Positions 1 to 64,000 of a stretch of DNA of 64,000 nt are shown here, piece by piece (the stretch's first letter is position 1; every line of letters begins with the position of its first letter). Below the pieces are notes generated by a model, which had not been told where the DNA came from, did no database searches, and was given only the letters and a program-made list of their open reading frames with translations. A program made the position numbers and the translations under genes. The DNA comes from an uncultured Gammaproteobacteria bacterium. GTDB taxonomy: Bacteria > Patescibacteriota > Microgenomatia > UBA10105 > UBA927. The stretch lies in the NCBI GenBank assembly GCA_964629685.1, contig CAZVTT010000001.1, positions 81,877 to 145,876 on the forward strand, read 5' to 3'.

Positions 1-879
1 GGCATCCCGCAGTCCGGCAGAACCGAACACATGAATTAATCTCCCCGCCGCATGCTGTTTCATTTCCGGCAATATTTTTGCAAAAGCGTTCGGTGTGTGT
101 GCAAAATCAATTACCACGGTAAAGTCTTTATCGTAAATAACCTCTTGCCTTCCGGGAGGAGGAGTAAATGATTCTATCGCAGAACGGATACTCCGATCGG
201 GTATTCCCAACTGTTGTGCCACTAGCGTGGCGGCCAAACTATTTAAAATATTAAATTCACCGAATAGTTTGGTTTTAATCGGAAACAGTTTTGGCGTGAG
301 GGTTGCTTCATGGTGCACGGCGTATGTAAGTACTTTCTTACCGTCTAATGCCGGACGGACTAATTGATACGAAGCATCATCACGATTAATAATACAAACC
401 GGTGCAGTCAAAAGCAGGCGTAGTTTTGCAGCCACATAGGCACGGAACGTCCGATGATAATCCAGGTGTTCATGCGTTATATTTGTCAGAACACCGATTT
501 GATACTCCACTCCCTGTACCCGGTATTGATCTAGCGCGTGTGAGGTAGTTTCGAGAATTACAAATTCGTTTCCGGCATCAACAGCTTTCCGCAGATATCG
601 CTGCACTGCAAACGCAGAAGGTGTTGTAACATGAAACCCGATGTCATACAGCGTATCGCCTATGTATGCGCCAACCGATGTAATCATGGCCACTTCTTTT
701 CCGGCCCGCTTTAATATGTGGTATATCAGACTGGTGGTAGTTGTCTTACCGTCCGTACCCGTAACGCCTATCACAAAAATATGACGCGACGGATTTCGGT
801 ACAGTACATTAGCCAATATGGCTTCCACGTAATGCCCGACATTTTTTAGTCTTCTGATAATTGATGATTTCGCTTCCAT
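1..879 (-). CDS. Mur ligase family protein, MurE-like, with a short N-terminal domain. The C-terminus runs off the window start.
   Basis: Minus-strand translation begins MEAKSSIIRRL. It has the P-loop VIGVTGTDGKTTTTSL typical of Mur ligases and a DFAHTPNAF motif resembling the MurE/MurC DYAHTP motif. It lies directly downstream of murD. Confidence 0.6.
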   Translation of the reverse strand, partial: MEAKSSIIRRLKNVGHYVEAILANVLYRNPSRHIFVIGVTGTDGKTTTTSLIYHILKRAGKEVAMITSVGAYIGDTLYDIGFHVTTPSAFAVQRYLRKAVDAGNEFVILETTSHALDQYRVQGVEYQIGVLTNITHEHLDYHRTFRAYVAAKLRLLLTAPVCIINRDDASYQLVRPALDGKKVLTYAVHHEATLTPKLFPIKTKLFGEFNILNSLAATLVAQQLGIPDRSIRSAIESFTPPPGRQEVIYDKDFTVVIDFAHTPNAFAKILPEMKQHAAGRLIHVFGSAGLRDA

Positions 880-882
880 ACG

Positions 883-2295
883 TTATTGTCGTAGCCCTAG
901 GACGTGCTGTTTAAACTGTTCCCCTCTGTCTTTATAATTTTTAAACATATCGAAACTGGCACAGGCGGGAGAGAGAATCACAACATCACCACTTCGCGCT
1001 ATCTGTTTTGCTGCGGCGACTATTTCGGACATCGAACGACAGTTTTCAATAATTTCAAACGGATAGTTTTTCATAGGAATACTGGCTTTTATTCTGGGCC
1101 ATTCCGCCCCTATTCCGATAATTGCCCGGAGGGATTGCCCGGCAGCTATCACTTTACCCAATTCGGAAAAATCACTATTTTTACTTGATCCACCCAAAAT
1201 AACTATTTTTGGTTCCTGAAATGCGGCAATTGCCGCGATTGCTGTTTCCGGTGTAGTGGAAAACGAATCATCGTAATAGCGTACTCCTTTTATCTGTTTC
1301 ACAAACTCAAGTCTGTGAGTAAGGCCTTTAAACGTTCGCAAAACGTGCCGTATTCTATCTGAAGTAACCCCGGCAACTTTTGCGGCACACACCGCCGCAG
1401 CTGCGTTTTCCCAATTATGCTTCCCCGGAATAAATACTTCCCCCACCGGCAGGATGGCCTCCCTGGCGTTTCCGTCAGTAAATATCAAAACATTATTCTC
1501 CACAAAGCATCCCTGTTTTACCGAATCCTTCATACTCACTGTATAAAGTTGGCTTCTGACATGTGTACTAATCACACGCGAATTTTTATAATCACTATTT
1601 ATGACTGCAAAATCCGACGGTTGCTGATGTTGAATTACCTGGGACTTCGCCAGTACATATTCCTCCGCCGTTGCATGATAATCCTGGTGTTCAACCGTAG
1701 CCATCAACACAACGGCTATATGCGGCGATGTTTCCAAATCCATCAATTGAAAACTGGATAGCTCCAGTACCACCCAATCTCCCTGCTTTACTTTATCCAG
1801 AAAAGATAATGCCGGAACTCCGATGTTTCCACCCAAGTAGACCTCCCGCCCGGTATTTTCCAGCATTTCTGTAATCAATGATGATGTCGTACCTTTCCCC
1901 TTGGTCCCGGTTATACCGATCACAGGTACCGGACAAAAATCCAAAAAAAGTTGTGTGGCCGAAGTTACCGGTATTCCCTTTTCCCGTGCTTTAACTAAAC
2001 TGGGATGACTTGGTTTTATTCCGGGAGACCGTACAATAACGTCATATCCGGAAAAATCAGGCGTTTCTGCAAACTTCCCCACTATCCCCTGTCTTTCCAA
2101 AAAAGATACGTGCTCTGTGGAAAATGCTGAAGTCGGTCTGTTATCACACACAGTAACTATCCCGCCGTGAGCATGGAGAAATGTTGTAGTAGCTATCCCT
2201 TCAACTCCATATCCGAATACCGCAATTCTTTTTTTCTCAATATCCGCTAGTTTGGGAAATACATGCTTCATAATACTGCAGCCATCATACCGCAC
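883..2295 (-). CDS. murD: UDP-N-acetylmuramoylalanine--D-glutamate ligase (MurD)
   Basis: 470 aa. N-terminal Rossmann-like region RIAVFGYGVEG and Mur ligase P-loop GITGTKGKGTT, with overall MurD architecture. The true start is probably the internal Met of MKHVFPKL. Confidence 0.8.
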   Translation of the reverse strand: MRYDGCSIMKHVFPKLADIEKKRIAVFGYGVEGIATTTFLHAHGGIVTVCDNRPTSAFSTEHVSFLERQGIVGKFAETPDFSGYDVIVRSPGIKPSHPSLVKAREKGIPVTSATQLFLDFCPVPVIGITGTKGKGTTSSLITEMLENTGREVYLGGNIGVPALSFLDKVKQGDWVVLELSSFQLMDLETSPHIAVVLMATVEHQDYHATAEEYVLAKSQVIQHQQPSDFAVINSDYKNSRVISTHVRSQLYTVSMKDSVKQGCFVENNVLIFTDGNAREAILPVGEVFIPGKHNWENAAAAVCAAKVAGVTSDRIRHVLRTFKGLTHRLEFVKQIKGVRYYDDSFSTTPETAIAAIAAFQEPKIVILGGSSKNSDFSELGKVIAAGQSLRAIIGIGAEWPRIKASIPMKNYPFEIIENCRSMSEIVAAAKQIARSGDVVILSPACASFDMFKNYKDRGEQFKQHVLGLRQ

Positions 2296-2315
2296 TTATA
2301 GTCCAAACGGAACAC

Positions 2316-3290
2316 TTACCGACCGGGAAGCAGAAACGGTACTGACCTGGGAATTACCTGAACTGTTGCTCTGGACACGAACTCATCACCCACTTCCGCA
2401 TCAACATGCCAGACTGCTCCTTCGGGAAAATGGAATACAACATCTGAAGTTTCCAGCTGTGGTATGCTCTGCGCTTGTGCATTTCCCAGCGAAAGCGCAG
2501 TGTATCCAAGCGCCAAGCGGACGAGACCCTCTCCGGCGATACCGGACGGGACCATAAAGACCGTCATCAATCCATCCGTCAGTGTTCTTCCCGTCAGTTT
2601 CTTCCCCAATATATTCGGTCCGTTCACCGTTTCGATTAACAGTGTGGGTCGCTCATAAATCGTCGCTCCGTTCTGTTCCACCCGTACTTCCTGTGGTCGC
2701 ATTTTATGTAAACTCCGCTGCGCTGCTATGACCACTCTGTCAATGATCCGCGAAAATCTGGAACGTACCTTTTCGTATTCCGATAAAAATGGCGGAACAC
2801 CGATAAATCCGAATTCAATAAGTCCGGTTCTGGATAAAACAGACCCATCCGCCATGGTTATCTCAGCATGCTGTTGATCAATGGAGATACTTTGTTGTTG
2901 CTGGAACGCACGCAGAACGGATGATTCTTTTGGCGGTATGCCGAGTAATCGTGAATTAACATTTATGGCACCGCCAACCACATGAGCCAGTACTATTTTG
3001 CCTGCACTTTTATCCGCTGTGGACATATCTATCACCTGTTGCCATACACGATTCACCGTTCCGTCACCACCATACGTTAAGAGAACGGTATCACCGTCCC
3101 GCCGTAATGCAGCTGAGACCTCCCGCTGTATGAACAGATTCGGATCGCCCGCAGAGACGGATGAACCGATTTCTATAATGGGACCTACGGGTAAAGTTCT
3201 CTCCAATTCATCAACGGTCTGACTAAACCAAGCAGCATCTACCCTGGTTGATTTCACATTAGCGATAGGTATGACATGTTCAATATTCAT
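2316..3290 (-). CDS. Lipid kinase with a diacylglycerol-kinase catalytic domain (YegS/BmrU-like)
   Basis: 324 aa with a GGDGTVN signature of the DAGK_cat/NAD-kinase superfamily. It lacks the NAD kinase GSTAYS-type motif. Confidence 0.55.
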   Translation of the reverse strand: MNIEHVIPIANVKSTRVDAAWFSQTVDELERTLPVGPIIEIGSSVSAGDPNLFIQREVSAALRRDGDTVLLTYGGDGTVNRVWQQVIDMSTADKSAGKIVLAHVVGGAINVNSRLLGIPPKESSVLRAFQQQQSISIDQQHAEITMADGSVLSRTGLIEFGFIGVPPFLSEYEKVRSRFSRIIDRVVIAAQRSLHKMRPQEVRVEQNGATIYERPTLLIETVNGPNILGKKLTGRTLTDGLMTVFMVPSGIAGEGLVRLALGYTALSLGNAQAQSIPQLETSDVVFHFPEGAVWHVDAEVGDEFVSRATVQVIPRSVPFLLPGR

Positions 3291-3358
3291 ATATCAACAA
3301 TGACGTTTACACAGGCAGGTATACGAGGATGTATCAGTTGGTGTATGGAATCAAAAGA

Positions 3359-4273
3359 CTAGGGCAGTACATTCAATAAACGATGCATAGTAATCGGAAT
3401 CTGATTGGCCAAATCTGTAGCATTAAAAACCAGTCCCACTGTTTTATATAAGTCGTCTCCTGATTGTTTATTTATAAAACTCCCACACAAAGTCGCCAGC
3501 AAGGGATCATTTTTACAGGCAAGTCCCGAAATTAGTCCGGCCAGCACATCTCCTGTCCCACCCTTGGTCATACCGGCATTCCCGCCGGTAATTTCCCAAA
3601 CGTCTTTCCCGTCAGAAACGTAATCAGACTCACCCTTAACCAACAAAATACACGTATACTTGGCTGCAAAACACTTAACCTGTTCAGGCAATAAAAATAC
3701 CTCAGCATCCCGTGGTTCAATGTGTACATGCCGTTTCCACAAGCCCTCAAATTCACCATGATGCGGTGTTAAAATCGCACGGGATGGAATGTCATTCACA
3801 TTTAACACTTGTAATGCTCCGGCATCCAACACCCATTGTTTCTGCGGATACCGTTTAAGGAGCATATGCGTCAATGCGACAGTCTGACTTGATTCCTCAG
3901 GTAGCTGGTCGATTTGGGTAATGTCCGTAAACTCCTCAGGAGTTACCTGTAACAACTGGTTGTCCGGTCTTACCATTCCCGGTCCGATAAGCACGCAATC
4001 ATCTTCCTGAATATACGACTCGACATCTCGTCTATGAATGACTATGCCATTTCTGAATTCTTCTTTCATCCGTAAAATAAGTTCATTATTTTCCGGAACA
4101 GACGCATAGTGAACCAGATCTACTAATCGCGAAGCCACGGTAAGTGACCAGATACTGGCAGCATGGAACAAATGTGATCCGCCAATAATCAGCAATCGTC
4201 CGTTGTTGCCTTTATGTGAAGATCTGGCGGGAACGTACAGTCGTTGTAGGTCTTGCCGGGTTACGGTATTCAT
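3359..4273 (-). CDS. ADP-dependent NAD(P)H-hydrate dehydratase (YjeF C-terminal carbohydrate-kinase-like domain)
   Basis: HKGNNGRLLIIGGS near the N-terminus, GPGMV, and a C-terminal TKGGTGDVLAGLISGL motif. This is the classic YjeF_C pattern. Confidence 0.7.
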   Translation of the reverse strand: MNTVTRQDLQRLYVPARSSHKGNNGRLLIIGGSHLFHAASIWSLTVASRLVDLVHYASVPENNELILRMKEEFRNGIVIHRRDVESYIQEDDCVLIGPGMVRPDNQLLQVTPEEFTDITQIDQLPEESSQTVALTHMLLKRYPQKQWVLDAGALQVLNVNDIPSRAILTPHHGEFEGLWKRHVHIEPRDAEVFLLPEQVKCFAAKYTCILLVKGESDYVSDGKDVWEITGGNAGMTKGGTGDVLAGLISGLACKNDPLLATLCGSFINKQSGDDLYKTVGLVFNATDLANQIPITMHRLLNVLP

Positions 4274-4282
4274 AGTATGCGT

Positions 4283-5404
4283 CTATATTGTATCTGATCG
4301 GTCCGGATGCTCCAAGGGCAGATGCAGTACATCCACTTTCGTATCGGGAATTCGCCTTATCATTTCCACCGTTTCCGGGTGAGCGGAAGTTATTACCGTT
4401 TGTTGGTGCTTAACTACATCCAACACCAATTGCTGATGCACCTCATCTAATTCCGAAAAAATATCATCCAGCAATAAAATGGGTCTGTCCCCCAACCGCT
4501 CCTGAATAAAAGAAAGCTCAGTCAGTTTCAACCAGAGCACTGCCAAACGTTGTTCGCCTCGCGACCCAAAACTCGCTAAATCCACCCAAACCGCTTCCGT
4601 ACTTTCTTTACGTTTAGCGTCATTGTCGTAGTTTCGCTGCTTCTGAAATATGAGATCATCCCGGTGCGGCCCTACCAAAGTAACTTTTGCTCCTATTTCC
4701 GCATCCGCATACTGTTCCAGCCTGGATTCGGAAATCACACTTTTGTCATAGATGATATGAAAATCAAAATCTGATGAAGGAAATTGATTGACGTAATCTA
4801 TAAACGCAGCCCGGGCATCCGTCAAATACCCACCGGCTTTAATTAATAATTGATTCCAAAATATAAGTTGACTCCGGGAGGCAAGTCCTTCATTAATCCG
4901 TTCCAGCAATTTGTTCCGTTGCCGCACTCCCCGTTCGTATGATAATAACGTCCGTCTGTATTCCCGGTCTACCTGTACAAGCACTGCGTTAAGGTAATTC
5001 CGCCGGATACTGGGGCTATCGGTAATCAGTTCCAAGTCTTCGGGCCAAAAAAGTACAGCCCGCACCCTACCCAACGCATCATACATACGGCGGGGTACGC
5101 CGTTTACCAAATACTTTTTCAACGCCGTCCTGCGTCCGCCCACATTTCCAGCCGTAACCACTATCTCAACTTCATCTTCACCTGTTAATCCTTTAATTCT
5201 GCCTACTTCCTCATCCCAGCGGAGTATTTCGTTATCCCGCTTCGCGCGGAAACTTTTACCGGTAGCAAGCGCATACATTGCTTCCAGTAAATTCGTTTTT
5301 CCAATGGCATTATGCCCGACAATCACGGTTATATACGGAGAAAGTACTATCCTGGCTTTTGGATACGTTCGGATATTCGTTAAGTGTAATTCAGACAGTA
5401 CCAT
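4283..5404 (-). CDS. recF: DNA replication and repair protein RecF
   Basis: 373 aa. N-terminal LHLTNIRTY followed by Walker A GHNAIGKTNLLEA. It has SMC-like RecF architecture and a C-terminal LLLDDIFSELD signature/Walker B region. Confidence 0.85.
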   Translation of the reverse strand: MVLSELHLTNIRTYPKARIVLSPYITVIVGHNAIGKTNLLEAMYALATGKSFRAKRDNEILRWDEEVGRIKGLTGEDEVEIVVTAGNVGGRRTALKKYLVNGVPRRMYDALGRVRAVLFWPEDLELITDSPSIRRNYLNAVLVQVDREYRRTLLSYERGVRQRNKLLERINEGLASRSQLIFWNQLLIKAGGYLTDARAAFIDYVNQFPSSDFDFHIIYDKSVISESRLEQYADAEIGAKVTLVGPHRDDLIFQKQRNYDNDAKRKESTEAVWVDLASFGSRGEQRLAVLWLKLTELSFIQERLGDRPILLLDDIFSELDEVHQQLVLDVVKHQQTVITSAHPETVEMIRRIPDTKVDVLHLPLEHPDRSDTI

Positions 5405-5450
5405 GACGGCATTATACCTTTAGCCGAAAGAAGTTACATTCCGGAAGCCA

Positions 5451-6170
5451 TTAAGAAATTATAGTACCGGTAAACGGTTTACCGTCAAGCGCGTCGGCCA
5501 AATTGGGAAGATTTTTCCCGTTCAGTATTTTCACGGTAATGCCGAGTTCATCCGCCAATCTGGAAGCGATGGGATCAAACGGCAAATTCATTCCGGGAAT
5601 CCATTTTTCTCCGGTCATGGCTCGGTAATCCTTCCAGGTAGAAGATGTAAGGGGTTTTGCGTCGGGGAATTTTCTGGGGTCTTTGTCGTATACTTGGTCG
5701 ATGTTTGTCAGATTTATGACTGTGGTAATTCCGTAATCCTGAGCTAGTGTTACCGCACAATAGTCAGTACTCCATCCCGGCTTCCAACCTGCCGCAATGG
5801 CGAGCGGTGCGTCTATTTTTAAAATAATTTCATAGTGTTTGATCACTCTGGGATCTGCTATATCACGGAAAATTGTCCTGACCATTTGTGCGTTTAATCT
5901 GGTAGCGTGAATTCCCAACCAATCCAGATCTACATCTTCAATGATACTGCCGCGAACCGTACGGGCTGCTTCCTGATATTGCCGCGTGGTAGCTCCCCCA
6001 CCGACAACTACAAAAAATCTCCTTTTTTTGGAGGAGATTTGATCACGGATGAATGTGTTTAAATCGTTAAGGAACTGGGTATCAATACCAGTAGGAGGTA
6101 CTACGAGCGACCCGCCGAGTGACAGGACAAATGTATCTTTCCCCAAACTCATAATAAAGACGGAGGGCAA
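5451..6170 (-). CDS. pyrH: Uridylate (UMP) kinase, archaeal type (amino-acid kinase family)
   Basis: VVVGGGATTRQY, LDWLGIHATRLNAQ and TNIDQVYDKDPRKFPDAKPL are colinear with the archaeal UMPK motifs GGGSTAR, LGIxAxRLNA and TNVDGVYxxDPR. Confidence 0.65.
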   Translation of the reverse strand: MPSVFIMSLGKDTFVLSLGGSLVVPPTGIDTQFLNDLNTFIRDQISSKKRRFFVVVGGGATTRQYQEAARTVRGSIIEDVDLDWLGIHATRLNAQMVRTIFRDIADPRVIKHYEIILKIDAPLAIAAGWKPGWSTDYCAVTLAQDYGITTVINLTNIDQVYDKDPRKFPDAKPLTSSTWKDYRAMTGEKWIPGMNLPFDPIASRLADELGITVKILNGKNLPNLADALDGKPFTGTIIS

Positions 6171-6235
6171 CAGACGTTTAAGCCTTTACGCACCTTCGTA
6201 ATAGTATCAGAAATCGTTAGAATGTCAAACAAATG

Positions 6236-8377
6236 TCAGAAATCCTTCATCTGCCTGTACTTTTTAAACTTTTCGATTATTGTGGTACACACACGCATTA
6301 AAACCCCGGGACCAGCACCTACTTTTTTATCAATAAGCTCATAATCTTCCAGCGTAAACGACTCTAGTGCTTCTATGGTAGAGGCTCCCGACAGTCTGGG
6401 TAACGAATGCAGGAGTATAACGACAGAGTCGGTTAATTCTGATGGCTTAACATTTGATCCACCGATCATATCCTGAAACTCCGGATCAGCGGCTAAATCC
6501 TGCAACGATTGACGCTGTGATCTTGGCAGTACGGTATACACATCTACTGGAACGATTCTCCCCTGTCGGGAAACCCGGGATACTGGATGTCGCTTAATCA
6601 TACCCAACACTTTTAAATCCAAAAACAGCTGCTTAAATTCATACAATTTATTAACGGAAAGCGGATATTCGTTGTATAAACGATCAAGTTCCAGCGCTGT
6701 TAAACCTGCCGGATAGCGCTGCATCAACATATAAATCGCTGCCGCTCCCGTCCATCGGCTGTCGGATAATTCGACGGTATGGTTGTATACCTCCCCCGGA
6801 ACGCGTGCCTGTGTAGCGGCATAATACTCCTGCTGCAGGAATGTTCCTTCCGCTTGTTTCCAAATCTGCGATTTAGCCAAATTCAATGTCCGTTCTTCCT
6901 GATCCCCGAATTCGTCAGGCTGCCATAATTCCACGAACAATGTCCATTCGTTAAATTCATCCGAGCGGGAAACAACTCCCAAGTCCCTAAGTGCCCTGAT
7001 AAATCGCTGTACGCCGTCAGTTTGTGGTGCAATGGTATGATTTTTTCCGTTAATATAAATATCCCGTTGCCTGGTCACAAACTCTATATCCCGGTCTTCC
7101 ACACTTCCGGTCCGGTACGGTTCAACCACTAAGTGACGTGATGCCAGCACTGTTTCCCATTGTTCCCTTGTTACGTGCGATAGACCGGGAATGAGTGTGG
7201 CCAAACCGCCGTCACGTAGAGCCTGAATCGTAATATACGGATCGATTGTCAAACATAATGCTAATTCCCGTCTGGGAATGGTTAACGGATCGTTCAGCGT
7301 AGCCATGGCATCCAATAATCCGCGGGTTCGTGCCCGGAAAGAAAACAGCGTCCCCACTTCATACTGTGGCAACAGCATACCCAATTGAGGCAGAGTTAGT
7401 CGTCCTTCAGATACCGGAATATCCCTTACCGTATGCAGAAGATTCATACGCAACGAACGCAGTGCTATCTCCAATACATCCCCGGGTCTGTTGGATTCCG
7501 TCATTATTTCATCTTGCCCCTGCATCGCCGCAATAGCATCCTGCCGCAATGCATACCGAATTGTGGGATGTATTGAACCTCCTTGTTCAACCGTTAATTC
7601 TGCCACGCAAATATCCTGTTTCAGAGATGTTTTTCCCTGCCGTTTATCAGATTCGACGGCATTTCCGGTAGTCGGCAGTTCACCGATATCTATATGAAAA
7701 CCGCGCTTACCGGTATTCTTATCGATAAAAGAAATCGTCATCATCTGCCGGGAAGGATTTGTCGGAACCGGCCCCTCATACAATTCCATGTCCCAGTCCG
7801 CATATGTAGGATGTTCAAAACGCACGGTTCTCATTTCGTGATGACCGTTATTGGGAATACCTTTGGCAGGAGCTCTGGTGACTGCGTCAGTCGGAACTCC
7901 ATATAACGCGATAGCACGATCAAACATTAGAGGAATAGAACGGGCCGGACCGAAAATTTTGATATCAATATCCGCGGCGGCATCCGCAGATAGACTCCGG
8001 ATTAAACGCATTTCTTCGGATTCAATGGGAAAAACACCTTCAAGTTGATCCAGTTCCTGTTGTAAACTTCGGCTATACTCCCAAAAGCGTTCGGGAACGC
8101 CGTGTGCCATACATTTGGCTACACTCCCGCTTACTTCCACATGGGTTACTTCTCCTACCGCAAAAACCGAATTTACAAGCGCGGTTTGTACTAAATCCGG
8201 GATATCAGCATACTGATCTGGCCCGGCAGCCATATACCCCGCTAAGAAATGCTGCTCAAGGAAATCCCGCAACGTACCTTCCCGCACTATCTCTGCCGGT
8301 TCCAATCGTTCACTATCGTCATCATCTGTCGGAAGATAATTTCTATATCTTCCGAGGTATTGTTCGTACTGTGTCAT
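6236..8377 (-). CDS. Hypothetical protein, 713 aa, no recognisable domain
   Basis: A long uninterrupted ORF. Its start lies 7 nt downstream of the stop of the wHTH gene, so the two are operonic. No motif was recognised by eye. Confidence 0.5.
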   Translation of the reverse strand: MTQYEQYLGRYRNYLPTDDDDSERLEPAEIVREGTLRDFLEQHFLAGYMAAGPDQYADIPDLVQTALVNSVFAVGEVTHVEVSGSVAKCMAHGVPERFWEYSRSLQQELDQLEGVFPIESEEMRLIRSLSADAAADIDIKIFGPARSIPLMFDRAIALYGVPTDAVTRAPAKGIPNNGHHEMRTVRFEHPTYADWDMELYEGPVPTNPSRQMMTISFIDKNTGKRGFHIDIGELPTTGNAVESDKRQGKTSLKQDICVAELTVEQGGSIHPTIRYALRQDAIAAMQGQDEIMTESNRPGDVLEIALRSLRMNLLHTVRDIPVSEGRLTLPQLGMLLPQYEVGTLFSFRARTRGLLDAMATLNDPLTIPRRELALCLTIDPYITIQALRDGGLATLIPGLSHVTREQWETVLASRHLVVEPYRTGSVEDRDIEFVTRQRDIYINGKNHTIAPQTDGVQRFIRALRDLGVVSRSDEFNEWTLFVELWQPDEFGDQEERTLNLAKSQIWKQAEGTFLQQEYYAATQARVPGEVYNHTVELSDSRWTGAAAIYMLMQRYPAGLTALELDRLYNEYPLSVNKLYEFKQLFLDLKVLGMIKRHPVSRVSRQGRIVPVDVYTVLPRSQRQSLQDLAADPEFQDMIGGSNVKPSELTDSVVILLHSLPRLSGASTIEALESFTLEDYELIDKKVGAGPGVLMRVCTTIIEKFKKYRQMKDF

Positions 8378-8383
8378 AATATT

Positions 8384-9628
8384 CTATATTTTCAATATAT
8401 AACCTTTTCCGCGTACTGCCTGAAGTACTTTAGGGGAAACGGAAAGTTCAGCGAGTCGCTTGCGGACTCTGGCAATAATCTGATCAATTGCCCAGTCGGA
8501 ATACTGCGCATCGGTGTCTATCGGCCATAACCTGGCTGCCAATTCTTCACGGGTAACAATCGTCCCTTTTCTTTCCAACAGGAGTCGCAGCACTCTGTAT
8601 TCTTTACGGGGAAAAACCTGATCAATGGGTATTTGATTCATAAAAACATGATCGGTATCCATCGTCAGGGCTACTACTCCGGCTGCATGCTGACCGATAT
8701 ATTCCCCTAATACGCCCACTTTAAACGTATTGTCTGCATTTAGCACCCGCATATGCTTAAAATAATTTAAACTTTGTTCTTCTTCTGCCGAAAATCCCTG
8801 TTGGCCACGGGCGAGTTTTAATAAAATTTGTTGTTGATTTTGGGAGAGCAACGAGTATACCGTTTTAATCCTGAATTGCAAACTCTCATTCTCGATTGAC
8901 CACTTTCCATTGTGTGCAATTTGCCGCATTGCGTCCTTCACAAACCAAAAATGTCCTCCACAGCGGGTAATAATTTCCTGTTCCTGAGCAGACGTCAATG
9001 TCAAATTCCATTTGGTTTTTAGGTAGGTAATAAACGCCTGAGTATCCGCATCATCATACAGCGGATAATGAAACACATTCTCCAATAAAAACGTTGAACT
9101 CGGCAACAAAGGAAGGTAAGACGGATGTGTCAGATCCGATTCATAGAACCCAATCGTCGTTATATACGGTGCAAATTCAATTACCAAATAGGCAATATAC
9201 GAAAGAATAGTGTGGTTCGGCGGAATAAGATATTTTTCCATGTCAGGAAGAATGAGTACTAATCTGACATTTCTCTCGTGAAAATATGTCATCCACTCAT
9301 CAAAAGATTTGGGCGGAACACCCAGGCTCGGCATATTAAGCATCCTGGCAATATAATCCTGAATATCCATATGGTCTTCTACCACCGTCAGGCTAAAATC
9401 GACCATTTGGAACATATAGGTAGGACCTTTGCCGAGCGTCTCCTGCAGAAATTGCCTATCCTCCAGCAACTGTTGTAAACGGCGTAATCTGTCCGTTTTC
9501 GGAAAGAAAAGCACGGAGACATTTTCTCCGCGTCCCAACGCCCGCAACCACTGTTGCGCAGCATCACGATATTGAGCGGTACTTACCAGGGGGTAATTAG
9601 CTGCCATATTTAGTGGTGAGTATACCAC
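8384..9628 (-). CDS. Putative transcriptional regulator with a C-terminal OmpR/PhoB-type winged-helix DNA-binding domain and an atypical N-terminal domain (no receiver)
   Basis: The C-terminus reads YRVLRLLLERKGTIVTREELAARLWPIDTDAQYSDWAIDQIIARVRKRLAE...VRGKGYILKI, matching the trans_reg_C wHTH pattern. The N-terminal ~300 aa lacks the receiver D-D-K residues. The ORF starts with GTG at 9628, or alternatively with ATG at about 9607. Confidence 0.55.
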   Translation of the reverse strand: MVYSPLNMAANYPLVSTAQYRDAAQQWLRALGRGENVSVLFFPKTDRLRRLQQLLEDRQFLQETLGKGPTYMFQMVDFSLTVVEDHMDIQDYIARMLNMPSLGVPPKSFDEWMTYFHERNVRLVLILPDMEKYLIPPNHTILSYIAYLVIEFAPYITTIGFYESDLTHPSYLPLLPSSTFLLENVFHYPLYDDADTQAFITYLKTKWNLTLTSAQEQEIITRCGGHFWFVKDAMRQIAHNGKWSIENESLQFRIKTVYSLLSQNQQQILLKLARGQQGFSAEEEQSLNYFKHMRVLNADNTFKVGVLGEYIGQHAAGVVALTMDTDHVFMNQIPIDQVFPRKEYRVLRLLLERKGTIVTREELAARLWPIDTDAQYSDWAIDQIIARVRKRLAELSVSPKVLQAVRGKGYILKI

Positions 9629-9640
9629 GGTTAAACCTTG

Positions 9641-9658
9641 CTGACAATATTATGTCAG
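9641..9658. promoter_or_regulatory. Inverted repeat CTGACA-N6-TGTCAG, a candidate operator just upstream of the wHTH regulator gene
   Basis: The sequence ctgacaatattatgtcag lies 13-30 nt upstream of the annotated start, inside a 420-nt non-coding spacer. Confidence 0.3.
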
Positions 9659-10050
9659 CTAATTCGTCAAGCATTATCGGGCTATTTGCTCATAATACAC
9701 TCAATATATGTCATTTGTATTTACGAATATGAACGCAGATCTCTCGCCATTTTCATCTCAGGAAATATCCCCACCCCCGGGGCACGATGATGATGCTACT
9801 CAGACCTCATCTGAGTTACCGGGAGCACTTAAACAAGACAATTGGACTACAGAGACCATAATAATTAACGGGTTACCGCAGACAATCATCTTTCCCGAGG
9901 GCTAACTTCCCCAGGACGCCCGCGCACCTACACAGCAACAATTAAAGTGATTGTCACGGGAAACCGTTACGAAGGAAGGTTGCGATATAGGCCATGCTGT
10001 CGAAGATAGCGACGCTCACAAGGCGGCAGCATGGCTTCCGCAACAGAAAA

Positions 10051-11670
10051 TCATATTACCCCGAAGTGATCTGTAAACTCATCCAAATCTTCAGGAGTAT
10101 CCAGATCGCCTACCCACGAAACACCATCAAGTAGGATTAATTTTCCGAGTACGCCGGCTTTTGCCAAAGCATTTATAGCTTCCTGACTGTTACGGGTACC
10201 CGTTACCAACATTTTTCTGGTATCGCACGCAAAAACCAGCTTTTTTATATGCACTCTTCCATCTTCCTCAGCATCACGATCACATGACAGAATACGTCCA
10301 TCTATATCTAGCTTATAAGAATACTTAGACGTATCGGTAGGAATACCTACAACGACAAAAGGGTATCCTTCATCAACTAAGGCTGCTTTTATTCGCTCAC
10401 CGCATACTCTTAAGTTCTCTTCCGGTACATCTACTACTCTATCACCGGCTAAAGAGAGCAAAAACGTAGATTCAGGTAAAACCGTAAATAAATTGTTTAA
10501 GCTATCAGCAGGTCCGGTCATTCGGTCGTAAGCCGGCTCAATAAACGCAATGGGGATATCAGGCTGCGTTTCGGTTTTCCAACCGTCAAATTCAGCCTCA
10601 TGATCAGGTCGGCGCATCAACTGTATAGTCGGTTCAAAACCGTTTAGTTTTGTAAAAATCGTTAATGGCCGGATTGCCTTATCTAATACTGTATCTCCGT
10701 CCGGCAATCCCAACAATGATTTGGGACCATCACCTGTAATCGTCCGCAACCGCTCATTTTTTCCAGCAACCGCAATAGTAGTCTGTATTGTATTCGGATG
10801 ATGGTAAGGAGCATCTTCATGCCGTACAAGCGATCGTAAATTTGTATGCATTTGCTGTTGAAAAATTTCCGTTAAATGCTTCGGCAATTTTCTGCCACCG
10901 GTGGTCGGATTCAAATCTATAAAATACCATAACCCGGTTTCAGGATTCCGGATAAAATCAAAACCTCCCCAATATAATTTAAATTCATGCATTGCAAATT
11001 CACAAAATCTGGCTATCTGTGGAGGACACTCTTGCGGTTCAGTATCTCCTGCCCATGAAAGGTAATAAAACACATTTGGCGCTACACCGTACACCTTCAT
11101 CGTCTCCCCGTGAATCTGTTGTTGGAATACATAATCATCCTCTATCTGTCTGGCATGTGAAACGATAGTATCCCACACTTCACCTTGAGCAGGAATTTGA
11201 TACACGTTGTTACAAATAAGCCGCGTCTCACCAATCGTAATTCGCGGCTTCACAATACTCCCGCCCAACTGTTTATCCAATCTGGACACACCTTCTCTCA
11301 TCTTCCCGGATGTCTGCCAGGAAACGATTTTTTCTCTCGGAAGCATAATTGTAAGGGGCGTAGCTACATCATTTTGCCTGCACCAGTTATATAACTCCCA
11401 TTTATCCACTGCCCGCACCATCTGTTCGGGCGTAGGATACATTTCTACACCTGTGCGTGCGACTTCCTCAAATCGCACAGTTGAAGACATGGCAATTACA
11501 AAATCATTATCCGGATCAATTTCTGTGGGTGTATCACGATCCCGATACACATAGGGTATACCCGATGACCTCAAAGCTTCCGCAAACGCGCGGGATTTGG
11601 GAGATTCTCCTATCCGTTCACCGTATGCCAGTACTAATCTATTTGGTGTATCAAACCCCGTGTCAGACAT
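10051..11670 (-). CDS. Fusion protein: an N-terminal ATP-grasp ligase domain plus a C-terminal MobA/CofC-like nucleotidyltransferase domain
   Basis: 539 aa. The ATP-grasp C-terminal core reads GGFDFIRNPETGLWYFIDLNP, preceded by SIVKPRITIGE. The C-terminal ~170 aa ends LLDGVSWVGDLDTPEDL, the DxDTPEDL ending typical of MobA-like NTP transferases. Confidence 0.5.
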   Translation of the reverse strand: MSDTGFDTPNRLVLAYGERIGESPKSRAFAEALRSSGIPYVYRDRDTPTEIDPDNDFVIAMSSTVRFEEVARTGVEMYPTPEQMVRAVDKWELYNWCRQNDVATPLTIMLPREKIVSWQTSGKMREGVSRLDKQLGGSIVKPRITIGETRLICNNVYQIPAQGEVWDTIVSHARQIEDDYVFQQQIHGETMKVYGVAPNVFYYLSWAGDTEPQECPPQIARFCEFAMHEFKLYWGGFDFIRNPETGLWYFIDLNPTTGGRKLPKHLTEIFQQQMHTNLRSLVRHEDAPYHHPNTIQTTIAVAGKNERLRTITGDGPKSLLGLPDGDTVLDKAIRPLTIFTKLNGFEPTIQLMRRPDHEAEFDGWKTETQPDIPIAFIEPAYDRMTGPADSLNNLFTVLPESTFLLSLAGDRVVDVPEENLRVCGERIKAALVDEGYPFVVVGIPTDTSKYSYKLDIDGRILSCDRDAEEDGRVHIKKLVFACDTRKMLVTGTRNSQEAINALAKAGVLGKLILLDGVSWVGDLDTPEDLDEFTDHFGVI

Positions 11671-11733
11671 AAATATCCATACCTATGCTACTAGAAATTT
11701 CTCTATAACGCACATTTTAACCTATAGTTTACT

Positions 11734-12501
11734 TTGTTTTGGTTTACTGGTACAATCGACACTCGCTCAAAAACGTATATGCCGAGAATTGAAGCACAAA
11801 CCAGCGAACGAATAATCAGTAGTGTCGGCGGTTCTATCATCCGGCCGGACAGGCTTAATCAGCCGGTAGTAGATACCTTCATGGAGTTTTGCAGGAATGT
11901 TTTACATCAAAACAAGGCCGGCATTTTTATTATCGGTGGTGGCGGACAAGCACGACACGTGATAGAGGATGCCAAAGCCATGGGCGTAACCGATCCGGAC
12001 GCACTAGATCGTTTAGGCATCCAGGTAACCTGGCAAAATGTATTTATGCTTCATGAAATTTTTACCGCTGGTAATATAGCAGTAGCTATCCGTACGGCAG
12101 ACCCGCAACCCCAGTCGGGCATAATTTATTTACAGGGAGGTGGTGCACCGGGTCATACCACAGACTATGAAGCTGTTAAAGCTGCAATTCAAACAGGAGA
12201 ACACTTAGTAGTCAATATTTCCAATACACCCGGATTACACCCAGCTTTAGCTGACGGTTCACTAAAAACCGATGAAATAATAAGTGAAATCAGTATCGAC
12301 AGATACCTCAATATGTTCACACCGGGACATGAACCTGGCAGAAATCTGCCGTTTGATACGAACGCAGCCCTGCTGGCCAGAGAACACGATATTACCATCG
12401 CGCTGTCAGGTGCCGACTTTTCCAACGTTTTCCATATTTTGAACGGAGAAAACTTTGAAGGTACACTGATAACTCCGGTGTCTCAAACGGTTCACCCCTG
12501 A
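11734..12501 (+). CDS. Amino-acid-kinase family protein, a divergent UMP-kinase-like paralog
   Basis: IIGGGGQARHVIEDAKAMG and LDRLGIQVTWQNVFM are colinear with archaeal UMPK. The TNVDGVYxxDPR motif is replaced by NISNTPGLHPALADGS. The gene is divergent from the ATP-grasp/NTase fusion, with a 63-nt spacer. Confidence 0.55.
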   Translation: MFWFTGTIDTRSKTYMPRIEAQTSERIISSVGGSIIRPDRLNQPVVDTFMEFCRNVLHQNKAGIFIIGGGGQARHVIEDAKAMGVTDPDALDRLGIQVTWQNVFMLHEIFTAGNIAVAIRTADPQPQSGIIYLQGGGAPGHTTDYEAVKAAIQTGEHLVVNISNTPGLHPALADGSLKTDEIISEISIDRYLNMFTPGHEPGRNLPFDTNAALLAREHDITIALSGADFSNVFHILNGENFEGTLITPVSQTVHP

Positions 12502-13322
12502 CAAACCGGACAGACATACGTTCCCCGCCCCATAAACATTACTTTCCGTATCAATGCGCCACACCGCGCACATGGTTGTTTTGCCTGCCCGTACACCCGG
12601 AAATGGTCCTGTACCGTTCCTTTATGCCCAAAAGCATCCCGGAAATTATCCGATGATGCCCCCTGCCAACGGATAGCTGCGCTCATCACCGATTCCAGAC
12701 AATCAAATAATAACCCGGCTTGTTTCTGTGTTAACGAATTTGCTTTTCTCATAGGATGTAGCTTTGCACTCCACAATGCTTCATTCGCATAAATATTTCC
12801 TATGCCTGCCACCTTCTGTTGATCCAGGAGCAGTACTTTTATTGGACGGGTACTTCCTGTCACTATTTCCACAAATCGGGCTTTCGTTAAATTGCGGAAA
12901 AATTCCGGCCCCAACGTTTTTACGTAATTCAACTGCTCCACGGAATCGGTCGGAATTATCTGTACAAAACCGAAAGTACGTTGATCATGAAAATACAAAG
13001 ATGTACCGTCTGTGAATGTCACCACCACGTGCGTATGCTTATCGGTAGCATACTCTACATCCCATTCCTGCAAAACTGTTTTCTGTGCAACCACCACTCT
13101 GCCTGTCATTTTCAAATGAATAATAACGGAATAATTACCGGTTACATCAATAACGAGTAATTTACTGTATCTGCGTACCCGCAGCACCGTTTGAGAGAGA
13201 AGAAAATCCACATTTCCATGAAATGATTTTGCGCGACGGATATCTACGGAAGATACTGTTAACCCCGGTAATATACCGGCAAGTTGTGCACGCACCGTTT
13301 CAACCTCGGGAAGTTCTGGCAT
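12492..13322 (-). CDS. mutM: Formamidopyrimidine-DNA glycosylase (Fpg/MutM)
   Basis: The N-terminus MPELPEVE supplies the catalytic Pro2. The C-terminal zinc finger reads CARCGALIRK...GRGTYVCPVCQG. The start is trimmed to the MPELPEV Met, because an N-terminal proline is required. Confidence 0.85.
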   Translation of the reverse strand: MPELPEVETVRAQLAGILPGLTVSSVDIRRAKSFHGNVDFLLSQTVLRVRRYSKLLVIDVTGNYSVIIHLKMTGRVVVAQKTVLQEWDVEYATDKHTHVVVTFTDGTSLYFHDQRTFGFVQIIPTDSVEQLNYVKTLGPEFFRNLTKARFVEIVTGSTRPIKVLLLDQQKVAGIGNIYANEALWSAKLHPMRKANSLTQKQAGLLFDCLESVMSAAIRWQGASSDNFRDAFGHKGTVQDHFRVYGQAKQPCARCGALIRKVMFMGRGTYVCPVCQG

Positions 13323-13335
13323 GGAGTGTACTATA

Positions 13336-15459
13336 TCATACGGACTCATCCGGTACGGTACGTCCTGCAAATTTTTCAGCTAAATCCGTAGAAACAATCC
13401 GATCATCAATCGTAACGGACTTGGTCCAGAGTGCAAACGCCTGCCGCATCACGGATTCCGACTCCGGCTTGAGACGCAGTAATCGGTCAATTTCATCCAC
13501 TTGTTCATCGGTCAAACGAAATACTTTAAATAAACGCGTTTCCGCTAATTTTCGCTCTAACGTGTCAAGTCGTTCCATTAACGGCACGGATCTTGGCCGT
13601 TTAATTTGACTGTCTGTCATGTCGCGTTTAACCGAAAGCACGTGTTCAGCAGATTTTATCGTCGCATCTTCCCGGCGGATTAATGTCCCGCGTTTGCGGT
13701 ATACCATTCCCCGTACGCCTTCTTCAAACACTAACACATTTTCCAGTTGTCCCGCTTCATTTACCAAACGGGCAAGATCCATTTCCGTGAGAATCATTGC
13801 CTGATCCTGCAGTGTTTCCAGAACATAAGGAATAACCGGCGCAACATCGTTTAACCTCCGCACTACATCGGCATCATCCCGTCGGATAAACATATCGTCG
13901 TTCACAACGTCGGCAGTCTTTCCGTACGCGATACACGTTTGAACCAATGCTTCCGTCGGTTCGCGCTGCGGACTACGAAAATGCCGTACAGTCAGCACGT
14001 TCATCATCATCTTCATCCGCTTTACATCTCCGGCTTGTGTGGGTATTGGCAAAATTTCCGCAGGAGAACCGTCAAGATCATCAAAAACTACCTCTTCAAG
14101 TAATAAATTATTTCCGACCGTTATTTCTTCCGCAGCTATAAAAACAGACTCAGGATTTATTCCCAATTCCCTACACCATTGCCCGATCACTTCAGCAGAT
14201 ATGTTCTGTGACAACGCGTAAGATAAAAGATTCAGTCTGTCTTCAAACGAGCCCAACGGCAAATCCTCATTTCGCTTAAGATGTCTGAATCCGCCGGGAA
14301 GATGCTTCGGAACAATATCCGACGCGTTGGCGGTCATGCCCGAGTCCTGATCGGCATCCACTACTCCACCACGATCCAGGTGCGGATACTTTTCTTTTTG
14401 CTCAGCGGTAAACTTCCGTTTATCTTTCATAAGAAACCCCCCGAGACAGACATCCGATTCACTGGCCATGCTGGCAACCATCGTTGCTAAAAAATCCTTG
14501 TTTATCTGATGTTTTGCAAGAATTTCCGGTAATCCTTCTGCCTCCGTTTCCAACAGATGGGAAATAGAATCTGCCAGTACTTCATCTTCACTAAACGTCA
14601 CGCCCACGGTGGCATCTCCCCGCTTTCGTGTTTTCATAAACACATCTCCCCATCCGGGTGTCATCACATCATGTAAATACGCTGCCATAACCAAATATTT
14701 ACCGTACTCCGTTGCCTGAAGTAATGCTTCCGTTTCCGTAGCATCAAAATATACTCCTCCGTTAGCAATAGATCTGGCTACCGCCGTTTTCGTGGACTCG
14801 GAGGGAACCAATACAAACGGATCGCTGACACGGCCGGCCATTTCCGAATACCGCTGCATATCAGTGTCAACTCGACGCAAATAAAGCGCAGGTCTCTGCA
14901 GGGCCATCCGGATATTGGTTTGTACCACCATCCGTGCCAAGTGCTGGCTATGATCTGCCCGCGTCAGTCTGTCATCCTGTAACCGCACGTCCGTCTGCCC
15001 AATACCAGCTAACCGTTTCATACCGGGAGTAGCATTTAACATTACCGTAAGCGCCTCTGGGTCACCGGTAAAACCCACATGCAATTCCACATTATCGTCA
15101 CTGCCTCTTTCCGCTGCCTTGCGGGGAGAACGGATACCATACACGCGCTCGGCAATTTCCCGACGTACTAATCGTTGTTCACGGGATAATGAAGTAAGTT
15201 CCGTATGCGCGAACGCATCGGGGTTCACCGGTTTTACCGGCGTATCAGGCGGAAACAACACATCCTGCAGCAATCGGTCATATTCATTCATACTGGTGGT
15301 ATCTACGATTACCCGTAGACGCTCTTCCAGAGACAAATCTGCTAAATCATGATGCTCTCCCGTCCTGGGATGTATCCAAGATTTTGGGGCATGTTCCGGA
15401 GCTGGTGTTAAACCACTATCGTGTTCGGCATGCAGCAGAACTTCAGGAGAATCGGGCAT
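13336..15459 (-). CDS. Hypothetical protein, 707 aa
   Basis: A long ORF with no recognisable motif. Its stop lies 14 nt before the mutM start. Confidence 0.5.
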   Translation of the reverse strand: MPDSPEVLLHAEHDSGLTPAPEHAPKSWIHPRTGEHHDLADLSLEERLRVIVDTTSMNEYDRLLQDVLFPPDTPVKPVNPDAFAHTELTSLSREQRLVRREIAERVYGIRSPRKAAERGSDDNVELHVGFTGDPEALTVMLNATPGMKRLAGIGQTDVRLQDDRLTRADHSQHLARMVVQTNIRMALQRPALYLRRVDTDMQRYSEMAGRVSDPFVLVPSESTKTAVARSIANGGVYFDATETEALLQATEYGKYLVMAAYLHDVMTPGWGDVFMKTRKRGDATVGVTFSEDEVLADSISHLLETEAEGLPEILAKHQINKDFLATMVASMASESDVCLGGFLMKDKRKFTAEQKEKYPHLDRGGVVDADQDSGMTANASDIVPKHLPGGFRHLKRNEDLPLGSFEDRLNLLSYALSQNISAEVIGQWCRELGINPESVFIAAEEITVGNNLLLEEVVFDDLDGSPAEILPIPTQAGDVKRMKMMMNVLTVRHFRSPQREPTEALVQTCIAYGKTADVVNDDMFIRRDDADVVRRLNDVAPVIPYVLETLQDQAMILTEMDLARLVNEAGQLENVLVFEEGVRGMVYRKRGTLIRREDATIKSAEHVLSVKRDMTDSQIKRPRSVPLMERLDTLERKLAETRLFKVFRLTDEQVDEIDRLLRLKPESESVMRQAFALWTKSVTIDDRIVSTDLAEKFAGRTVPDESV

Positions 15460-15510
15460 AACTCTATCTTACGATATCTTACGGGTAGTACCAATGTTAT
15501 ACCGATCTGG

Positions 15511-16626
15511 TTACAGCATTTTACGCCGGGAAGCATACTTTTCCTCTACAAACGTCCGGATTGCATGTTTAAACTCTGCAGTACCGAACTGTTCCGCCTG
15601 ACGCGTACAAGCCGCGCTCCAATCTGTCTTTGTGCGTTCAAACGTAAACATTGCCGCCGCGAGTGCCGCCGCTGTCGGAGAAGTAAACCACACTCCCGTT
15701 TTTCCGTCGATAACCGTTTCTTTTACTCCACCCTGAGCCAGGGCTATAACCGGAACTCCGTAGGCCATAGACTCAACGGGCACCATACCGAAGTCTTCAT
15801 CAAGAGCACAAAACAACAACGCTTTTGCTCCTGCGTATAACTCGGACAACTGCGCATCCGTAACTGCTCCGCAAAACTCTATCGTGGGTCCGGCTATTGC
15901 CCGCAAAGCAGCCTCTTCTTTTCCCGTTCCGACTATTTTTAATGGCTGCTTCCGTTCATTACAGGCAATAATTGCCAAATGTATCTGCTTTGAATACGTC
16001 AACCTTCCCACAGACAGATAGTATTCCCCTTTTATCTTATTCTGCACACGCTTCGGTAAATGTACGGGTGGATAAATCACCGTACTGTCCCGTCTGTAAA
16101 ATTTTTCAACCCGTCGTGCCGTTTCCTGAGAATTAGCCACAAAATAATCAACTTTTTGTGCGGTTCGGAAATCGTATTTCCGCAGATAAAAATTAATGAG
16201 ATGGGCATACGCGCGAACGATTCCGTATTTCTGCAGGGAGCTTCCGGTAGCGTACCCATATAAATTTCGCGGCGGGTGATGGATGTAACAAATATGCAAT
16301 TGTGGTGGCTCGGTTATAACGCCTCTGCAGATATACCATCCACTGGAAGATAACACCACGTCATAACCCGACATATCAAATGATTCCCAAACCTGAGGAG
16401 CCAAAAAACGCAATGGCGAATGTAACCGTTTCACCAGTGGATTATGTTGCACCCAACTGGTACGGATATCCCAACCGTTAAACCTGGCGGCATGAGCACC
16501 CAAAGCATCCCAGTCGACAAATGAAGTATATAACGGTGCAGTAGGCCAAATTTCATGCATCACTTCTACTACTCTTTCGGCACCACCAAACTCACGAAGA
16601 TAATCATGCACCAATGCCAATTTCAT
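15511..16626 (-). CDS. Glycosyltransferase family 4 (GT-B, group 1)
   Basis: 371 aa with a C-terminal EDFGMVPVESMAYGVPVIA motif (the E-x7-E region) and the KIVGTGKEE motif of GT4 enzymes. Confidence 0.75.
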   Translation of the reverse strand: MKLALVHDYLREFGGAERVVEVMHEIWPTAPLYTSFVDWDALGAHAARFNGWDIRTSWVQHNPLVKRLHSPLRFLAPQVWESFDMSGYDVVLSSSGWYICRGVITEPPQLHICYIHHPPRNLYGYATGSSLQKYGIVRAYAHLINFYLRKYDFRTAQKVDYFVANSQETARRVEKFYRRDSTVIYPPVHLPKRVQNKIKGEYYLSVGRLTYSKQIHLAIIACNERKQPLKIVGTGKEEAALRAIAGPTIEFCGAVTDAQLSELYAGAKALLFCALDEDFGMVPVESMAYGVPVIALAQGGVKETVIDGKTGVWFTSPTAAALAAAMFTFERTKTDWSAACTRQAEQFGTAEFKHAIRTFVEEKYASRRKML

Positions 16627-17594
16627 ACGAGAGATAACTGCGTGTTCCCGGAATCATCTGATTCCTTTTTCTGATTTCTTTTCTTTTCCCCTGCTGCTTT
16701 CGGGACATCATTAGCATAGGACAATTGCACCCGCTTAAGCAAAGAATGAAATTGCAGTTTTGAAAGCATATCTACACCGTCAGGAGTTGCCAATGTGGTA
16801 AATACGAGCCTGTGCCAATCTATATCAATAGGAACATCTTTTTTAATAGTCGCAAGTGTCTTAGATAAAAAAGCTGATTCTTTTCCCTGTGTAAGTTTTG
16901 TCTTAATCGATTCTTTCAGATCGGTATTGCCGGACATAAGCGCGGCATATATTCCTTCTACCGTTTCGTACTTATGAACTAAATCTACCGCTGTTTTTGG
17001 ACCAACACCCGGAACACCCGGGTAATTATCGGAAGCATCCCCTGCCAAAGCTTTATAATCTATGAGCTGTTTCGGAGTTACGCCTAAACGCTCAACCACT
17101 GCTTTTGAATCGTATAATTTAGCTTCTGATAAGCCTTTTACCGGCATAAATACCAATATCCGTTCATCATCCACCAGTTGCAAAATATCCCTATCACCGG
17201 TCACAATAACAACTTGTTCTATACCATGCGTGGCTGCCTGTGTCGAAATGGTTCCTAAAATATCATCGGCTTCATATCCATCCAGTTCATATACCGAAAC
17301 GGAAAATGCTTTTGCCATGTCATGAACAATGGAAATCTGAATAGATAAATCTGCCTCCATCTCCGGCCGCGTTCCCTGATATTCACCATATAACTGCTTT
17401 CGAAATGTCGGTGCCGGTCTATCAAACGCGACCGCAATATGAGAAGGCCGTAAATCATGCAACAACTTTACCAACATACTGGCAAATCCGTATACGGCAT
17501 TTACGGGAGTACCATCAGGAGCTCTCATCGGGGGTATCGCGTGATATGCGCGATGCAGAATCGCATTTCCGTCTATCAGTACAAGCCTGTTCAT
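16623..17594 (-). CDS. Stand-alone 5'-3' exonuclease / flap endonuclease (the N-terminal domain of Pol I as a separate protein)
   Basis: LVLIDGNAILHRAYHAIPP...GTPVNAVYGFASMLVKLL is the 53EXO N-terminal signature, and the gene is only 341 aa. The start is trimmed to MNRLVLIDG. It overlaps the GT4 start by 4 nt. Confidence 0.75.
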   Translation of the reverse strand: MNRLVLIDGNAILHRAYHAIPPMRAPDGTPVNAVYGFASMLVKLLHDLRPSHIAVAFDRPAPTFRKQLYGEYQGTRPEMEADLSIQISIVHDMAKAFSVSVYELDGYEADDILGTISTQAATHGIEQVVIVTGDRDILQLVDDERILVFMPVKGLSEAKLYDSKAVVERLGVTPKQLIDYKALAGDASDNYPGVPGVGPKTAVDLVHKYETVEGIYAALMSGNTDLKESIKTKLTQGKESAFLSKTLATIKKDVPIDIDWHRLVFTTLATPDGVDMLSKLQFHSLLKRVQLSYANDVPKAAGEKKRNQKKESDDSGNTQLSLV

Positions 17595-17601
17595 GAAGGT
17601 T

Positions 17602-19497
17602 TTACGCCGTGTGAATGGGTTCTCTATGCCCACCCATGAGTACTTCAAATTCTTCGCTTTCGATTGTCTCTTTTTTCACCAGTTCTGCTGCTATTAAATC
17701 AAGTTTATCTTTATGTTTCTTCAATAAACTCAGGGCTTTTTTGTACCCTTCTTCCACAAATCGTTTTACTTCGCGGTCTATAGCCCCCTGCATCTCGGGA
17801 GAGACCTGATTCTGTTCCATATAACTTTTTCCCCACTCCGTCATATCCATTTGCGGACCAAAATTCACCGGACCCAATTCACTCATACCGAATTCCATAA
17901 CCATGTACCGTGCTACCCGTGTTGCCTGGTCAATATCATTAGACGCACCGCTGGTAAATTCATTAAAAATCAACTCTTCCGCTGCACGGCCTCCCATCAT
18001 GACGGCAATTTGCTCTATAAGATGCGATTTCGTTTCATGCAGCCTGTCTTTTTCCGGAGGAGTTAAGGTATACCCTAATGCCATACCCCTGGATACAATA
18101 CTGATTCTGTGCACGGAATCCATATGCGGAGACATATACGTTACTACCGCATGACCGGCTTCGTGATATGCAGTCATTTTCCGATCCAAATCCGTTTGCA
18201 GTCGTTTCTTTTCCGGTCCTAATTTTACTTTCGTAGCGGCTTCTTCCAAATCTTTCATGTCTATTTCCGTCTTGTTCCCTCTGGCAGCCAGAATGGCCGA
18301 TTCGTTCAACATGTTTTCCAAATCAGCACCGCTAAATCCGACTGTCCGTTTGGCAACTTTGTCCCAATCTACTGTTGCAGCATACGGCTTTCCTCTCGCA
18401 TGTATTTTTAGTATCGCTTTACGGCCTTCCATATCCGGCAAATCCAAAACGACTCTCCTGTCGAAGCGTCCTGGCCGCATTAAAGCCGAATCCAGTAAAT
18501 CTCCCCTGTTGGTCGCTGCTACCACCATAACAGCGGTATTCGGTTCAAAACCATCCATCTCTACCAATATCTGATTTAATGTCTGTTCCCGTTCATCGTG
18601 ACCACCCATGATTCCGACACTGCGCATTCTGCCGATGGCATCTATTTCATCAATAAAAATTATGGCTGGAGCATTTTTCTTCGCATTTGCGAATAGATCC
18701 CGTACCCGTGCGGCACCTACTCCTACCAGCATTTCCATAAACTCAGATCCGGCAATACTGTAAAACGGCACTTTCGCTTCTCCGGCCATGGCTTTTGCCA
18801 GCAACGTTTTTCCTGTACCGCTGGGACCGACCAGAATAACGCCTTTGGGAGTACGTGCTCCAAGGGCTTTATATTTTGTCGGATTCTTGAGGAAATCTAC
18901 AATTTCTTCCAGTTCTTTTTTCGCTTCATCCACACCGGCGACATCCGAAAATGTCGTTCTGGGAAGATCCTTATTCCATACCCTAGCTTTACTTTGCCCG
19001 AAAGAAAATAAATTATCTTGCGCTCCACGTGCCTGTCGGAACAGAAAAAGAAAAAATACCACCGTAAGAACCAAAGGTAAAACATTGGTAATAATACCGA
19101 CCCACAATTGTCCGACGCTCAAATCCTTAATGGAAATTTCCACCGATTTGGGATCAACGCCGGCACTTTCGAGTGTTTTATAAAAAGAATCCTGAGGTTC
19201 TTTCCGGGCGGTAATAGTCGAACCGTCTTTATAATGTGCGGTTAACTTATTATCTTCCACGTCTATCTTCTGAATTTTCCCGTCTTTAATATCGGAAACG
19301 ACGGTACTCACGGGCTTTTCATCCTGCATTCCGGTCTGCCCGCTTAGGCTACCTACAAACGAAATAAACAGGAAAAATAAAAAGAGCACGATAAAAACAT
19401 TTTTCAAATTTAAATTAAACTTGAACTCGAACATTTTCCCGTTTTTCTTCCCGGGTCCGTTATTTTTCTTCGTACGATTGGGAGTTTTTTCCATCAT
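17602..19497 (-). CDS. ftsH: ATP-dependent zinc metalloprotease FtsH
   Basis: AAA Walker [19 protein letters not shown], Walker [10 protein letters not shown], and the zinc-binding HEAGHA motif, after an N-terminal transmembrane region. The start is estimated at MMEKTPN. Confidence 0.9.
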
Positions 19498-19575
19498 TCC
19501 AAGTGCGAGGATGAATACATCACACGCGTAGGCCAAAATTATACCACATGGGCAAATAATAGCATAGCGCACTCG

Positions 19576-21183
19576 TTAATCCACAATTTGAACCACGGTT
19601 ATATTGTTCTCCGAGTAAACTACTTTAAAAAACGGAAAATCCATATACTTCGTTTGATCAAACGCAATCGAATCCGCGCCGAAGACTACATATGAAACAT
19701 GATACCGGCTTAACAAAGCACGTACATCAACCTCAGGCATCGTACCGTAAAAAAACGTAATTATCTCTGTTCTCTTTAACCCGTAATCCGGATTAGTTCC
19801 TTCATGACCAATTAAAACTTTATTGTCGGTAAAACCCGGAATCATGACACTGAGCATCTCTCCTGCCATTACAATACTATTTTTTGGAGTAGACGCTAAA
19901 AATGCCAATACTTTTTTGGATGCATCAAGCGTGTAGTAATTATAAAAGAAAGAATTTTCCGGATTTGAAATATCTTTGCCGGTAAAATACCCCGGTACCA
20001 CCGCATAGGCAAAAGTACAAACGAATACTCCCGCAGTCATAACGTATTGCCACCGGCTTCTTTCCAAAATACTTTCCAGACTCATGGCAGCGAGTAATGC
20101 GAATGGTATCTGCAGGAAAAGCTGCGACAATCGGACAGTACTTGTCGGTAATCTCAGATAGCCCAACACGTGTATAAAAAGTGGAATACATCCCCAAAGC
20201 ACGACAAACCGACGAATTGCGCATGAATACGTCCTTTTCATGAAAAATGCCGGGATCGCCAGTATTAAAACCGGACCTATGGCTGCAAATAAATACCATA
20301 TCGGATCTGCGGGTTGAGTCCAGATAAATGTTCCGTGTAAAGCCTGATACGATTTCCATTGATAGAGCAAAAGATGTCGGTAATACAGTGCAACAAGCAC
20401 GATGGGTACAACAATCGCACCAGTTCGGAACAACAATGGTATATGCAGCTTTCGGGTACGTACCAGTTCCCAAATAAGAAATATGCCGATTAATATCGTC
20501 GTGTATCCTGCTATATACGGATGAACAAATCCGAATACAATTCCCAGCATAATTCCAATACCATACCAGTACCATTTTTTTTGGTTGGATAGCAGGTAAT
20601 AGAAACTGACTATTACCAGTAAAACGGCTAAATAATGATGCGGAGGGATGGCAGTATACTTCAGTAGAATATTAAAAAAATTAGAATACGTCGTCGGCTC
20701 CCAATACTCCCACGACCATTCCCCTTTTCGTATCCACCAGAAACTAGTGGCAGTACTAAATAAACCGATAGCCAACAGTTTACTCCGTGTCCGGACAAAA
20801 AAATGCTCAGTCAACAGGATAACCCCACCCAAAAGTATTCCAAGCGACACCACTCTGGCTATTGCATATGCTTTAAAGGGAGACGTAGTAAACGGTTTGC
20901 TGAATAGGCCTATTACCGGGTAATGAGGTTCAAGAATATACGGAGAAACATCATCGTATCGGAATGCATCTTCATACAACAGTTTTCCCTGTTGTCCACT
21001 GCGGACTAAATATATGTATTGAAAGTAATCCTTCAAAAAGTACTGCGGATAACCATACATGGTACTTCCTGGCCATGTCCGTTCTCCGATACTTATCGTA
21101 CCGAACAGGATAACGAAAATAAAACAAATAAATCCAAGACACCCGAACAAATACACGCGCACGGAATGCGGCACGGTAGTCAT
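19576..21183 (-). CDS. Polytopic membrane protein, a putative GT-C fold glycosyltransferase with a C-terminal extracytoplasmic domain
   Basis: 535 aa with many hydrophobic segments and a ~120 aa soluble C-terminal domain. It is paired with the upstream ArnT/PMT-like gene, with a 1-nt gap. Confidence 0.45.
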   Translation of the reverse strand: MTTVPHSVRVYLFGCLGFICFIFVILFGTISIGERTWPGSTMYGYPQYFLKDYFQYIYLVRSGQQGKLLYEDAFRYDDVSPYILEPHYPVIGLFSKPFTTSPFKAYAIARVVSLGILLGGVILLTEHFFVRTRSKLLAIGLFSTATSFWWIRKGEWSWEYWEPTTYSNFFNILLKYTAIPPHHYLAVLLVIVSFYYLLSNQKKWYWYGIGIMLGIVFGFVHPYIAGYTTILIGIFLIWELVRTRKLHIPLLFRTGAIVVPIVLVALYYRHLLLYQWKSYQALHGTFIWTQPADPIWYLFAAIGPVLILAIPAFFMKRTYSCAIRRFVVLWGCIPLFIHVLGYLRLPTSTVRLSQLFLQIPFALLAAMSLESILERSRWQYVMTAGVFVCTFAYAVVPGYFTGKDISNPENSFFYNYYTLDASKKVLAFLASTPKNSIVMAGEMLSVMIPGFTDNKVLIGHEGTNPDYGLKRTEIITFFYGTMPEVDVRALLSRYHVSYVVFGADSIAFDQTKYMDFPFFKVVYSENNITVVQIVD

Positions 21184-21184
21184 G

Positions 21185-22759
21185 TTATTTTATTGCGTAA
21201 ATCGAAACCAACGGAACACCGTCTACGGTCTCCGAGAATAGAGGAGTTTTATTTTTATAATAATCCCAATAAACGTCCGCATTTACCCGAAAAAAGCCCT
21301 GTCTGGCGAGAATAATGGCATAGTCACAGGAGGAAAAATCACCGGAATATACTGTAGATTGATCAACCAGGGAAACCGGTATTTCTTTTACAATCCCCTG
21401 ATACCAGTATCCTTTCAGTAAATCCGGCCAGGGAAAAACACAATACGTAGCAGTAGGATGTTGCTGTAAAAACGGAATTACTGCTTTATACGAGCTTCCC
21501 CAATATTCCGTTTCGTACCCCCGTAGTTGTGCACCCTTTACCCCTCCCACTAACTCACTGGCATACACGTACTGGTACGGATGAATTCTCAATGACACAA
21601 AACAGACATATATCGTTAACACCAATACCGTCAACGGAAAAATTGGCCTATGAGTTTGGATCATCCGGCGGAAACGGTCCAACCCGATAACGGACATTAC
21701 TACCGCAAAAGGATAAGCAGGGAGAAACAATCGCTCACCATCATATTGAATCGCATACGGCAGCGTCATCATGACTAAGGGGACAAACAGATTTATCAGC
21801 ATAAAACGCTCATATTTACGGGGCTTAAGGAGCGCACTGGCAATACCCACAAGTCCAAAAATTACCACCGGTAACGGAATGGTGGTAAACAGCAGCACAA
21901 ACGAATAGTGCCAGGGGGCCATATTCCCTTCCACGTTTGTGTACTGTTGTCCTAAGTAGTACACATCAATCGGATAATGCTCTAGCATCAGCGACGTATA
22001 GAACCGGAAACGCCCGATAGGATCAGGCCAAAGATACGGCCAGCATATCAAAAAAATACCGAGAGGAATTAAAACTAATAGTGTTGTTTTTAATACCAAC
22101 GGCAGTATCCAGAACCGGCGTCGGGAATGTATACCCTGCCAAAGCCCGACTATAGTGATATAGGATCCTACTGTCACACCTAACAACGCTCCCTGCAATT
22201 TTGTTGCGAGAGAAATTCCCAGGAGGATAAGTACCACGACATAACTTTTTATCGATGTCACTGCCTGTACGCTAACTACAGCTGTAGCCAACCACAACGC
22301 CGTTATCGGAAAATCTAATGCACCGAGATGCGCATGATAAAAGACTCTGGGGAGTAAAATTGCTGTCAAACCGGCATAAACCCCTAGCCACTTACCGTAA
22401 TTTTTTGAAACGAACCATGTCATCGTCCCGGATAACAACATCACAAAAGGGAGTATTCCCAACCGAAATGCGTCTATTTGATTCATGAGACCAAACACAT
22501 CAAAGAAGATATGTCGCGTTATGCCGCCGGAAATTTTAAATATCGGCGGATGCCTGTCATGTATTGGCCATTGCGCGACGATTGAATCCCACGTCGGATG
22601 TAATAACCAAGCCGTATTGGCTTTGGCAATGGACATATAGAACGATTCATCTGCAGAAAGTCCGTAATCCGGGATAGTAAAAGCCACCAGTAATCCGGCA
22701 CACAATGCTACCAGGAGACTTAGCATCCCCACAGAAACGGAAAGTCTCTTTCGACTCAT
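21185..22759 (-). CDS. GT-C family membrane glycosyltransferase (ArnT/PMT/family 39-83-like)
   Basis: 524 aa, polytopic. An N-terminal first-loop motif SADESFYMSIA resembles the catalytic DE-containing loop of ArnT/PMT-type lipid-linked sugar transferases. Confidence 0.5.
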   Translation of the reverse strand: MSRKRLSVSVGMLSLLVALCAGLLVAFTIPDYGLSADESFYMSIAKANTAWLLHPTWDSIVAQWPIHDRHPPIFKISGGITRHIFFDVFGLMNQIDAFRLGILPFVMLLSGTMTWFVSKNYGKWLGVYAGLTAILLPRVFYHAHLGALDFPITALWLATAVVSVQAVTSIKSYVVVLILLGISLATKLQGALLGVTVGSYITIVGLWQGIHSRRRFWILPLVLKTTLLVLIPLGIFLICWPYLWPDPIGRFRFYTSLMLEHYPIDVYYLGQQYTNVEGNMAPWHYSFVLLFTTIPLPVVIFGLVGIASALLKPRKYERFMLINLFVPLVMMTLPYAIQYDGERLFLPAYPFAVVMSVIGLDRFRRMIQTHRPIFPLTVLVLTIYVCFVSLRIHPYQYVYASELVGGVKGAQLRGYETEYWGSSYKAVIPFLQQHPTATYCVFPWPDLLKGYWYQGIVKEIPVSLVDQSTVYSGDFSSCDYAIILARQGFFRVNADVYWDYYKNKTPLFSETVDGVPLVSIYAIK

Positions 22760-22811
22760 CTATTCAGCATAACCTAAGCTGCATGGTGATAGAAGTAGTT
22801 GCCTTACGGTT

Positions 22812-24176
22812 TTACCGTATCGTTGCTCCCAACGGCATTCCTTCACCGGGTATAAAAATTGGTTTATCCGCTCCGTCTACTGCCAGAATCATACCCTGCG
22901 ATTCTTCACCCAACATTTTTCTTGGTTCCAGATTAACAGCAAAGAAAAACTGCTTTCCGATAAAGAAGTCTGCGGTATACCCGAATTGTCTTACGCCGGT
23001 AAATATAGTCCGCTGCTCATCCCCAAAATCGACATGCAGTCGGATCAGTTTCTCGCTTTTCTCAACATGTTCTGCAGCCGTTACCTTCCCCACCCGTTCC
23101 TGTACTGCTGCAAATTGATCTATCGTTATTTTACCGTCAGTCCGCTTGATGGGATAAGAAAAAAACGAATAACTATTTGTTAATCCCAGGGCTTCACGGA
23201 CTTCTTTCATGGTCGCCCCTGCCACCGTCTGAGTTGTGGCGGCACCTTTTTCCAGGATAGACTTCACCAATTTCGGATCACTCCTAAGCTGCTCGTAACG
23301 TGCACGTGCAGGTGCAAATGTTTTCATAAGCGAGGTGAATAAATATTCCTTCACCTCCACATCCCCCACTTCCCCTTTTATATATAGCTCTTTCAGTTCC
23401 GTAACTTTTTCAGTTTCACCGAAAAAATCCAAATAACTGAATACCATATTCCCTTCCACATGCCCGGGATCATCAGCATGCTTTCTGGTCGGATCAGTAA
23501 ACGTAGCCATTACCTGTTTTTTTATCGCGTCTTCCGACTCAAATATGCTTATCAAATTTCCCAGAGATTTACTCATTTTCCGCTGTCCGTCTGTCCCCAG
23601 TACTACTGCTACATTTTCCGGAATATAGGGTTCCGGGAGAGGAAAAACCTGTTTCCGGAATACCCGGTTAAACCTGTCGGCAATATCACGGGTAATCTCC
23701 ACGTGTTGTTTCTGATCTTTACCAACCGGCACTAAATCCGGTTTATAGAGCAAAATATCGCACGCCATTAAGATGGGATAATTAAATAATCCCAAATTGA
23801 TGTCATCCTCCATCACGTCTTTTGACAATTTGTCTTTGTACGCATGTGCCCGCTTAAGTAAACCCAGGGGTGTAATATTATTCAGAATTGTCTGCAATTC
23901 CGCATGCATGGGTACATCGGATTGTCGGAAAAATACTACATTGGGATTATCAAACCCCACTAACGCAATTTCATTCACAATTAACGTTTCAGTGTTCTTC
24001 TGTAATGTCTTTCTGTCCTGTATTGTCGTAAGGGCATGCAGGTCTGCAAACATCAAAAAACATTCGTGATCGCGGGACAATTGTACAAACTGCTTAACTG
24101 CTCCAAGATAATTACCTATATGCAGGCTGCCATCTCCACTGGGTGTTATTCCTGATAATATTCGTTTCATATACAT
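22812..24176 (-). CDS. trpS: Tryptophanyl-tRNA synthetase fused to a C-terminal Trbp111/CsaA-like tRNA-binding domain
   Basis: The N-terminus carries the HIGH-type motif GITPSGDGSLHIGNYLGA and the KMSKS motif. The body is about 330 aa of TrpRS. It is followed by ~110 aa reading KITIDQFAAVQERVGKVTAAEHVEKSEKLIRLHVDFG...GMILA, which has the look of an EMAP-II/Myf OB-fold tRNA_bind domain. Confidence 0.8.
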   Translation of the reverse strand: MYMKRILSGITPSGDGSLHIGNYLGAVKQFVQLSRDHECFLMFADLHALTTIQDRKTLQKNTETLIVNEIALVGFDNPNVVFFRQSDVPMHAELQTILNNITPLGLLKRAHAYKDKLSKDVMEDDINLGLFNYPILMACDILLYKPDLVPVGKDQKQHVEITRDIADRFNRVFRKQVFPLPEPYIPENVAVVLGTDGQRKMSKSLGNLISIFESEDAIKKQVMATFTDPTRKHADDPGHVEGNMVFSYLDFFGETEKVTELKELYIKGEVGDVEVKEYLFTSLMKTFAPARARYEQLRSDPKLVKSILEKGAATTQTVAGATMKEVREALGLTNSYSFFSYPIKRTDGKITIDQFAAVQERVGKVTAAEHVEKSEKLIRLHVDFGDEQRTIFTGVRQFGYTADFFIGKQFFFAVNLEPRKMLGEESQGMILAVDGADKPIFIPGEGMPLGATIR

Positions 24177-24201
24177 ACCTCCTCAAACAAAATCTTCTCC
24201 A

Positions 24202-24594
24202 TTATACTGTACCTTCAGCAAATACACGCAAAGCCGAAACCAGATCAGTCACGGTAGTGTAGTATATCCGATCGTCTACCCGGAACAGACCGTATCGTTT
24301 ATCAACCAGGAGCATCCGCTGATATCCTGATAAATTCCCGCCGTAGCGAAATTGAATATCCGCAAACTTTTTCGCAAGTTGCTTGTACATTATTTTCGGT
24401 CCATATCCATACCGGATAACGGAAATACCGCTAGCCGCTTGCAACGAAACTAATCGGTGATAGTTCTGTGGCAATGGTTGACGCGATTCTTCCACCATGT
24501 CCATCGTCATAAACACTTCGATTTTTGCACGCTTCACTAAACGCGTGGCAAAATGCACCACATCTGACGATTGCACTTGCGTTATAAATTTCAT
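24202..24594 (-). CDS. Hypothetical protein, 130 aa
   Basis: Its start overlaps the stop of the upstream 509-aa ORF (ATGA-type 4-nt overlap), implying translational coupling. Confidence 0.4.
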   Translation of the reverse strand: MKFITQVQSSDVVHFATRLVKRAKIEVFMTMDMVEESRQPLPQNYHRLVSLQAASGISVIRYGYGPKIMYKQLAKKFADIQFRYGGNLSGYQRMLLVDKRYGLFRVDDRIYYTTVTDLVSALRVFAEGTV

Positions 24595-26120
24595 AATTCT
24601 CCTTTGGCGACAGCCATAAAACGAAAAACGGAATATATTGGCCGGTTAGCCCTAAACAGCACGGCATTGTGCGGGTTAATGGGAATATTTCTGGCCACCA
24701 CGCTGTCCCCTGCTTTCAGATAAGACAAAGCAATCTGCATACCGCGCACATCATAGCGGTAGCAGGCCACGGGAGTCTTTTGTGAAGATGCGTATATGTG
24801 AAATACATCCTCGGTTATCCCTACCGTACGTAAATACGCATCCAGCGCAATAGTGGCTCTGAACACATCTTCCGCTGATCCCCGGAGATCAACGCCCTTT
24901 ACAATCGCGGTTAGTCCTTCCAATTGTTTATCGCTCAAGACTGCCCGTTTACACCCTGTCATTTCTGCCAACGAAAGCAACAGAAACGGATCGGGGTACA
25001 TTTTCGCCCCCTCACCGTTTACGTGTCGTCTCAGTAGTTCAACATATTCAGATGTATCCGTATCCACATTTAATATAAGTGCCAGATCTGTTGTCTTTAA
25101 TACTGCTGTCTGGGAAACACTAATAGGGCGCACGGTAATGCCGTACTCCGCCAGTCTTTGTGTAAACGCCTGAATTTCCCGCCGCTCCAATACATCTTCG
25201 TGCTGCTGCAATACGGCATCACGGGTCACCAGGTGGAGTACCTGTTGATTAGCCAACCTGACGGTTTCCGCTACCCTCTCTACCACACTTTGCGCGAGTG
25301 GCATCATAACTTGCTGTATTTGCGCCAGCGCCGTATTTTCCTGTGGGTCGAGTGTGGTCAGAAATAAACCCACATCCGGTAACTGTATTTGATCTAGTAC
25401 AGCTTCTCCATTTCGCATGAGTTGCACATCTGCCTGAAAATACAGCGGTGGATGGTATGGAGTATGCTGCCCTGATATACCATGCTTAAGACAAAATTTG
25501 TCTCTGGCATTCTTTGCATACTGTGAAAACATTCGGGCTTGTTCATGGATAACTTGTGTCGCCTGTCCAAACATTGACTCGGATACCCGAATGGACTCAG
25601 CAGGCGAAGACGGCCTGATAAAAAATAATGCCTCCCTGCCCACCTGTGCTTCCCTGGACGTGTAAATTCCACACGCCTCAGCTGCTAGTTGCAAACGCTC
25701 GTATGCCAATTGAGCTTCCGCTAAATCTTCTTCTCCAAACGCCGCTTTCACAGAGGATAACTCCTGCATCACTGTTACGGGATAATTATGTTGCTCTAAC
25801 TGCACGGAAAAAAACTCCTCTTCTATACAAAAACCTGACGAACCGGCAATCGTATACGGCCCAGTCCCGTTTTCGTGTCCTGCTTCAAATGACAGGAATT
25901 GTCCCGCTCCCTGATCCGTTTTTAGAATCGGACGGGATAAAAGCGCACCATTCCGGAATTGATCTTTAGTCGCGCGGCTCCGGGGGAAAATTCTATTCCG
26001 CAGTTCGTCAGGCGGACTATGCCGCAATCCCAAAAACACACTTCCGGTTTCACGCGCCGCCTCCGGAGTACCTATTTCGGAAAAATGCAATCCCGGTTCA
26101 AAAAGTACATCAAGCGGCAC
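24591..26120 (-). CDS. Hypothetical protein, 509 aa
   Basis: A long ORF with no recognisable motif. It is the first gene of a two-gene cassette upstream of trpS. Confidence 0.5.
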   Translation of the reverse strand: MPLDVLFEPGLHFSEIGTPEAARETGSVFLGLRHSPPDELRNRIFPRSRATKDQFRNGALLSRPILKTDQGAGQFLSFEAGHENGTGPYTIAGSSGFCIEEEFFSVQLEQHNYPVTVMQELSSVKAAFGEEDLAEAQLAYERLQLAAEACGIYTSREAQVGREALFFIRPSSPAESIRVSESMFGQATQVIHEQARMFSQYAKNARDKFCLKHGISGQHTPYHPPLYFQADVQLMRNGEAVLDQIQLPDVGLFLTTLDPQENTALAQIQQVMMPLAQSVVERVAETVRLANQQVLHLVTRDAVLQQHEDVLERREIQAFTQRLAEYGITVRPISVSQTAVLKTTDLALILNVDTDTSEYVELLRRHVNGEGAKMYPDPFLLLSLAEMTGCKRAVLSDKQLEGLTAIVKGVDLRGSAEDVFRATIALDAYLRTVGITEDVFHIYASSQKTPVACYRYDVRGMQIALSYLKAGDSVVARNIPINPHNAVLFRANRPIYSVFRFMAVAKGEL

Positions 26121-26766
26121 TCCCGCGGCTTTTACTCTTCCGCTTCCGAAAATTTCATAATCCTCTTCGGAATTATTCCCGCTTTCATTTTGTTCCGCGC
26201 CAAGGCAATCCTTCAGATTTATATCCGGAAATTCCTCCCCGGACTACTATTTCTGTATCTTTTGGTCCATATTCTGTTGACATAGGACCTCCTTTCCCTG
26301 TCCGTTTTACCGGACAATGCTTTCTATTCAGGCACTAAAAAAGCCCTTATAAATCCCCCAGTGTATTACTGGTGAACTTACAAGGGCTTTTTACGGCTGT
26401 GCCACCTTGCTTCGCTCCCTCAGAAACGAAAAACTCTCCACCGGGAGAGTTCGTCACTTCATAAGAGAACCTTATTCATGACGAGCTCCATTTATACCTC
26501 TTCTTTACAAGCGAAATGCTTGCATGGAACAAAGTGAAATGACACTCGTTGCTGACTATTACGGTTTCGCCTCCGTCTCCGCAGACTAATACAGTTTTAG
26601 CGGAGCCGCCCGGGATGCACCGTCTGATGCGTCCCTAATCCGGTTCCAACCCTCCGGATCATAGCGTTTCTCTTTAATTATGGAAGATAGTATACCACAA
26701 AGGGGCAAACAGAGTTGCTTTGAGGCAAAAAACGGAGTATACTCCATATGCTTAGACCGTATAAGC

Positions 26767-26836
26767 CGCGGGGTAGTGTAAAGCCGCACAGGAGGCTCAT
26801 AATCTCCTAGGCCGGGTGCGATTCCCGGCCCCGCAA
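26767..26836 (+). tRNA. tRNA(CAT), Met/initiator-like, with a C1:A72 acceptor mismatch and a non-canonical D-loop and T-loop
   Basis: A manual cloverleaf fit: acceptor cgcgggg/ccccgca with 6 bp plus a C1:A72 mismatch, D stem gtgt/gcac, anticodon stem ggagg/tctcc, anticodon loop cTCATAa (CAT), T stem ccggg/cccgg and T loop tgcgatt. The D loop is only 6 nt and lacks GG, and position 55 is G instead of U. A strong terminator hairpin follows. Confidence 0.45.
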
Positions 26837-26852
26837 CTAAGGACATGAAAAA

Positions 26853-26875
26853 GGCTCCCAAATGGGAGCCTTTTT
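26853..26875. terminator. Rho-independent terminator hairpin, bidirectional (A-run on one side, T-run on the other)
   Basis: aaaaaGGCTCCCaaatGGGAGCCttttt lies immediately 3' of the tRNA-like gene. Confidence 0.55.
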
Positions 26876-27182
26876 CGTCCTCAGCGGATTGCTGTGCAGT
26901 AAATACGCCACGGTGCTATAAAATCTGTGATCACTTCTAAACTTCACCTAAATCACAATATCTGTTATAGTCAGGCACGGAAATCATAACAAAGCTCTAA
27001 AAGCTGGGCTTTTCTCGTGATTATCTTAAGTTCTACGTACCTTTACACCTACCGATTCGCTTTTCTCATTGATTAGTTCGATGAATCTTGACGTAGTTCA
27101 ACATTCACGAGCTAATCAATAGGAGGCATGAGCGAAAAAACCTGCAGAGACAGTCCGTCAGCAATACCTAAAGGAGTAGACG

Positions 27183-27557
27183 ATGTTACTGTGGAGTCAG
27201 CTATTTCCCGATCATTACCCGTCGGATGAGCAACAGGAGACCCTCGGTCTTACGAATGCTCATGAAGCCGTCGAAAGAATGACACGCCGGAACTTTTTCA
27301 TTACGGCAGTCATCGGTCTGGTGCTTTTCGGTTACGTAGCACTATTTCCGCCATCTGTTTGGATTACCGTCGCCATCCTGATCGTCAATACGCTTCTCGT
27401 CGCTTCCAGTCTTTACAATGGCTTAGATGTCGTCATGAGTTACGCCGATCTGGAAGCAGCCGCGAGGCGCGGGATCATCGTACCGGGGGTAATGTACATC
27501 GCCGTAATAATAAACGGAGTTTACATCTTCACGTCAATCTGTACACTGCTCAGTTAG
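27183..27557 (+). CDS. Small hypothetical membrane protein (2-3 transmembrane segments)
   Basis: 124 aa with hydrophobic stretches FITAVIGLVLFGYVALF, WITVAILIVNTLLVASSLY and GVMYIAVIINGVYIFTSI. An aaggag RBS precedes the ATG. Confidence 0.4.
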   Translation: MLLWSQLFPDHYPSDEQQETLGLTNAHEAVERMTRRNFFITAVIGLVLFGYVALFPPSVWITVAILIVNTLLVASSLYNGLDVVMSYADLEAAARRGIIVPGVMYIAVIINGVYIFTSICTLLS

Positions 27558-27644
27558 CGAATCGGTCAATCACACCCCCTCCTTGGAGTTCTCGCCAGCG
27601 ATGGTGAAAATGTTGAAGAGGTGGGGGTGTCGTTTTTGTTTACG

Positions 27645-29543
27645 TTACTCTACTAATTCGGCTGTAAAACCCGAAGGCTGCCAGTTGGTCCCCGTTTTAT
27701 CTGCACAAAAATCTACCGCTTTATTTACTCCATGCGCAGGTAAATAGCTTATGGATTTGAGTGGTGTAACTACCGTTTTCCCGTCCGTAGTAACTTTTGT
27801 TCCGCCATAGAACCTACTAAATTTCCCTTGATTCAGTGAAAATGTTACTTTCCAATTGTCGTGTCTCGTATCGGTTAAATTCTTAACTACCACTTTGGCA
27901 CAATACCCTTGCGGCCACTCTTCTTCCATTTCAAAGGTGGTAAACAGACCATTTTGCTGCGTTATTCCTGTAGGATAATATACCGTTTTTCCGTCAACGT
28001 AATTCCATAAGTTATAGTAGACTACAACCCGAATTTCTGTCGGTTCTCCTGTAGATAACGGTATCCCCTTTTCTTCTGAACCGAACGTATACGGATAAGT
28101 TAAGTCGCGGGCTTTCCATTTTCCGTTTACGTAGAATGCTACCTGTGTTGGCGTAAGCGAAGCATCTATTTCCGCCTTTAAAAATACATTTCCGTTGCTG
28201 GGTGCTTTATATTCGGTCAGTACGATTTTCGTATTCGTATTCGGTAAAATTTTAGGATATGTCCCTGTACCGGTCGATGGTACCATCCGCGGAGTAGGTG
28301 TAGGAGTAAGCTTAGGTGTCAGCTTTGGCGTGAGTGTAGGAGTTAATTTGGGTGTAACCGTTGGTGTCGGTACACCAGTCTGGGAAGGTTTAGGCGTAAC
28401 TGTTAATGTGGGTGTAGCCGTCATCGGGCGGGATGTAACTACCGGCGACGATGCCGGAACAGATACGCTACTTACTTGGGAATAGTAATTATCGACGACC
28501 AGCTTTCCATAGGTACTCAAATCTACCAGGTTATCCCACGCAGCGGTCATATTGTTGGAATCGCACCAACTCCACATCCACGGAAATACGCCGTTGTGAC
28601 CGTTGGGTATACCCGTTTTAATAACCCGAGAAAACACATCTTTTACGTATTGGGGGGTATCGGGAGTCGCATTGTATTGTCCTAACTCTCCGATAACTAA
28701 AGGAACGCTGGAGGCTCCATTCATTGTGGCGTCTACATTGCTTAACCCTATATTGGGATACCAATGATTGGAAAATACCGTATTTGCTGTGCTTCCGAGC
28801 AATGATGCATCGTATGTTTGTATTTGTTTCAGACTGGGAATATCAAATGCGGCCGCCCATGACCTGGTATCTAGCACGACTATTCCTTTAAACGATAAAT
28901 CCTGCCGTAAATATCTTAACGTTTCTTTATTTGCAGCAATCCAATTCGTCCACGTGTTTGCGCTTTCATTTTCCCCGTACGGTTCGTTGTACGGATTCAT
29001 AATCAGATATTTCTCATAGCCGTTAGCTCGGGCATGTTCAACAATGGATTTGAATAACGGAAATGACGTTTTATCGTAATTTGCTAATACATCACCGGTA
29101 TATGTGTGATCCGTCGGCATTACATATATTCCGTTTTGCGCGAAAAGTGCCATTAACTGTCCGAATTGTTGGAAGTTACTCCCCTGCGCTAACCAGGAAG
29201 CAGAATAATTCAGACGTATCGCATTAATACCTACCTGTTTCATTTTGGCAATCATTTCGTTCCGTTGTTTCCAGGTATTTTCCGTCACATAAGAACAACC
29301 GTTATCCCGGTAAAATTCCACGTTAACCCCTTCCACAATGAACCGTGCTCCGCTCGCAGTAACGATAGTGGTATTTTGCACCCGCAATTGTGGATCTGCG
29401 GTTTGCGCAAACGTCTGAAGCGAACCCGTTTGCTGCTGACTTACCCGCAGGAACAGCAGCAATCCTATGGCTAATAGTATAAGAATCCCAAATCCGAAAA
29501 CAGACGCTGGAGTTAAACGATACGTTTTTTTTCTGGACATATA
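27645..29543 (-). CDS. Secreted glycoside hydrolase family 5 (endoglucanase/mannanase-like) with a Pro/Thr linker and a C-terminal CBM2-like carbohydrate-binding module
   Basis: An N-terminal signal/anchor reads MSRKKTYRLTPASVFGFGILILLAIGLLL. The GH5 acid/base motif is LIMNPYNEP (NEP) and the nucleophile motif is VIGELG. The linker TPKLTPTLTPKLTPKLTPTPTP is followed by a C-terminal ~100 aa with conserved Trp and two Cys (GYCAKVVVKNL...NWKVTF...FCADK). The start is trimmed to MSRKK. Confidence 0.8.
   Translation of the reverse strand, partial: YMSRKKTYRLTPASVFGFGILILLAIGLLLFLRVSQQQTGSLQTFAQTADPQLRVQNTTIVTASGARFIVEGVNVEFYRDNGCSYVTENTWKQRNEMIAKMKQVGINAIRLNYSASWLAQGSNFQQFGQLMALFAQNGIYVMPTDHTYTGDVLANYDKTSFPLFKSIVEHARANGYEKYLIMNPYNEPYGENESANTWTNWIAANKETLRYLRQDLSFKGIVVLDTRSWAAAFDIPSLKQIQTYDASLLGSTANTVFSNHWYPNIGLSNVDATMNGASSVPLVIGELGQYNATPDTPQYVKDVFSRVIKTGIPNGHNGVFPWMWSWCDSNNMTAAWDNLVDLSTYGKLVVDNYYSQVSSVSVPASSPVVTSRPMTATPTLTVTPKPSQTGVPTPTVTPKLTPTLTPKLTPKLTPTPTPRMVPSTGTGTYPKILPNTNTKIVLTEYKAPSNGNVFLKAEIDASLTPTQVAFYVNGKWKARDLTYPYTFGSEEKGIPLSTGEPTEIRVVVYYNLWNYVDGKTVYYPTGITQQNGLFTTFEMEEEWPQGYCAKVVVKNLTDTRHDNWKVTFSLNQGKFSRFYGGTKVTTDGKTVVTPLKSISYLPAHGVNKAVDFCADKTGTNWQPSGFTAELVE
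28290..28420. repeat. Imperfect tandem ~12-15 nt repeats encoding the Pro/Thr/Lys linker of the GH5 protein
   Basis: Reiterated units such as ggtgtaggagtaagcttaggtgtcagctttggcgtgagtgtaggagttaatttgggtgtaacc. On the coding strand they encode TPKLTP repeats. Confidence 0.5.
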
Positions 29544-29730
29544 ATTATGACACGCTAAGAAAAGTATAGAGATTGCATAGGTTGAGTGCAAACAGAAGTG
29601 ATACCGTGGAATCGTAATACGAAAACAGAACGCGCAGGCATCGAAGGAATCACTCTCCGCGGTAAACCGCAGAAAATAACAACCTCGATGCCTAAGCCCC
29701 TAGGCTCAAATGCGCGATCCATTCAGAAAA

Positions 29731-32088
29731 TTACCAGCCCTTCGTGCCTCCCCCGGTCTTGGGAGCAGCTGGCGCTGACCAGTGGTGCGTGCCACCGCTG
29801 GTGCTGGGTGTAAATGATGGAATAGACGGCGACGTGTGATGGAAAGACGGAGAACTAGATGTAGTCCCCCACCCGTTATAAACGGAAGACGAGGAGGTAT
29901 ACCGGGGCCGACGGGCTTCTTCAGCGTCGTCGACATTATCCTCTGCCTGTTCGTATGCGTCGCGGGCTTTTTCTTCCGCATCTTCGACCATTTCAATCTG
30001 CTTGGTCAAATTACCGGTTTCCTGCGCCCGACGGAGTAGTACCTGAGCTTCCAGCAACACATCTTTCGCGTGCTGCTCGACATCACTTTCGTGATCTGCA
30101 ATGTACTCTTCCGCCTTGCTTACAGCCGCCAGCGCATCCCGTAATGCCTTCGCAGCTTTCTTCCGCAAACGGTCTGCCGCATCAAACTGCTCCTGCGCGG
30201 TTTCGGCAATGGCATCCACGTCCGTATCCGCTTGCTTTAGCAAACGCAGGGCTTCAAGGTAATCCGGTTTAGCTTCTCCGAGTATTGCCTGCACCTGTTC
30301 CGCCAAACGCTTCGCCGCCGCCAGCCGATCTTCGACATCTTCATCGATGTCCTCGTCGTGATCGGCAACAAACGCTGCCGCCGTATCAATATCACGAAGC
30401 AGATCAGCCAAATCACCGGACGCGGTGCGTTCGGCCTCGGCTAATGTCTGTTCTAACGCGGAAATGGAGCGCATGTAACTTTCACCCTCGCCCAGCCACG
30501 TTTCAACCTGAACGACAAGCTGTTCAGCTTTTTCCCACTCCTGATGCTCGATACTCATTGCGGTCTCAGCCTCGGTCAGCGCGTCGTCCGACCAATTGAA
30601 GCGGTTTTCCGCTTCCGTACCGTTTCCGCGAACCGCACGCCAGCACGCCTCAGCGTACCTATCATCAATATCGTCGAAAATCCGCCGACCATCGGTAATA
30701 GCGATTTGAAGTTCACCCAAACGATTCCGGGCTAACTTCACCGTAGTCTGAATACGAATATGACGCGCCATCACTTCCGTCGCGGCGGTAAGCTGTTCAT
30801 CAGCCTGACGCTGGATTTCCGTGCACTGCGTCCGTGCGGCACCGTATTCCTTCGCTTCGATCAGCTTTCGGATTTGCGGCACCACGCTGGAAATAAACGT
30901 GTCAACCTGACCACGCATCATCTGCACGCGATAGCCATGCGCGGAAACTTCATCTATGCTCGTCAGTACGCGGGTCAGATGGACTTCGAGACTCGCTACA
31001 TCTTGCGGTGCTTGTTCAGCATCAACCTGATGTTGCCGCAACGCCTCTTCCAGTGCCGACGCACCACTTGCGACAGAATCGAGTGCAGTGTGAATACGCG
31101 AATATTCATCCTGAACGTTGAGTGCTTCCTCCAACGTTAAACCTTCGCGGAGCGGATCACCGTAGGTATCAGTTAGTCTGAGCAGTGGCTCTGCCTGTAC
31201 CCCCAGCAACCCGTCTACCCGCTCATGCTCACCAAGGAGTGTAGAGTACGTCGTTTCCGACAATTCCCCCTTCTTCGTGTTAAGCAACGTCAGGAAATCC
31301 TGTAGCCGATTAAACAGTGAGGAATACAACTCACCCGTTATCCGTTGTTCTTCGGTTGCGTTCTCCACCACTAACCGCCGCTTTGCGTTTTTTCGTTGTA
31401 CTGTCACGATGACGATAACAATCAGCACAACGCCAGAACCTACTCCGAGAACCAGAATCAACCAGCCAGCCACTTCAATCACACGGTTCATATCAAAACC
31501 CACCTGTGGCTGTGCCTGTACCGGTTGAACAGGAGCGTTAACCGTCGCTGGTATGGAGGTGGGAACAACCGGAGCTTGTGTGGGTGGTGGCGGCAATGTC
31601 GGTGGATGGAGGTGGAGGTCTATCACCCTCGACGTTTCCGTGATCCCATACACAAATCCGCCGGAGAAATCGCGTCCGGGAAAATACGTGTTCATCCCAT
31701 CCACGATTCTTTCCCACTGGGAGTCGAGCATCGTCGCCCACCGATTCCCATAAACCAGCGTGGTGTCACGCTGCTCGTAAGCGATCATAAAGACGATGAA
31801 GTCGTCGTTTAACTCACCGTTATATGCCCGCCACGATTCACATCGTGCCACGACCCGTTGATTCACTGCCGGGAGTGTATCTGCCTGAATATCAGTGAAT
31901 GTCCTGATCCTAACAATTGCGCCGGATTGCGCCTGCAAAGTTAAAGCCGCCTGCTCCACCGATGTTAGATTTCCGCCAAACACGTTGGCTTCGTCTACCA
32001 CGACAGTGTCACAGTCCGACTGCGCCTGTACAGGGAGTATGTTCATCCCGAATACAAGCAGAAGGAGACTAACAATCATCCTTCGCAT
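29731..32088 (-). CDS. TPM-domain (YgcG/TLP18.3-like) membrane protein with a long C-terminal coiled-coil region and a Gly/Ser/Thr-rich tail
   Basis: A signal peptide MRRMIVSLLLLVFGMNILPVQA is followed by a TPM-like domain (VVDEANVF...VRIRTF...DDFIVFMIAYEQRDTTLVYGNRW...), a Pro-rich segment, a TM helix VAGWLILVLGVGSGVVLIVIVIV, and ~500 aa that is Ala/Glu/Asp-rich. The GC content of this gene is visibly higher than in flanking DNA. Confidence 0.6.
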   Translation of the reverse strand: MRRMIVSLLLLVFGMNILPVQAQSDCDTVVVDEANVFGGNLTSVEQAALTLQAQSGAIVRIRTFTDIQADTLPAVNQRVVARCESWRAYNGELNDDFIVFMIAYEQRDTTLVYGNRWATMLDSQWERIVDGMNTYFPGRDFSGGFVYGITETSRVIDLHLHPPTLPPPPTQAPVVPTSIPATVNAPVQPVQAQPQVGFDMNRVIEVAGWLILVLGVGSGVVLIVIVIVTVQRKNAKRRLVVENATEEQRITGELYSSLFNRLQDFLTLLNTKKGELSETTYSTLLGEHERVDGLLGVQAEPLLRLTDTYGDPLREGLTLEEALNVQDEYSRIHTALDSVASGASALEEALRQHQVDAEQAPQDVASLEVHLTRVLTSIDEVSAHGYRVQMMRGQVDTFISSVVPQIRKLIEAKEYGAARTQCTEIQRQADEQLTAATEVMARHIRIQTTVKLARNRLGELQIAITDGRRIFDDIDDRYAEACWRAVRGNGTEAENRFNWSDDALTEAETAMSIEHQEWEKAEQLVVQVETWLGEGESYMRSISALEQTLAEAERTASGDLADLLRDIDTAAAFVADHDEDIDEDVEDRLAAAKRLAEQVQAILGEAKPDYLEALRLLKQADTDVDAIAETAQEQFDAADRLRKKAAKALRDALAAVSKAEEYIADHESDVEQHAKDVLLEAQVLLRRAQETGNLTKQIEMVEDAEEKARDAYEQAEDNVDDAEEARRPRYTSSSSVYNGWGTTSSSPSFHHTSPSIPSFTPSTSGGTHHWSAPAAPKTGGGTKGW

Positions 32089-32488
32089 CTCACTGTCCTT
32101 CCTGCTACATTTTCGATATCAAACACTGCATTAGCGTCTTGTAAAGAGACCGCTTATCGATCCGGATGTATTATCTGAACCGATTGTCGATCTCTTTACT
32201 ACATTTTCTGAATGGATGTTAAAGTGCGTCTCTTACGGCGCTTTATGCCGTCAGAGACAACTGCCTATTGTACCCGAAACCAATGGAAACTTAAAGATTA
32301 TAGGTTTTACTACTGAAAAGCTGAAACATTCCTAAGCTCGGAATATATGTACTTTCGGTAGTAATAAACGAATTAAGTAACCACACCTTAATCTGCCACG
32401 AAAAAACCGGGCTGGTACCTTTAACATCGCATCCGCGACATTTGCTGGTCCATACCCGGTCCTTGTACTCAACACGCAAACGAAAAAA

Positions 32489-33865
32489 CTAAGCATTCAC
32501 GCTATTCGGATCAGGCGGATTGTACGGACGGATAGGTGTGTATATGCCGATTTCAGCTTCAAAATACTGAAGCCCCGAAGGCAACGCCCTCTGTTCCGTA
32601 TCATCGTCAAACCACATCCGCAGACGCGATGATCGGATTTCTACCATCCCCGGCTGTCTCACTTCCGTGTACAAATTCCCAAGCAGAAAGTGACCGTCAG
32701 CTAAACCGACAACCGCATCGTCGATCTCCAGAAGTACCTCACCCTGATTTCGGATTACCAGATGATCTTCCATCGTAAACGGAAAAACAAACCAACCGTC
32801 CTGAACTTCCGGATAAATCCGTCTACCGTTCACAGACAACAGTATCGTCGAATCCGCCTGAATGGCAAAAAACTCCTCCTCTTCGGAGAAAATTACCGAC
32901 ATACGCCAATAGGCCACAGGAGGGGCGTCTTCATTCGGTAATGCCGCCGCTATGGATTCCCATCCCGGACGACCATACACCATCAACCACTGGCGCTGCC
33001 CTGCCACTGCGTTCTGTCGGCGATACAGTGAACGATCAGGATATTGATCAGGTACGCGTGGGGTTGGATAATACGCTCCGTCTATTACTTCTTGAGCAGG
33101 ATCAGCCACCCGCCATTCCGACTCCCACCCGGAAACCAGATGAATTACGTAACTCCCATAGCCCGGTGTGGTTATTGCCGAATTCGGAATTTTCCAAAGA
33201 CCACCCAGCCCATTCACGATGTAATACACACTGCTTCCCCAAGGTTGGAAAGCAAAATGATACTCATCGTTCCACCAGAAGATAGCACCGCCGCCCACAT
33301 CTGCCGGTCCTCCAAGCGGATTATTCGGATCAGCACCAGATCCGTAGTTAATCGTCTCCAACACCGGATTAACCTGTAGTTCCATATGTTGTCTGGATTC
33401 TCCAGTGCCGGTGTTCGGCTCCAGATCGACCCCACGCAACCGGATTCGTACGGCAACCGCAATTGGTGCCTCCGGTGTTCTGCGTCCGCATATCGTTTGA
33501 TCTACGGGACCGCTGATCGTGCTTGGAGTTTCATTATAGACGTGTAAATATTCGTCGCATTGATCTCCAAAATTCTCGACAGTGGCGAGACCGGGTATAT
33601 TCGGAATATTGCTGATCCGCGCATCACATTCCACATCTATATCGTCCGCCCAGCCGTGAACCCGTTCGCCGCCGTGCGAGGTAAACTCAACGTAGTCCCA
33701 TCCACCCGGAGACTCACCGCAGAGCGTGTCAGTTACCAGACTAGGATAAAACGATAGTTGCCCATGTTCATTCCAAATGGTAATGGTTTGCTCTTGCGCA
33801 AAAACCGTTACCCCGCTATTGAGCAGAACGCTCAGACAGAATAGAACAACGACTGCGTACTTCAT
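32489..33865 (-). CDS. Secreted hypothetical protein
   Basis: The signal peptide is MKYAVVVLFCLSVLLNSGVTVFAQE. About 430 aa follow, rich in Gly/Trp/Tyr, with no recognisable catalytic motif. The start is trimmed to MKYAVV. Confidence 0.55.
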   Translation of the reverse strand: MKYAVVVLFCLSVLLNSGVTVFAQEQTITIWNEHGQLSFYPSLVTDTLCGESPGGWDYVEFTSHGGERVHGWADDIDVECDARISNIPNIPGLATVENFGDQCDEYLHVYNETPSTISGPVDQTICGRRTPEAPIAVAVRIRLRGVDLEPNTGTGESRQHMELQVNPVLETINYGSGADPNNPLGGPADVGGGAIFWWNDEYHFAFQPWGSSVYYIVNGLGGLWKIPNSAITTPGYGSYVIHLVSGWESEWRVADPAQEVIDGAYYPTPRVPDQYPDRSLYRRQNAVAGQRQWLMVYGRPGWESIAAALPNEDAPPVAYWRMSVIFSEEEEFFAIQADSTILLSVNGRRIYPEVQDGWFVFPFTMEDHLVIRNQGEVLLEIDDAVVGLADGHFLLGNLYTEVRQPGMVEIRSSRLRMWFDDDTEQRALPSGLQYFEAEIGIYTPIRPYNPPDPNSVNA

Positions 33866-34150
33866 GATTTCCCTTTTCCTTTTTTGTTTGCGTGCTGTAA
33901 AGGTGCGTACACCGTCATGACTTCGCTTCCGATGCCAATTCAATGCACTCAAAAAAACCGTTTCCCTCTGAAACGTGTCCTAAAGCTTAGCACAATAATA
34001 ACATTTTATCAATTACTATGAGTCTTCTTATTTCCCTATTATAGCGTTGTTTGGAGAATTATTGTCAGGTATTTATCAGGCACAAAATCGAAATTATCAG
34101 AATGACATATTTCCGTCAGAATAACCTATAATTGAGCTGTTCGCCACTAA

Positions 34151-34183
34151 ATTTTACACATTCGCCTATGGTTTGGTACAATA
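34151..34183 (+). promoter_or_regulatory. Candidate sigma70-type promoter with an extended -10 element, driving tRNA-Met
   Basis: ttacac-N17-(tgg)tacaat lies about 30 nt upstream of the tRNA 5' end. Confidence 0.35.
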
Positions 34184-34213
34184 TGCGGTACATTCGAGCG
34201 CGAAAAGGATGAC

Positions 34214-34285
34214 GCCAGCGTAGCTCAGGGGCAGAGCAGTGTCTTCATAAGGCATGGGTCGGGGGTCCGAATCCCTCCGCTGGCA
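34214..34285 (+). tRNA. tRNA-Met (anticodon CAT), elongator-type; tRNA-Ile2 with a lysidine-modified anticodon is not excluded
   Basis: Cloverleaf fit: acceptor gccagcg/cgctggc, D arm gctc-aggggca-gagc, anticodon stem gtgtc/ggcat with loop tTCATAa, T arm ggggg-tccgaat-ccctc and discriminator A. The T loop has C at position 55. CCA is not encoded. Confidence 0.6.
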
Positions 34286-34306
34286 CCGGAAATACAGAAC
34301 GGATAT

Positions 34307-34666
34307 CTAGAAGAAAAGTTCCCACCACAAACGCCAATTAGGCTTATTTGAGCCCTCTGAAAGGCTATGTATGGACACAGAAGCCGCTGGTGAACCGATA
34401 AGTACAACCGTCTCTCCCTCCTTTACCAGCCCAAGCTTGTTTCGAGCTTCCTGTTCTACAAACTCAGGTGTATCCGCAAAAGCTACGGCTGCTTTTAAAC
34501 GTTGGTTTTCTGCCTGTACAGCCTCCAGCTCACGCTGACGATCTGTGACGATTCCGTACTTTTGTATCCCATCATAGAGCGTCCTAATGAGGCCAAATGA
34601 GGTAAACATACAGACGGCGATAACAATCCAAAAGCCTAATCCTGCTGGTTTAGAAGACCTGATCAT
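34307..34666 (-). CDS. Septum formation initiator family protein (FtsB/DivIC-like)
   Basis: 119 aa. An N-terminal TM segment GFWIVIAVCMFTSFGLI is followed by a coiled coil RQRELEAVQAENQRLKAAVAFADTPEFVEQEARNKLGLVKEGETVV. This matches the FtsB/DivIC pattern (leucine-zipper-like region then the conserved motif ending E...ARe.LG.vkpgE). Confidence 0.55.
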   Translation of the reverse strand: MIRSSKPAGLGFWIVIAVCMFTSFGLIRTLYDGIQKYGIVTDRQRELEAVQAENQRLKAAVAFADTPEFVEQEARNKLGLVKEGETVVLIGSPAASVSIHSLSEGSNKPNWRLWWELFF

Positions 34667-34805
34667 ACCGTTCTCCGGAACGTCCGATATAGTGCCTATA
34701 ACTACCTACTTGTATCAGGACTTTTTTTATGATATTATAGGACACTATAAGCCTATAGCTACTGCTTGAGGCTCTTTTATTCGGTTTAATAGGAATAATT
34801 ATACT

Positions 34806-35669
34806 ATGGCAGCAATCGAACTCACATCCGCCCAAAAACAATTCGTTGAATACCTGGAAAGTCGACGTCGTGCTCGCGCGACTATCGTAGCATACAGTAA
34901 AGATATCGAACAGCTTGTCGGCTTTTTAACTAGCCTGGGTAAGAAAACGATAGATGAAATCCAAAGAGATGAACTTGAAGCCTTCCTAAACAAACTTGCC
35001 ACCGATAGCTACACTCCCAAGTCAGTCTCCCGCAAGATTAACTCAATTAAAACGTTTTACCGGTTCCTTAAATCTGCCAGCATCGTTAATGCCGACCCGG
35101 CTGCAGAGATAGAACATCCGAAATATGAAACCAAGCCACCCCGTATACTATCTAAAGTAGAATATCGCGCATTGCGGGATGCATGTCGTGGTGACATTCG
35201 CACCTACGCTATCGTTGAGTTATTTTTACAAACTGGCATTAGAATTGGAGAATTAACGAATCTTTCCCTTACGGATATCCGCGACAGTGAATTGCACATT
35301 GCTGCACAAGAAGGTCACGCTGAGCGGAACGTACCCCTGAATAAAGCAGCTAAAGAGGCCCTTAGCCGCTATATGGAAGTACGCGGTAAAAACACGGTAA
35401 GCAAAGCACTATTCGTAACTAAAACCGGAAAACCGTTACTTATCCGTAATATCCGGACGACTATCGACAGGTATTTCCGTATTGCCGGAATTGAAGGTGC
35501 GAAAGTAAACGACCTGCGCCATACATTTATTGCCCATCATTTAATGGCAGGGACTCCTATTACGACGCTTTCCAAACTGGTAGGTCACAAACGCTTATCT
35601 ACAACCGAGAAATATTTGGAATTGGTAAAAGACAAGCAGACTGAACACGTCAAACTGGAAGAACTTTAA
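34806..35669 (+). CDS. Tyrosine recombinase (XerC/XerD-like phage-integrase family)
   Basis: 287 aa. An N-terminal core-binding SAM-like domain is followed by the catalytic domain with ELFLQTGIRIGEL (Arg I region), LRHTFIAHHLMAGT (the His-x-x-Arg region) and GHKRLSTTEKYLEL (His and the catalytic Tyr). Confidence 0.8.
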   Translation: MAAIELTSAQKQFVEYLESRRRARATIVAYSKDIEQLVGFLTSLGKKTIDEIQRDELEAFLNKLATDSYTPKSVSRKINSIKTFYRFLKSASIVNADPAAEIEHPKYETKPPRILSKVEYRALRDACRGDIRTYAIVELFLQTGIRIGELTNLSLTDIRDSELHIAAQEGHAERNVPLNKAAKEALSRYMEVRGKNTVSKALFVTKTGKPLLIRNIRTTIDRYFRIAGIEGAKVNDLRHTFIAHHLMAGTPITTLSKLVGHKRLSTTEKYLELVKDKQTEHVKLEEL

Positions 35670-35708
35670 CCAGCCAAAATCCATTCACCGCACGGTAAAC
35701 CCAATCCG

Positions 35709-36368
35709 TTAAAACTCCGTCTTGTAGTGTGGATATGCCTCCAGATATTGCTTACGAACCTCTCCTTTCATATGTGGTATGAAGGGTCGGAATAGGTCAA
35801 CTTTTGTCGGATGATGTTTAAACGTATATAACAGTTTATTTACATAGTTATGTAAATCTTGTGCAAAGCTGATATTTACTATTTTAAAATTCTTTATGGC
35901 GGCGGCACCGGACCTGGCAACAAAATACCCTAAACCCAGAAACGCTTCCAGATAACTGGATGAATATGAACCGGTATCCTGGATTTCATCCAAACCCAAC
36001 GAGAATTGATACCAGGTAAATGGTGTAGTATATATTATCTTTGTTAACCTTCTGGTGGTAATAATAAAAATTGATTTTCGATACGTTTCGCTCATCCACC
36101 ACAGTCCTCCCAGAAACGTACCTCCGGCAAAGAGCACTACCGGTATCGTAAGCCAATTTAAAGGCGCTAATCTATGTAACCAGGAAACAATCAGAAATCC
36201 CAATCCGCAAATAACACCGACTACTCCCACAAGTGCAACCAAGCGCAGCTTAAAAATAATAATGGATTCACGTGTCAGAAAAAGAATTTTTTCACCGGTA
36301 TTCATTCCCGGAAAATGAAGGTCAGTGTAAGGAAACGTAAATTCACCGACGGACAGTACTTCTTGCAC
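35709..36368 (-). CDS. Hypothetical membrane protein
   Basis: 219 aa with two adjacent hydrophobic helices (LRLVALVGVVGVICGLGFLIVSW and LTIPVVLFAGGTFLGGLWWM), followed by a soluble domain. Confidence 0.4.
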   Translation of the reverse strand: MQEVLSVGEFTFPYTDLHFPGMNTGEKILFLTRESIIIFKLRLVALVGVVGVICGLGFLIVSWLHRLAPLNWLTIPVVLFAGGTFLGGLWWMSETYRKSIFIITTRRLTKIIYTTPFTWYQFSLGLDEIQDTGSYSSSYLEAFLGLGYFVARSGAAAIKNFKIVNISFAQDLHNYVNKLLYTFKHHPTKVDLFRPFIPHMKGEVRKQYLEAYPHYKTEF

Positions 36369-36384
36369 AACTCCTCCTTGTCAA

Positions 36385-36942
36385 TCAACCGAACTGCAAA
36401 TATCCGGCCATATGAATATGCTTGTTTACGAATAATGCCTCTTCACGGCACCAGGGAGAAAAATATTGTGGTGTACGGATAATATCATCCAAAAAACTTT
36501 GCCAGGTTACCCATTTCCAGTTTTCCACTTCACCCGGTGCGGGTTTTGGATCGGTCGCATCAACCTTGGCTACCATTACCGGACAAATCTCATTTTCAAC
36601 AATACCGTTATGGTCAGCAAAACGATAACGATACTGCGCTACTTCTTTAACTGCGTCCAAGGGAATAACTATCCCCAACTCCTGTTCTAACCGTCTCACG
36701 GCTGCCTCCGTTACCCGTTCTCCCTGCGCAGGGTGACCACAGACCGTATTTGTCCAATATCCGGGAAAAGCCTTTTTACTCTTTGCTCTCTGTGTAAGAA
36801 GCAAATCTCCATTCAGGTTGAACAAAAATAAAGAAAATCCCCTGTGTAACGGTGTGTCAGACGTGTGTACGGTAGCCTTCGGCGCCGTTCCTAATTCGTG
36901 ATTCTGTTCATTTACCAATACGACTACTTCCGTATCAGCCAT
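36385..36942 (-). CDS. idi: Isopentenyl-diphosphate delta-isomerase, type 1 (NUDIX family)
   Basis: HRGFSLFLFNLNGDLLLTQRAKSKKAFPGYWTNTVCGHP...GE...AAVRRLEQELGI matches the IDI-1 core, with its conserved Cys and Glu and the NUDIX-like box. The start is trimmed to MADTEVV, because the longer ORF would overlap the tRNA-Ile gene. Confidence 0.7.
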   Translation of the reverse strand: MADTEVVVLVNEQNHELGTAPKATVHTSDTPLHRGFSLFLFNLNGDLLLTQRAKSKKAFPGYWTNTVCGHPAQGERVTEAAVRRLEQELGIVIPLDAVKEVAQYRYRFADHNGIVENEICPVMVAKVDATDPKPAPGEVENWKWVTWQSFLDDIIRTPQYFSPWCREEALFVNKHIHMAGYLQFG

Positions 36943-37011
36943 ACCGCTCCTTTTTGATCCGCTGACATGAGTCAGGAATAAACCCGTAAATATTGTATCG
37001 AGTCCAGTTAG

Positions 37012-37083
37012 TGCGTCTGGATGGGATCGAACCATCGGCATCCACTTTATAAGAGTGGCGCTCTACCACTGAGCTACAGACGC
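37012..37083 (-). tRNA. tRNA-Ile (anticodon TAT/UAU)
   Basis: Reverse-complement cloverleaf: acceptor gcgtctg/cagacgc, D arm gctc-agtggta-gagc, anticodon stem ccact/agtgg with loop cTTATAa, variable loop atgcc, T arm gatgg-TTCGATC-ccatc (canonical) and discriminator A. Confidence 0.7.
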
Positions 37084-37197
37084 ATTCATCAACCAGTATC
37101 CGTCGCTACGTACATGTATTTTTGCGCGACAGAACGTGTGATATCCCGTAATTGTACTAAAAAATGACCTAAAATTCGATCATCTAATCCGAATTGG

Positions 37198-38277
37198 TTA
37201 TTTCGTCAGTTTTTGTTCGGATAATAACAGCGCTTTCTGACGACAAAACAATTGTTCAGAGGATGACAGCCGTTCATAAGAACACACCGAAGAAATAAAG
37301 TCAGTACTGGCACACGATTTATCATACAACGATAAACTCGTAATCATACCGGTTACACAAACCGGCCGTAGTGTGTCCGATATCCCCAGGCACGGATCGA
37401 TTATTTGCGCGACAGAACAAGCTGGATGCGTATTTATAATATATGAACCGGTGAGTTGCCCGATGGCACGTTCCGCACCGGCTTTATCAGGGATACCTGA
37501 TATATACACCGCCGCCTGACTAAAATCTTCCGTCATCAACCAGGATGCCACCGCCATCCCTTCGTAACAATACTGACGGTACGAATCAGGTTGTCCCGCA
37601 CACCACATGAACGGTGAAGCATCGGGAAGCTGAAGACCATATTCACGGTTAAACGCATATGTAGCCACGCCGTTGTATACCCCTATCATACAGGTCTGTT
37701 GATACTCAGGCTTGGGGGAAATGTGCAAGCAGACCGATATCCCCTTCTCTATCATCTTCTGGGCATTGCCCCAGTACTCCTGTTCATGACCCGCCGCCGC
37801 ACCGTGGCCTATACCATGAAAACAATTTGCCTGACTATTCCGCTCCTCTATTTCCAAACATACTTTTTCAGCTATCTCGGGTTTAACTGTCCGAGCTGCC
37901 ATTGTCTCCGATAACCCATGGAAAAACCCGTATCCGCACAGATCGGTTAATGCACTGACGGAAATTCTTTTTGACCGTTGATACAGCTCAAAAAATGTTC
38001 TCCCAGCCGTGTGGGTTAAATCGTGACAAGCGCTGAGCGTAATATGTTTGTTCGTTAACAGTCCCTGTGTATAACGAAGTGCGACATCCGTGCCCTCTTC
38101 CCGCACTAACGTTTTTATTGTACGTTCGTAACACGAAAAACTATTCTCTGACTGCAGACAGTGCTGAGATACGGGCACTGCAATATTTTGTAACCGCAAA
38201 AAACCCCATAATCCCGCTATAAGTAAACTAACCAGGCTAATACCAACCAAACGCCGCATCATTGCCACTATACGCAA
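37198..38277 (-). CDS. Cys-rich exported/membrane-anchored hypothetical protein
   Basis: 359 aa. N-terminal signal/anchor LVGISLVSLLIAGLWGFL, then about 16 cysteines spread through the mature part, and two His-rich motifs (HGIGHGAAAGHE). Confidence 0.45.
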   Translation of the reverse strand: MRIVAMMRRLVGISLVSLLIAGLWGFLRLQNIAVPVSQHCLQSENSFSCYERTIKTLVREEGTDVALRYTQGLLTNKHITLSACHDLTHTAGRTFFELYQRSKRISVSALTDLCGYGFFHGLSETMAARTVKPEIAEKVCLEIEERNSQANCFHGIGHGAAAGHEQEYWGNAQKMIEKGISVCLHISPKPEYQQTCMIGVYNGVATYAFNREYGLQLPDASPFMWCAGQPDSYRQYCYEGMAVASWLMTEDFSQAAVYISGIPDKAGAERAIGQLTGSYIINTHPACSVAQIIDPCLGISDTLRPVCVTGMITSLSLYDKSCASTDFISSVCSYERLSSSEQLFCRQKALLLSEQKLTK

Positions 38278-38319
38278 TGCAGGAGTCTGTCACAAGCTGT
38301 GAACGAAAAAACGCAAAGA

Positions 38320-39729
38320 TTATTGATGAATCAGCGCATGAAGTTGATCCTGAAGTTCCAAAGCATGCTTTTTCTGCCGACTGATTATGATATATACCAG
38401 TTTATCTTGCATAACCATATTCTCGGAGATTATCAGTACTCCTTCTTTGGTTTTTTTATCGAATAATACCGGCTTGAGTCGTTCTAGCAATGCCGTGAAT
38501 GAGCGGAATGCACCTTTGGGCAAATCATACGTAGTTACCGAAAGCACATACCACTGATACATAAAATCCCTGCCCAACAGATGCTCTGCCACAGCATAAA
38601 CATAGGTTCCCCCGGTTCGCCGTACATTAGATTCCGTCACCACGAGTTTGCCGTTTTTTGCTACTACAAAGTCAACGTCAAAATATCCGCGGTAGCCGGC
38701 CTTTACATACTGTTCGGCAATAAAAAAGCCGGTATCCACCAATGTGGCGGCTGTTCTGTCGGAAAAAATTCCATAACTAATTTCCACGCCGCCGAACACA
38801 CCGTTTCTATCCACTCTCATGCCACAGTAGTACAGAAAATCTATTCTGCCGCTTTTTAGGATACGGAATTCCACACTTAAACTTCCTCCGCCGACCGTGG
38901 TGTTTACGGGAATGTAGTCTTCAATAATAATCGGAAATTTATCCCAGTAGGCCTCCTCCGACAACCGTTGATGTATTTTAGCTTCACATTCGCGATACTG
39001 CAGGGGTAAATCTCCCGGACGGAAAATGAGTATTCCCGCTCCCGAATGTCCCTTGTTGGTCTTAATTACCACACCGTTTTCGTGAATATATTTATTTGCG
39101 GCAATTTTCGCGGCATCGGCCACATTTACACATACCAACCCTTCTGCCATTTGAAAATCCGGTTCCACCGCAGCACTTTTCTGCGCAAGTTGCCGTATAC
39201 CGGATTTGCTGCCGTAAAAATTAATCGTCCAGGCGTCTTCCTCTTCAGGAGCTTCCGGCGTTATTACTTCCACACCCGCCGCACGTAATGCTTCTACCAG
39301 TTTCAAGAACTGCTGAGAAGTAGAATAGCTTGTAATCATTAACCGTTTTGATTTCTGCCCCGCCTCTACCAGCGCCTGCATCACTTGCTTATCTCCACGG
39401 ATATCATCACAAATGACACCGGTATGCCGTTTAGGAACAAGAATTGTTACCCGTTTCTTTCCGAACAAAGACATGTAATACTGCAGAAATTCTTCACTTA
39501 CCGGTCGGGGAAGCACAAAAATAGAATCGTCTTCACCGGCTAACGAAAAAAGTTCGCGGTCACCTAGTGCCGCATTCTCGGATATTTCTGTCTGGCGCAT
39601 CCGATCGTCAGTAATTGCACAGATAAACGGCCAGACGTCTTCCGACATGTTCCAGATATAAACGGTCGTTTCAAGAAGTTTTCCATTTCCGTTACCGTTT
39701 ACCGGCACCGGGGTACTGTTCAATGACAT
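38320..39729 (-). CDS. ATP-grasp superfamily ligase (carboxylate-amine/peptide ligase-like)
   Basis: 469 aa. A central nucleotide-binding region is followed by KAGYRGYFDVDFVVAKNGKLVVTESNVRRTGGT, which matches the ATP-grasp C-terminal catalytic segment (D/E-x-N with preceding beta strands). Confidence 0.5.
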   Translation of the reverse strand: MSLNSTPVPVNGNGNGKLLETTVYIWNMSEDVWPFICAITDDRMRQTEISENAALGDRELFSLAGEDDSIFVLPRPVSEEFLQYYMSLFGKKRVTILVPKRHTGVICDDIRGDKQVMQALVEAGQKSKRLMITSYSTSQQFLKLVEALRAAGVEVITPEAPEEEDAWTINFYGSKSGIRQLAQKSAAVEPDFQMAEGLVCVNVADAAKIAANKYIHENGVVIKTNKGHSGAGILIFRPGDLPLQYRECEAKIHQRLSEEAYWDKFPIIIEDYIPVNTTVGGGSLSVEFRILKSGRIDFLYYCGMRVDRNGVFGGVEISYGIFSDRTAATLVDTGFFIAEQYVKAGYRGYFDVDFVVAKNGKLVVTESNVRRTGGTYVYAVAEHLLGRDFMYQWYVLSVTTYDLPKGAFRSFTALLERLKPVLFDKKTKEGVLIISENMVMQDKLVYIIISRQKKHALELQDQLHALIHQ

Positions 39730-39780
39730 ACAATATAACCAACAATAGCTGTTTTACGGCAATGGTCAAGAGGGAAACGA

Positions 39781-42165
39781 TTATAATCTGGCACGTTGAC
39801 CGATTTCAGCCTCAACTAACTCCCGCGATCTACCATACTTCAATCGTGACAACTGAATTATAGCTTGAGCGATTTGCGGATTCTGCCGTGAAAGCACTGC
39901 ACTCATATCCTTCGTTAAATCCATACTAAACGGCTTTACGGGTTCATTCTTCACTGTCGTCTTAATATACGCGTTAAACTTGTCTATGTTAATTAAATCC
40001 GATTCATTAAACGTCGGCTGGAATTCATGCTGAAGGTAATTTGCGTCGGTTACGCCTACCCGGAATGATATTAGTGAACCCACGTTTCCGAACACGGCAT
40101 TCTTTACCTCTTCATCCATTTGACCGATAAACTGATTTGCCACCGTTAAATTCAGTCTGTATTTACGTGCCTCGGAGAGAATCTGAGCAAAATCCGGTGT
40201 CGCAAAGTTCTGAAATTCGTCAACATACAGGAAAAAATCCCGCCGCTTTTCTTCAGGAATTTCCTGACGTGAAAGTGCGGAAATCAAAATACGGGGCACG
40301 AGAATTAATCCCAGAAAATTGCTATTCTCTTCTCCTAAATTCCCTTTCGACAGATTGCATAACAATATTTTGCCTTCATCCATGGCATTCCGGAAATTAA
40401 ATGATGATTGTGATTGCCCGATAATATTACGCATTAATTTATTTGTAACAAATCGTCCGAATTTGGATACGATATAATCCAATACTTCCGACTTATGAAA
40501 GTCTGCCGTCTGGGCAATTTGATCAGTCCAATACCTCCGGATAATCGGATCCTGCACTTTGGGGAGTAATTCCTGTACGAATGCACTGTCGGTTAATACA
40601 CGGACAACTTCAATAAACGTATTACCGGGTTCACACATGACTGTTAACATGGCGTTTCTGACCGCATGTTCAAATCTGGGACCGATTATTCCGGTTTTTT
40701 GCGGATCGTACAGTTTATACATCAGTCCGACTATCGAAGTAACCACAAAATGTTTTTGCTCTTCACTGGTGGCTTCCAACATATTCAGACCCATTGGCCG
40801 TTCTGAATCGGATGGATCAAAATAAATAACGTCTTCAGCTCTCGAAGGTGGAACCCGCTTTAATACGTTATGGACCAAATCACCGTGGGGATCAATAACG
40901 CCGACTCCGTGACCGGCTTCAATATCCTGGGCAATCATTTCCTCCAATAGCTGGGACTTTCCGGTCCCGGTTTTTCCGATAATGTACATATGTCGGCGAC
41001 GATCATCTAATCCCAGGTATATCGGACGCTCCACTCCCCTATACCGGGATTTCCCGAGGAACAATCCCGAAGTAGGTATTTGCGACGGTGCCGGAGCTCG
41101 TTTTGCATTGAGCCAGTATATATGGGCTGTTTCAATAGATTTATTCGGTAAATGGAAAATACTGGCTAGTTCATCACTGTTCATAACACTATATTGCTGT
41201 AAGAACGGCAAATGAAAGCTGAAAATCGGAAAATACCGGTAAATAAAATCCATCATGAAAAACTGCTTAAACGGCATTTTTACTTTCCAGAATGTATTCG
41301 TTTCCGAAGAAAATTGTTCTAAGGCAGCAATAATATTTTCCAGGTGATTCTCCGCCATATGTTTGTCGTGCGACGATACGACAATACGAATAACGGTATT
41401 AAATCCCGGTTTATTTATTTTCTGTTCAACGGCTTCCAGTGATTTCTGATCCACTTTAAAACTGGCTTTTTCCGGATTGGCTTCATTCTTTTTCTGAACG
41501 GAAATATAGGAACGACCCTGAGACTTCCAGTGATGTCCCGCTGGCTGAACCAGTATTTGGATACAGGCAGCTTCTCCCGTCTGCATTTTTGCCAGTACGG
41601 AGGTGATGGTTGATAGTGCATCCGTGGGTAAATCACGATATACCCGCAGGGGGAAGTAATCGGAATACCGTAAACGCAGAGCCGCAAATGCAACTTTTCC
41701 CTGATCGGTAAAAAGATTGTATTCTTCCACTTCTTTTATTTCCGCTCCGGGGTATGCTCCGTGAATTTGTTTTTCTACCAGATCCATATATTTTCTGGGA
41801 AGCGAAACGTAAAACCGAATATCTTCTGGTCTGGCAACTATTTCAAAAGAAATATGTGGCTGGGGTTGCAGAAATGACAGAAATTCATGCTTATAAATAC
41901 TATGCAAACTTGCAAAAAGTTGCTCTGCAGCATCAATTTTTATTTCATTATCACGCGGAACGGCTACCTGCATCGTTACGAAATTCAACGAATCCTGTAA
42001 GCGGTCCCGGTATTTCCATAAAATAAAAATCACATATCCCAGTCCTGCCAGGCAGGCAACAAAAAACAGCATGAGAAACATGCTCAGAAGAATCATTTGA
42101 GCCTGGTAGATCAAATCCTGAACCGCTACCGGCATGGAACTAGTTGCTTGCGATAAGTTTTCCAT
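39781..42165 (-). CDS. Membrane-anchored FtsK/HerA-superfamily P-loop ATPase of the VirD4/TraD/TraG coupling-protein type
   Basis: 794 aa with an N-terminal TM helix. The Walker A IIGKTGTGKSQLL is followed about 15 aa later by VIDPHGDL (the DPxGD motif typical of coupling proteins), and the Walker B is FFLYVDEFQNFA. Confidence 0.55.
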   Translation of the reverse strand: MENLSQATSSMPVAVQDLIYQAQMILLSMFLMLFFVACLAGLGYVIFILWKYRDRLQDSLNFVTMQVAVPRDNEIKIDAAEQLFASLHSIYKHEFLSFLQPQPHISFEIVARPEDIRFYVSLPRKYMDLVEKQIHGAYPGAEIKEVEEYNLFTDQGKVAFAALRLRYSDYFPLRVYRDLPTDALSTITSVLAKMQTGEAACIQILVQPAGHHWKSQGRSYISVQKKNEANPEKASFKVDQKSLEAVEQKINKPGFNTVIRIVVSSHDKHMAENHLENIIAALEQFSSETNTFWKVKMPFKQFFMMDFIYRYFPIFSFHLPFLQQYSVMNSDELASIFHLPNKSIETAHIYWLNAKRAPAPSQIPTSGLFLGKSRYRGVERPIYLGLDDRRRHMYIIGKTGTGKSQLLEEMIAQDIEAGHGVGVIDPHGDLVHNVLKRVPPSRAEDVIYFDPSDSERPMGLNMLEATSEEQKHFVVTSIVGLMYKLYDPQKTGIIGPRFEHAVRNAMLTVMCEPGNTFIEVVRVLTDSAFVQELLPKVQDPIIRRYWTDQIAQTADFHKSEVLDYIVSKFGRFVTNKLMRNIIGQSQSSFNFRNAMDEGKILLCNLSKGNLGEENSNFLGLILVPRILISALSRQEIPEEKRRDFFLYVDEFQNFATPDFAQILSEARKYRLNLTVANQFIGQMDEEVKNAVFGNVGSLISFRVGVTDANYLQHEFQPTFNESDLINIDKFNAYIKTTVKNEPVKPFSMDLTKDMSAVLSRQNPQIAQAIIQLSRLKYGRSRELVEAEIGQRARL

Positions 42166-42592
42166 GAACAGATTTTACGCTTTTATGCACCTGTAATAGT
42201 CTCCGGGTACACCATTCAGCTAACCACCTGAACGAATTTTCGACACCGAGTTTGAGCCCGTCCGCTATCTGCTGATCGGTTAACGGAACCGGACCGGACT
42301 TTACGTTTTGGACAGGCACCGCATTGCCAACCGGGACCACGCCCATTTGTTGTACTGCCGGAGGCAACTCTACAGTAGGCTTCTCTACCCGTACCCCCAC
42401 TTCCGCAACTTCTTTAGGCAATTCCACTTCTTGCCCTACGGCCTTAAGTATTACTTCACTGGTAGCTAGCGACGCACCGCCGACAATTTCTTTATTTCCA
42501 CCACTAACACTAATCTGCGGAGGCAAATTTGCCTGATTAGCAGGAGCAGAAGTTTTTCCCGTCAGAGCGGGATCAGTGGGCAGATCAGTCAT
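42140..42592 (-). CDS. Small Pro/Val-rich hypothetical protein
   Basis: 150 aa of low-complexity sequence with a PxV-rich repeat character. Its stop overlaps the start of the ATPase gene by about 25 nt. Confidence 0.35.
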   Translation of the reverse strand: MTDLPTDPALTGKTSAPANQANLPPQISVSGGNKEIVGGASLATSEVILKAVGQEVELPKEVAEVGVRVEKPTVELPPAVQQMGVVPVGNAVPVQNVKSGPVPLTDQQIADGLKLGVENSFRWLAEWCTRRLLQVHKSVKSVHGKLIASN

Positions 42593-42645
42593 AGCGTAAT
42601 CATATCATAAATAAGCCGTTCAGCTTCAGGTATGTCGCGAATGTA

Positions 42646-44919
42646 TCAGGCTGCAGACACTATCGGAAATAGAGCAATAATACCACTTGACGGAAGCGTA
42701 GCCTTCGCTTTTATTCCTGCTGGTTTGTGTTGAAGTGTTGACCCTTTACCTTGCTCACGTTTCATATTTAAATACCAAATAATAGCCAGTAGTAACCATG
42801 GACGGCCTTCACCGTTCGGTTCTAATTCAGCTAGGTCACCATCCGGTAGTAGCTTTAGAACCTTGGAAGCACCGTGTACTTCCGCTGTACTGCGTTTGGC
42901 TGTAACTATCCGATCAAATTGACGCAATAGATTCCAAAACAACCAAACCTGATAAAACTTCCCCACCACAAACCATTCTTTAATTAACGTAATCTGTTGA
43001 AAATTTGCATGATCTTTCTGTAAGGAATCGAGCTCTGCACTCATCACCGTTTCCGTTTTCGCCAGCACGGTTGATATTGCAGATAACTCTTTTATTGCCG
43101 GTTCTAACAACGCAATTTGTAACCATTGATGTTCATCCACATGTTCCGGCAATACTGCCGCTACACCTTTCTGCATTTGTTCACCTACTGCTGTAGCCGG
43201 AATAACACTTTGCGGTTCCATTCGTGGTTGATCTTCCCTAATGTTACGCATAACCTGCTTAATGGGAATACGTAAGTGATCCTGCATCCGGGTTTTCAAA
43301 CCTTCCCATAATCCCGCCACACGCTCTTTAGCTTCATTAACATATTCGTGCACGTTTCGAAACATGCGACGAATTGGTGGAGAAATCTGTTTTTCAGTCT
43401 GTTTCCGCTCGGGAGGGGCGGGTGTCAATTCTATTTCACTTGCGATAACCAACGCACCCACAGCAAATACAGGCAACTCCTGCAATACCTCAGTCGACGG
43501 AGTTCCAGCAGATACAGCCATGAATGTATCGTGCGTATGCTCTCCCGCAATCCGCATCCGGGAAGCGGCTTCACGATAGACCTCAGACTTTCGTCCGTCA
43601 TGTACCTTGACCGTCACGAGAGGAGGAGGCTCCTCCGTTAATACCGATTGCGCCTGTCGGATACCTAAGGATTCACGTAATGACCGCTGAAGCGTTAACC
43701 ATCGTACGCGTAATCTCCGGGGAAGAATATCCCGAACCGATGTATTCCCCGACACTAACTGATGTAGTAACACCGGCTGCTGCTCCGAGGAGGGCACAAC
43801 CGGAAAATCAACCAATCCGGCGGATATCGGACGTATCGCCGGCTGAGCCTGTATATCCTTTTCAGGAGTACGACCAACGGCATTGGCTTCCGCAACTAGC
43901 GGTACGGATTTTCTGACGGCACCTGTCTTGGCAGTCGTAGATTCTTCACGCCTAACTTTTTTCCGCTGCTCATGGTACTTTTGAGTCTGTTGGTAATATC
44001 CTTTTTCCACTCCTACAACTCTGGATGTTCCGATATCCGAAGTGGATACTCTGAACACATCCGCTTCCTGAGAAGAAACCGGATAGTCTACTACTCCACC
44101 TCCGACATGCTCCTGTTCATTTTGGGGAAATGACGGTTGCTCAAATCTGACAATATTACCTCGGACAAACGCAGCCAATCCTTGCTGTACCGTTTCATTC
44201 GCGAGAATTTGCCTTTCAAATTCGACCACTAACGCAGCTACCTGTTCCTGCTGTGCTTGGATTACCTGAGGAAACCGATCTACATCATGTTTAATCCGCT
44301 CTAAATAAGGAGTTGCGGCTAATTTTGACGCTTCGGATTCGTAGCTCTGCTCGATGGCAGCAAATATATCGGTTATGCCTAACTGTCGCTCGTAAAATAA
44401 CGGTTTCGAAAAGTCTGTGGTATCTATCTGATCTTCACCCGTAGAAAGTGACCGTTGGGCTAATATCCGTTGTAACCGTTGAAGTTCACCTGTCGTTCCC
44501 TGATATTCAATCGCCAATGCCTGTACCCCGTCTCCCTGGTCCGTATATAAATAAATATAGCTTCGTCCGTAGCCTAAATCTTCGCTGATCACCACAGCTT
44601 GTTCAACGGTATCATCAGTAATCATTCTCTGCTCTGCTTCCATTACCCTAAATATTCTGTCACCGCCGACTTCGGATAAGTCCACCAGTTGCTCAAGTGT
44701 CTTCCCGCTATTCATCCACCGCCCTTCCGGTGAAAGCGTATATCCGAACGCCATGAGCGTTTTATGGTCGACAAATTCAGCCTGGTAGGTTACCGCATTT
44801 TCCGCAGCCGTTTTCGCCACTAACGTTAAATCACCGGTTTCTTCGTACCGCTCTTCAAGATAATCCTCTTCCCGCTTTGCCACATACCCGTGACCATCGG
44901 ACGCTTCAATAGCCGGCAT
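42646..44919 (-). CDS. Hypothetical protein, 757 aa
   Basis: A long ORF with no recognisable motif. It is the first gene of the five-gene minus-strand cluster. Confidence 0.5.
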   Translation of the reverse strand: MPAIEASDGHGYVAKREEDYLEERYEETGDLTLVAKTAAENAVTYQAEFVDHKTLMAFGYTLSPEGRWMNSGKTLEQLVDLSEVGGDRIFRVMEAEQRMITDDTVEQAVVISEDLGYGRSYIYLYTDQGDGVQALAIEYQGTTGELQRLQRILAQRSLSTGEDQIDTTDFSKPLFYERQLGITDIFAAIEQSYESEASKLAATPYLERIKHDVDRFPQVIQAQQEQVAALVVEFERQILANETVQQGLAAFVRGNIVRFEQPSFPQNEQEHVGGGVVDYPVSSQEADVFRVSTSDIGTSRVVGVEKGYYQQTQKYHEQRKKVRREESTTAKTGAVRKSVPLVAEANAVGRTPEKDIQAQPAIRPISAGLVDFPVVPSSEQQPVLLHQLVSGNTSVRDILPRRLRVRWLTLQRSLRESLGIRQAQSVLTEEPPPLVTVKVHDGRKSEVYREAASRMRIAGEHTHDTFMAVSAGTPSTEVLQELPVFAVGALVIASEIELTPAPPERKQTEKQISPPIRRMFRNVHEYVNEAKERVAGLWEGLKTRMQDHLRIPIKQVMRNIREDQPRMEPQSVIPATAVGEQMQKGVAAVLPEHVDEHQWLQIALLEPAIKELSAISTVLAKTETVMSAELDSLQKDHANFQQITLIKEWFVVGKFYQVWLFWNLLRQFDRIVTAKRSTAEVHGASKVLKLLPDGDLAELEPNGEGRPWLLLAIIWYLNMKREQGKGSTLQHKPAGIKAKATLPSSGIIALFPIVSAA

Positions 44920-45490
44920 ATGATTTTAGCCGAATATATTCGGACTTAATTAATGTTGTTCTGGTAAATTTCTGCATACATATTTTTATCATTTCCGCTC
45001 CGGTAATAAATGCCGGTACTAAAACCATATTCCCCATTAACTGGTTGCGGAGAAACGGTAAACCATTAACAAAAGATAGGAGCAACCCCTGCCAAGTTCG
45101 TGGATACATTCCCCAACTATCCAGTAGCCAAACACCAAAATTCGTCCAGAGAAAAAACCATAAACTGATGCCGATGCCAGCCGCAAGAGAAAAACCAAAT
45201 TTACCCAAATAACGCTTCACCTTACTGGCCGGAAAACCAATTGCAAGGCCTGCCAATGCGTATGCAGACCATGTAAATAACGCAACGGAAGTATTTCCTA
45301 TAAACACATCACTGAATGCCATAACAAACAACGGAACAAGAACGGACCAACGCTTACCGCCATATACGGCTGCCAAAACAGTTACCGTAGTGACTAATTC
45401 GACATTCCAGCCTAAATCAAACCACAAACGTTCAGCTATGGCCATAACGACTACTGCACAAAGCAAAATATTACGGATTTGGTGATTCAT
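44906..45490 (-). CDS. Small polytopic membrane protein, possibly an ECF-transporter S component (CbrT-like)
   Basis: About 190 aa with 5-6 hydrophobic helices. It lies within a cobalamin-related module. The start is estimated at MNHQIRN. Confidence 0.35.
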   Translation of the reverse strand: MNHQIRNILLCAVVVMAIAERLWFDLGWNVELVTTVTVLAAVYGGKRWSVLVPLFVMAFSDVFIGNTSVALFTWSAYALAGLAIGFPASKVKRYLGKFGFSLAAGIGISLWFFLWTNFGVWLLDSWGMYPRTWQGLLLSFVNGLPFLRNQLMGNMVLVPAFITGAEMIKICMQKFTRTTLIKSEYIRLKSYAGY

Positions 45491-45920
45491 ATTTCCACTC
45501 CATTTGATCTCCTGCCTTAACCGGTTTTTTGTCTGCAGCAATATCTCCGGACTGTCCGTTCAGATAATAAATCCAAGCTTTTTGCGGTGTCGCACTATAG
45601 GTGCCAATCCTTTCAACAAAAACTCCGAAATCATATTGTTTGGTAATCAGTGCCAGTTGTTTTTCTTCAGCAGCTTTCTGCAGTGCGCTAAACACTGTAC
45701 CGGCGTCAGCAACCGTTACTGTCTCGGCCTGGTCAGGAGCAAATTCAATTCGCACGCCGACACCTTGTATTTCCTGAATCTGAGCTGGTGAATTCAGCAG
45801 TGTCGCGGATTTTACCGAATCACCGGTATATATTCTGTAGCCTATTTGAAGCACAAAGCCGACACATACGGCCAGAATAATTAACTTCTTGTACGATATC
45901 ATTTGCCTCCCGTTGCCCAT
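45471..45920 (-). CDS. DUF4430-like exported/lipoprotein, of a type often associated with cobalamin uptake
   Basis: A signal sequence with a lipobox-like LAVC, and the C-terminal motif AWIYYLNG...GDQMEWKYE that is reminiscent of DUF4430. The start is estimated at an internal Met. Confidence 0.35.
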   Translation of the reverse strand: MGNGRQMISYKKLIILAVCVGFVLQIGYRIYTGDSVKSATLLNSPAQIQEIQGVGVRIEFAPDQAETVTVADAGTVFSALQKAAEEKQLALITKQYDFGVFVERIGTYSATPQKAWIYYLNGQSGDIAADKKPVKAGDQMEWKYESPNP

Positions 45921-46102
45921 AAAAAAACCTTCTACTCCGAGAAGGTTAAGATACGAAAAAATATGATACGCCAATTCTTCCGTATAAATTCCTGCTCGGG
46001 ATAGGTACGAGTGAGGCGAGTTCCGGACTTTTCCGATATACTTCGGAATCACCGTTGCGGCACAGTGGCGGATTTTCACCGCCTTCCTTCATCCTCTCTC
46101 TT

Positions 46103-46678
46103 TTATTTATTAATACGCCTGCGTGGTATTCTGAACCAATCTACATCTGCAACACCAGCATCACTATTTATAAACCGCGCGAGCTGAAAAAACAAGTCCG
46201 ATAATCTGTTTATATATTTGATTATCGCTTCCATCTGTGGTGGAGACAAATGAAAATCAGTTGGTTGCAGTTGGTAAAATGATACCACCCGCCGTTCTAC
46301 CCGCCTGCAAACTGACCTGGTTATATGCGTATATGCGGCAATGGTAGTGCCGCCCGGCAGGATAAAATTATTCAATTCCGGCAGCTTCTCTTCCATCGTG
46401 TCTATCCATACCTCCATGTCTTCCGCACAAACAGCTAATTGATGAACGTCACCACCCCATCCCGCCAATACTCCTCCGATAGTAAACAGATCAGACTGTA
46501 CGTCCTGCAAAAAGTTTCTTGTATCCTCATCCGTAATTTGTGACGCTACCAACCCTACCCAACTATTTAACTCATCAATCGATCCGTACACGTCAACCAA
46601 ATCATGTGACTTGGAAACCCGCTTGCCGCCAAAGAGTGATGTTTCTCCTTTATCTCCTGTTTTCGTATAGATTGGCAT
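46103..46678 (-). CDS. ATP:cob(I)alamin adenosyltransferase, PduO type
   Basis: The N-terminus MPIYTKTGDKGETSLFGGKRVSKS is the hallmark PduO-type signature (IYTKTGDxGxTsL). Confidence 0.8.
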   Translation of the reverse strand: MPIYTKTGDKGETSLFGGKRVSKSHDLVDVYGSIDELNSWVGLVASQITDEDTRNFLQDVQSDLFTIGGVLAGWGGDVHQLAVCAEDMEVWIDTMEEKLPELNNFILPGGTTIAAYTHITRSVCRRVERRVVSFYQLQPTDFHLSPPQMEAIIKYINRLSDLFFQLARFINSDAGVADVDWFRIPRRRINK

Positions 46679-46690
46679 AATGGTTATTTT

Positions 46691-46990
46691 CTATTTTCGC
46701 TTCTCAACCAAGTGATAAGTTACAAACCCAATTGGCCCGAAGACTACTCCCAGAAGCGCCCAAACCATTGATTTACTTTCAGCATAAATCCAATACGCAA
46801 ACCCACTATGTGCCACAACCCGTAAAATGGCATTGCTTAACCCAATCAACCAATATTCTGCCGGTTGCGGATTAGCAGGTAATAATCCTATCGCAGGCAT
46901 GACGGGACCGACAATATACGGTAGTAAAAACAATCCGACTGCTATTGCTGCATAACGTTCAGTTTTTGTAAATTGCATATTCCTCCTCAC
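46691..46990 (-). CDS. Small membrane protein, 99 aa
   Basis: Three hydrophobic helices. An RBS gaggagg precedes the start, and it is co-directional with the cobalamin module. Confidence 0.4.
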   Translation of the reverse strand: MRRNMQFTKTERYAAIAVGLFLLPYIVGPVMPAIGLLPANPQPAEYWLIGLSNAILRVVAHSGFAYWIYAESKSMVWALLGVVFGPIGFVTYHLVEKRK

Positions 46991-47070
46991 CCGTATTTGG
47001 GTTACTTAAGCGATATCACAAATTATATATAAATACAAAATGATTATCGCACATTTATTACTTTCCGTTT

Positions 47071-47094
47071 ACGAAAAAGGCCTGTTTCCAGGCC
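47071..47094 (-). terminator. Rho-independent terminator downstream of nrdJ
   Basis: Read on the minus strand: ggcctggaaacaggcc followed by ttttt. Confidence 0.5.
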
Positions 47095-47122
47095 TTCTCC
47101 GACGAATAAAACGTGTTAAATT

Positions 47123-49564
47123 CTAACATTCACTATAACCACAGCTATAGCACTTCTTACAACTTTCCTCAAATACTAGACTGCTGTCTCCGCATGTAGG
47201 ACAAAGATCCACCGTCACCATTCTTTTCTCACTAACCGGTGAGGGAGCAACAAAAGCTAATTGCTGTGCGGGTGGATTGTCTGAGGTAACCGTTGCCGGC
47301 ACATCAGAAACGTGTGCGGTATGACCATTACCATGCCCGTTTGCCGCATGACCGTTTCCGGTATTCGGATGCGAGACGGTTTCAAATTTTGGTTTACCGA
47401 AAAATCCGAAATGCCTATCTATCACTTTCGCAACAGCGTCCGGCAAACTCCGCACCCGGTTTTCTCCGAATCCCAACGATCGCGCTCCGCCAATACCGAT
47501 TAACTCCGCGGCTACTTTTCTGGCTCTTTCCATTGGTGGAATCGGTGATGCCATTCTCATAATTAATGAGATAAGTCTTCCCATAGCTTCAGCCAAAGCA
47601 GTAACATCGCTTCCTGCCTTACCGACATTAATAAACATCTCCAGTGGTTGATTTCCACCGTTAGTGTTAATGGTAACGTAGGCTTGTCCCATGGGGGTTT
47701 CTACTTGATATGTAGAACCTTGCACGACCATAGGACGTGGTTTAACTTCCGGAAACGGTTGAATAGTGGGTTCAACTTTCTTCTCGTCTGCTTTCTTTTC
47801 TTCCATACGGGTCAGGACACCATCTCTGCTGCCTTCGCGCATATAGGCAATCCCTTTGCATCCCAATTCATAAGCCAACGTATATAGTCGTTTTACATCC
47901 TCAACAGTATGTGTTTTAGGAGCATTGACCGTTTTGCTGATCGACGCATCTACGTACTTCTGGATAGTCGCCTGTACATGCACGTGGTCTTCCGGGGTTA
48001 AATCATTTGCCGAAACAAACCAGGCTGGCCGCTCTTCCCGGGATGGCTCCCGACCATGCTCAGTTTTAAACTGGGTGTACCATATTTCGTACAGCGGATG
48101 ACGCAGGATATGCTCTCCCAACCTGTCACGACGGATAAATTCAAACTCATAGACCGGTTCTATCCCCGAAGATACTCCGGATAACAAAGACGTCGATCCG
48201 GTGGGGGCTTGTTGCAGAATTACGGAATTACGGACACCGTGCTTCTTCATTCTCTTCAGGACCGGTTCCGGCAACTGCTTTACAAAATACCCTTCCAAAT
48301 GCTTTTTTATATCTATCTTAGGGAATGGGCCTTTTTCTGCAGCGACGTCTACAGATGATTCGTATGCTGCATCTCTAATCGTCCGGTAAATTTTATCTAT
48401 TACCGGCAAACTTTCGGCAGAACCATACCGTAGCTTCATTTTTATAAGCGCATCTCCGAGTCCCATTGTTCCCAAACCAATACGTCGTTCACCTTCCATC
48501 TGAACTTTCCTGATTTCATCAAAGACATAGAAATCTCCGTCAATAACGTCGTCCTGAAAGCGTACGCCAATTTTTGCAATCTGCGCGAGTTGTTCATAAT
48601 CCATTTCACCCTTATCATTTACCAGTGCAGCCAAATTTATGGAACAAAGATTGCATACTCCCCAATTCGGCAGACCTTCTTCACCGCATGGATTTACACA
48701 ATTAATATATTCAAAATAATAATTGTTGAACCACTTGTTATACCGCTCCATGAAAACAACGCCCGGTTCGGCACTTTTCCAAGCCGCGGTTGCTATTAAA
48801 TCCCACAGTGCACGCGCTTTTATGGTTTTTTGAACAACTGGTTTTTTCCCCAAAGCAATCCAGTTGGGCATATATCCGTCCCATTTCGTATCGTAGTCAG
48901 GATCACTCACGTCCGGGAAAACCAAATCCCAGTCGCGGTCATATTTAACGGCTTCCATGAAGGCGTCAGAGACACATACGGACAAATTTGCCCCGTTAAT
49001 GCGGGCTAGATCCTGTTTTACCGTAATGAATTCTTCAACATCGGGGTGCCAATCCCAAAGCATCAACATTAAAGCTCCGCGACGGCTTCCGCCTTGTTGG
49101 ATAATATCCCTGGTTGCAACGGAGAATAACTCAGCCCAATTACAAGGCCCGGAAGAAAAACCGTTCACTTTTTTTACCCGAGCTCCACGCGGTCGTAAAC
49201 TGGATAAATTAATACCCACTCCTCCGCCACGGGACATAATTTCTACCATTTGTGAGAGTGTTTTTAAAATACCACCGCGGGAGTCATGGGGACTGGGAAT
49301 AACAAAACAGTTATAAAACGTCACTTTGTATCCCGTTCCGGCGCCGGACAAAATACGCCCACCAGGGATGAGCTTAAAGCCTTCCATGGCACCGTAAAAT
49401 TTTTCTTCCCAATCTTTACGTTGCTCTTTGGGTTCTAACTGGGCAACTGCATGGGCAACGCGACGCCACATTTCTTCCGGCGTTTGCTCAACGGGTTTTC
49501 CCGCTTCGTCTTTAAGAGCATAACGGTCCAAAAAAACCGTTTTGCGTATGCCTGTCAATTCCAT
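47123..49564 (-). CDS. nrdJ: Ribonucleoside-triphosphate/diphosphate reductase, class II (adenosylcobalamin-dependent, NrdJ) with a C-terminal zinc ribbon
   Basis: 813 aa. The active-site region reads GVCNLCSINL. The long monomeric class II layout is present, with the C-terminal tail CPTCGDSSLVFEESCKKCYSCGYSEC. Confidence 0.85.
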   Translation of the reverse strand: MELTGIRKTVFLDRYALKDEAGKPVEQTPEEMWRRVAHAVAQLEPKEQRKDWEEKFYGAMEGFKLIPGGRILSGAGTGYKVTFYNCFVIPSPHDSRGGILKTLSQMVEIMSRGGGVGINLSSLRPRGARVKKVNGFSSGPCNWAELFSVATRDIIQQGGSRRGALMLMLWDWHPDVEEFITVKQDLARINGANLSVCVSDAFMEAVKYDRDWDLVFPDVSDPDYDTKWDGYMPNWIALGKKPVVQKTIKARALWDLIATAAWKSAEPGVVFMERYNKWFNNYYFEYINCVNPCGEEGLPNWGVCNLCSINLAALVNDKGEMDYEQLAQIAKIGVRFQDDVIDGDFYVFDEIRKVQMEGERRIGLGTMGLGDALIKMKLRYGSAESLPVIDKIYRTIRDAAYESSVDVAAEKGPFPKIDIKKHLEGYFVKQLPEPVLKRMKKHGVRNSVILQQAPTGSTSLLSGVSSGIEPVYEFEFIRRDRLGEHILRHPLYEIWYTQFKTEHGREPSREERPAWFVSANDLTPEDHVHVQATIQKYVDASISKTVNAPKTHTVEDVKRLYTLAYELGCKGIAYMREGSRDGVLTRMEEKKADEKKVEPTIQPFPEVKPRPMVVQGSTYQVETPMGQAYVTINTNGGNQPLEMFINVGKAGSDVTALAEAMGRLISLIMRMASPIPPMERARKVAAELIGIGGARSLGFGENRVRSLPDAVAKVIDRHFGFFGKPKFETVSHPNTGNGHAANGHGNGHTAHVSDVPATVTSDNPPAQQLAFVAPSPVSEKRMVTVDLCPTCGDSSLVFEESCKKCYSCGYSEC

Positions 49565-49632
49565 AGAACCTCCTTAATATAGAGTGTCATTAAGAGAATA
49601 ATGACTAACGTAATGTTCATACGAACAAAATT

Positions 49633-50079
49633 TTACAATAATTTCTTAACTTCCTTTTCAAAATCTTCTACATCTACGAACCGCCTAAAAACGCTGGCGA
49701 ATCGGATGTAAGCAATCTTATCAAGTTTCTTCAATCTTCTGGCTACCAAGTCACCTATTTTCTGACTCGTTATTTCCGTTGAGTCACCCGATATTAACTC
49801 TCGTTCCACTTCGTCTACAATCCGATCAACGTCTTCCGCTTTAATCGTCGTCTTTCCACTGGCTCTCCATATCCCCCGTTTCAATTTTTCTCTGTCAAAA
49901 GATTCTCTCCGTTGATCTTTTTTAATTACCGTTAACGGTACACTCTCAACCCTCTCGTAGGTAGTAAACCGTTTTTCACATTTAGGACAATGACGTCGAC
50001 GTCGGGTCACACTTAGATCTTCACTATCTCGTGTTTCAATTACTTCCGAATTTGAATAGTTACAATATGGACACTTCAT
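49633..50079 (-). CDS. nrdR: Transcriptional repressor NrdR
   Basis: MKCPYCNYSNSEVIETRDSEDL...RRRRHCPKCEKRFTTYERVE, a zinc ribbon followed by an ATP-cone domain. Confidence 0.9.
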   Translation of the reverse strand: MKCPYCNYSNSEVIETRDSEDLSVTRRRRHCPKCEKRFTTYERVESVPLTVIKKDQRRESFDREKLKRGIWRASGKTTIKAEDVDRIVDEVERELISGDSTEITSQKIGDLVARRLKKLDKIAYIRFASVFRRFVDVEDFEKEVKKLL

Positions 50080-50178
50080 CGTCGCAGTCTTCGTTGTTAA
50101 CCTTATCCAGATGTATCCGTACTTCCCTTTTGTATAATTTTAGTAGGATAGAACGCTCTTTTCCTTGTGAAAACTAAA

Positions 50179-50194
50179 ACGCTATATCTGGTGC
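50179..50194. promoter_or_regulatory. Candidate NrdR box upstream of nrdR
   Basis: acgctatatctggtgc matches 12/16 positions of the acaCwAtATaTwGtgt consensus, about 100 nt upstream of the nrdR start. Confidence 0.25.
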
Positions 50195-50427
50195 CAACAC
50201 CAATCCTAAGACACTACCTGTCGGGGAGTCAACTACCAAGAACTAGATCAAACCTTGTCAGCAAAACACTCCAGCTTCAACATGCATCAACGTGAGGAAA
50301 AAGTACGGCAATTACTATTGCACTACAAAAAGAATTACTGCAGAAGCAACCGGTATATTACAAAAAGTACTCAATCCTGAGCTATTTACTCGGCAGATTG
50401 GTTGCAACGGACAGATCTAAGGACAGT

Positions 50428-51012
50428 TTATCTTTTTTGTAATTGATCTGCGAATGCGGTAACAGCAGCCCCTAGCTCCGTAAACTTACCCGCTTCCGTT
50501 CCCGCCTGCAACTGCAACTCTGCAATAGTTTCCTGATGTTTAACTATAGCTTGTCGCATTTTCTCCACTACAGGTTGAGTATCTTTGCCGGCTTCCGTTG
50601 CTATCTGTAATTGTTGTAGTGCTTTCAGTCGGTACTCCCCTGCCTGAATTAATGCCGTAATAACTAAAGGTGTATTTTTTTTACCCATCATGAATATAGC
50701 AGTATTCACTGCTTTATCAGACTGTACCGCAAAAAATTCTGCTTTCCGCAGTGGGTCACTAATTAACCGCTCTACTATTGCGTCCCGCACCTGTTTTAAG
50801 AAAAAAAGTGGATGATCCGGAAGAATACCCGGATACGGCAGTGCATATGTTGACTGAGCCTGAACTATCGCCGCGGTGGGAACACGGGTTTCCTCCGTTG
50901 CTTCTTTTGTGATTACGGATGTGGGACTGGGTGTTAGGGCAAAAACGGAGACAGGTACTGCCAGAGCAGTCACAAGCCCGATCAGTGCGACAATGAGCAT
51001 TTGTTTTACCAT
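50428..51012 (-). CDS. Secreted hypothetical protein (DUF5667-like helical protein)
   Basis: Signal/anchor MVKQMLIVALIGLVTALAVPVSVFA, then a helical Ala/Gln-rich domain. Confidence 0.45.
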   Translation of the reverse strand: MVKQMLIVALIGLVTALAVPVSVFALTPSPTSVITKEATEETRVPTAAIVQAQSTYALPYPGILPDHPLFFLKQVRDAIVERLISDPLRKAEFFAVQSDKAVNTAIFMMGKKNTPLVITALIQAGEYRLKALQQLQIATEAGKDTQPVVEKMRQAIVKHQETIAELQLQAGTEAGKFTELGAAVTAFADQLQKR

Positions 51013-51063
51013 ACTGCCTCCTTCGTCTACCGTAGACAATTGCGGGAATTTTATCTCCCGTCA

Positions 51064-51606
51064 TTATACAAGTTTAGCTAAATCAACAGGATCTAACTGT
51101 ATCAAATTAAACACATCTTTTTCAAGTTGCTTTACTCTCGGGTAAATTTGCCGTAATTCCGTCTTTACCGTTTCCGGTAAAGGTTCTGCTAACCATAAAT
51201 CAAATCGCTTATCTACGGTTAAAACCTCATACTTCACCATCTTATCCGCTAAAAACAACAGTTTTTCCTCCCAGGTCCGGGGACCATTATCGGAATTTAG
51301 CAGCATATGAACCGGATGCGTAGCAACTATATCAGCCAGTTCCCCCATCCCCGACTCACGCAGCACCCTAACGCCGGCATCAGGGTGCTGCTCCCCGGCC
51401 ATTTTTGGTATTGCTTTGTCTATATCGTGAAGCAACGCTGCGCTTTCGAGCAACTGCAGATTAATCCGAATATCCGACTTTTTTTCCATTACTCTTTTAG
51501 CGAGAAACACAGCAACTTTCGCAACTAAAGCAACGTGTACTCTTTTTGCTTCAGGGAGCTTGTAAATATCCCAAAATTTCTTTGCCTGTTCAGGAGTTGG
51601 TATCAT
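51064..51606 (-). CDS. HD-domain phosphohydrolase
   Basis: HV...ALLHDIDK plus a downstream His/Asp (ATHPVHM...LADKM), consistent with the HD superfamily H...HD...D pattern. Confidence 0.65.
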   Translation of the reverse strand: MIPTPEQAKKFWDIYKLPEAKRVHVALVAKVAVFLAKRVMEKKSDIRINLQLLESAALLHDIDKAIPKMAGEQHPDAGVRVLRESGMGELADIVATHPVHMLLNSDNGPRTWEEKLLFLADKMVKYEVLTVDKRFDLWLAEPLPETVKTELRQIYPRVKQLEKDVFNLIQLDPVDLAKLV

Positions 51607-51685
51607 ACATCACGTCGTAATATTGCAAACAAATAATCCTTATCGTACACTGCCTACGTCGACCCAACATTATCATAACACTCAT

Positions 51686-52537
51686 ATGTTACCTACAGTA
51701 TTAATTACATTTAGGGAAGTGATAGAGGCTTCGCTGATAGTTGCCACAATACTGGGAATTCTGGTCAAAATCGGCCAACGCAATAGTATTAAAACGGTAT
51801 GGATAGCAACAGCCACAGCCGCATTCGTTTGTATCGGGCTACTGGTTATCGGAAGCATAGTGGGACTAAAAATTCAGGAATTATACACCGGTACAATTGA
51901 ACAAATTACTGAAGGTGTACTTATGGTTACCTCGGCAGTATTTATTACCTGGGCTGTTTTTTTTCTCCACTCATATTTTGCCCGATACAAAACACACTTA
52001 TTACAAAAAATTAAGGCAACCGTAGAAAAGGAAGAACAGAAAGGACTTTTTATTTTAGTGTTTACCGCTGTGTTTCGTGAGGGCTTTGAAATAGTACTAT
52101 TTCTTTCAACAGTATTTTTGTCTAGTGACCCACAAACTATTTTCAGCGGATTCCTACTCGGAGCAATCGCGGCACTTATCGTCGCGTTTGGCTTATTTTC
52201 CGCAACTATTAAACTCCCGGTATTTCAAACGTTTAGGATAACCAGCATACTTTTAATCACCTTCGCCGGCGGATTACTCGCCCGCGGAGTTCACGAATTT
52301 GCGGAAGCCGGATTACTCCCGGAGATAGGAAGTATTTCCCTTACCTTTCTTCCGCATAATGAAACACTCGTTGGCGGATTACTCAAAGCTATTTTTGGCA
52401 TCACACAACACATGGATTATCTCCAACTTACATTATATGTCGCGTACCTAAGCTTTATGTCTTGGAGAATTTTTCTGAGGAAAAGCCTTCCCACACCACA
52501 CCAACTTCACCAGGATAATAAAAACGAAGACGAATAA
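51686..52537 (+). CDS. FTR1/EfeU-family iron permease
   Basis: Two REXXE-type motifs lie in TM helices (FREVIEASLIV and FREGFEIVLF), in a 7-TM-like protein. Confidence 0.65.
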   Translation: MLPTVLITFREVIEASLIVATILGILVKIGQRNSIKTVWIATATAAFVCIGLLVIGSIVGLKIQELYTGTIEQITEGVLMVTSAVFITWAVFFLHSYFARYKTHLLQKIKATVEKEEQKGLFILVFTAVFREGFEIVLFLSTVFLSSDPQTIFSGFLLGAIAALIVAFGLFSATIKLPVFQTFRITSILLITFAGGLLARGVHEFAEAGLLPEIGSISLTFLPHNETLVGGLLKAIFGITQHMDYLQLTLYVAYLSFMSWRIFLRKSLPTPHQLHQDNKNEDE

Positions 52538-52542
52538 ATAAT

Positions 52543-53199
52543 TTATTTATTCGCCGGCTGACCATTGGCTGTATAGTACCCTAGCGCCTGTAACACAATA
52601 TTCACGGCTTCCGTGGGTCCGTGCGAATATGTATTAACCACTAAGTCATAATATTTAGGGTCCCAAAAATCGGACACTTTATACATCCGTTCCCACTTAC
52701 TAAGATTAGTATCTTCCCTATCCTTTAAATGCTTTTTGGCATCTTCAACTGTCAAGTTATCCCGATTTACTACCCTATCAATCCGCAGTGCATCATCACA
52801 CATGAGCAGCACCCGCAATACATGGGGCAACCCGCGCATATTCCATCCCGCTATCCAGGATTCAACCGCTACATGATTTGCCGGATCAGTTAATTTCTCC
52901 CGTAAAGCCACATCTATTTGCAGGTCTACATCATCTCCGTAATCCGTCGCCTTGTGGTGTGCAGCATTCTTGGGATCGTGTGCTCCGTTTTCGATGGCAA
53001 ATTGCCTGGCCCAATCTCCACCGGAAAAGAATTCCCATCCGAGTGGTTCCAGGAAGGGTCGTAAGTTTTTAAGAAGGGTTGATCGTCCGGCTCCCGGTCG
53101 TCCTGATAGTGCTACGCTCGAATATTTTAACGGCTTCTGGTTAGTTGATTTTGGGGAATTTTGCTGATCCATAGACGTATTATAAAGATACCTTGACAA
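52543..53199 (-). CDS. P-loop nucleoside monophosphate kinase-like protein (cytidylate kinase family)
   Basis: Walker A LSGRPGAGRSTLLKNL. It is about 218 aa and sits in the nucleotide salvage neighbourhood. Confidence 0.45.
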   Translation of the reverse strand: MSRYLYNTSMDQQNSPKSTNQKPLKYSSVALSGRPGAGRSTLLKNLRPFLEPLGWEFFSGGDWARQFAIENGAHDPKNAAHHKATDYGDDVDLQIDVALREKLTDPANHVAVESWIAGWNMRGLPHVLRVLLMCDDALRIDRVVNRDNLTVEDAKKHLKDREDTNLSKWERMYKVSDFWDPKYYDLVVNTYSHGPTEAVNIVLQALGYYTANGQPANK

Positions 53200-53226
53200 A
53201 CGTCAAGCAGTGGCCCATAATAAACT

Positions 53227-53814
53227 ATGGACATTCATTACCTCCCCGTCTCCTGGTTAGATTACCATTCCCTCGCTCAGAAACTGGCTGCAACCGTACT
53301 AACCCACAATGCCAATATTAATGAAATAGTTGCCATATCCAGAGGAGGATTAACACTGGGCCATCTGCTTTCCGACTTCCTCAGAATCCCTATTTCTACC
53401 ATTACCATCCAAAGTTACACGGATATACAAACCCAAGGTGAACTCAAAATTACCGCCGAACTGCAAACACCAATTGCCGGAAAACATATATTGTTAGTAG
53501 ATGATGTCGCCGACTCCGGTAAAACGCTGGTGCGTGCCATTGAGTACCTGAAAACATTTGAACCAAAGCAGGTCACTACGCTAACCATGTTTTATAAACC
53601 GCGCTCAGTATACCGTCCTGATTTTTACGCACGGGAAACCACAGACTGGATTCTGTTTCCCTACGAACCTACAGAAATGATTATGTTGCTATCCCAACAA
53701 CTGGATAAAGATGGAAAAACAAAGGCAGAAATCCAGTCATTTCTCGAAGGACTAGGATATACAGAAGAACAAATTGCGTTCGTACGCAGGCACTATCTTG
53801 TACCAAAAACATGA
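53227..53814 (+). CDS. Type I phosphoribosyltransferase (purine PRTase, Gpt/Hpt-like)
   Basis: PRPP-binding motif HILLVDDVADSGKTL. 195 aa. Confidence 0.7.
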   Translation: MDIHYLPVSWLDYHSLAQKLAATVLTHNANINEIVAISRGGLTLGHLLSDFLRIPISTITIQSYTDIQTQGELKITAELQTPIAGKHILLVDDVADSGKTLVRAIEYLKTFEPKQVTTLTMFYKPRSVYRPDFYARETTDWILFPYEPTEMIMLLSQQLDKDGKTKAEIQSFLEGLGYTEEQIAFVRRHYLVPKT

Positions 53815-53897
53815 TACATGACAAAAAAAAGTGAAATACCGTAGTCACAAAGACTGCAGCCTGCTGCGGTCTTTTTTTATTTTAGGAGGATAAAATA

Positions 53898-54647
53898 ATG
53901 GCAGTACAAAGAGAGTTAGGCAAATCGCTTACCGCTGCTGAAATTCAATCTTTATCGGTTGCCGACATGCTTAAACTTGTACTCGATACGGATAGCCCAA
54001 CGGAGCTACGGCGTTTTGCTAAAGCACGCTTTGCAGTTGAGGCGGCAGTACAGAACGACAACCACGAAGCGCCATTTATTCTTTGGCCGGTAATTAATCG
54101 CGTACCTGAAGCTTGGTTACCTGTAGCCCTGGCAAAAGTAGTTCGTGCTGAAGCACCGCATACTGAAAAACCGCAGATAATCATTACAATTCCCAGCTCC
54201 GCTATTTGGTACGGAGAGCATATTCGCGAACACCACGTATTTAACGGAGCAATATATCCTTTGGTAGCAAAACAGAAACAGATTTCGGAATTGAACTTAG
54301 ATACGGTAACTTCCAGACAAATTGCTGTACCTTCATATGTTCATAACAGACTGGCAGACGGTCAAAGAGGAACACAGGATATGTGGTTCTTCACACCGGA
54401 ATTATACGCCGGAGCAGAGCTCACTATAATTGATGATGCATTAGCTGAAGGATATACCGGACTGGCTATCGCTAAATTCGCGCGGGAAGAATTGGGTGTC
54501 AACAGTGTTTACCTGGGTGTCCCCATGACGAAAGCCATGCAGGGTGGCCGGGAACGGTTATTGGATTCAGGATTAGTTGACGGTATTTCTACTCTCATCA
54601 CTGTTACGGAAACACACGGAAAAGGTGAGCCGATGAACTATGAATAA
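53898..54647 (+). CDS. Hypothetical protein with a C-terminal PRTase-like PRPP-binding motif
   Basis: ELTIIDDALAEGYTGLAIAKFA resembles the PRTase acidic PRPP motif. The N-terminal ~150 aa are unassigned. Confidence 0.4.
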   Translation: MAVQRELGKSLTAAEIQSLSVADMLKLVLDTDSPTELRRFAKARFAVEAAVQNDNHEAPFILWPVINRVPEAWLPVALAKVVRAEAPHTEKPQIIITIPSSAIWYGEHIREHHVFNGAIYPLVAKQKQISELNLDTVTSRQIAVPSYVHNRLADGQRGTQDMWFFTPELYAGAELTIIDDALAEGYTGLAIAKFAREELGVNSVYLGVPMTKAMQGGRERLLDSGLVDGISTLITVTETHGKGEPMNYE

Positions 54648-55278
54648 TCAGCATCGTTTTATCACCGTCATCGGCAACATCGCATCGGGAAAATCCACTA
54701 TTACCCGTTTGCTGGCACAATCACTCAACGCCGAATTGGTTCAGGCAGATGAATTTTATAAAACTAATCCGTTTTTCCAGGATGCCGTGGTAGACCGATC
54801 CCGCTGGTCCCTCGCTTCCGATATTTGGTTTCTAATGAAACGGGTAGAAATGGCAAAACAAATAGAGACACTGCTCGCGACAAAAGATGTAGTACAGGAT
54901 AGTGGTTTACTCATGTCTTGGGTGTACGCAAACAGCCGTATAGATGCCGGATATATGAATTCTAAGGAAACTGAATTATATAACATGCTATTTACCTCCC
55001 TGACGCAGAACATTCCAAAGGAACACATTGTAATTTTTCTTAATATTCCGGTAGAGATACTGAAAAAACGTATTGTACATAGGAATAGAGACTTCGAGAT
55101 TAAACATCATTCCCCTACCTACCTGGACGGGCTAGCAAAGTCTCTTGCTCTAATGGTACAAACTGTACAAGCCCAAAACATACCAGTATTAGAATATAAT
55201 GAAAAAAACAGTGCTGAACCGCAGGCATTAGTACTTCAAATAATTGAAGATATTACCAAAGGAGTCTTGTATGACTGA
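54640..55278 (+). CDS. Deoxynucleoside kinase (dNK/dCK-dGK family)
   Basis: The N-terminus RFITVIGNIASGKSTITRLLAQ is the P-loop of deoxynucleoside kinases. The gene is about 212 aa and its stop overlaps the next gene. Confidence 0.75.
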   Translation: MNNQHRFITVIGNIASGKSTITRLLAQSLNAELVQADEFYKTNPFFQDAVVDRSRWSLASDIWFLMKRVEMAKQIETLLATKDVVQDSGLLMSWVYANSRIDAGYMNSKETELYNMLFTSLTQNIPKEHIVIFLNIPVEILKKRIVHRNRDFEIKHHSPTYLDGLAKSLALMVQTVQAQNIPVLEYNEKNSAEPQALVLQIIEDITKGVLYD

Positions 55279-55816
55279 AACCTCTCAAACGTTATCTGTT
55301 GAACAAGCTATTAGTATATTTATGACTGCAGCTGAACCTTCCGGAGGTTTTGTACCCCCACAAGCAGCAGGGATATTGAAACAATGCCGGGCTAACTTTA
55401 TTCCTTCTCCTGAGGCGTTAGGAAACGAAATTACTCGCAGTCCGGACACGATTAATCGCTTAACCAAAGCTATAAATAATATCCACGGAGAAAAAGCGCG
55501 TCCTGGATCCGTTCATAAACTTACTCCAGAGCAAGTCAGTGGTCAGGTGGATTCTGTATTTTACTTAGCAGAGCTAATGACGGTATTACCTCCCGATGTA
55601 GTGGATTCTATTACTGGAGAAAGATTTACGCATTGGAAAAACGAAGCAAGTCACATAAAAACACAGCTACTTCAGAAACCTGGTTTTGATGAGGCACGCG
55701 CGCATAGAATGGCAAATAGCCAGGTAGAAGAACATTTTTTGGAAGAAGTATACAGCACTATTGAAGCCCATGGCGGAAGAGTACCAAGACCGTCATATGA
55801 TCCTGATGCGTATTAA
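55271..55816 (+). CDS. Hypothetical protein
   Basis: An ORF that overlaps the dNK stop. There are no recognisable motifs, and the start is estimated at MTETSQ. Confidence 0.35.
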   Translation: MTETSQTLSVEQAISIFMTAAEPSGGFVPPQAAGILKQCRANFIPSPEALGNEITRSPDTINRLTKAINNIHGEKARPGSVHKLTPEQVSGQVDSVFYLAELMTVLPPDVVDSITGERFTHWKNEASHIKTQLLQKPGFDEARAHRMANSQVEEHFLEEVYSTIEAHGGRVPRPSYDPDAY

Positions 55817-55837
55817 GAATATTACAAAGGAGGCCGC

Positions 55838-57355
55838 ATGATCGTCATTATCGACTTTGGCTCACAAACAGCACACCTTATAGGAAGAAGACTACGACAG
55901 CTAGGCGTATCCGTTGAATATGTCTATCCCGAAGACGCGTTCTCATTTGTTACTGAAAAAAAACCAGCAGGAATTATTCTTTCCGGCGGACCGGATTTTG
56001 TTGACCGTGAAGGTGCTCCCACTATTCCAAAAAACCTGTTTGAACTCGGTATCCCCGTCATGGGAATTTGCTATGGCTGGCAACTGATGTCTTACTTACT
56101 CGGCGGAGATGGAAAAATTACCACCAAAGAGTTTGGTCCGGAGACACTGCACATATCCAAACCAAAAGATATTTTTGAATTACCTAAAAAAGATTTTACG
56201 GTAATCGTTTCGCATGGATATACGGTAACCAAACTGCCACCGGGTTTCGAAACGGTCGCCTCTACCGCAACCGTAGCGTATACCGCTGCACTCAACAGTG
56301 CCAAAAAACTGTATGGCATTCAGTATCACCCTGAAGCGCAGCATACGCAATATGGAACGGAACTGCTCCAAAACTTTGCACAGAATATTTGTGGCGAAAC
56401 AATCGCTCCCCTAGCACTGAATCCCAAAGCCATAATTGCGGACATAAAAAAAACAGCAGGTACAAAAAAAGTTATTTGTGCTGTTTCCGGAGGAGTAGAC
56501 TCAACAGTAGCCGCATTTCTGATAGGAAAAGCTATTGGAAAGCAACTGGTTCCTGTTTATGTCGATTCCGGGTTTATGCGTCCGGAAACCGATCGGCGGG
56601 TAACGGAAATATTTACCAGGCTCATTAATGCTGATTTGGTTATTGTCGATGCCAAACAACGATTCCTTACGGCGTTAAAAGGAATTACGGATCCGGAACA
56701 AAAACGGAAAATTATCGGCAAACTGTATATAGATATTTTTCAGGAAGAAGCGAAAAAACATAAGGATGCCTCTTTTCTCGGACAGGGAACAATTTACTCG
56801 GATGTCATAGAATCCAAAGGAAGCAAACACGCCTCACATATTAAGTCACACCACAACGTGGGGGGCTTACCTCCTGAGCTAAAATTTACCCTCCTTGAAC
56901 CGGTACGCACCTTCTACAAAGACGAAGTGCGCGAGTTAGGCCGACTGGCAGGACTGCCGGAAGATGTAGTGCGTCAACAACCATGGCCGGGCCCCGGATA
57001 CGCCATTAACATTCGGGGAGAAGTTACCGAAAAAAGATTGAGCCAAGTCAAAGCTGCCGACTTAATCGTCGTGGAAGAAATGAAAAAAGTAGGATTGTAT
57101 GATCAGGTATATGAATGTTGGGCTGTAATGACAGGGGCTTACAGTACCGCCGTAAAAGGCGACGAGCGGGCGTTCGCGGAAGTTGTCGGCATCCGTTCTA
57201 TAGATTCTCATGACGTAATGACTGCAGAATGGACCCGTATACCTTACGACGTTTTGGGGAAAATATCGTCACGAATCGTTAATGAAGTGCCGGAAGTGTC
57301 GAGAGTGGTATATGATATAACCACCAAACCGCCGGCTACCATGCGGTGGGAATAA
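55838..57355 (+). CDS. guaA: GMP synthase (glutamine-hydrolysing)
   Basis: An N-terminal class I glutamine amidotransferase domain (MIVIIDFGSQ...GICYGWQ), then an ATP-PPase domain with the SGGVDS P-loop and the C-terminal dimerisation domain. Confidence 0.9.
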   Translation: MIVIIDFGSQTAHLIGRRLRQLGVSVEYVYPEDAFSFVTEKKPAGIILSGGPDFVDREGAPTIPKNLFELGIPVMGICYGWQLMSYLLGGDGKITTKEFGPETLHISKPKDIFELPKKDFTVIVSHGYTVTKLPPGFETVASTATVAYTAALNSAKKLYGIQYHPEAQHTQYGTELLQNFAQNICGETIAPLALNPKAIIADIKKTAGTKKVICAVSGGVDSTVAAFLIGKAIGKQLVPVYVDSGFMRPETDRRVTEIFTRLINADLVIVDAKQRFLTALKGITDPEQKRKIIGKLYIDIFQEEAKKHKDASFLGQGTIYSDVIESKGSKHASHIKSHHNVGGLPPELKFTLLEPVRTFYKDEVRELGRLAGLPEDVVRQQPWPGPGYAINIRGEVTEKRLSQVKAADLIVVEEMKKVGLYDQVYECWAVMTGAYSTAVKGDERAFAEVVGIRSIDSHDVMTAEWTRIPYDVLGKISSRIVNEVPEVSRVVYDITTKPPATMRWE

Positions 57356-57387
57356 GTTGAACGTTATACTGATACACTGTTAGCTCT

Positions 57388-58257
57388 ATGCCTATTTCCG
57401 AACAGAGTCGGGACGAATATGTTCACCAGATTGCCGGAGCGGTAAATTTCATCCGCCGGCAAATACCCGCATCATTTAATCCGAAAGTAGCCATCGTACT
57501 GGGATCCGGACTCGGAGAATTAGCGCGATTAATAGAGCCCGTAGCAGAAATTCCGTATAATCACATTCCCCTCTTCCCTACTCCCACCGTTTCCGGACAT
57601 GAAGGAAAACTGATAGCAGGGGTGTTGGCAGGTGTACCTATCCTCGGATTCAAAGGCCGTAAACATTATTACGAAGTGGCACATCTGTTCCGACCGATGA
57701 ACCACGTAGTTTTTCCGGTTCATGTTGCTGCCGAACTGGGATGCAAACTATATATAGCCACCAATGCCGCCGGAGGTTTAAACCCCAGGTATCACGTAGG
57801 CGATATTATGATGCTCCGGTCGCATATCGGTTTTTTCATTCCCAATCCCCTTCTCGGTCCGCACCATGACTTTAACGGGAACGAGTATTTTCAACCGTTA
57901 GCAGATATCTATCCGGAAAGCCTGCGGAAATTATTTAGTGCAGGAAATAACACAATACAGGAAGGCGTTTATGCTGCCGTTACGGGAAGAACGTTCGAAA
58001 CTCAGGCAGAATGCCTACTATTACGGACACTGGGAGCCGATGCCGTCGGAATGTCCACGGTTCCCGAAATTATCGTAGCCAGAAACCGGGGAATGGATAC
58101 GTTCGCTGCATCAATTATCACCAATATCATTGCGGAAGACGGAACAAACGCTACAAACCACACAGAAGTCTCAGCAATACTCAAAAGTAAACAGACGGAA
58201 CAAAAACTTTTCGATATATTCCGTGCTTTCTTCGAAAAATTACACGACCGTTATTGA
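57388..58257 (+). CDS. Purine nucleoside phosphorylase / MTAP family (PNP-UDP phosphorylase family 1)
   Basis: VAIVLGSGLG phosphate-binding motif and GADAVGMSTVPE, characteristic of PunA/MTAP-type trimeric phosphorylases. Confidence 0.75.
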   Translation: MPISEQSRDEYVHQIAGAVNFIRRQIPASFNPKVAIVLGSGLGELARLIEPVAEIPYNHIPLFPTPTVSGHEGKLIAGVLAGVPILGFKGRKHYYEVAHLFRPMNHVVFPVHVAAELGCKLYIATNAAGGLNPRYHVGDIMMLRSHIGFFIPNPLLGPHHDFNGNEYFQPLADIYPESLRKLFSAGNNTIQEGVYAAVTGRTFETQAECLLLRTLGADAVGMSTVPEIIVARNRGMDTFAASIITNIIAEDGTNATNHTEVSAILKSKQTEQKLFDIFRAFFEKLHDRY

Positions 58258-59744
58258 GGTTTATTGATAACCGTAGACTTAATACGGCTCATGGCTTCCA
58301 GTGAATATCGTACACCCTGCACGCCCAAACCGGAATCCCGTACGCCTAAAAACGGAAAATGATCCGGACCACGCTGCGGTGAACCGTTTACCTGCACGGT
58401 TCCCACATTTAATCGTTTGGCAAACACCATGCCCGTACCCTCGTCTTTGGTAAATACGCAAGCCTGCAGACCGAAACGGGAAGCATTTACGGTTTCTACA
58501 GCTTCATCCATACTGTTTATCACGATAAAAGAAATAACCGGCCCGAACACTTCTGTAGCCACAACGTTCATTGTCGGCTTAACATTCTTCAACAATGTTG
58601 GCTCTATAAACGCGTTATTACGTTTACCCCCGGTTATAACTTCTGCTCCCTGAGAAATTGCTTCATTAATCACGTCTTCTATATGAATGGCTTCTTTCTC
58701 ATTTACAACCGGCCCCACTAATTTTGTTTCCGGACTGCGCGGATCACCCATATGTACCAGAGTCTGCATTTGTTTTTGAATCTCCGGAATTAACTGATCC
58801 AATACCGCCTGAGTTGCCATAACATATTTAATAGCGGTACACCGTTGCCCCGCATAGGAAAATCCGCCTTTTATAATTTCCTTTGCTGTTAAACTCATGT
58901 CCGCATCAGGAAAAACTACTGCCGGATTGTTCCCGCCACATTCAAATACTAAAGCCTTCATTCCGGCAGTTTTCGCAATATGCTGGCCGGTATCACTGTT
59001 TCCGGTAAACGTAATCATGTTTACTTTCCGATGTCCTGATACATAATCTCCTATATCCGCTCCGCCACCGGTCACACAACTGAGTACCCCTTCAGGTACA
59101 CCGGCCTTCTCAAAAATCCGTGTCAAATGAACACCGCTAATGGCACCCTGAGTCGGTGGTTTAAACACTACGGCATTTCCCATTAACAACGCCGGAGCAA
59201 GTTTGCTGGCAGAAAGGTTTACGGGATAATTAAAGGGAGCAATAGCCAAAACAACACCGTAAGCTGCCCGTTCCATCATGGCAATTCTGCCCTTATCAAA
59301 TCCGGGGAAGTTATCACTATCCAATTCTTCACCGCGAATAGCATGCGCTTCATCGGCAAAATAGTCGGTTAAATCGGCAGTACGAATAATTTCGCTCTTT
59401 GCTTCTTCGTGAGACTTCCCTACCTCCTTCACGAGTATTGCCGTCAGATAATCCTGATACTGCCGTATCCAATCAGCAGCTAAATGAATAATTTTTATGC
59501 GCTGATACAACGGGGTAGCTTCCCAAAGTCTCTGTGCGTTCACTGCCCGTTCCATTACCGCATCAATTTCTTCATGCGTCACAACCTGAATGCTACCGAC
59601 AACTTCATTATCAATCGGTGATTTAATTTCGACTGATTTTCCGCTTGAACTATCAACCCATTCCTTCCCGTTAAAATATTTGTAGGTCGGAGGGGTCTGG
59701 TGATTACTGATTGCGTCAAAAATTTCGTCTGCCATATATATCAA
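58251..59744 (-). CDS. NAD(P)-dependent aldehyde dehydrogenase (GapN-like non-phosphorylating type)
   Basis: 497 aa. ALDH glutamate-site and cysteine-site motifs (LFECGGNNPAVVFPDAD and FSYAGQRCTA) and the FTGNSDTG NAD-binding motif. Confidence 0.75.
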   Translation of the reverse strand: MIYMADEIFDAISNHQTPPTYKYFNGKEWVDSSSGKSVEIKSPIDNEVVGSIQVVTHEEIDAVMERAVNAQRLWEATPLYQRIKIIHLAADWIRQYQDYLTAILVKEVGKSHEEAKSEIIRTADLTDYFADEAHAIRGEELDSDNFPGFDKGRIAMMERAAYGVVLAIAPFNYPVNLSASKLAPALLMGNAVVFKPPTQGAISGVHLTRIFEKAGVPEGVLSCVTGGGADIGDYVSGHRKVNMITFTGNSDTGQHIAKTAGMKALVFECGGNNPAVVFPDADMSLTAKEIIKGGFSYAGQRCTAIKYVMATQAVLDQLIPEIQKQMQTLVHMGDPRSPETKLVGPVVNEKEAIHIEDVINEAISQGAEVITGGKRNNAFIEPTLLKNVKPTMNVVATEVFGPVISFIVINSMDEAVETVNASRFGLQACVFTKDEGTGMVFAKRLNVGTVQVNGSPQRGPDHFPFLGVRDSGLGVQGVRYSLEAMSRIKSTVINKPQ

Positions 59745-59785
59745 CAGTACGGAGATACGGAATAAATGTCAACTCTATCAAGTGA

Positions 59786-60538
59786 TTAGTATTGCCCGTT
59801 TAAAGGCGCCGGAACACGTTTCACCAAACAAGCCGCCAGATTACCTTCACTGCCATGAAGCAATGCCCTGCGCACCAATTCGGAAGCAACCGTTTTCAAA
59901 CCAGCCTCCTCGTTTGGTGTTTGTAAAACCAATTCATCAAGATCAGAAGACAATAAATAATCTGCCACACCCTTCGTCATCACCAGTAATGTATCGCCCG
60001 TCAGGAATCTGTCGCCTACAAAGTAAGGAATCAACCCTAGCCGCTGACGCCCCAGTACGTTTAATTCTTCGCCATGCACCTCATCGGTTATTTTCGTAAC
60101 GTAGTGGATACAATTATCCCGTATCAGCAGTGCATGACTATCACCGGCTGTTCCTACCCAAAAATTACGGGGTCCAAAAATCGCTACCAACAAATTACTT
60201 AGTAAACCAGACCGATATGTTGATTCCTTCTGTTTCTGCCAGATACTCAAATTTACCGTACGGAAAATCCGTTTCATGAATAGTTTTTTGTCTTCCCAAT
60301 AGAAGGGGCGGGTGCGCACCAATTTATACGCCCACACCGCGGTTTCCGCGGCATGTTTGGCCGCAGTTGCTCCATTGGGAAATTCAGATATACCGTCTGC
60401 AAGCGCCAGACATTCATCGGAGAATACGGCAACCGAATCCTGCCGGGCTGGAGGATTTCCTCCCTGCTGTACGATTGCGATACAGATGACTTCTTTGGGT
60501 GAAGCCATTCTCAATAAGAGAGGGTCCGGAATATTCAT
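59786..60538 (-). CDS. PP2C-family (PPM) Ser/Thr protein phosphatase
   Basis: VGTAGDSHALLIRD and DTLLVMTKGVADYL, ending with ...GSEGNLAACLVK, follow the PPM motif layout. The start is trimmed to an internal Met to avoid overlapping sod. Confidence 0.5.
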   Translation of the reverse strand: MNIPDPLLLRMASPKEVICIAIVQQGGNPPARQDSVAVFSDECLALADGISEFPNGATAAKHAAETAVWAYKLVRTRPFYWEDKKLFMKRIFRTVNLSIWQKQKESTYRSGLLSNLLVAIFGPRNFWVGTAGDSHALLIRDNCIHYVTKITDEVHGEELNVLGRQRLGLIPYFVGDRFLTGDTLLVMTKGVADYLLSSDLDELVLQTPNEEAGLKTVASELVRRALLHGSEGNLAACLVKRVPAPLNGQY

Positions 60539-60542
60539 CGGC

Positions 60543-61154
60543 TTATGCCTGTTGAAGTTGAGCAAAACGCCGTTCAACTGTTTTCCAGTTTACGACCTGC
60601 CACCAATTTGTAACGTATTCTACCCGTCTATTCTGATACTTTAGATAGTAGGCATGTTCCCAAACATCTAGTCCCAGCAGGGCCTGTTTTCCTTCCAGAA
60701 TCGGATGATCCTGATTGGCAGTACTTATCACTGATAATGTTTTACCATCCAGAACCAACCAGGCCCAACCACTACCGAATCTGTTCAATGCCGTCTGATT
60801 AAAAAGTTCCTGAAACTCCTTAAAACTACCGAAAGCAGAATCTATTGCGGCACCAAGTATACCCGACGGTAATCCCCCGGCGTTAGGTCCCATACTTTCC
60901 CAGAACTGACAGTGGTTAGCGTGCCCCCCGCCGTTATTGCGGACCTTAATCCGAATCGCTTCAGGCAGATCGTTCAGGTGCTGCAGCAATTCCACCACAT
61001 CCATTCGTAAAAACTTCTCTTGGCCGGCAAGTACTTCGTTCAAATTCTTTATATACGTAGCGTGATGCCGCTCATGATGAATATGCATAGTGGTCTCATC
61101 AATGTGAGGTTCAAGCGCATTGTAGGCATATGGTAGTGCGGGTAAAGTAAACAT
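60543..61154 (-). CDS. sodA: Fe/Mn superoxide dismutase
   Basis: The N-terminus FTLPALPYAYNALEPHIDETTMHIHHERHHATYIKNLN is the classic Fe/Mn-SOD signature. The C-terminal DVWEHAYYL motif is also present. Confidence 0.85.
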   Translation of the reverse strand: MFTLPALPYAYNALEPHIDETTMHIHHERHHATYIKNLNEVLAGQEKFLRMDVVELLQHLNDLPEAIRIKVRNNGGGHANHCQFWESMGPNAGGLPSGILGAAIDSAFGSFKEFQELFNQTALNRFGSGWAWLVLDGKTLSVISTANQDHPILEGKQALLGLDVWEHAYYLKYQNRRVEYVTNWWQVVNWKTVERRFAQLQQA

Positions 61155-61303
61155 AGCCCCTCCTTATTTTAAATTTTTTTACACGTCAGTTTCTTGTGTG
61201 TTCCATTGTACTACATGCAATCAAATGAGCCGCAACCCGGTTATAGAGATTGTTTTAACCGTCCAATGCGACAAATCAATCTCTTCGATATATAATTAAA
61301 GCC

Positions 61304-63574
61304 ATGTCAAAACGGAAAAAGAAAAATCCGCAGTCCAGAATAAGTCTTCCCAATTTTCAACAAAAACCGATGTTGTTATTACCGGCTCCGCGAAAAAAAC
61401 AACTATTTCGTCGCTTTCGTGTTAAACGACCCATTATATATCTCTTCTGGCTTATTCCTCTGATTATGTTGGGAACATTTTATTGGTTTTTTCTGAAAGA
61501 TCTTCCTTCTGCCACCGAGCTCAGTTCGCATGAAATTCCCCTCGCAACCAAAGTATATGACCGGAACGGCACACTTCTGTATGACATCTTTGCTGATCAG
61601 AACAGGACGTACGTTCCGCTAAGTGACATTCCGAAACATGTACAGCAGGCCACTATTGCAATTGAGGATAAAGACTTTTACCGACATTCTGGTGTCAGCC
61701 CGATTGGCGGAATACTTCGGGCGGCAACCGCGACGCTCACGGGAAAAACCTTGCAGGGAGGCTCAACCATCACTCAACAATTGGTGAAAACAGTATTATT
61801 AACACCTGAACGCACGGTCCAGAGGAAAGTTCGGGAAATTATTCTGGCGTATTGGGTAGAGTTAATATACTCAAAAGATAAAATTCTGGAATTGTATTTG
61901 AACCAGGTTCCGTACGGTGGTACGGCATGGGGTATAGAAACAGCAGCACAAAAATATTTCGGTAAACGTGCGAAAGATTTAACGCTTGCGGAAGCATCGC
62001 TTTTGGCAGGTCTCCCACAAGCCCCGTCACTCTATTCTCCATATGGCGCCAATCCTGATCTGGCCAAAAACCGTCAACACGAAGTTCTGCGCAGAATGGT
62101 TGAAGACGGATATATTACCAAAGATGAGGCAGAGTTGGCCAAACAGGAAGAATTAACCTTTCTCCCCAATCAAAACATTCTTGCCCCACACTTTGTTATG
62201 TACGTAAAAGAGCAATTGGAAGAAAAATACGGCGTACATATGGTCGAACGCGGAGGATTAAAAGTTATCACCACACTAGATCTTACGTTGCAGGAGTATG
62301 CCCAGGCCACGGTTGCGGGAGAGGTCGAGAAGATAAAGAATCTAAAGGTCAGTAATGGTGCGGCACTTATTACGAGACCGGCCACCGGAGAAATTCTGGC
62401 AATGATCGGCAGCACTGATTATTTTGCTACTCCATCCGGTAGCTTTAACGTCACAACTGCATTACGACAACCTGGTTCTTCTATAAAACCCATAAATTAT
62501 GCTATCGGCATAGAGAAAAAGATTGTAACGGCTGGAACTATGTTTTTGGATATTCCCACCTGCTTTACCGTCACGGGTCAGCCACTGTATTGTCCGAAAA
62601 ACTATGACGGTAAATTTCATGGTCCTGTTCAGCTCCGCATGGCTTTAGGAAACTCGTTTAATATTCCGGCAGTTAAAATGCTTTATCTTAACTCCGTCCC
62701 TGATATGATCGCGTCTGCAAGTGCTTTTGGCATAAATACGTTTACGGATGCCTCCCGGTATGGACTTTCACTTACGCTGGGTGGAGGTGAAGTGCGGATG
62801 ACCGATATGACAGAAGCTTTTAGCGTATTTGCCAACGGCGGTATCCGTAAGGACCTTGTATCTATTTTAAAAGTTACGGATAAGGACGGAAAAGTATTGG
62901 AGGAATATCAAGATCCTAACGTCGGCAAAGAAAACCCATCGCAGTTACTTATACAGGGTCCACGGGTTGTTTCACCTGAAACTGCATTCCTGATTTCTCA
63001 TATCTTACTTGATAATAATGCCCGCCAGGAAGCTTTTGGCCCCAGCTCGGCATTGGTTATACCCGGACATGCCGTGTCCGTAAAGACCGGTACAACAGAT
63101 GACCGCAGAGATAATTGGACGGCAGGATACACACCGCAATATCTGGTCATTACCTGGGTAGGAAATAACGATAATTCCGCCATGAATTCTGCACTCGTTT
63201 CTGGAGTTACCGGCGCTGCTCCCATATGGAATAAACTCATGAAACACCTCTTGGAAGGGAAACCGGATGTTTGGCCAAAACAACCGGACGGCATAGTAGG
63301 TGCCACCATTTGCGCATCAACTGGCCTACTTCCCCCCTCTGCCGATAACCCCAGTTGTCCGACCAGGTACGAATACTTTATTAAGGGGACGGTTCCAACC
63401 CAGGCGGAAAATCTTAAACAGGCTGTATTTATCGACAAAACCACCGGAGACATTGCTCAGCCAAACCAAGTTGATAATATAGAACCGCAGGAGAAACTTA
63501 TTATGAAGGACGGGGTATCTTCCTGGTGCGTAGATTGCAATCACGACAATTCAAAACCGGTAATAATAAAATAA
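61304..63574 (+). CDS. Class A penicillin-binding protein (bifunctional transglycosylase/transpeptidase, PBP1A-like)
   Basis: An N-terminal TM helix. The GT51 motifs read IAIEDKDFYRHSGV, GGSTITQQLVK and RKVREIILA. The transpeptidase motifs are SSIKP, SFN and KTGTT. Confidence 0.85.
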   Translation: MSKRKKKNPQSRISLPNFQQKPMLLLPAPRKKQLFRRFRVKRPIIYLFWLIPLIMLGTFYWFFLKDLPSATELSSHEIPLATKVYDRNGTLLYDIFADQNRTYVPLSDIPKHVQQATIAIEDKDFYRHSGVSPIGGILRAATATLTGKTLQGGSTITQQLVKTVLLTPERTVQRKVREIILAYWVELIYSKDKILELYLNQVPYGGTAWGIETAAQKYFGKRAKDLTLAEASLLAGLPQAPSLYSPYGANPDLAKNRQHEVLRRMVEDGYITKDEAELAKQEELTFLPNQNILAPHFVMYVKEQLEEKYGVHMVERGGLKVITTLDLTLQEYAQATVAGEVEKIKNLKVSNGAALITRPATGEILAMIGSTDYFATPSGSFNVTTALRQPGSSIKPINYAIGIEKKIVTAGTMFLDIPTCFTVTGQPLYCPKNYDGKFHGPVQLRMALGNSFNIPAVKMLYLNSVPDMIASASAFGINTFTDASRYGLSLTLGGGEVRMTDMTEAFSVFANGGIRKDLVSILKVTDKDGKVLEEYQDPNVGKENPSQLLIQGPRVVSPETAFLISHILLDNNARQEAFGPSSALVIPGHAVSVKTGTTDDRRDNWTAGYTPQYLVITWVGNNDNSAMNSALVSGVTGAAPIWNKLMKHLLEGKPDVWPKQPDGIVGATICASTGLLPPSADNPSCPTRYEYFIKGTVPTQAENLKQAVFIDKTTGDIAQPNQVDNIEPQEKLIMKDGVSSWCVDCNHDNSKPVIIK

Positions 63575-63682
63575 CACTCCCCTCTTGACTCTTTCGGTAA
63601 CGATTCGTTAAATGAACCTATACCCGGTCACTTACGTTTGCGTCACCACGTGTTTATTTCAAAAAGTAGAAAACTACACACA

Positions 63683-63711
63683 GCTCTTGTCTGAGCCCAT
63701 AGTTTGTGGTA
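63683..63711 (+). promoter_or_regulatory. Candidate sigma70-like promoter (ttgtct-N17-tataac) in the 3' intergenic region
   Basis: A sequence match only. No convincing downstream ORF lies within the window. Confidence 0.2.
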
Positions 63712-64000
63712 TAACAACGCTCTATGGCCCGCAATAAAGACAGTATTAACCATGCGTATTTTTTACGGATCTTTCTAAAGATACTGTTCTTTGTTCCCAA
63801 AATACTTATCGGAATCGGAGACGTAATACTCCGAACCCTTTCTGCTTTCCGTTATTCGATACTTAAAGCCTATAAAATATTCATCGTGACAAAACGTTCT
63901 CCGCAGACGAAAATAGCAGCGACTCAATTTTCCAAACATTCACTCCAACCGGTTTTTGTCAGGACAGAGGCAATTAACAAAAAAAAGTCACTATCTCCTG

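What the first reader, a model, noticed from the sequence alone, without database searches (positions are those of the whole stretch)
10051..12501. Divergent gene pair: an ATP-grasp/MobA-like nucleotidyltransferase fusion and a second, divergent UMP-kinase-like amino-acid-kinase paralog
The window holds a canonical archaeal-type pyrH (5451..6170). A second paralog keeps the GGGG and LGIxxxxxN motifs but has lost the TNVDGVY..DPR segment, so it probably phosphorylates something other than UMP. It sits head-to-head, with a 63-nt spacer, against a single polypeptide that fuses an ATP-grasp ligase to a CofC/MobA-type NTP transferase ending DLDTPEDL. A kinase, a nucleotidyltransferase and an ATP-dependent ligase together make a coherent three-step logic: phosphorylate, nucleotidyl-activate, ligate. 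That is the logic used for cofactor and small-molecule biosynthesis such as F420 or CDP/GDP-activated headgroups, or for glutamyl tailing. I do not recognise this exact fusion.
Basis: partly seen in the sequence, partly recalled or inferred. Interest (0 to 1): 0.65.

Follow-up and report, generated by a model that had tools for sequence, protein, structure and literature searches.

The report
Rare ATP-grasp–nucleotidyltransferase fusion beside divergent UMP-kinase paralog
A tiny-genome (CPR-type) bacterium carries a very rare, uncharacterised two-domain enzyme (an ATP-dependent ligase fused to a nucleotide-activating enzyme) next to a remodelled second copy of UMP kinase; both genes are real and under selection, but their linkage is only partly conserved and their product is unknown.

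Summary
Both genes are real. Gene X (10051..11670, minus strand, 539 aa) has no Pfam hit on its own. A 12-sequence family alignment gives a confident model (pLDDT 86.8). Its N-terminal half matches ATP-grasp ligases and its C-terminal half matches sugar/alcohol-phosphate nucleotidyltransferases. The catalytic motifs of both halves are invariant.

The fusion is very rare: about ten clusters among 1.84 billion representative proteins. None was found in the pattern-based scans of GTDB species genomes or JGI metagenomes, nor in the plasmid, phage, PDB or viral-structure searches.

The kinase paralog AAK2 really starts at ATG 11779, so it is 240 aa and the spacer is 108 nt, not 63. It scores 82 bits on the archaeal UMP-kinase model (cutoff 158); the canonical pyrH scores 164.5. 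AAK2 keeps the UMP/phosphate-acceptor residues. The segment it lost is the ATP-donor contact, so the sequence does not show that it "phosphorylates something other than UMP".

A non-canonical UMPK-like kinase sits next to X in three of four CPR-clade lineages, once beside pyrB-carAB. It is missing in the closest relative (77% identical X) and in the distant family members.

The domain reading is supported. The three-step pathway remains conjecture.

Separately, a strongly conserved RNA-like element lies just downstream of X.

The parts
10051..11670 (-). Gene X: 539-aa fusion protein (ATP-grasp + nucleotidyltransferase), database protein P0001
   Evidence: ORF. Only 3 homologs in the word-indexed search. 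The exhaustive profile search gave 25 hits, about 10 of them full-length fusion clusters. AF2 model pLDDT 86.8, pTM 0.89. dN/dS about 0.05 against P0002.
10807..11670 (-). ATP-grasp half of X (aa 1 to about 288), including a pre-ATP-grasp subdomain
   Evidence: Foldseek matches PsnB 7dro (8.5e-11), PruB 9bou, DdlB and LysX. The N-domain profile matches the microviridin ligase AMdnB 7m4s at E=7.7e-5, followed by MdnB, MdnC, PruB and CdnC. Pfam ATP-grasp_3 matches 3 of 12 family members, best 3e-6. Invariant residues are Y78, P79, K90, T107, K141, Q183, K192, G236, D238, D252 and N254; R260 is nearly invariant. D252-x-N254 is the Mg-binding E/D-x-N motif.
10051..10797 (-). Nucleotidyltransferase half of X (aa about 292-539), ending GDLDTPEDL
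   Evidence: Foldseek matches inositol-1-P cytidylyltransferase 4jd0 (2.3e-11), RmlA, ADP-Glc pyrophosphorylase and HddC. The C-domain profile matches LicC 1jyk (3.1e-7), eIF2B-gamma, MurU and HddC. Pfam NTP_transf_3 matches 8 of 12 members (best 7e-7) and NTP_transferase 6 of 12 (best 2e-7). Invariant residues are G303, R307, P316, K317, D410 and Y452. The signature is AAGKNERL..PKSLL.
11671..11778 (.). 108-nt divergent spacer between the start codons of X and AAK2
   Evidence: Sequence. A promoter-like TTTACT-17-TACAAT site with an upstream TG lies at 11728-11756 on the plus strand.
11779..12501 (+). AAK2: 240-aa divergent paralog of archaeal-type UMP kinase (database protein P0004); its 3' end overlaps the convergent fpg gene by 10 nt
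   Evidence: Pfam AA_kinase 29.1 bits. TIGR02076 pyrH_arch 82.2 bits against a cutoff of 158.05. PDB best hit is P. furiosus UMPK, 1e-11. Subfamily P0004-P0009 found; motif comparison. The segment 11671-12515 has no counterpart in the L003/L004 relative.
5451..6170 (-). Canonical archaeal-type pyrH (UMP kinase), same strand as X and downstream of it, separated by two intervening genes
   Evidence: TIGR02076 164.5 bits, above the 158.05 cutoff. In locus L005 the ortholog lies immediately downstream of the X homolog.

Best explanation
Shown. X is a bifunctional enzyme from a very rare, uncharacterised family. It has a catalytically intact ATP-grasp carboxylate ligase domain that packs against a catalytically intact phospho-sugar/phospho-alcohol nucleotidyltransferase domain.

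Inferred mechanism. The ATP-grasp half activates a carboxylate as an acyl-phosphate and joins it to an amine or hydroxyl of a phosphorylated small molecule. The NTase half couples that molecule's phosphate to the NMP of an NTP, probably a pyrimidine NTP. The product would be an NDP-activated conjugate, such as a cell-envelope or cofactor-type precursor. The order of the two steps is unknown.

Role of AAK2 (inferred). AAK2 is derived from UMP kinase. It keeps the NMP/phosphate-acceptor site and has a remodelled phosphoryl-donor site. It most likely acts as an accessory nucleoside-monophosphate-type kinase, turning UMP, CMP or a close analogue into the diphosphate. That would feed or recycle the pyrimidine nucleotide the NTase consumes. 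It is less likely to make the NTase's phospho-substrate. The coupling is loose, since one lineage keeps X after losing AAK2 from the locus.
For: Domains.
- The AF2 model has pLDDT 86.8 and pTM 0.89, consistent with a compact two-domain unit.
- Foldseek matches both halves at E of 1e-10 to 1e-11.
- Profile-to-PDB searches give LicC at 3e-7 and AMdnB at 8e-5.
- Pfam hits appear in family members.
- The ATP, Mg and NTP-binding residues are invariant across roughly 25-40%-identical members: K141, K192, D238, D252, N254 in the ATP-grasp half and G303, R307, K317, D410 in the NTase half.

Selection. X has dN/dS of about 0.05.

AAK2.
- It keeps the GGS and GGG loops and the Arg, Asp and Thr that bind UMP's phosphate and ribose in UMPKs.
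- It lacks the Tyr and Asp of the VY..DP donor contact.
- It is conserved as a small subfamily, P0004-P0009.

Linkage.
- A sub-cutoff UMPK-like kinase flanks X in the window (divergent), in L005 (divergent) and in L010 (co-directional, upstream). That is two different arrangements at 35-39% X identity.
- In L010 the pair lies beside pyrB-carA-carB, guaA, a dNK-like kinase and PRTase-like genes.
- In L005 the canonical pyrH follows X directly.
Against: - No substrate is identified, and nothing here shows which NTP or which acid/amine is used.
- The nearest relative (X 77% identical) has a clean absence of AAK2 between fpg and X.
- The P0019 and P0022 loci have no AAK nearby. None was seen on the short P0020, P0023 and P0024 contigs, which show only part of X's surroundings.
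- The window and L005 share synteny (fpg-AAK2-X...pyrH-recF), so they may count as one event by descent.
- It is unresolved whether the three X-adjacent kinases are orthologs. The NJ clade has only 38% bootstrap, and the L005 and L010 kinases are as close to canonical pyrH as to AAK2.
- In L010 the kinase could simply be that organism's UMPK.
- The Gottesmanbacteria AAK2 ortholog has no X within about 3 kb upstream or 8 kb downstream.
Confidence: 0.38

Rival explanations
1. The two genes are not functionally coupled. AAK2 is a second UMP-kinase isozyme or a regulatory, hetero-oligomerising paralog of PyrH. It arose by local duplication of pyrH, and its position next to X is inherited synteny. 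X works on its own.
For: AAK2 is cleanly absent in the closest relative while X stays under strong selection. In L005, X is flanked by AAK2 on one side and pyrH on the other, as a local duplication would leave them. The Gottesmanbacteria AAK2 ortholog is syntenic with the GT4, 5'-3' exonuclease and FtsH genes but has no X nearby. The acceptor-site residues for UMP are retained. The non-CPR-clade X homologs with long flanks lack any AAK neighbour.
Against: An AAK-X pair recurs in L010 in a different arrangement and different surroundings. All X-adjacent kinases score below the UMPK equivalog cutoff, while a canonical pyrH is also present in the window and in L005. The donor-contact residue that matches E. 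coli Asp174, whose mutation strongly lowers activity, is not kept at the aligned position.
Confidence: 0.3
2. The ATP-grasp half of X acts as a kinase rather than a ligase. It would make the phospho-substrate that the fused NTase then nucleotidylates. X would be a one-protein 'kinase + pyrophosphorylase' salvage enzyme, analogous to FKP, HldE or AmgK/MurU, and AAK2 would be peripheral.
For: Kinase-NTase fusions and pairs are an established logic, and some ATP-grasp enzymes are kinases, such as inositol-trisphosphate 5/6-kinase (both from established knowledge). One family member weakly matches Ins134_P3_kin (E=0.0085). The top structural NTase match is an inositol-1-phosphate cytidylyltransferase. 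The NTP-binding signature AAGKxER(L/M) resembles MurU's AAGKGERM. The high pTM suggests tight domain packing, which would suit substrate hand-over.
Against: The closest sequence relatives of the N-domain are acyl-phosphate-forming ligases: graspetide macrocyclases, Ddl and LysX. The inositol-kinase hit is a single sub-threshold match.
Confidence: 0.17
3. AAK2 phosphorylates a non-nucleotide metabolite, the NTase half of X converts it to an NDP derivative, and the ATP-grasp half ligates it. F420-type or CDP/GDP-headgroup biosynthesis follows this kind of logic.
For: The kinase-X adjacency is seen in three lineages. UMPK-like AAK enzymes with non-nucleotide acceptors exist, such as isopentenyl phosphate kinase and FomA (established knowledge). 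A PF01996 (F420_ligase) gene lies about 3.6 kb from the P0019 homolog, on the far side of uvrB and the 396-aa gene.
Against: The AAK fold phosphorylates carboxylate, phosphate or phosphonate oxygens, so its product would be an acyl-phosphate or a diphosphate, neither of which is a typical NTase substrate (established knowledge). AAK2's acceptor-side residues remain UMPK-like, and the changes sit on the ATP side. The NTase half shows no CofC/MobA-specific similarity. The pairing is dispensable.
Confidence: 0.1
4. X modifies a peptide or protein. It would be a graspetide-type ATP-grasp that activates Asp/Glu side chains, coupled to nucleotidylylation.
For: By sequence profile, the best ATP-grasp relatives are the omega-ester peptide macrocyclases AMdnB, MdnB, MdnC, PruB, CdnC and PsnB. 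The GGFDFI...WYFIDLNPT motif is of their type.
Against: No precursor-peptide gene was found. The only conserved small ORF near X (65 aa, 9708..9905, plus strand) is conserved at the nucleotide level rather than the codon level, and the conservation runs beyond it. The similarity covers general ATP-grasp motifs. Ddl and LysX match as well by structure.
Confidence: 0.05

Closest known systems
Bifunctional or paired 'activate then nucleotidylate' enzymes: FKP (fucokinase/GDP-fucose pyrophosphorylase), HldE, AmgK-MurU, LicA-LicC
   Same: A GT-A-type phospho-sugar/alcohol NTase is joined to, or paired with, an ATP-using enzyme. LicC and MurU are the best sequence-profile matches of the NTase half.
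   Different: The partner domain here is an ATP-grasp, not a GHMP, APH or ribokinase-type kinase. No ATP-grasp + NTase two-domain protein was found in the PDB or BFVD searches.
Graspetide (omega-ester peptide) ATP-grasp ligases MdnB/MdnC, PsnB, PruB, CdnC, and Ddl/LysX
   Same: They share the fold, the pre-ATP-grasp subdomain, the Lys/Lys/Gln ATP contacts and the D...D/E-x-N Mg site.
   Different: Identity is only 13-15%. No precursor peptide gene was found. The domain is fused to an NTase. X has Asp instead of Glu in the E-x-N motif.
Campylobacter O-methyl-phosphoramidate pathway (Cj1418 ATP-grasp-type glutamine kinase, Cj1416 cytidylyltransferase, Cj1415 kinase); recalled from memory
   Same: It uses the same three enzyme classes (ATP-grasp-fold enzyme, MobA/LicC-like NTase, a further kinase) to build an NDP-activated group donor.
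   Different: No homology was tested here. The kinase there is APS-kinase-like, not AAK-fold, and the ATP-grasp there is of the PPDK type. This is an analogy only.
Archaeal-type UMP kinase (TIGR02076; P. furiosus PyrH, PDB 2BRX/2BMU)
   Same: It is AAK2's best match over its full length (E=1e-11). AAK2 shares the AAK fold signature, the glycine loops, and the Arg, Asp and HTTD acceptor-site residues.
   Different: AAK2 scores 82 bits against a 158 cutoff. The VY..DP ATP-contact motif is replaced by (L/V)HP...DG, and the subfamily has its own MPR(I/L)E N-terminus. AAK2 coexists with a canonical pyrH in the same genome.
   Same: The same two enzyme superfamilies occur in one pathway.
   Different: No specific similarity to CofC/MobA was found (a MobA-related chain scores E=2.8). 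No other F420 genes are in the window.

Membership tests
ATP-grasp superfamily (X, aa 1-288) | Three-subdomain ATP-grasp fold | tested here: met
   A Foldseek search with the pLDDT 86.8 model matches PsnB, PruB, DdlB and LysX at E of 1e-10 to 4e-10, prob 1.00.
ATP-grasp superfamily (X, aa 1-288) | Conserved ATP-binding lysines, hinge Gln and Mg-binding D...E/D-x-N | tested here: met
   K141, K192, Q183, D238, D252 and N254 are invariant in 12 sequences. They align with the AMdnB motif region.
ATP-grasp superfamily (X, aa 1-288) | Passes a curated ATP-grasp HMM | tested here: inconclusive
   The window protein has no Pfam hit. Three of 12 family members match ATP-grasp_3, best 3e-6.
Graspetide macrocyclases (MdnB/C, PsnB type) | Adjacent precursor-peptide gene with a conserved Thr/Ser/Lys-Asp/Glu core | tested here: not met
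   No such ORF was found. The only conserved small ORF (9708..9905) shows nucleotide-type rather than codon-type conservation. NCBIfam maturase models score 16-17 bits against cutoffs of 350-425.
Sugar/alcohol-phosphate nucleotidyltransferases (Pfam NTP_transferase / NTP_transf_3) (X, aa 292-539) | GT-A-like NTase fold | tested here: met
   Foldseek matches 4jd0 (2.3e-11; TM 0.67 normalised to the target), HddC (TM 0.72), RmlA and AGPase.
Sugar/alcohol-phosphate nucleotidyltransferases (Pfam NTP_transferase / NTP_transf_3) (X, aa 292-539) | N-terminal (A/G)GxGxR(L/M)...PK NTP-binding signature and a downstream acidic metal ligand | tested here: met
   G303, R307, P316, K317 and D410 are invariant. 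They align to LicC, MurU and eIF2B-gamma. The assignment of D410 as a metal ligand is inferred from the alignment.
Sugar/alcohol-phosphate nucleotidyltransferases (Pfam NTP_transferase / NTP_transf_3) (X, aa 292-539) | Passes the curated HMM cutoff | tested here: inconclusive
   The window domain alone gives NTP_transf_3 at 12.4 bits against a cutoff of 27. Eight of 12 family members match (best 7e-7). The family profile matches LicC at 3e-7.
CofC / MobA subfamily specifically | Closest similarity to CofC or MobA rather than to other NTases | tested here: not met
   The best matches are LicC, eIF2B-gamma, MurU, HddC, IPCT and RmlA. A MobA-related chain (2we9) scores E=2.8.
Archaeal-type UMP kinase, TIGR02076 (AAK2) | Score above the equivalog cutoff | tested here: not met
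   AAK2 scores 82.2 bits against 158.05. Its relatives score 89-119 bits. The canonical pyrH copies score 164.5 and 169.3.
Archaeal-type UMP kinase, TIGR02076 (AAK2) | UMP (acceptor) site residues: Gly loop, Arg, Asp, Thr of HTTD | tested here: met
   G53-55, R59, D77, T128 and D129 are invariant across AAK2 and the canonical sequences. Their roles are taken from PMC12404492.
Archaeal-type UMP kinase, TIGR02076 (AAK2) | ATP (donor) contacts: Tyr146 and Asp149 (P. furiosus numbering), i.e. the VY..DP motif | tested here: not met
   The motif is replaced by LHPALADG. Tyr becomes His, and there is no Asp at the aligned position. A D/N-G two residues downstream might substitute; this was not tested.
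Archaeal-type UMP kinase, TIGR02076 (AAK2) | UMP kinase activity | not testable with these tools
   Requires an enzyme assay or pyrH complementation.
Isopentenyl phosphate kinase (AAK2) | Match to NF040647 IPPK_Arch | tested here: not met
   AAK2 has no hit at E<=1. The L010 kinase scores E=0.0068, 15.7 bits, against a cutoff of 120.

The most novel reading that the evidence does not exclude
X and the AAK2-type kinase form a previously unknown two-gene module in a narrow clade of CPR bacteria. The module would synthesise a new pyrimidine-NDP-activated, amide- or ester-linked metabolite, such as a new envelope precursor or group donor. The kinase would be a UMPK descendant that has changed its phosphoryl donor or now acts on a pathway-specific nucleotide intermediate. 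In the P0019 lineage a sulfotransferase-like partner may take a corresponding accessory role.
Probability: 0.2. Interest if true: 0.7.

Novelty: new variant of a known kind. Interest (0 to 1): 0.5.

Why it matters
CPR/Patescibacteria genomes are minimal. A 539-aa enzyme kept at dN/dS of about 0.05 in a genome of roughly 0.95 Mb is probably important to the cell. Yet its domain architecture has no characterised or solved counterpart and is almost absent from public data.

Working out its product could reveal a new nucleotide-activated metabolite in an episymbiotic lineage. The AAK2 subfamily is a natural experiment: the UMP-kinase scaffold is re-tooled on its donor side while the acceptor side is kept. 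The practical value for now is two well-defined targets for biochemistry. No pathway has been solved.

Tried and rejected
- Pfam, NCBIfam and PDB sequence searches with the window protein alone gave only sub-threshold hits.
- AF2 with a 3-sequence alignment failed (pLDDT 39). It succeeded only after the exhaustive profile search supplied distant homologs.
- A third word-indexed search with the 17-sequence alignment returned nothing new.
- GTDB species genomes (two scans) and JGI metagenomes (one scan) contained no X homolog. The wider alignment was too divergent for pattern scanning.
- Plasmid and phage tblastn searches found nothing.
- The PADLOC defence models gave no hit for X, AAK2 or their neighbours, so a defence-system reading was dropped.
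- The N-terminal extension of P0020 is not homologous to the 396-aa neighbour of P0019. That neighbour's sulfotransferase-like motifs (PRTGST, RNP.....S) rest on my own reading plus Pfam E=0.074, and no PDB hit supports them.
- The organism's name could not be recovered from the cluster look-ups. The closest named relative of AAK2 is a Candidatus Gottesmanbacteria protein.
- Literature searches found no description of this fusion or of a second UMPK paralog in Patescibacteria.


Full report
**Observation**

The window looks like a CPR/Patescibacteria genome. Its source contig is 953,690 bp. Many large ORFs have no Pfam hit, and the pyrH is of the archaeal type.

Both ORFs in the finding exist.
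- X lies at 10051..11670 on the minus strand (539 aa).
- The kinase ORF was read from TTG 11734, but its true start is ATG 11779 (240 aa). The database protein P0004 starts there. The MPR(I/L)E N-terminus is shared across the subfamily. A promoter-like site at 11728-11756 would fall inside the longer ORF.
- The head-to-head spacer is therefore 108 nt, not 63.
- The canonical pyrH (5451..6170) passes the TIGR02076 equivalog cutoff, 164.5 bits against 158.05.

**What X is**

The window protein alone hits nothing in Pfam. It gives only weak matches: an ATP-grasp peptide-maturase tail at aa 211-256 and an NTase N-terminus at aa 296-333.

The word-indexed search of 5.8 billion proteins found only three family members: X itself, P0002 (77% identical) and P0003 (39%). 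An exhaustive HMM search of 1.84 billion representatives with that three-sequence profile found 25 hits. About ten of them are full-length fusions of 493-548 aa, and one is 837 aa with an extra N-terminal region.

With 12 sequences, AlphaFold2 improved from pLDDT 39 to pLDDT 86.8 and pTM 0.89. A Foldseek search of the PDB then matched both halves:
- The C-terminal half matched inositol-1-phosphate cytidylyltransferase (2.3e-11), RmlA, ADP-glucose pyrophosphorylase and HddC.
- The N-terminal half matched the ATP-grasp ligases PsnB, PruB, DdlB and LysX, at about 1e-10.

Family profiles searched against PDB sequences agree:
- The C-domain matches LicC (3.1e-7), eIF2B-gamma, MurU and HddC.
- The N-domain matches the microviridin ligase AMdnB (7.7e-5), followed by MdnB, MdnC, PruB and CdnC.

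Scanning family members individually, 8 of 12 match NTP_transf_3, 6 of 12 match NTP_transferase and 3 of 12 match ATP-grasp_3.

The invariant residues are the catalytic ones:
- K141, K192 and Q183 (ATP contacts);
- D238 and D252-x-N254 (Mg);
- G303, R307 and K317 (NTP signature AAGxxxR..PK);
- D410.

X is under strong purifying selection, with dN/dS of about 0.05 and synonymous sites saturated. The NTase, however, is LicC/MurU/HddC/IPCT-like rather than specifically CofC/MobA-like: a MobA-related chain scores only E=2.8.

**How rare it is**

No homolog turned up in the pattern-based scans of one genome per GTDB species or of JGI metagenome contigs. None turned up in PLSDB plasmids or GenBank phages. 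No two-domain counterpart exists in the PDB or BFVD libraries. PADLOC gave no hit. Literature searches found no description.

**What AAK2 is**

AAK2 belongs to the amino-acid-kinase family. Its nearest relative is archaeal-type UMPK: P. furiosus PyrH matches at 1e-11 over the full length. It still scores only 82 bits on TIGR02076. Relatives P0006, P0007 and P0009 score 89-114 bits. AAK2 has no hit on the isopentenyl phosphate kinase model.

Alignment A2 shows what is kept and what is lost:
- Kept: GGS, GGG..R, D77, G80, T84, N87 and GHTTD.
- Lost: N(V/I)D.VY..DP, replaced by NTPG(L/V)HP..DG.

According to the T. thermophilus UMPK structure paper (PMC12404492):
- The Gly loop, Arg, Asp and the Thr of (T/S)TD bind UMP/UDP.
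- The Tyr and the Asp of VY..DP (P. furiosus Tyr146 and Asp149; the Asp matches E. coli Asp174) bind the adenine nucleotide.
- Mutating E. coli Asp174 strongly lowers activity.

So the acceptor side of AAK2 is conserved and the donor side is remodelled. From general knowledge, AAK-fold enzymes phosphorylate carboxylate, carbamate, phosphate or phosphonate oxygens, not alcohols. 'Phosphorylate, then nucleotidylate that phosphate' is therefore not the obvious chemistry for this kinase.

**Is the pairing conserved?**

Loci with a kinase next to X:
- Window (also seen as L001/L002): the order is fpg, then AAK2 divergent from X, then a conserved intergenic element, a regulator gene, a 713-aa gene, pyrH and recF.
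- L005-L007 (X 39% identical): fpg, a 73-aa ORF, a 241-aa AAK divergent from X, then pyrH directly downstream.
- L010 (X 35% identical): pyrB-carA-carB on one strand; on the other, a 248-aa AAK and then X. These are followed by a HAD hydrolase, a PRTase-like gene, guaA, an HD protein and a dNK-like kinase. PyrB was confirmed with TIGR00670 at 315 bits.

All three X-adjacent kinases fall below the UMPK cutoff, at 82, 119 and 119 bits.

Loci without a kinase next to X:
- L003/L004 (X 77% identical): fpg abuts X with a 78-nt gap. Window positions 11671-12515 have no counterpart there.
- P0019: X overlaps a 396-aa gene and the pair sits between uvrB and uvrA.
- P0022: the locus has an ordinary non-CPR-looking context with no AAK.
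- P0020, P0023 and P0024: the contigs are short and show no AAK.

The Gottesmanbacteria AAK2 ortholog has no X within about 3 kb upstream or 8 kb downstream.

An NJ tree places all non-canonical kinases together, but with only 38% bootstrap support. The L005 and L010 kinases form a 99% pair. By BLAST they are as close to canonical pyrH as to the window's AAK2.

In short, the association is recurrent and appears in two different arrangements, which is suggestive. But it is confined to one clade, it is dispensable, and it is partly explained by shared synteny.

**Most likely mechanism (inferred, confidence about 0.4)**

X makes an NDP-activated conjugate. The ATP-grasp half forms an amide or ester through an acyl-phosphate. 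The NTase half joins a phosphate on the molecule to the NMP of an NTP, probably a pyrimidine NTP given the genomic company. AAK2 is an accessory NMP-type kinase that feeds or recycles the nucleotide.

Rivals:
- AAK2 is an unrelated second UMPK or regulatory paralog (0.3).
- The ATP-grasp half is a kinase, so X alone is a kinase-pyrophosphorylase (0.17).
- X modifies a peptide (0.05).

None of these can be separated further without biochemistry or complete-genome co-occurrence statistics.

**Side finding**

The 443-nt gap downstream of X contains a block of about 225 nt (9816-10040). This block is 80-100% identical to the ortholog's gap. In the flanking genes, third codon positions are only 46-50% identical. 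There is no Rfam match. The block occurs once in the window.

Folded as RNA on X's strand, it has a z-score of -2.84. The two-sequence consensus fold has 63 predicted pairs. Two pairs show compensatory changes, two show one-sided changes that keep pairing, and none is broken. This looks like an undescribed structured RNA or leader.

Noticed in passing
window 9816..10040 (probably minus strand), within the gap 9608..10050: A block of about 225 nt just downstream of X's stop is 80-100% identical to the same gap in L003/L004. Third codon positions of the flanking genes are only 46-50% identical, so this reflects strong nucleotide-level constraint. It has no Rfam match and occurs once. Its fold z-score is -2.84. 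Of 63 predicted pairs, 2 are compensatory and none is broken, with many G-U pairs on the minus strand. It is a candidate novel structured RNA or leader. One exact-pattern scan of JGI metagenomes found no further copies.
   Followed up: partly
window 8387..9607 (-): A 407-aa protein with a C-terminal Trans_reg_C (OmpR/PhoB-type winged helix) domain and an unannotated N-terminal region of about 330 aa. It is 96% identical in protein sequence to its L004 ortholog, while neighbouring genes are 70-77% identical. Its synonymous sites are nevertheless saturated. A promoter-like TTGTCA-17-TATACT site ends 11 nt before the ATG at 9607, so the mRNA may have almost no leader. Together with the RNA-like element and the 713-aa gene, it sits between X and pyrH; L005 lacks all three.
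   Followed up: partly
window 11671..12515 vs L003 3915..4016: The whole AAK2 gene is an indel relative to the closest relative. L005 has a kinase at the same position, so loss in the L003 lineage is the more parsimonious reading.
   Followed up: yes
L011 4023..5213 (+), overlapping the X homolog P0019 (5215..6861), between uvrB and uvrA: A 396-aa protein with sulfotransferase-like PAPS-binding motifs (PRTGST; RNPALSMES). Pfam Sulfotransfer_5 gives only E=0.074, and there is no PDB sequence hit. In this lineage it may take the place of the kinase as X's partner.
   Followed up: partly
P0020 (L014 219..2732): An X homolog of 837 aa carries an extra N-terminal region of about 300 aa. This region has no Pfam hit and is not similar to the 396-aa protein of L011.
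   Followed up: partly
window 45998..46137 (-): A cobalamin riboswitch (Rfam RF00174, 40.2 bits, above the gathering score). It lies downstream of a class II-like ribonucleotide reductase (47123..49564) and upstream of two ORFs of about 200 aa.
   Followed up: no
window 27645..29591 (-): A GH5 cellulase with a CBM2 cellulose-binding domain in a genome that otherwise looks CPR-like and minimal.
   Followed up: no
window 6236..8377 (-), 13336..15459 (-), 19576..22759 (-), 24591..26120 (-), 29731..32088 (-), 42646..44919 (-): A run of large ORFs (509-785 aa) with no Pfam family. The only exception is a weak HD-domain hit in the 707-aa protein. That protein is conserved (77% identity) next to fpg in L003.
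   Followed up: no
window 39781..42165 (-): A 794-aa protein with HerA/DUF87 and TrwB-type coupling-protein ATPase signatures. It may be a type IV secretion or conjugation component.
   Followed up: no

Follow-up and report, generated by a model that had tools for sequence, protein, structure and literature searches.

A coupling-protein-like ATPase and its small upstream neighbour in a syntenic chromosomal region of a Gottesmanbacteria-type bacterium

Introduction

Do five closely packed genes of no evident housekeeping role make up a single system, or are they neighbours of separate origin, and what might the large ATPase encoded among them do? This question is raised by a minus-strand block at positions 37198-44919 of the 64-kb stretch of DNA analysed here, which is called the window throughout. 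The initial annotation had offered three readings of the block: a minimal type IV secretion-like or DNA-translocation module, a graspetide-like peptide-modification system with an export ATPase, and a defence system built around a HerA/FtsK-like motor.

Gene layout and synteny

Five near-touching or overlapping ORFs were found on the minus strand, exactly at the coordinates first reported. They encode a Cys-rich protein of 359 aa (37198-38277, with the ATG at 38262 as the probable start), an ATP-grasp ligase of 469 aa (38320-39729), a membrane-anchored ATPase of 794 aa (39781-42165), a Pro/Val-rich protein of 150 aa (42140-42592) and a large protein of 757 aa (42646-44919), and the successive gaps between them measure 42, 51, -26 (an overlap) and 53 nt. 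Homologues exist elsewhere for four of the five ORFs and the fifth, the Cys-rich one, recurs in identical form on further contigs of the strain, which excludes chance ORFs and confirms that all five are real genes. The tight co-directional spacing that had drawn attention to the block is present, but it is not peculiar to these genes, which belong to a series of some 16 genes on the minus strand (35709-51606), the strand that carries most of the genes of the window.

Comparison of 81 related species-level loci revealed a recurrent gene order: NrdR, B12-dependent RNR, PduO, (DUF4430, DUF6580), large protein, small protein, ATPase, ATP-grasp/ligase, tRNA-Ile(UAU), Idi, Xer and DivIC. DUF4430 and DUF6580 are B12-uptake genes, which in some species stand between the large and the small gene. 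The remaining genes of the window are housekeeping genes; the block itself is syntenic in relatives, which is half of what had been named as refuting the initial reading, but it has no clear housekeeping annotation and its ATPase is not FtsK/SpoIIIE proper. The ATPase is as conserved as the RNR, with a dN of 0.027 in both. No T4SS or relaxase gene was recognised within the 64-kb window when 45 of its ORFs were scanned against Pfam, and no relaxase or mating-pair family is a recurrent neighbour in 161 related CPR loci. Jointly with the reading of the ATPase set out below, and at the same moderate level of confidence, we regard the region as vertically inherited core chromosome of a Gottesmanbacteria-type ultrasmall (CPR) bacterium and not as a mobile five-gene system.

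The tRNA gene and the tyrosine recombinase that had been noted near the cluster are both there, the former a tRNA-Ile with anticodon UAU (37011-37083, minus strand; ARAGORN, Rfam) and the latter a XerC/XerD-like protein (34806-35669, plus strand; Pfam, NCBIfam). Implicit in that observation was a mobile or defence island integrated beside tRNA-Ile by means of the recombinase, an idea that also gains from the existence of ATPase homologues on plasmids and phages, from the matches of the ATPase motor to the mad8 (3.8e-17) and HerA models in PADLOC and from the position of the Cys-rich gene, a strain-specific insertion adjoining the tRNA. It is nevertheless very improbable, as four of the five genes are syntenic, together with the tRNA and the recombinase, across the 81 species-level loci. 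Because the order is the same there, both are normal members of the conserved neighbourhood. The same tRNA-Ile stands between the ligase (or the next gene) and Idi in loci L001, L011, L033 and L082, and it is not the integration site for the four conserved genes. The recombinase is a housekeeping-type gene of the syntenic context; in 27 loci, where DivIC accompanies it, its identity is 54-80%, and in L082 it is 96%. The block carries no island signature: Idi and DivIC are likewise syntenic in relatives, its G+C content (0.42-0.49) is that of the flanks, and scans of viral contigs returned no close relative. As for defence, only the motor matches PADLOC models, the other four proteins have no match, no further defence components were detected with PADLOC, and the motor gene is vertically inherited and syntenic; the proposal of a defence system was therefore dropped.

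The Cys-rich gene is the one exception to this synteny. It sits on a strain-specific indel of 1.15 kb (approximately 37187-38337, limits from the comparison with L082), where the nearest relative, whose ATPase is 96% identical, has about 140 bp. The gene is missing from all 83 related Gottesmanbacteria-type loci, the nearest relative included, no homologue was found in any of more than 160 fetched loci, and identical copies are limited to contigs of the same population. It is a strain-specific, clean insertion of a single gene, and the five genes do not form one system as had been supposed. Absence of the block from close relatives, which had been proposed as a check, was seen for this 1.15-kb gene only, the other four being conserved in relatives. 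The product contains 16 Cys and an N-terminal hydrophobic segment, features that suggest an exported or membrane-anchored protein, and has no Pfam, NCBIfam, PADLOC, PHROG or PDB match.

Architecture of the ATPase

The 794-aa ATPase is composed of three parts, an N-terminal TM helix, a VirB4-NTD-like domain (Pfam DUF8128) and a T4CP-type P-loop motor. The single TM helix covers approximately residues 24-50 (42016-42096, minus strand), with a hydropathy peak of 2.67 at residues 31-49, and is followed by WKYRDR, so that by the positive-inside rule a short N-terminus is predicted to lie outside and the remainder in the cytoplasm. The N-terminal domain (residues 52-365; 41071-42012, minus strand) has the fold of the VirB4/TrwK N-terminal domain; its DUF8128 assignment is a precomputed one, available for the window protein and its homologues, and BFVD fold matches to phage proteins were obtained for it at 2.6e-21 (TM 0.69-0.74). 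The motor (residues 366-794; 39784-41070, minus strand) is matched by TrwB_AAD_bind, DUF87 and TraG-D_C, besides mad8 and HerA, and contains the Walker A motif GKTGTGKS (40954-40977, minus strand) and the Walker B motif LYVDEF (40213-40230, minus strand), both invariant in alignments A1, A2 and A3; DEFQN is invariant in the ATPase alignments as well. The candidate for the all-alpha domain that coupling proteins carry within the nucleotide-binding domain is a helical insert (residues ~460-590), seen just in the full-length AF2 model, whose confidence is low (pLDDT 45.6); TrwB_AAD_bind covers just residues 389-454.

To which branch of the superfamily the motor belongs was assessed from profile matches. 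DUF87, TrwB_AAD_bind and T4SS-DNA_transf exceed their Pfam cut-offs and TraG-D_C falls just under its own (21.5 vs 22). The NCBIfam models for TraD/VirD4 gave weak matches, far under cut-off (59 vs 366 bits for TIGR03743), and the scores were 41.7 against a cut-off of 647 for TIGR03754, 33.9 against 250 for NF045973 and 19.5 bits against 643 for the VirB4 model TIGR00929; the CedD and HerA matches in NCBIfam were weak too. When the profile of the ATPase family was compared with the PDB, the best sequence matches were TrwB (3.5e-7) and DotL (5e-6), and no match to TrwK/VirB4 was found at E<=1. At the level of sequence, the motor is nearest to TrwB and DotL and not to VirB4. Compared with VirB4/TrwK, the window protein combines an N-terminal domain of VirB4-type fold with a motor of T4CP-like sequence, and no VirB3, VirB6 or VirB8-like Pfam match was found in the window; its neighbours in relatives are housekeeping genes. 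FtsK/SpoIIIE proper was also considered and rejected, since there is no match to FtsK_SpoIIIE (PF01580), no gamma domain and a single TM helix. The initial domain calls were sound: an ATP-grasp protein, a membrane-anchored VirD4/TraD-like ATPase of the FtsK/HerA superfamily, a Cys-rich exported protein and two unknowns. The ATPase is 66-80% identical across 80 species-level loci and its family comprises 6,211 clusters (50% identity) at E<=1e-30.

Relatives of the ATPase in known systems

Of the relatives with a functional placement, the clearest are coupling-protein genes of Bacillus plasmids, which adjoin the relaxase gene there, at the upstream end of the annotated Tcp-like gene cluster for conjugation. 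On the B. subtilis plasmid NZ_CP032854.1, a full-length homologue (WP_121549396.1, annotated as 'DUF87 domain-containing protein'; query residues 81-770, ~24% identity, E 1e-47) immediately precedes a replication-relaxation (relaxase) gene, after which come genes for a TcpE-family protein, an ATPase of VirB4 size and a 'conjugal transfer protein'. A 65-kb plasmid has a similar layout. The homology includes the N-terminal domain, and the two proteins have in common the first N-terminal motif (W/F-E-I-V..IRFYV..P), the Walker motifs and a size of ~800-900 aa. In contrast to the plasmid gene, which is followed by the relaxase and then TcpE/VirB4-like mating-pair genes and whose product ends in an acidic tail, the window gene is a vertically inherited chromosomal one that encodes a clear N-terminal TM helix, and the 64 kb of the window include neither a relaxase gene nor mating-pair genes. 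A small ORF precedes the window ATPase, whereas the ~1.8 kb upstream of the plasmid gene are free of annotated genes, and the ORFs in them do not exceed 103 aa.

In classical T4CPs the motor comes immediately after an N-terminal membrane domain made of two helices. TrwB (R388), TraD, VirD4 and DotL share with the window ATPase a P-loop motor of the same family, in which its best PDB matches lie, but the window protein has one TM helix (residues 31-49) and then a VirB4-like domain of ~310 aa. The features of a coupling protein that the window ATPase lacks are the two-TM membrane domain directly before the motor, a score above the NCBIfam TraD/VirD4 cut-offs and the association with relaxase and/or mating-pair genes, which is seen for the plasmid homologues. 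Proteins of phrog_5156 from Bacillus/Geobacillus phages (phage G gp156, SPO1 gp27.4 and TP-84 gp48) are of the same family and architecture (7.4e-100) but are phage-borne and ~20% identical to the window ATPase.

A study of Patescibacteria (Quinonero-Coronel et al. 2025, PMC12102498) counted 5,713 T4CP homologues in 2,918 genomes and placed just 148 near virB4. These homologues, which were matches to VirD4-type HMMs and numbered about two per genome, stand apart from virB4 in the majority of CPR genomes, and the study suggested exaptation; the CPR T4SS was traced to monoderm conjugation machinery, with the relaxase usually missing (PMC12102498). The family of the window ATPase and these T4CP homologues are probably the same set of proteins, although the VirB4-like N-terminal domain, a small upstream partner and the gene neighbourhood are not described there.

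The reading that we favour, with moderate confidence, is that of a coupling ATPase, exapted or detached, that works with an adaptor and lies beside unrelated or loosely linked genes. The functional unit would consist of the 150-aa protein and the ATPase, the latter a member of the VirB4/VirD4 branch of the FtsK-HerA superfamily whose gene would, in CPR bacteria, have been parted from the relaxase and mating-pair genes. The ATPase may form a membrane-bound ring that recognises a macromolecule as its substrate and either feeds it onward or powers its transfer, the most likely outlet being a CPR type IV secretion apparatus encoded elsewhere, and the small, fast-evolving upstream protein could act as adaptor or regulator. 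The 757-aa protein would be a lineage-specific, probably membrane-associated candidate for a partner or cargo. A role related to T4SS or translocation, as in the module first envisaged, is reasonable for the ATPase, but it does not extend to the five genes as one system. Some observations count against this reading. No T4SS component is present in the 64 kb, and Tn-seq of S. epibionticum, as cited, found the T4SS essential and the T4CP homologue of this organism dispensable, an argument that would hold if that homologue carries DUF8128. In favour of the reading, the T4SS locus of the same organism has no recognisable coupling protein (PMC10633639).

The small upstream protein and the question of a stand-alone translocase

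The 150-aa protein was rightly labelled as Pro/Val-rich (14.7% Val, 8.7% Pro). Its N-terminal part looks disordered and its C-terminal part contains a conserved helix, SFRWLAEWCxRRL. The stop codon overlaps the start of the ATPase gene by 26 nt or precedes an alternative ATG by 4 nt. The protein is encoded directly upstream of the ATPase in 77 of the 81 related loci according to tblastn, and is called as the -1 ORF in 71-72 of them. In distant loci, a small co-directional upstream ORF was found in 52 of 69, against a background of 35% (35-43% of other large genes also have one), and these ORFs fall into at least four sequence-unrelated families. Because no homology could be detected between small proteins from different CPR clades (hhalign probabilities <1%), it is by position that the small protein is a conserved partner. 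All 80 distant CPR loci and the basal lineages keep a small protein and the ATPase without the large protein or the ligase, and in distant clades the pair neighbours DnaX, GyrB, IF-3 and GtrA-like genes.

T4CPs are DNA-dependent translocases. The ATPase might accordingly work on DNA without any T4SS, either in chromosome segregation and dimer resolution, as an FtsK analogue acting with Xer and DivIC, or in DNA uptake during natural transformation. Its place in the FtsK-HerA superfamily, the TrwB_AAD_bind and T4SS-DNA_transf matches and the weak ones to CedD and HerA are consistent with this alternative. It is also a highly conserved core gene amid replication, division and repair genes; in 27 loci Xer and DivIC lie at a distance of 3-10 kb, in distant clades DnaX or GyrB is close by, and the detachment from virB4 in most CPR genomes for which exaptation was suggested (PMC12102498) fits as well. 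However, we judge a stand-alone translocase decidedly unlikely: the features missing for FtsK proper (Pfam match, gamma domain, more than one TM helix) are missing here too, Xer lies on the opposite strand several genes away, no DNA-binding or ssDNA-handling partner is encoded beside the ATPase, and the nearest relatives of known context are conjugative coupling proteins.

The ligase and the large protein

The 469-aa protein carries a Pre-ATP-grasp domain (PF18604, 33.6 bits against a cut-off of 27.5) and aligns over nearly its full length with PDB entries 8ynd, an 'ATP-grasp peptide ligase' (3.8e-11, residues 65-455), and 3wvq, PGM1 (3.7e-10); it matches BesA and LdmS weakly, and all NCBIfam equivalog scores are far under cut-off. 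By its Pre-ATP-grasp domain and core alignment, it is an ATP-grasp ligase of the PGM1/L-amino-acid-ligase type. With the pheganomycin peptide ligase PGM1 and the L-amino-acid/peptide ligases (3wvq, 8ynd; BesA, LdmS) it shares the Pre-ATP-grasp domain, the core and a conserved E-x-N region; it differs in its low identity, in having no natural-product cluster around it and in sharing its slot with a Ddl-like ligase. The earlier idea of a graspetide-like system fails because the ligase is of the PGM1 type and an ORF for a precursor peptide would not fit into the 42 and 51 nt on the two sides of its gene.

Of the 81 loci, 53 have this ligase (in 51 it is a called ORF), 13 have a Ddl-like ligase of 342 aa at the same site and 14 basal ones have neither; the exchange between the two ATP-grasp families apparently took place several times on the ATPase tree. 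Since the slot is filled elsewhere by a Ddl-like enzyme, the ligase probably serves envelope or peptide chemistry and is linked to the ATPase loosely or not at all. Its retention directly downstream in 51-53 loci, and its replacement there by another ATP-grasp enzyme, could also reflect a functional link.

The 757-aa protein is lineage-specific and fast-evolving. It has no Pfam, NCBIfam, PADLOC, PHROG or PDB match and only 2 matches among 5.8e9 proteins, and it is free of Cys and lacks both a signal peptide and a clear TM segment. A conserved N-terminal part of ~250 aa is followed by an unalignable centre of ~450 aa and a C-terminal domain of ~200 aa, which is present in 47 loci and has two Trp-rich hydrophobic helices, the motif W.LLAIIWYL.MIRE.G and a GVIFA-like tail. 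Its dN is 0.547 against 0.027 for the ATPase, a rate ~20 times faster. In other lineages the slot holds other unrelated large proteins, or none.

Effectors of T4SS, such as XVIPCD carriers, have variable N-terminal and central parts and a conserved C-terminal domain. The large protein, variable N-terminally and centrally with a conserved C-terminal domain and the rapid evolution just given, recalls this design, and several unrelated large proteins in one slot are what would be expected of interchangeable cargo. Such considerations could point to a single Gottesmanbacteria-specific system of four genes, in which the ATPase, assisted by the small adaptor, would export the 757-aa protein or insert it into the membrane, while the ligase would modify the cargo (for example a peptide N-terminus, as PGM1 does) or the local cell wall. 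Most crown-group loci repeat the order large, small, ATPase, ligase, and the alternation of two ATP-grasp families downstream is compatible with such a system. Even so, it seems rather unlikely, given the basal and distant loci that keep the small protein and the ATPase without the other two, the loci without any large protein and the species in which DUF4430 and DUF6580 separate the large and small genes. Adjacency is weak evidence here, given the dense packing and shared direction of genes in CPR genomes. The rapid change of the large protein, finally, is centred in the disordered-looking middle of ~450 aa, where weak constraint, and not an arms race, may be the cause.

Conservation of the gene neighbourhood

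The initial annotation had treated five minus-strand ORFs as one novel system. Their placement was confirmed exactly: Cys359 (37198-38277, 359 aa), Grasp469 (38320-39729, 469 aa), ATPase794 (39781-42165, 794 aa), Small150 (42140-42592, 150 aa) and Big757 (42646-44919, 757 aa), with intergenic distances, in this order, of 42, 51, -26 (overlapping) and 53 nt. The labels given to them were also correct as regards the 16 Cys residues of Cys359, the transmembrane (TM) segment of ATPase794 and the Val/Pro-rich composition of Small150 (14.7% Val, 8.7% Pro). Tight co-directional packing characterises the window as a whole and is not peculiar to these genes. The window is mostly minus-strand, a run of about 16 minus-strand genes (35709-51606) contains all five, and their G+C content (0.42-0.49) equals that of the flanks. 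Operon limits were left undefined by a promoter/terminator scan, which gave no more signal than shuffled sequence would. Elsewhere, the window consists of housekeeping genes typical of small genomes (MurD-like ligase, RecF, FtsH, TyrRS, Fpg, a 5'-3' exonuclease, class II RNR, NrdR, GMP synthase, PBP1), and no type IV secretion system (T4SS) or relaxase genes were recognised within it.

Relatives of ATPase794 were found in 467 genomes. Of more than 7,000 relatives scored, the best 120 share 75-100% identity with it and, where named, are assigned to Gottesmanbacteria, Microgenomates or Patescibacteria. Synteny was compared across 80 species-level genomes, each represented by a single locus (ATPase identity 66-80%), and in three further loci retrieved by exact protein look-up. 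The recurring order is NrdR, B12-dependent RNR, PduO adenosyltransferase, in some loci DUF4430 and DUF6580, then large protein, small protein and ATPase, followed by the ATP-grasp ligase, tRNA-Ile(UAU), Idi, a 219-aa TM protein, Xer on the opposite strand and DivIC. Small150 was matched by tblastn in 77/81 loci, always directly upstream of the ATPase, and matches were also obtained for Idi (58/81), PduO (57/81), RNR (55/81), Grasp469 (53/81), Xer (27/81) and DivIC (26/81), the counts of the more distant genes being lowered by contigs that end short of them. Cys359 was matched in 0/81. Since the tRNA-Ile(UAU) gene (37011-37083, minus strand) and the Xer-type recombinase gene (34806-35669) are syntenic in relatives, they are ordinary neighbours and not marks of integration.

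The evidence thus supports a conserved chromosomal neighbourhood in place of a five-gene system. What had been named as speaking against such a system was a syntenic block with clear housekeeping annotation; the block is indeed syntenic, and the clear housekeeping annotation is absent. An integrative or mobile island is contradicted by the synteny, and a defence system by the synteny together with the absence of partner components. A false lead is also removed: neither the tRNA nor the recombinase nor the Cys-rich protein belongs to a mobile or defence system, and the ATP-grasp ligase probably does not either.

The nearest relative, L082 (ATPase, RNR and Xer each 96% identical to those of the window), passes from the ligase directly to tRNA-Ile and Idi. 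In the nucleotide alignment, window positions 37187-38337 (1.15 kb, exactly the Cys359 gene) stand where L082 has ~140 bp. Cys359 carries a hydrophobic segment at its N-terminus. None of the fetched loci encodes a homologue, searches of Pfam, NCBIfam, PADLOC, PHROG and PDB (a profile-vs-PDB search included) gave no match, and identical copies are confined to short contigs of the same population. Cys359 is a strain-specific single-gene indel, outside any conserved system.

The ligase slot

Grasp469 has a Pre-ATP-grasp domain above cut-off, and its residues 65-455 align with PGM1 (3wvq) and, at 3.8e-11, with 8ynd, a solved 'ATP-grasp peptide ligase', while matches to BesA and LdmS are weak. A graspetide macrocyclase was rejected because of the peptide-ligase and PGM1 matches and because the gaps of 42-51 nt are too small for a precursor gene, so that the suggested graspetide-like system with a precursor-peptide ORF beside the ATP-grasp gene finds no room. 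A 342-aa Ddl-family protein, with E 3e-33 to E. coli DdlB yet under the cut-offs of the curated Ddl NCBIfam models, occupies the Grasp469 position, ~2.3-3.6 kb after the ATPase start, in 13 loci (L001, L002, L004, L006, L007, L010, L015, L019, L027, L028, L031, L045, L052). The PGM1-type and Ddl-like ligases are mutually exclusive at the site and never occur together in the fetched loci; the Ddl-like enzyme is scattered over at least four groups on the ATPase NJ tree, and neither is present in 14 basal loci. The two ligases may be able to replace each other, and this would point to a cell-wall dipeptide or peptide ligase in the slot.

The main alternative for the locus is a four-gene system specific to Gottesmanbacteria, comprising large protein, small protein, ATPase and ligase. 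The recurring gene order is consistent with it. Against it stands the ligase distribution, as none was found in 80 loci of distant clades. Because the ATPase occurs without any ligase in basal and distant lineages, a functional link between Grasp469 and the ATPase is not established.

Architecture of the ATPase

ATPase794 has a single strong TM segment (residues 31-49). DUF87, TrwB_AAD_bind and T4SS-DNA_transf score above Pfam cut-offs and TraG-D_C just below, whereas the NCBIfam matches to TraD, VirD4, CedD and VirB4 are weak and all far under cut-off. For ATPase794 and for the family profile alike, the best PDB sequence matches are TrwB and DotL, and TrwK/VirB4 is not among the matches at E<=1. 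Walker A (GKTGTGKS) and Walker B (DEFQN) are unchanged in relatives as far as 34% identity. Judged from its sequence, the motor is like that of type IV coupling proteins (T4CPs). FtsK proper was rejected as the identity of ATPase794 in membership tests.

Residues 52-365 are covered by Pfam DUF8128 in precomputed annotation, a name unmentioned in the literature searched, and a profile-vs-PDB search with this domain returned nothing meaningful. An AF2 model of the domain, built from a 23-sequence alignment of diverse relatives, reached a pLDDT of 90.8 and a pTM of 0.90, and the top 14 PDB matches to it in Foldseek are all TrwK chains, with E down to 3.5e-9. The full-length protein was modelled poorly by AF2 from a shallow alignment (pLDDT 45.6), and this model was left out of the fold search. 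On the strength of the TM segment, the TrwK-like predicted fold and the T4CP-like motor, ATPase794 reads as a TM anchor followed by a VirB4-type N-terminal domain and a T4CP-type motor. Classical T4CPs have two TM helices and then the motor, whereas ATPase794 places a single anchor and a VirB4-type domain before it; from VirB4 it differs in the motor itself. This architecture bears on the relationship between VirB4 and VirD4 ATPases.

The small upstream partner

In the 77 close loci, the Small150 homologues overlap or almost touch the ATPase start and share the C-terminal motif S.RWLAEWC.RRLK. The comparison was extended to 80 metagenome loci whose ATPases are 35-45% identical to a distant representative. 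Among the 69 with upstream room, 52 have a co-directional ORF of 60-260 aa within 150 nt upstream of the ATPase, compared with a background of 35% for other large genes. Among the close and distant proteins, at least four families recur: the window type, 'LDELHD', 'PGVNRFFLEQEAKIK' and 'DLIEKEWV..DPY'. Every family combines a low-complexity N-terminal half with a helical-looking C-terminal part. By hhalign no homology was found between the four families or between them and the C-terminal domain of the large protein (probabilities <1% in both comparisons). The pairing of small protein and ATPase is therefore positional and family-specific. It is suggestive, but not proof, of a co-evolving adaptor or regulator of the ATPase.

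Downstream of the ATPase, the distant clades have DnaX, GyrB, a GtrA-like protein, IF-3, Xer and DivIC. A Big-like protein was found in the distant set only in L119, itself a Gottesmanbacteria-type locus, and a homologue search with a profile of distant representatives recovered the same Gottesmanbacteria clade again.

The large-protein slot and the B12 block

Big757 lacks Cys, a signal peptide and any clear TM segment. Among 5.8e9 proteins it has two matches, itself and a 40% relative in the L082 genome. Iterative HMM searches of neighbour proteins revealed, in 47 loci, a conserved domain of ~200 aa at the C-terminus, with two Trp-rich hydrophobic helices (F.FA...W.LL; W.LLAIIWYL.MIRE.G), basic flanks and a GVIFA-like tail; the N-terminal domain is present only in a subset. 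Profile-vs-PDB searches with the whole protein and with the C-terminal domain gave nothing meaningful, and no family recurred when 20 C-terminal domains were scanned against Pfam at E<=1. Relative to L082, and with synonymous sites saturated in all genes, dN is 0.027 for both ATPase794 and RNR, 0.060 for Grasp469, 0.114 for Small150 and 0.547 for Big757. Most of the Big757 divergence lies in residues 250-700 (~20% identity), compared with 56-88% in residues 1-250 and ~45% at the C-terminus. Other lineages have unrelated large proteins ('NLLHFLRK' family, Zn-ribbon family) or none in the same slot. Given the few homologues and the unrelated replacements, Big757 is lineage-specific and its slot variable. 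It could be a cargo of the ATPase, a membrane-associated partner of it or merely a fast-evolving neighbour.

Mutually unrelated alternative large proteins stand upstream of the small partner in L017, L023, L026, L039 and L040, and in L012, L048, L073, L077 and L134, that of L134 being directly upstream of the ATPase. One family (540-600 aa) ends in NLLHFLRK...H(M/L)(Y/F)A. Another set (~390-470 aa) has Cys-rich C-terminal Zn-ribbon-like motifs, CRCSG..HFHCPG...CP.CG in L012, L048 and L134 and only CP.CG-type motifs in L073 and L077.

The DUF4430 and DUF6580 pair lies on either side of the large protein in relatives. In the window, these two genes are preceded by a cobalamin riboswitch (45998-46137, minus strand; Rfam 40.2 bits) with a terminator-like hairpin. 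As the riboswitch comes just after the PduO-type adenosyltransferase, B12-dependent RNR and NrdR genes, the whole looks like a compact B12 uptake-and-use block (45998-46137, 45926-45947, 44906-46079, 46103-46678 and 47123-50079, all minus strand). The DUF6580 stop overlaps the Big757 start by 14 nt, so that read-through regulation of the Big757 gene from this block is possible.

Relation to conjugative coupling proteins

Full-length homologues, N-terminal domain included, are encoded on Bacillus plasmids (query residues 36/81-770, ~24% identity, E ~1e-43 to 1e-48), and homologues also occur on plasmids of haloarchaea, Streptomyces and others. The N-terminus of the plasmid homologue has the WEIVA..IRYFVWVP motif in common with DUF8128. 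On the B. subtilis plasmid NZ_CP032854.1, the gene for an 886-aa homologue immediately precedes a replication-relaxation (relaxase) gene, which is followed by a 'conjugal transfer protein', a TcpE-family protein, an 848-aa VirB4-size ATP-binding protein and more transfer genes. A similar arrangement, including TcpD and TcpE, is present on a 65-kb plasmid. This gene layout indicates that in monoderm plasmids the family occupies the coupling-protein position of a conjugation gene cluster.

In a 50%-identity library, 6,211 clusters match the family at E<=1e-30, most of ~800 aa. Some members bear 600-1,200-aa Pro/Ala-rich tails or N-terminal TPR arrays, and these fusion partners were uninformative. 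In the distant ATPase relatives P0139, P0140, P0142, P0146, P0152, P0157, P0159 and P0164, the motor is followed by a Pro/Ala/Val-rich C-terminal tail of 600-1,200 aa in which short motifs recur (PPPIGAPPVDL, L.ITDITGG, IHFVDP..LERP). N-terminal TPR arrays of ~980 aa take the place of such tails in other relatives. The family also matches phrog_5156 (7.4e-100), whose members in Bacillus/Geobacillus phages, phage G gp156, SPO1 gp27.4 (L181) and TP-84 gp48 (L180), are all without annotation. Phage loci with this ATPase family are gp155/gp156 in Bacillus phage G and gp47/gp48 in TP-84, where a 126-aa ORF overlaps the ATPase gene start and echoes the small-partner arrangement. Scans of viral contigs found no close ATPase relative with family-specific patterns and only 13 distant motor-domain matches with general patterns.

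A survey of 2,918 Patescibacteria genomes counted 5,713 VirD4-type T4CP homologues, only 148 of them near virB4, and traced the T4SS of these bacteria (CPR) to monoderm MPF-FATA machinery, with relaxases rarely found (Quinonero-Coronel et al., 2025, PMC12102498). Because the T4CP homologue of S. epibionticum is dispensable while its T4SS is essential, the authors proposed that such homologues may have been exapted. The T4SS of S. epibionticum is without recognisable coupling and relaxase proteins (Wang et al., 2023, PMC10633639). Neither paper describes a VirB4-like N-terminal domain in T4CP homologues, and no VirB3-VirB4 fusions are reported in PMC12102498. The family itself is already catalogued, as Pfam DUF8128, as the NCBI 'T4SS DNA-binding domain-containing protein' and in the 2025 survey. 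As far as the searched literature shows, what is new is the predicted VirB4-type N-terminal fold in a T4CP-type ATPase and, likewise, the small upstream partner, the variable large-protein slot and the alternating ATP-grasp slot.

The evidence supports Small150 and ATPase794 as the only robust functional unit of the neighbourhood, and this unit as a detached, modified descendant of monoderm conjugative coupling proteins. In the most economical mechanism, we infer ring assembly, substrate, T4SS cooperation and what the small and large proteins do: ATPase794 would form a membrane-anchored ring and, with the small protein serving as its adaptor or regulator, would recognise a macromolecular substrate and hand it to, or energise, a CPR T4SS encoded elsewhere. 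The main alternative for the ATPase is a translocase independent of the T4SS, acting in DNA segregation or uptake. We consider rather improbable the broader reading of a near-universal, previously undescribed CPR core module, in which a hybrid ATPase (own TM anchor, VirB4-type N-terminal domain, coupling-protein motor) with a fast-diversifying small adaptor would either work as a minimal machine for translocation or be the substrate receptor that the essential CPR T4SS is missing, and the interchangeable, fast-evolving large proteins just upstream (here Big757) would be its cargo, that is, host-interaction effectors.

The locus shows the make-up of the abundant CPR 'orphan' coupling-protein homologues, with a predicted VirB4-like N-terminal domain, their own membrane anchor and a small upstream partner, adjoined in Gottesmanbacteria by a slot for variable large proteins. 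The small partner and this slot thus supply concrete, testable adaptor and cargo candidates, a useful handle on what the CPR T4SS or the orphan coupling proteins do.

Other features of the window

The UAU anticodon of tRNA-Ile, found at the same syntenic position in the four relatives checked, is noteworthy as an unusual reader of AUA, a codon more often read by a lysidine-modified CAU tRNA. Two tRNA-Met(CAU) genes (within 26767-34287) are 7.4 kb apart, compared with ~560 bp in L082. Between them the window carries genes for a GH5 cellulase with a CBM2 domain (27645-29591) and for two proteins without assignment, one of 785 aa (29731-32088) and one of 487 aa (32489-33952); G+C rises to 0.53-0.55 at 30-32 kb, inside the 785-aa gene, from ~0.45 elsewhere. 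As a candidate for acquired DNA, this extra stretch is stronger than the five-gene cluster.
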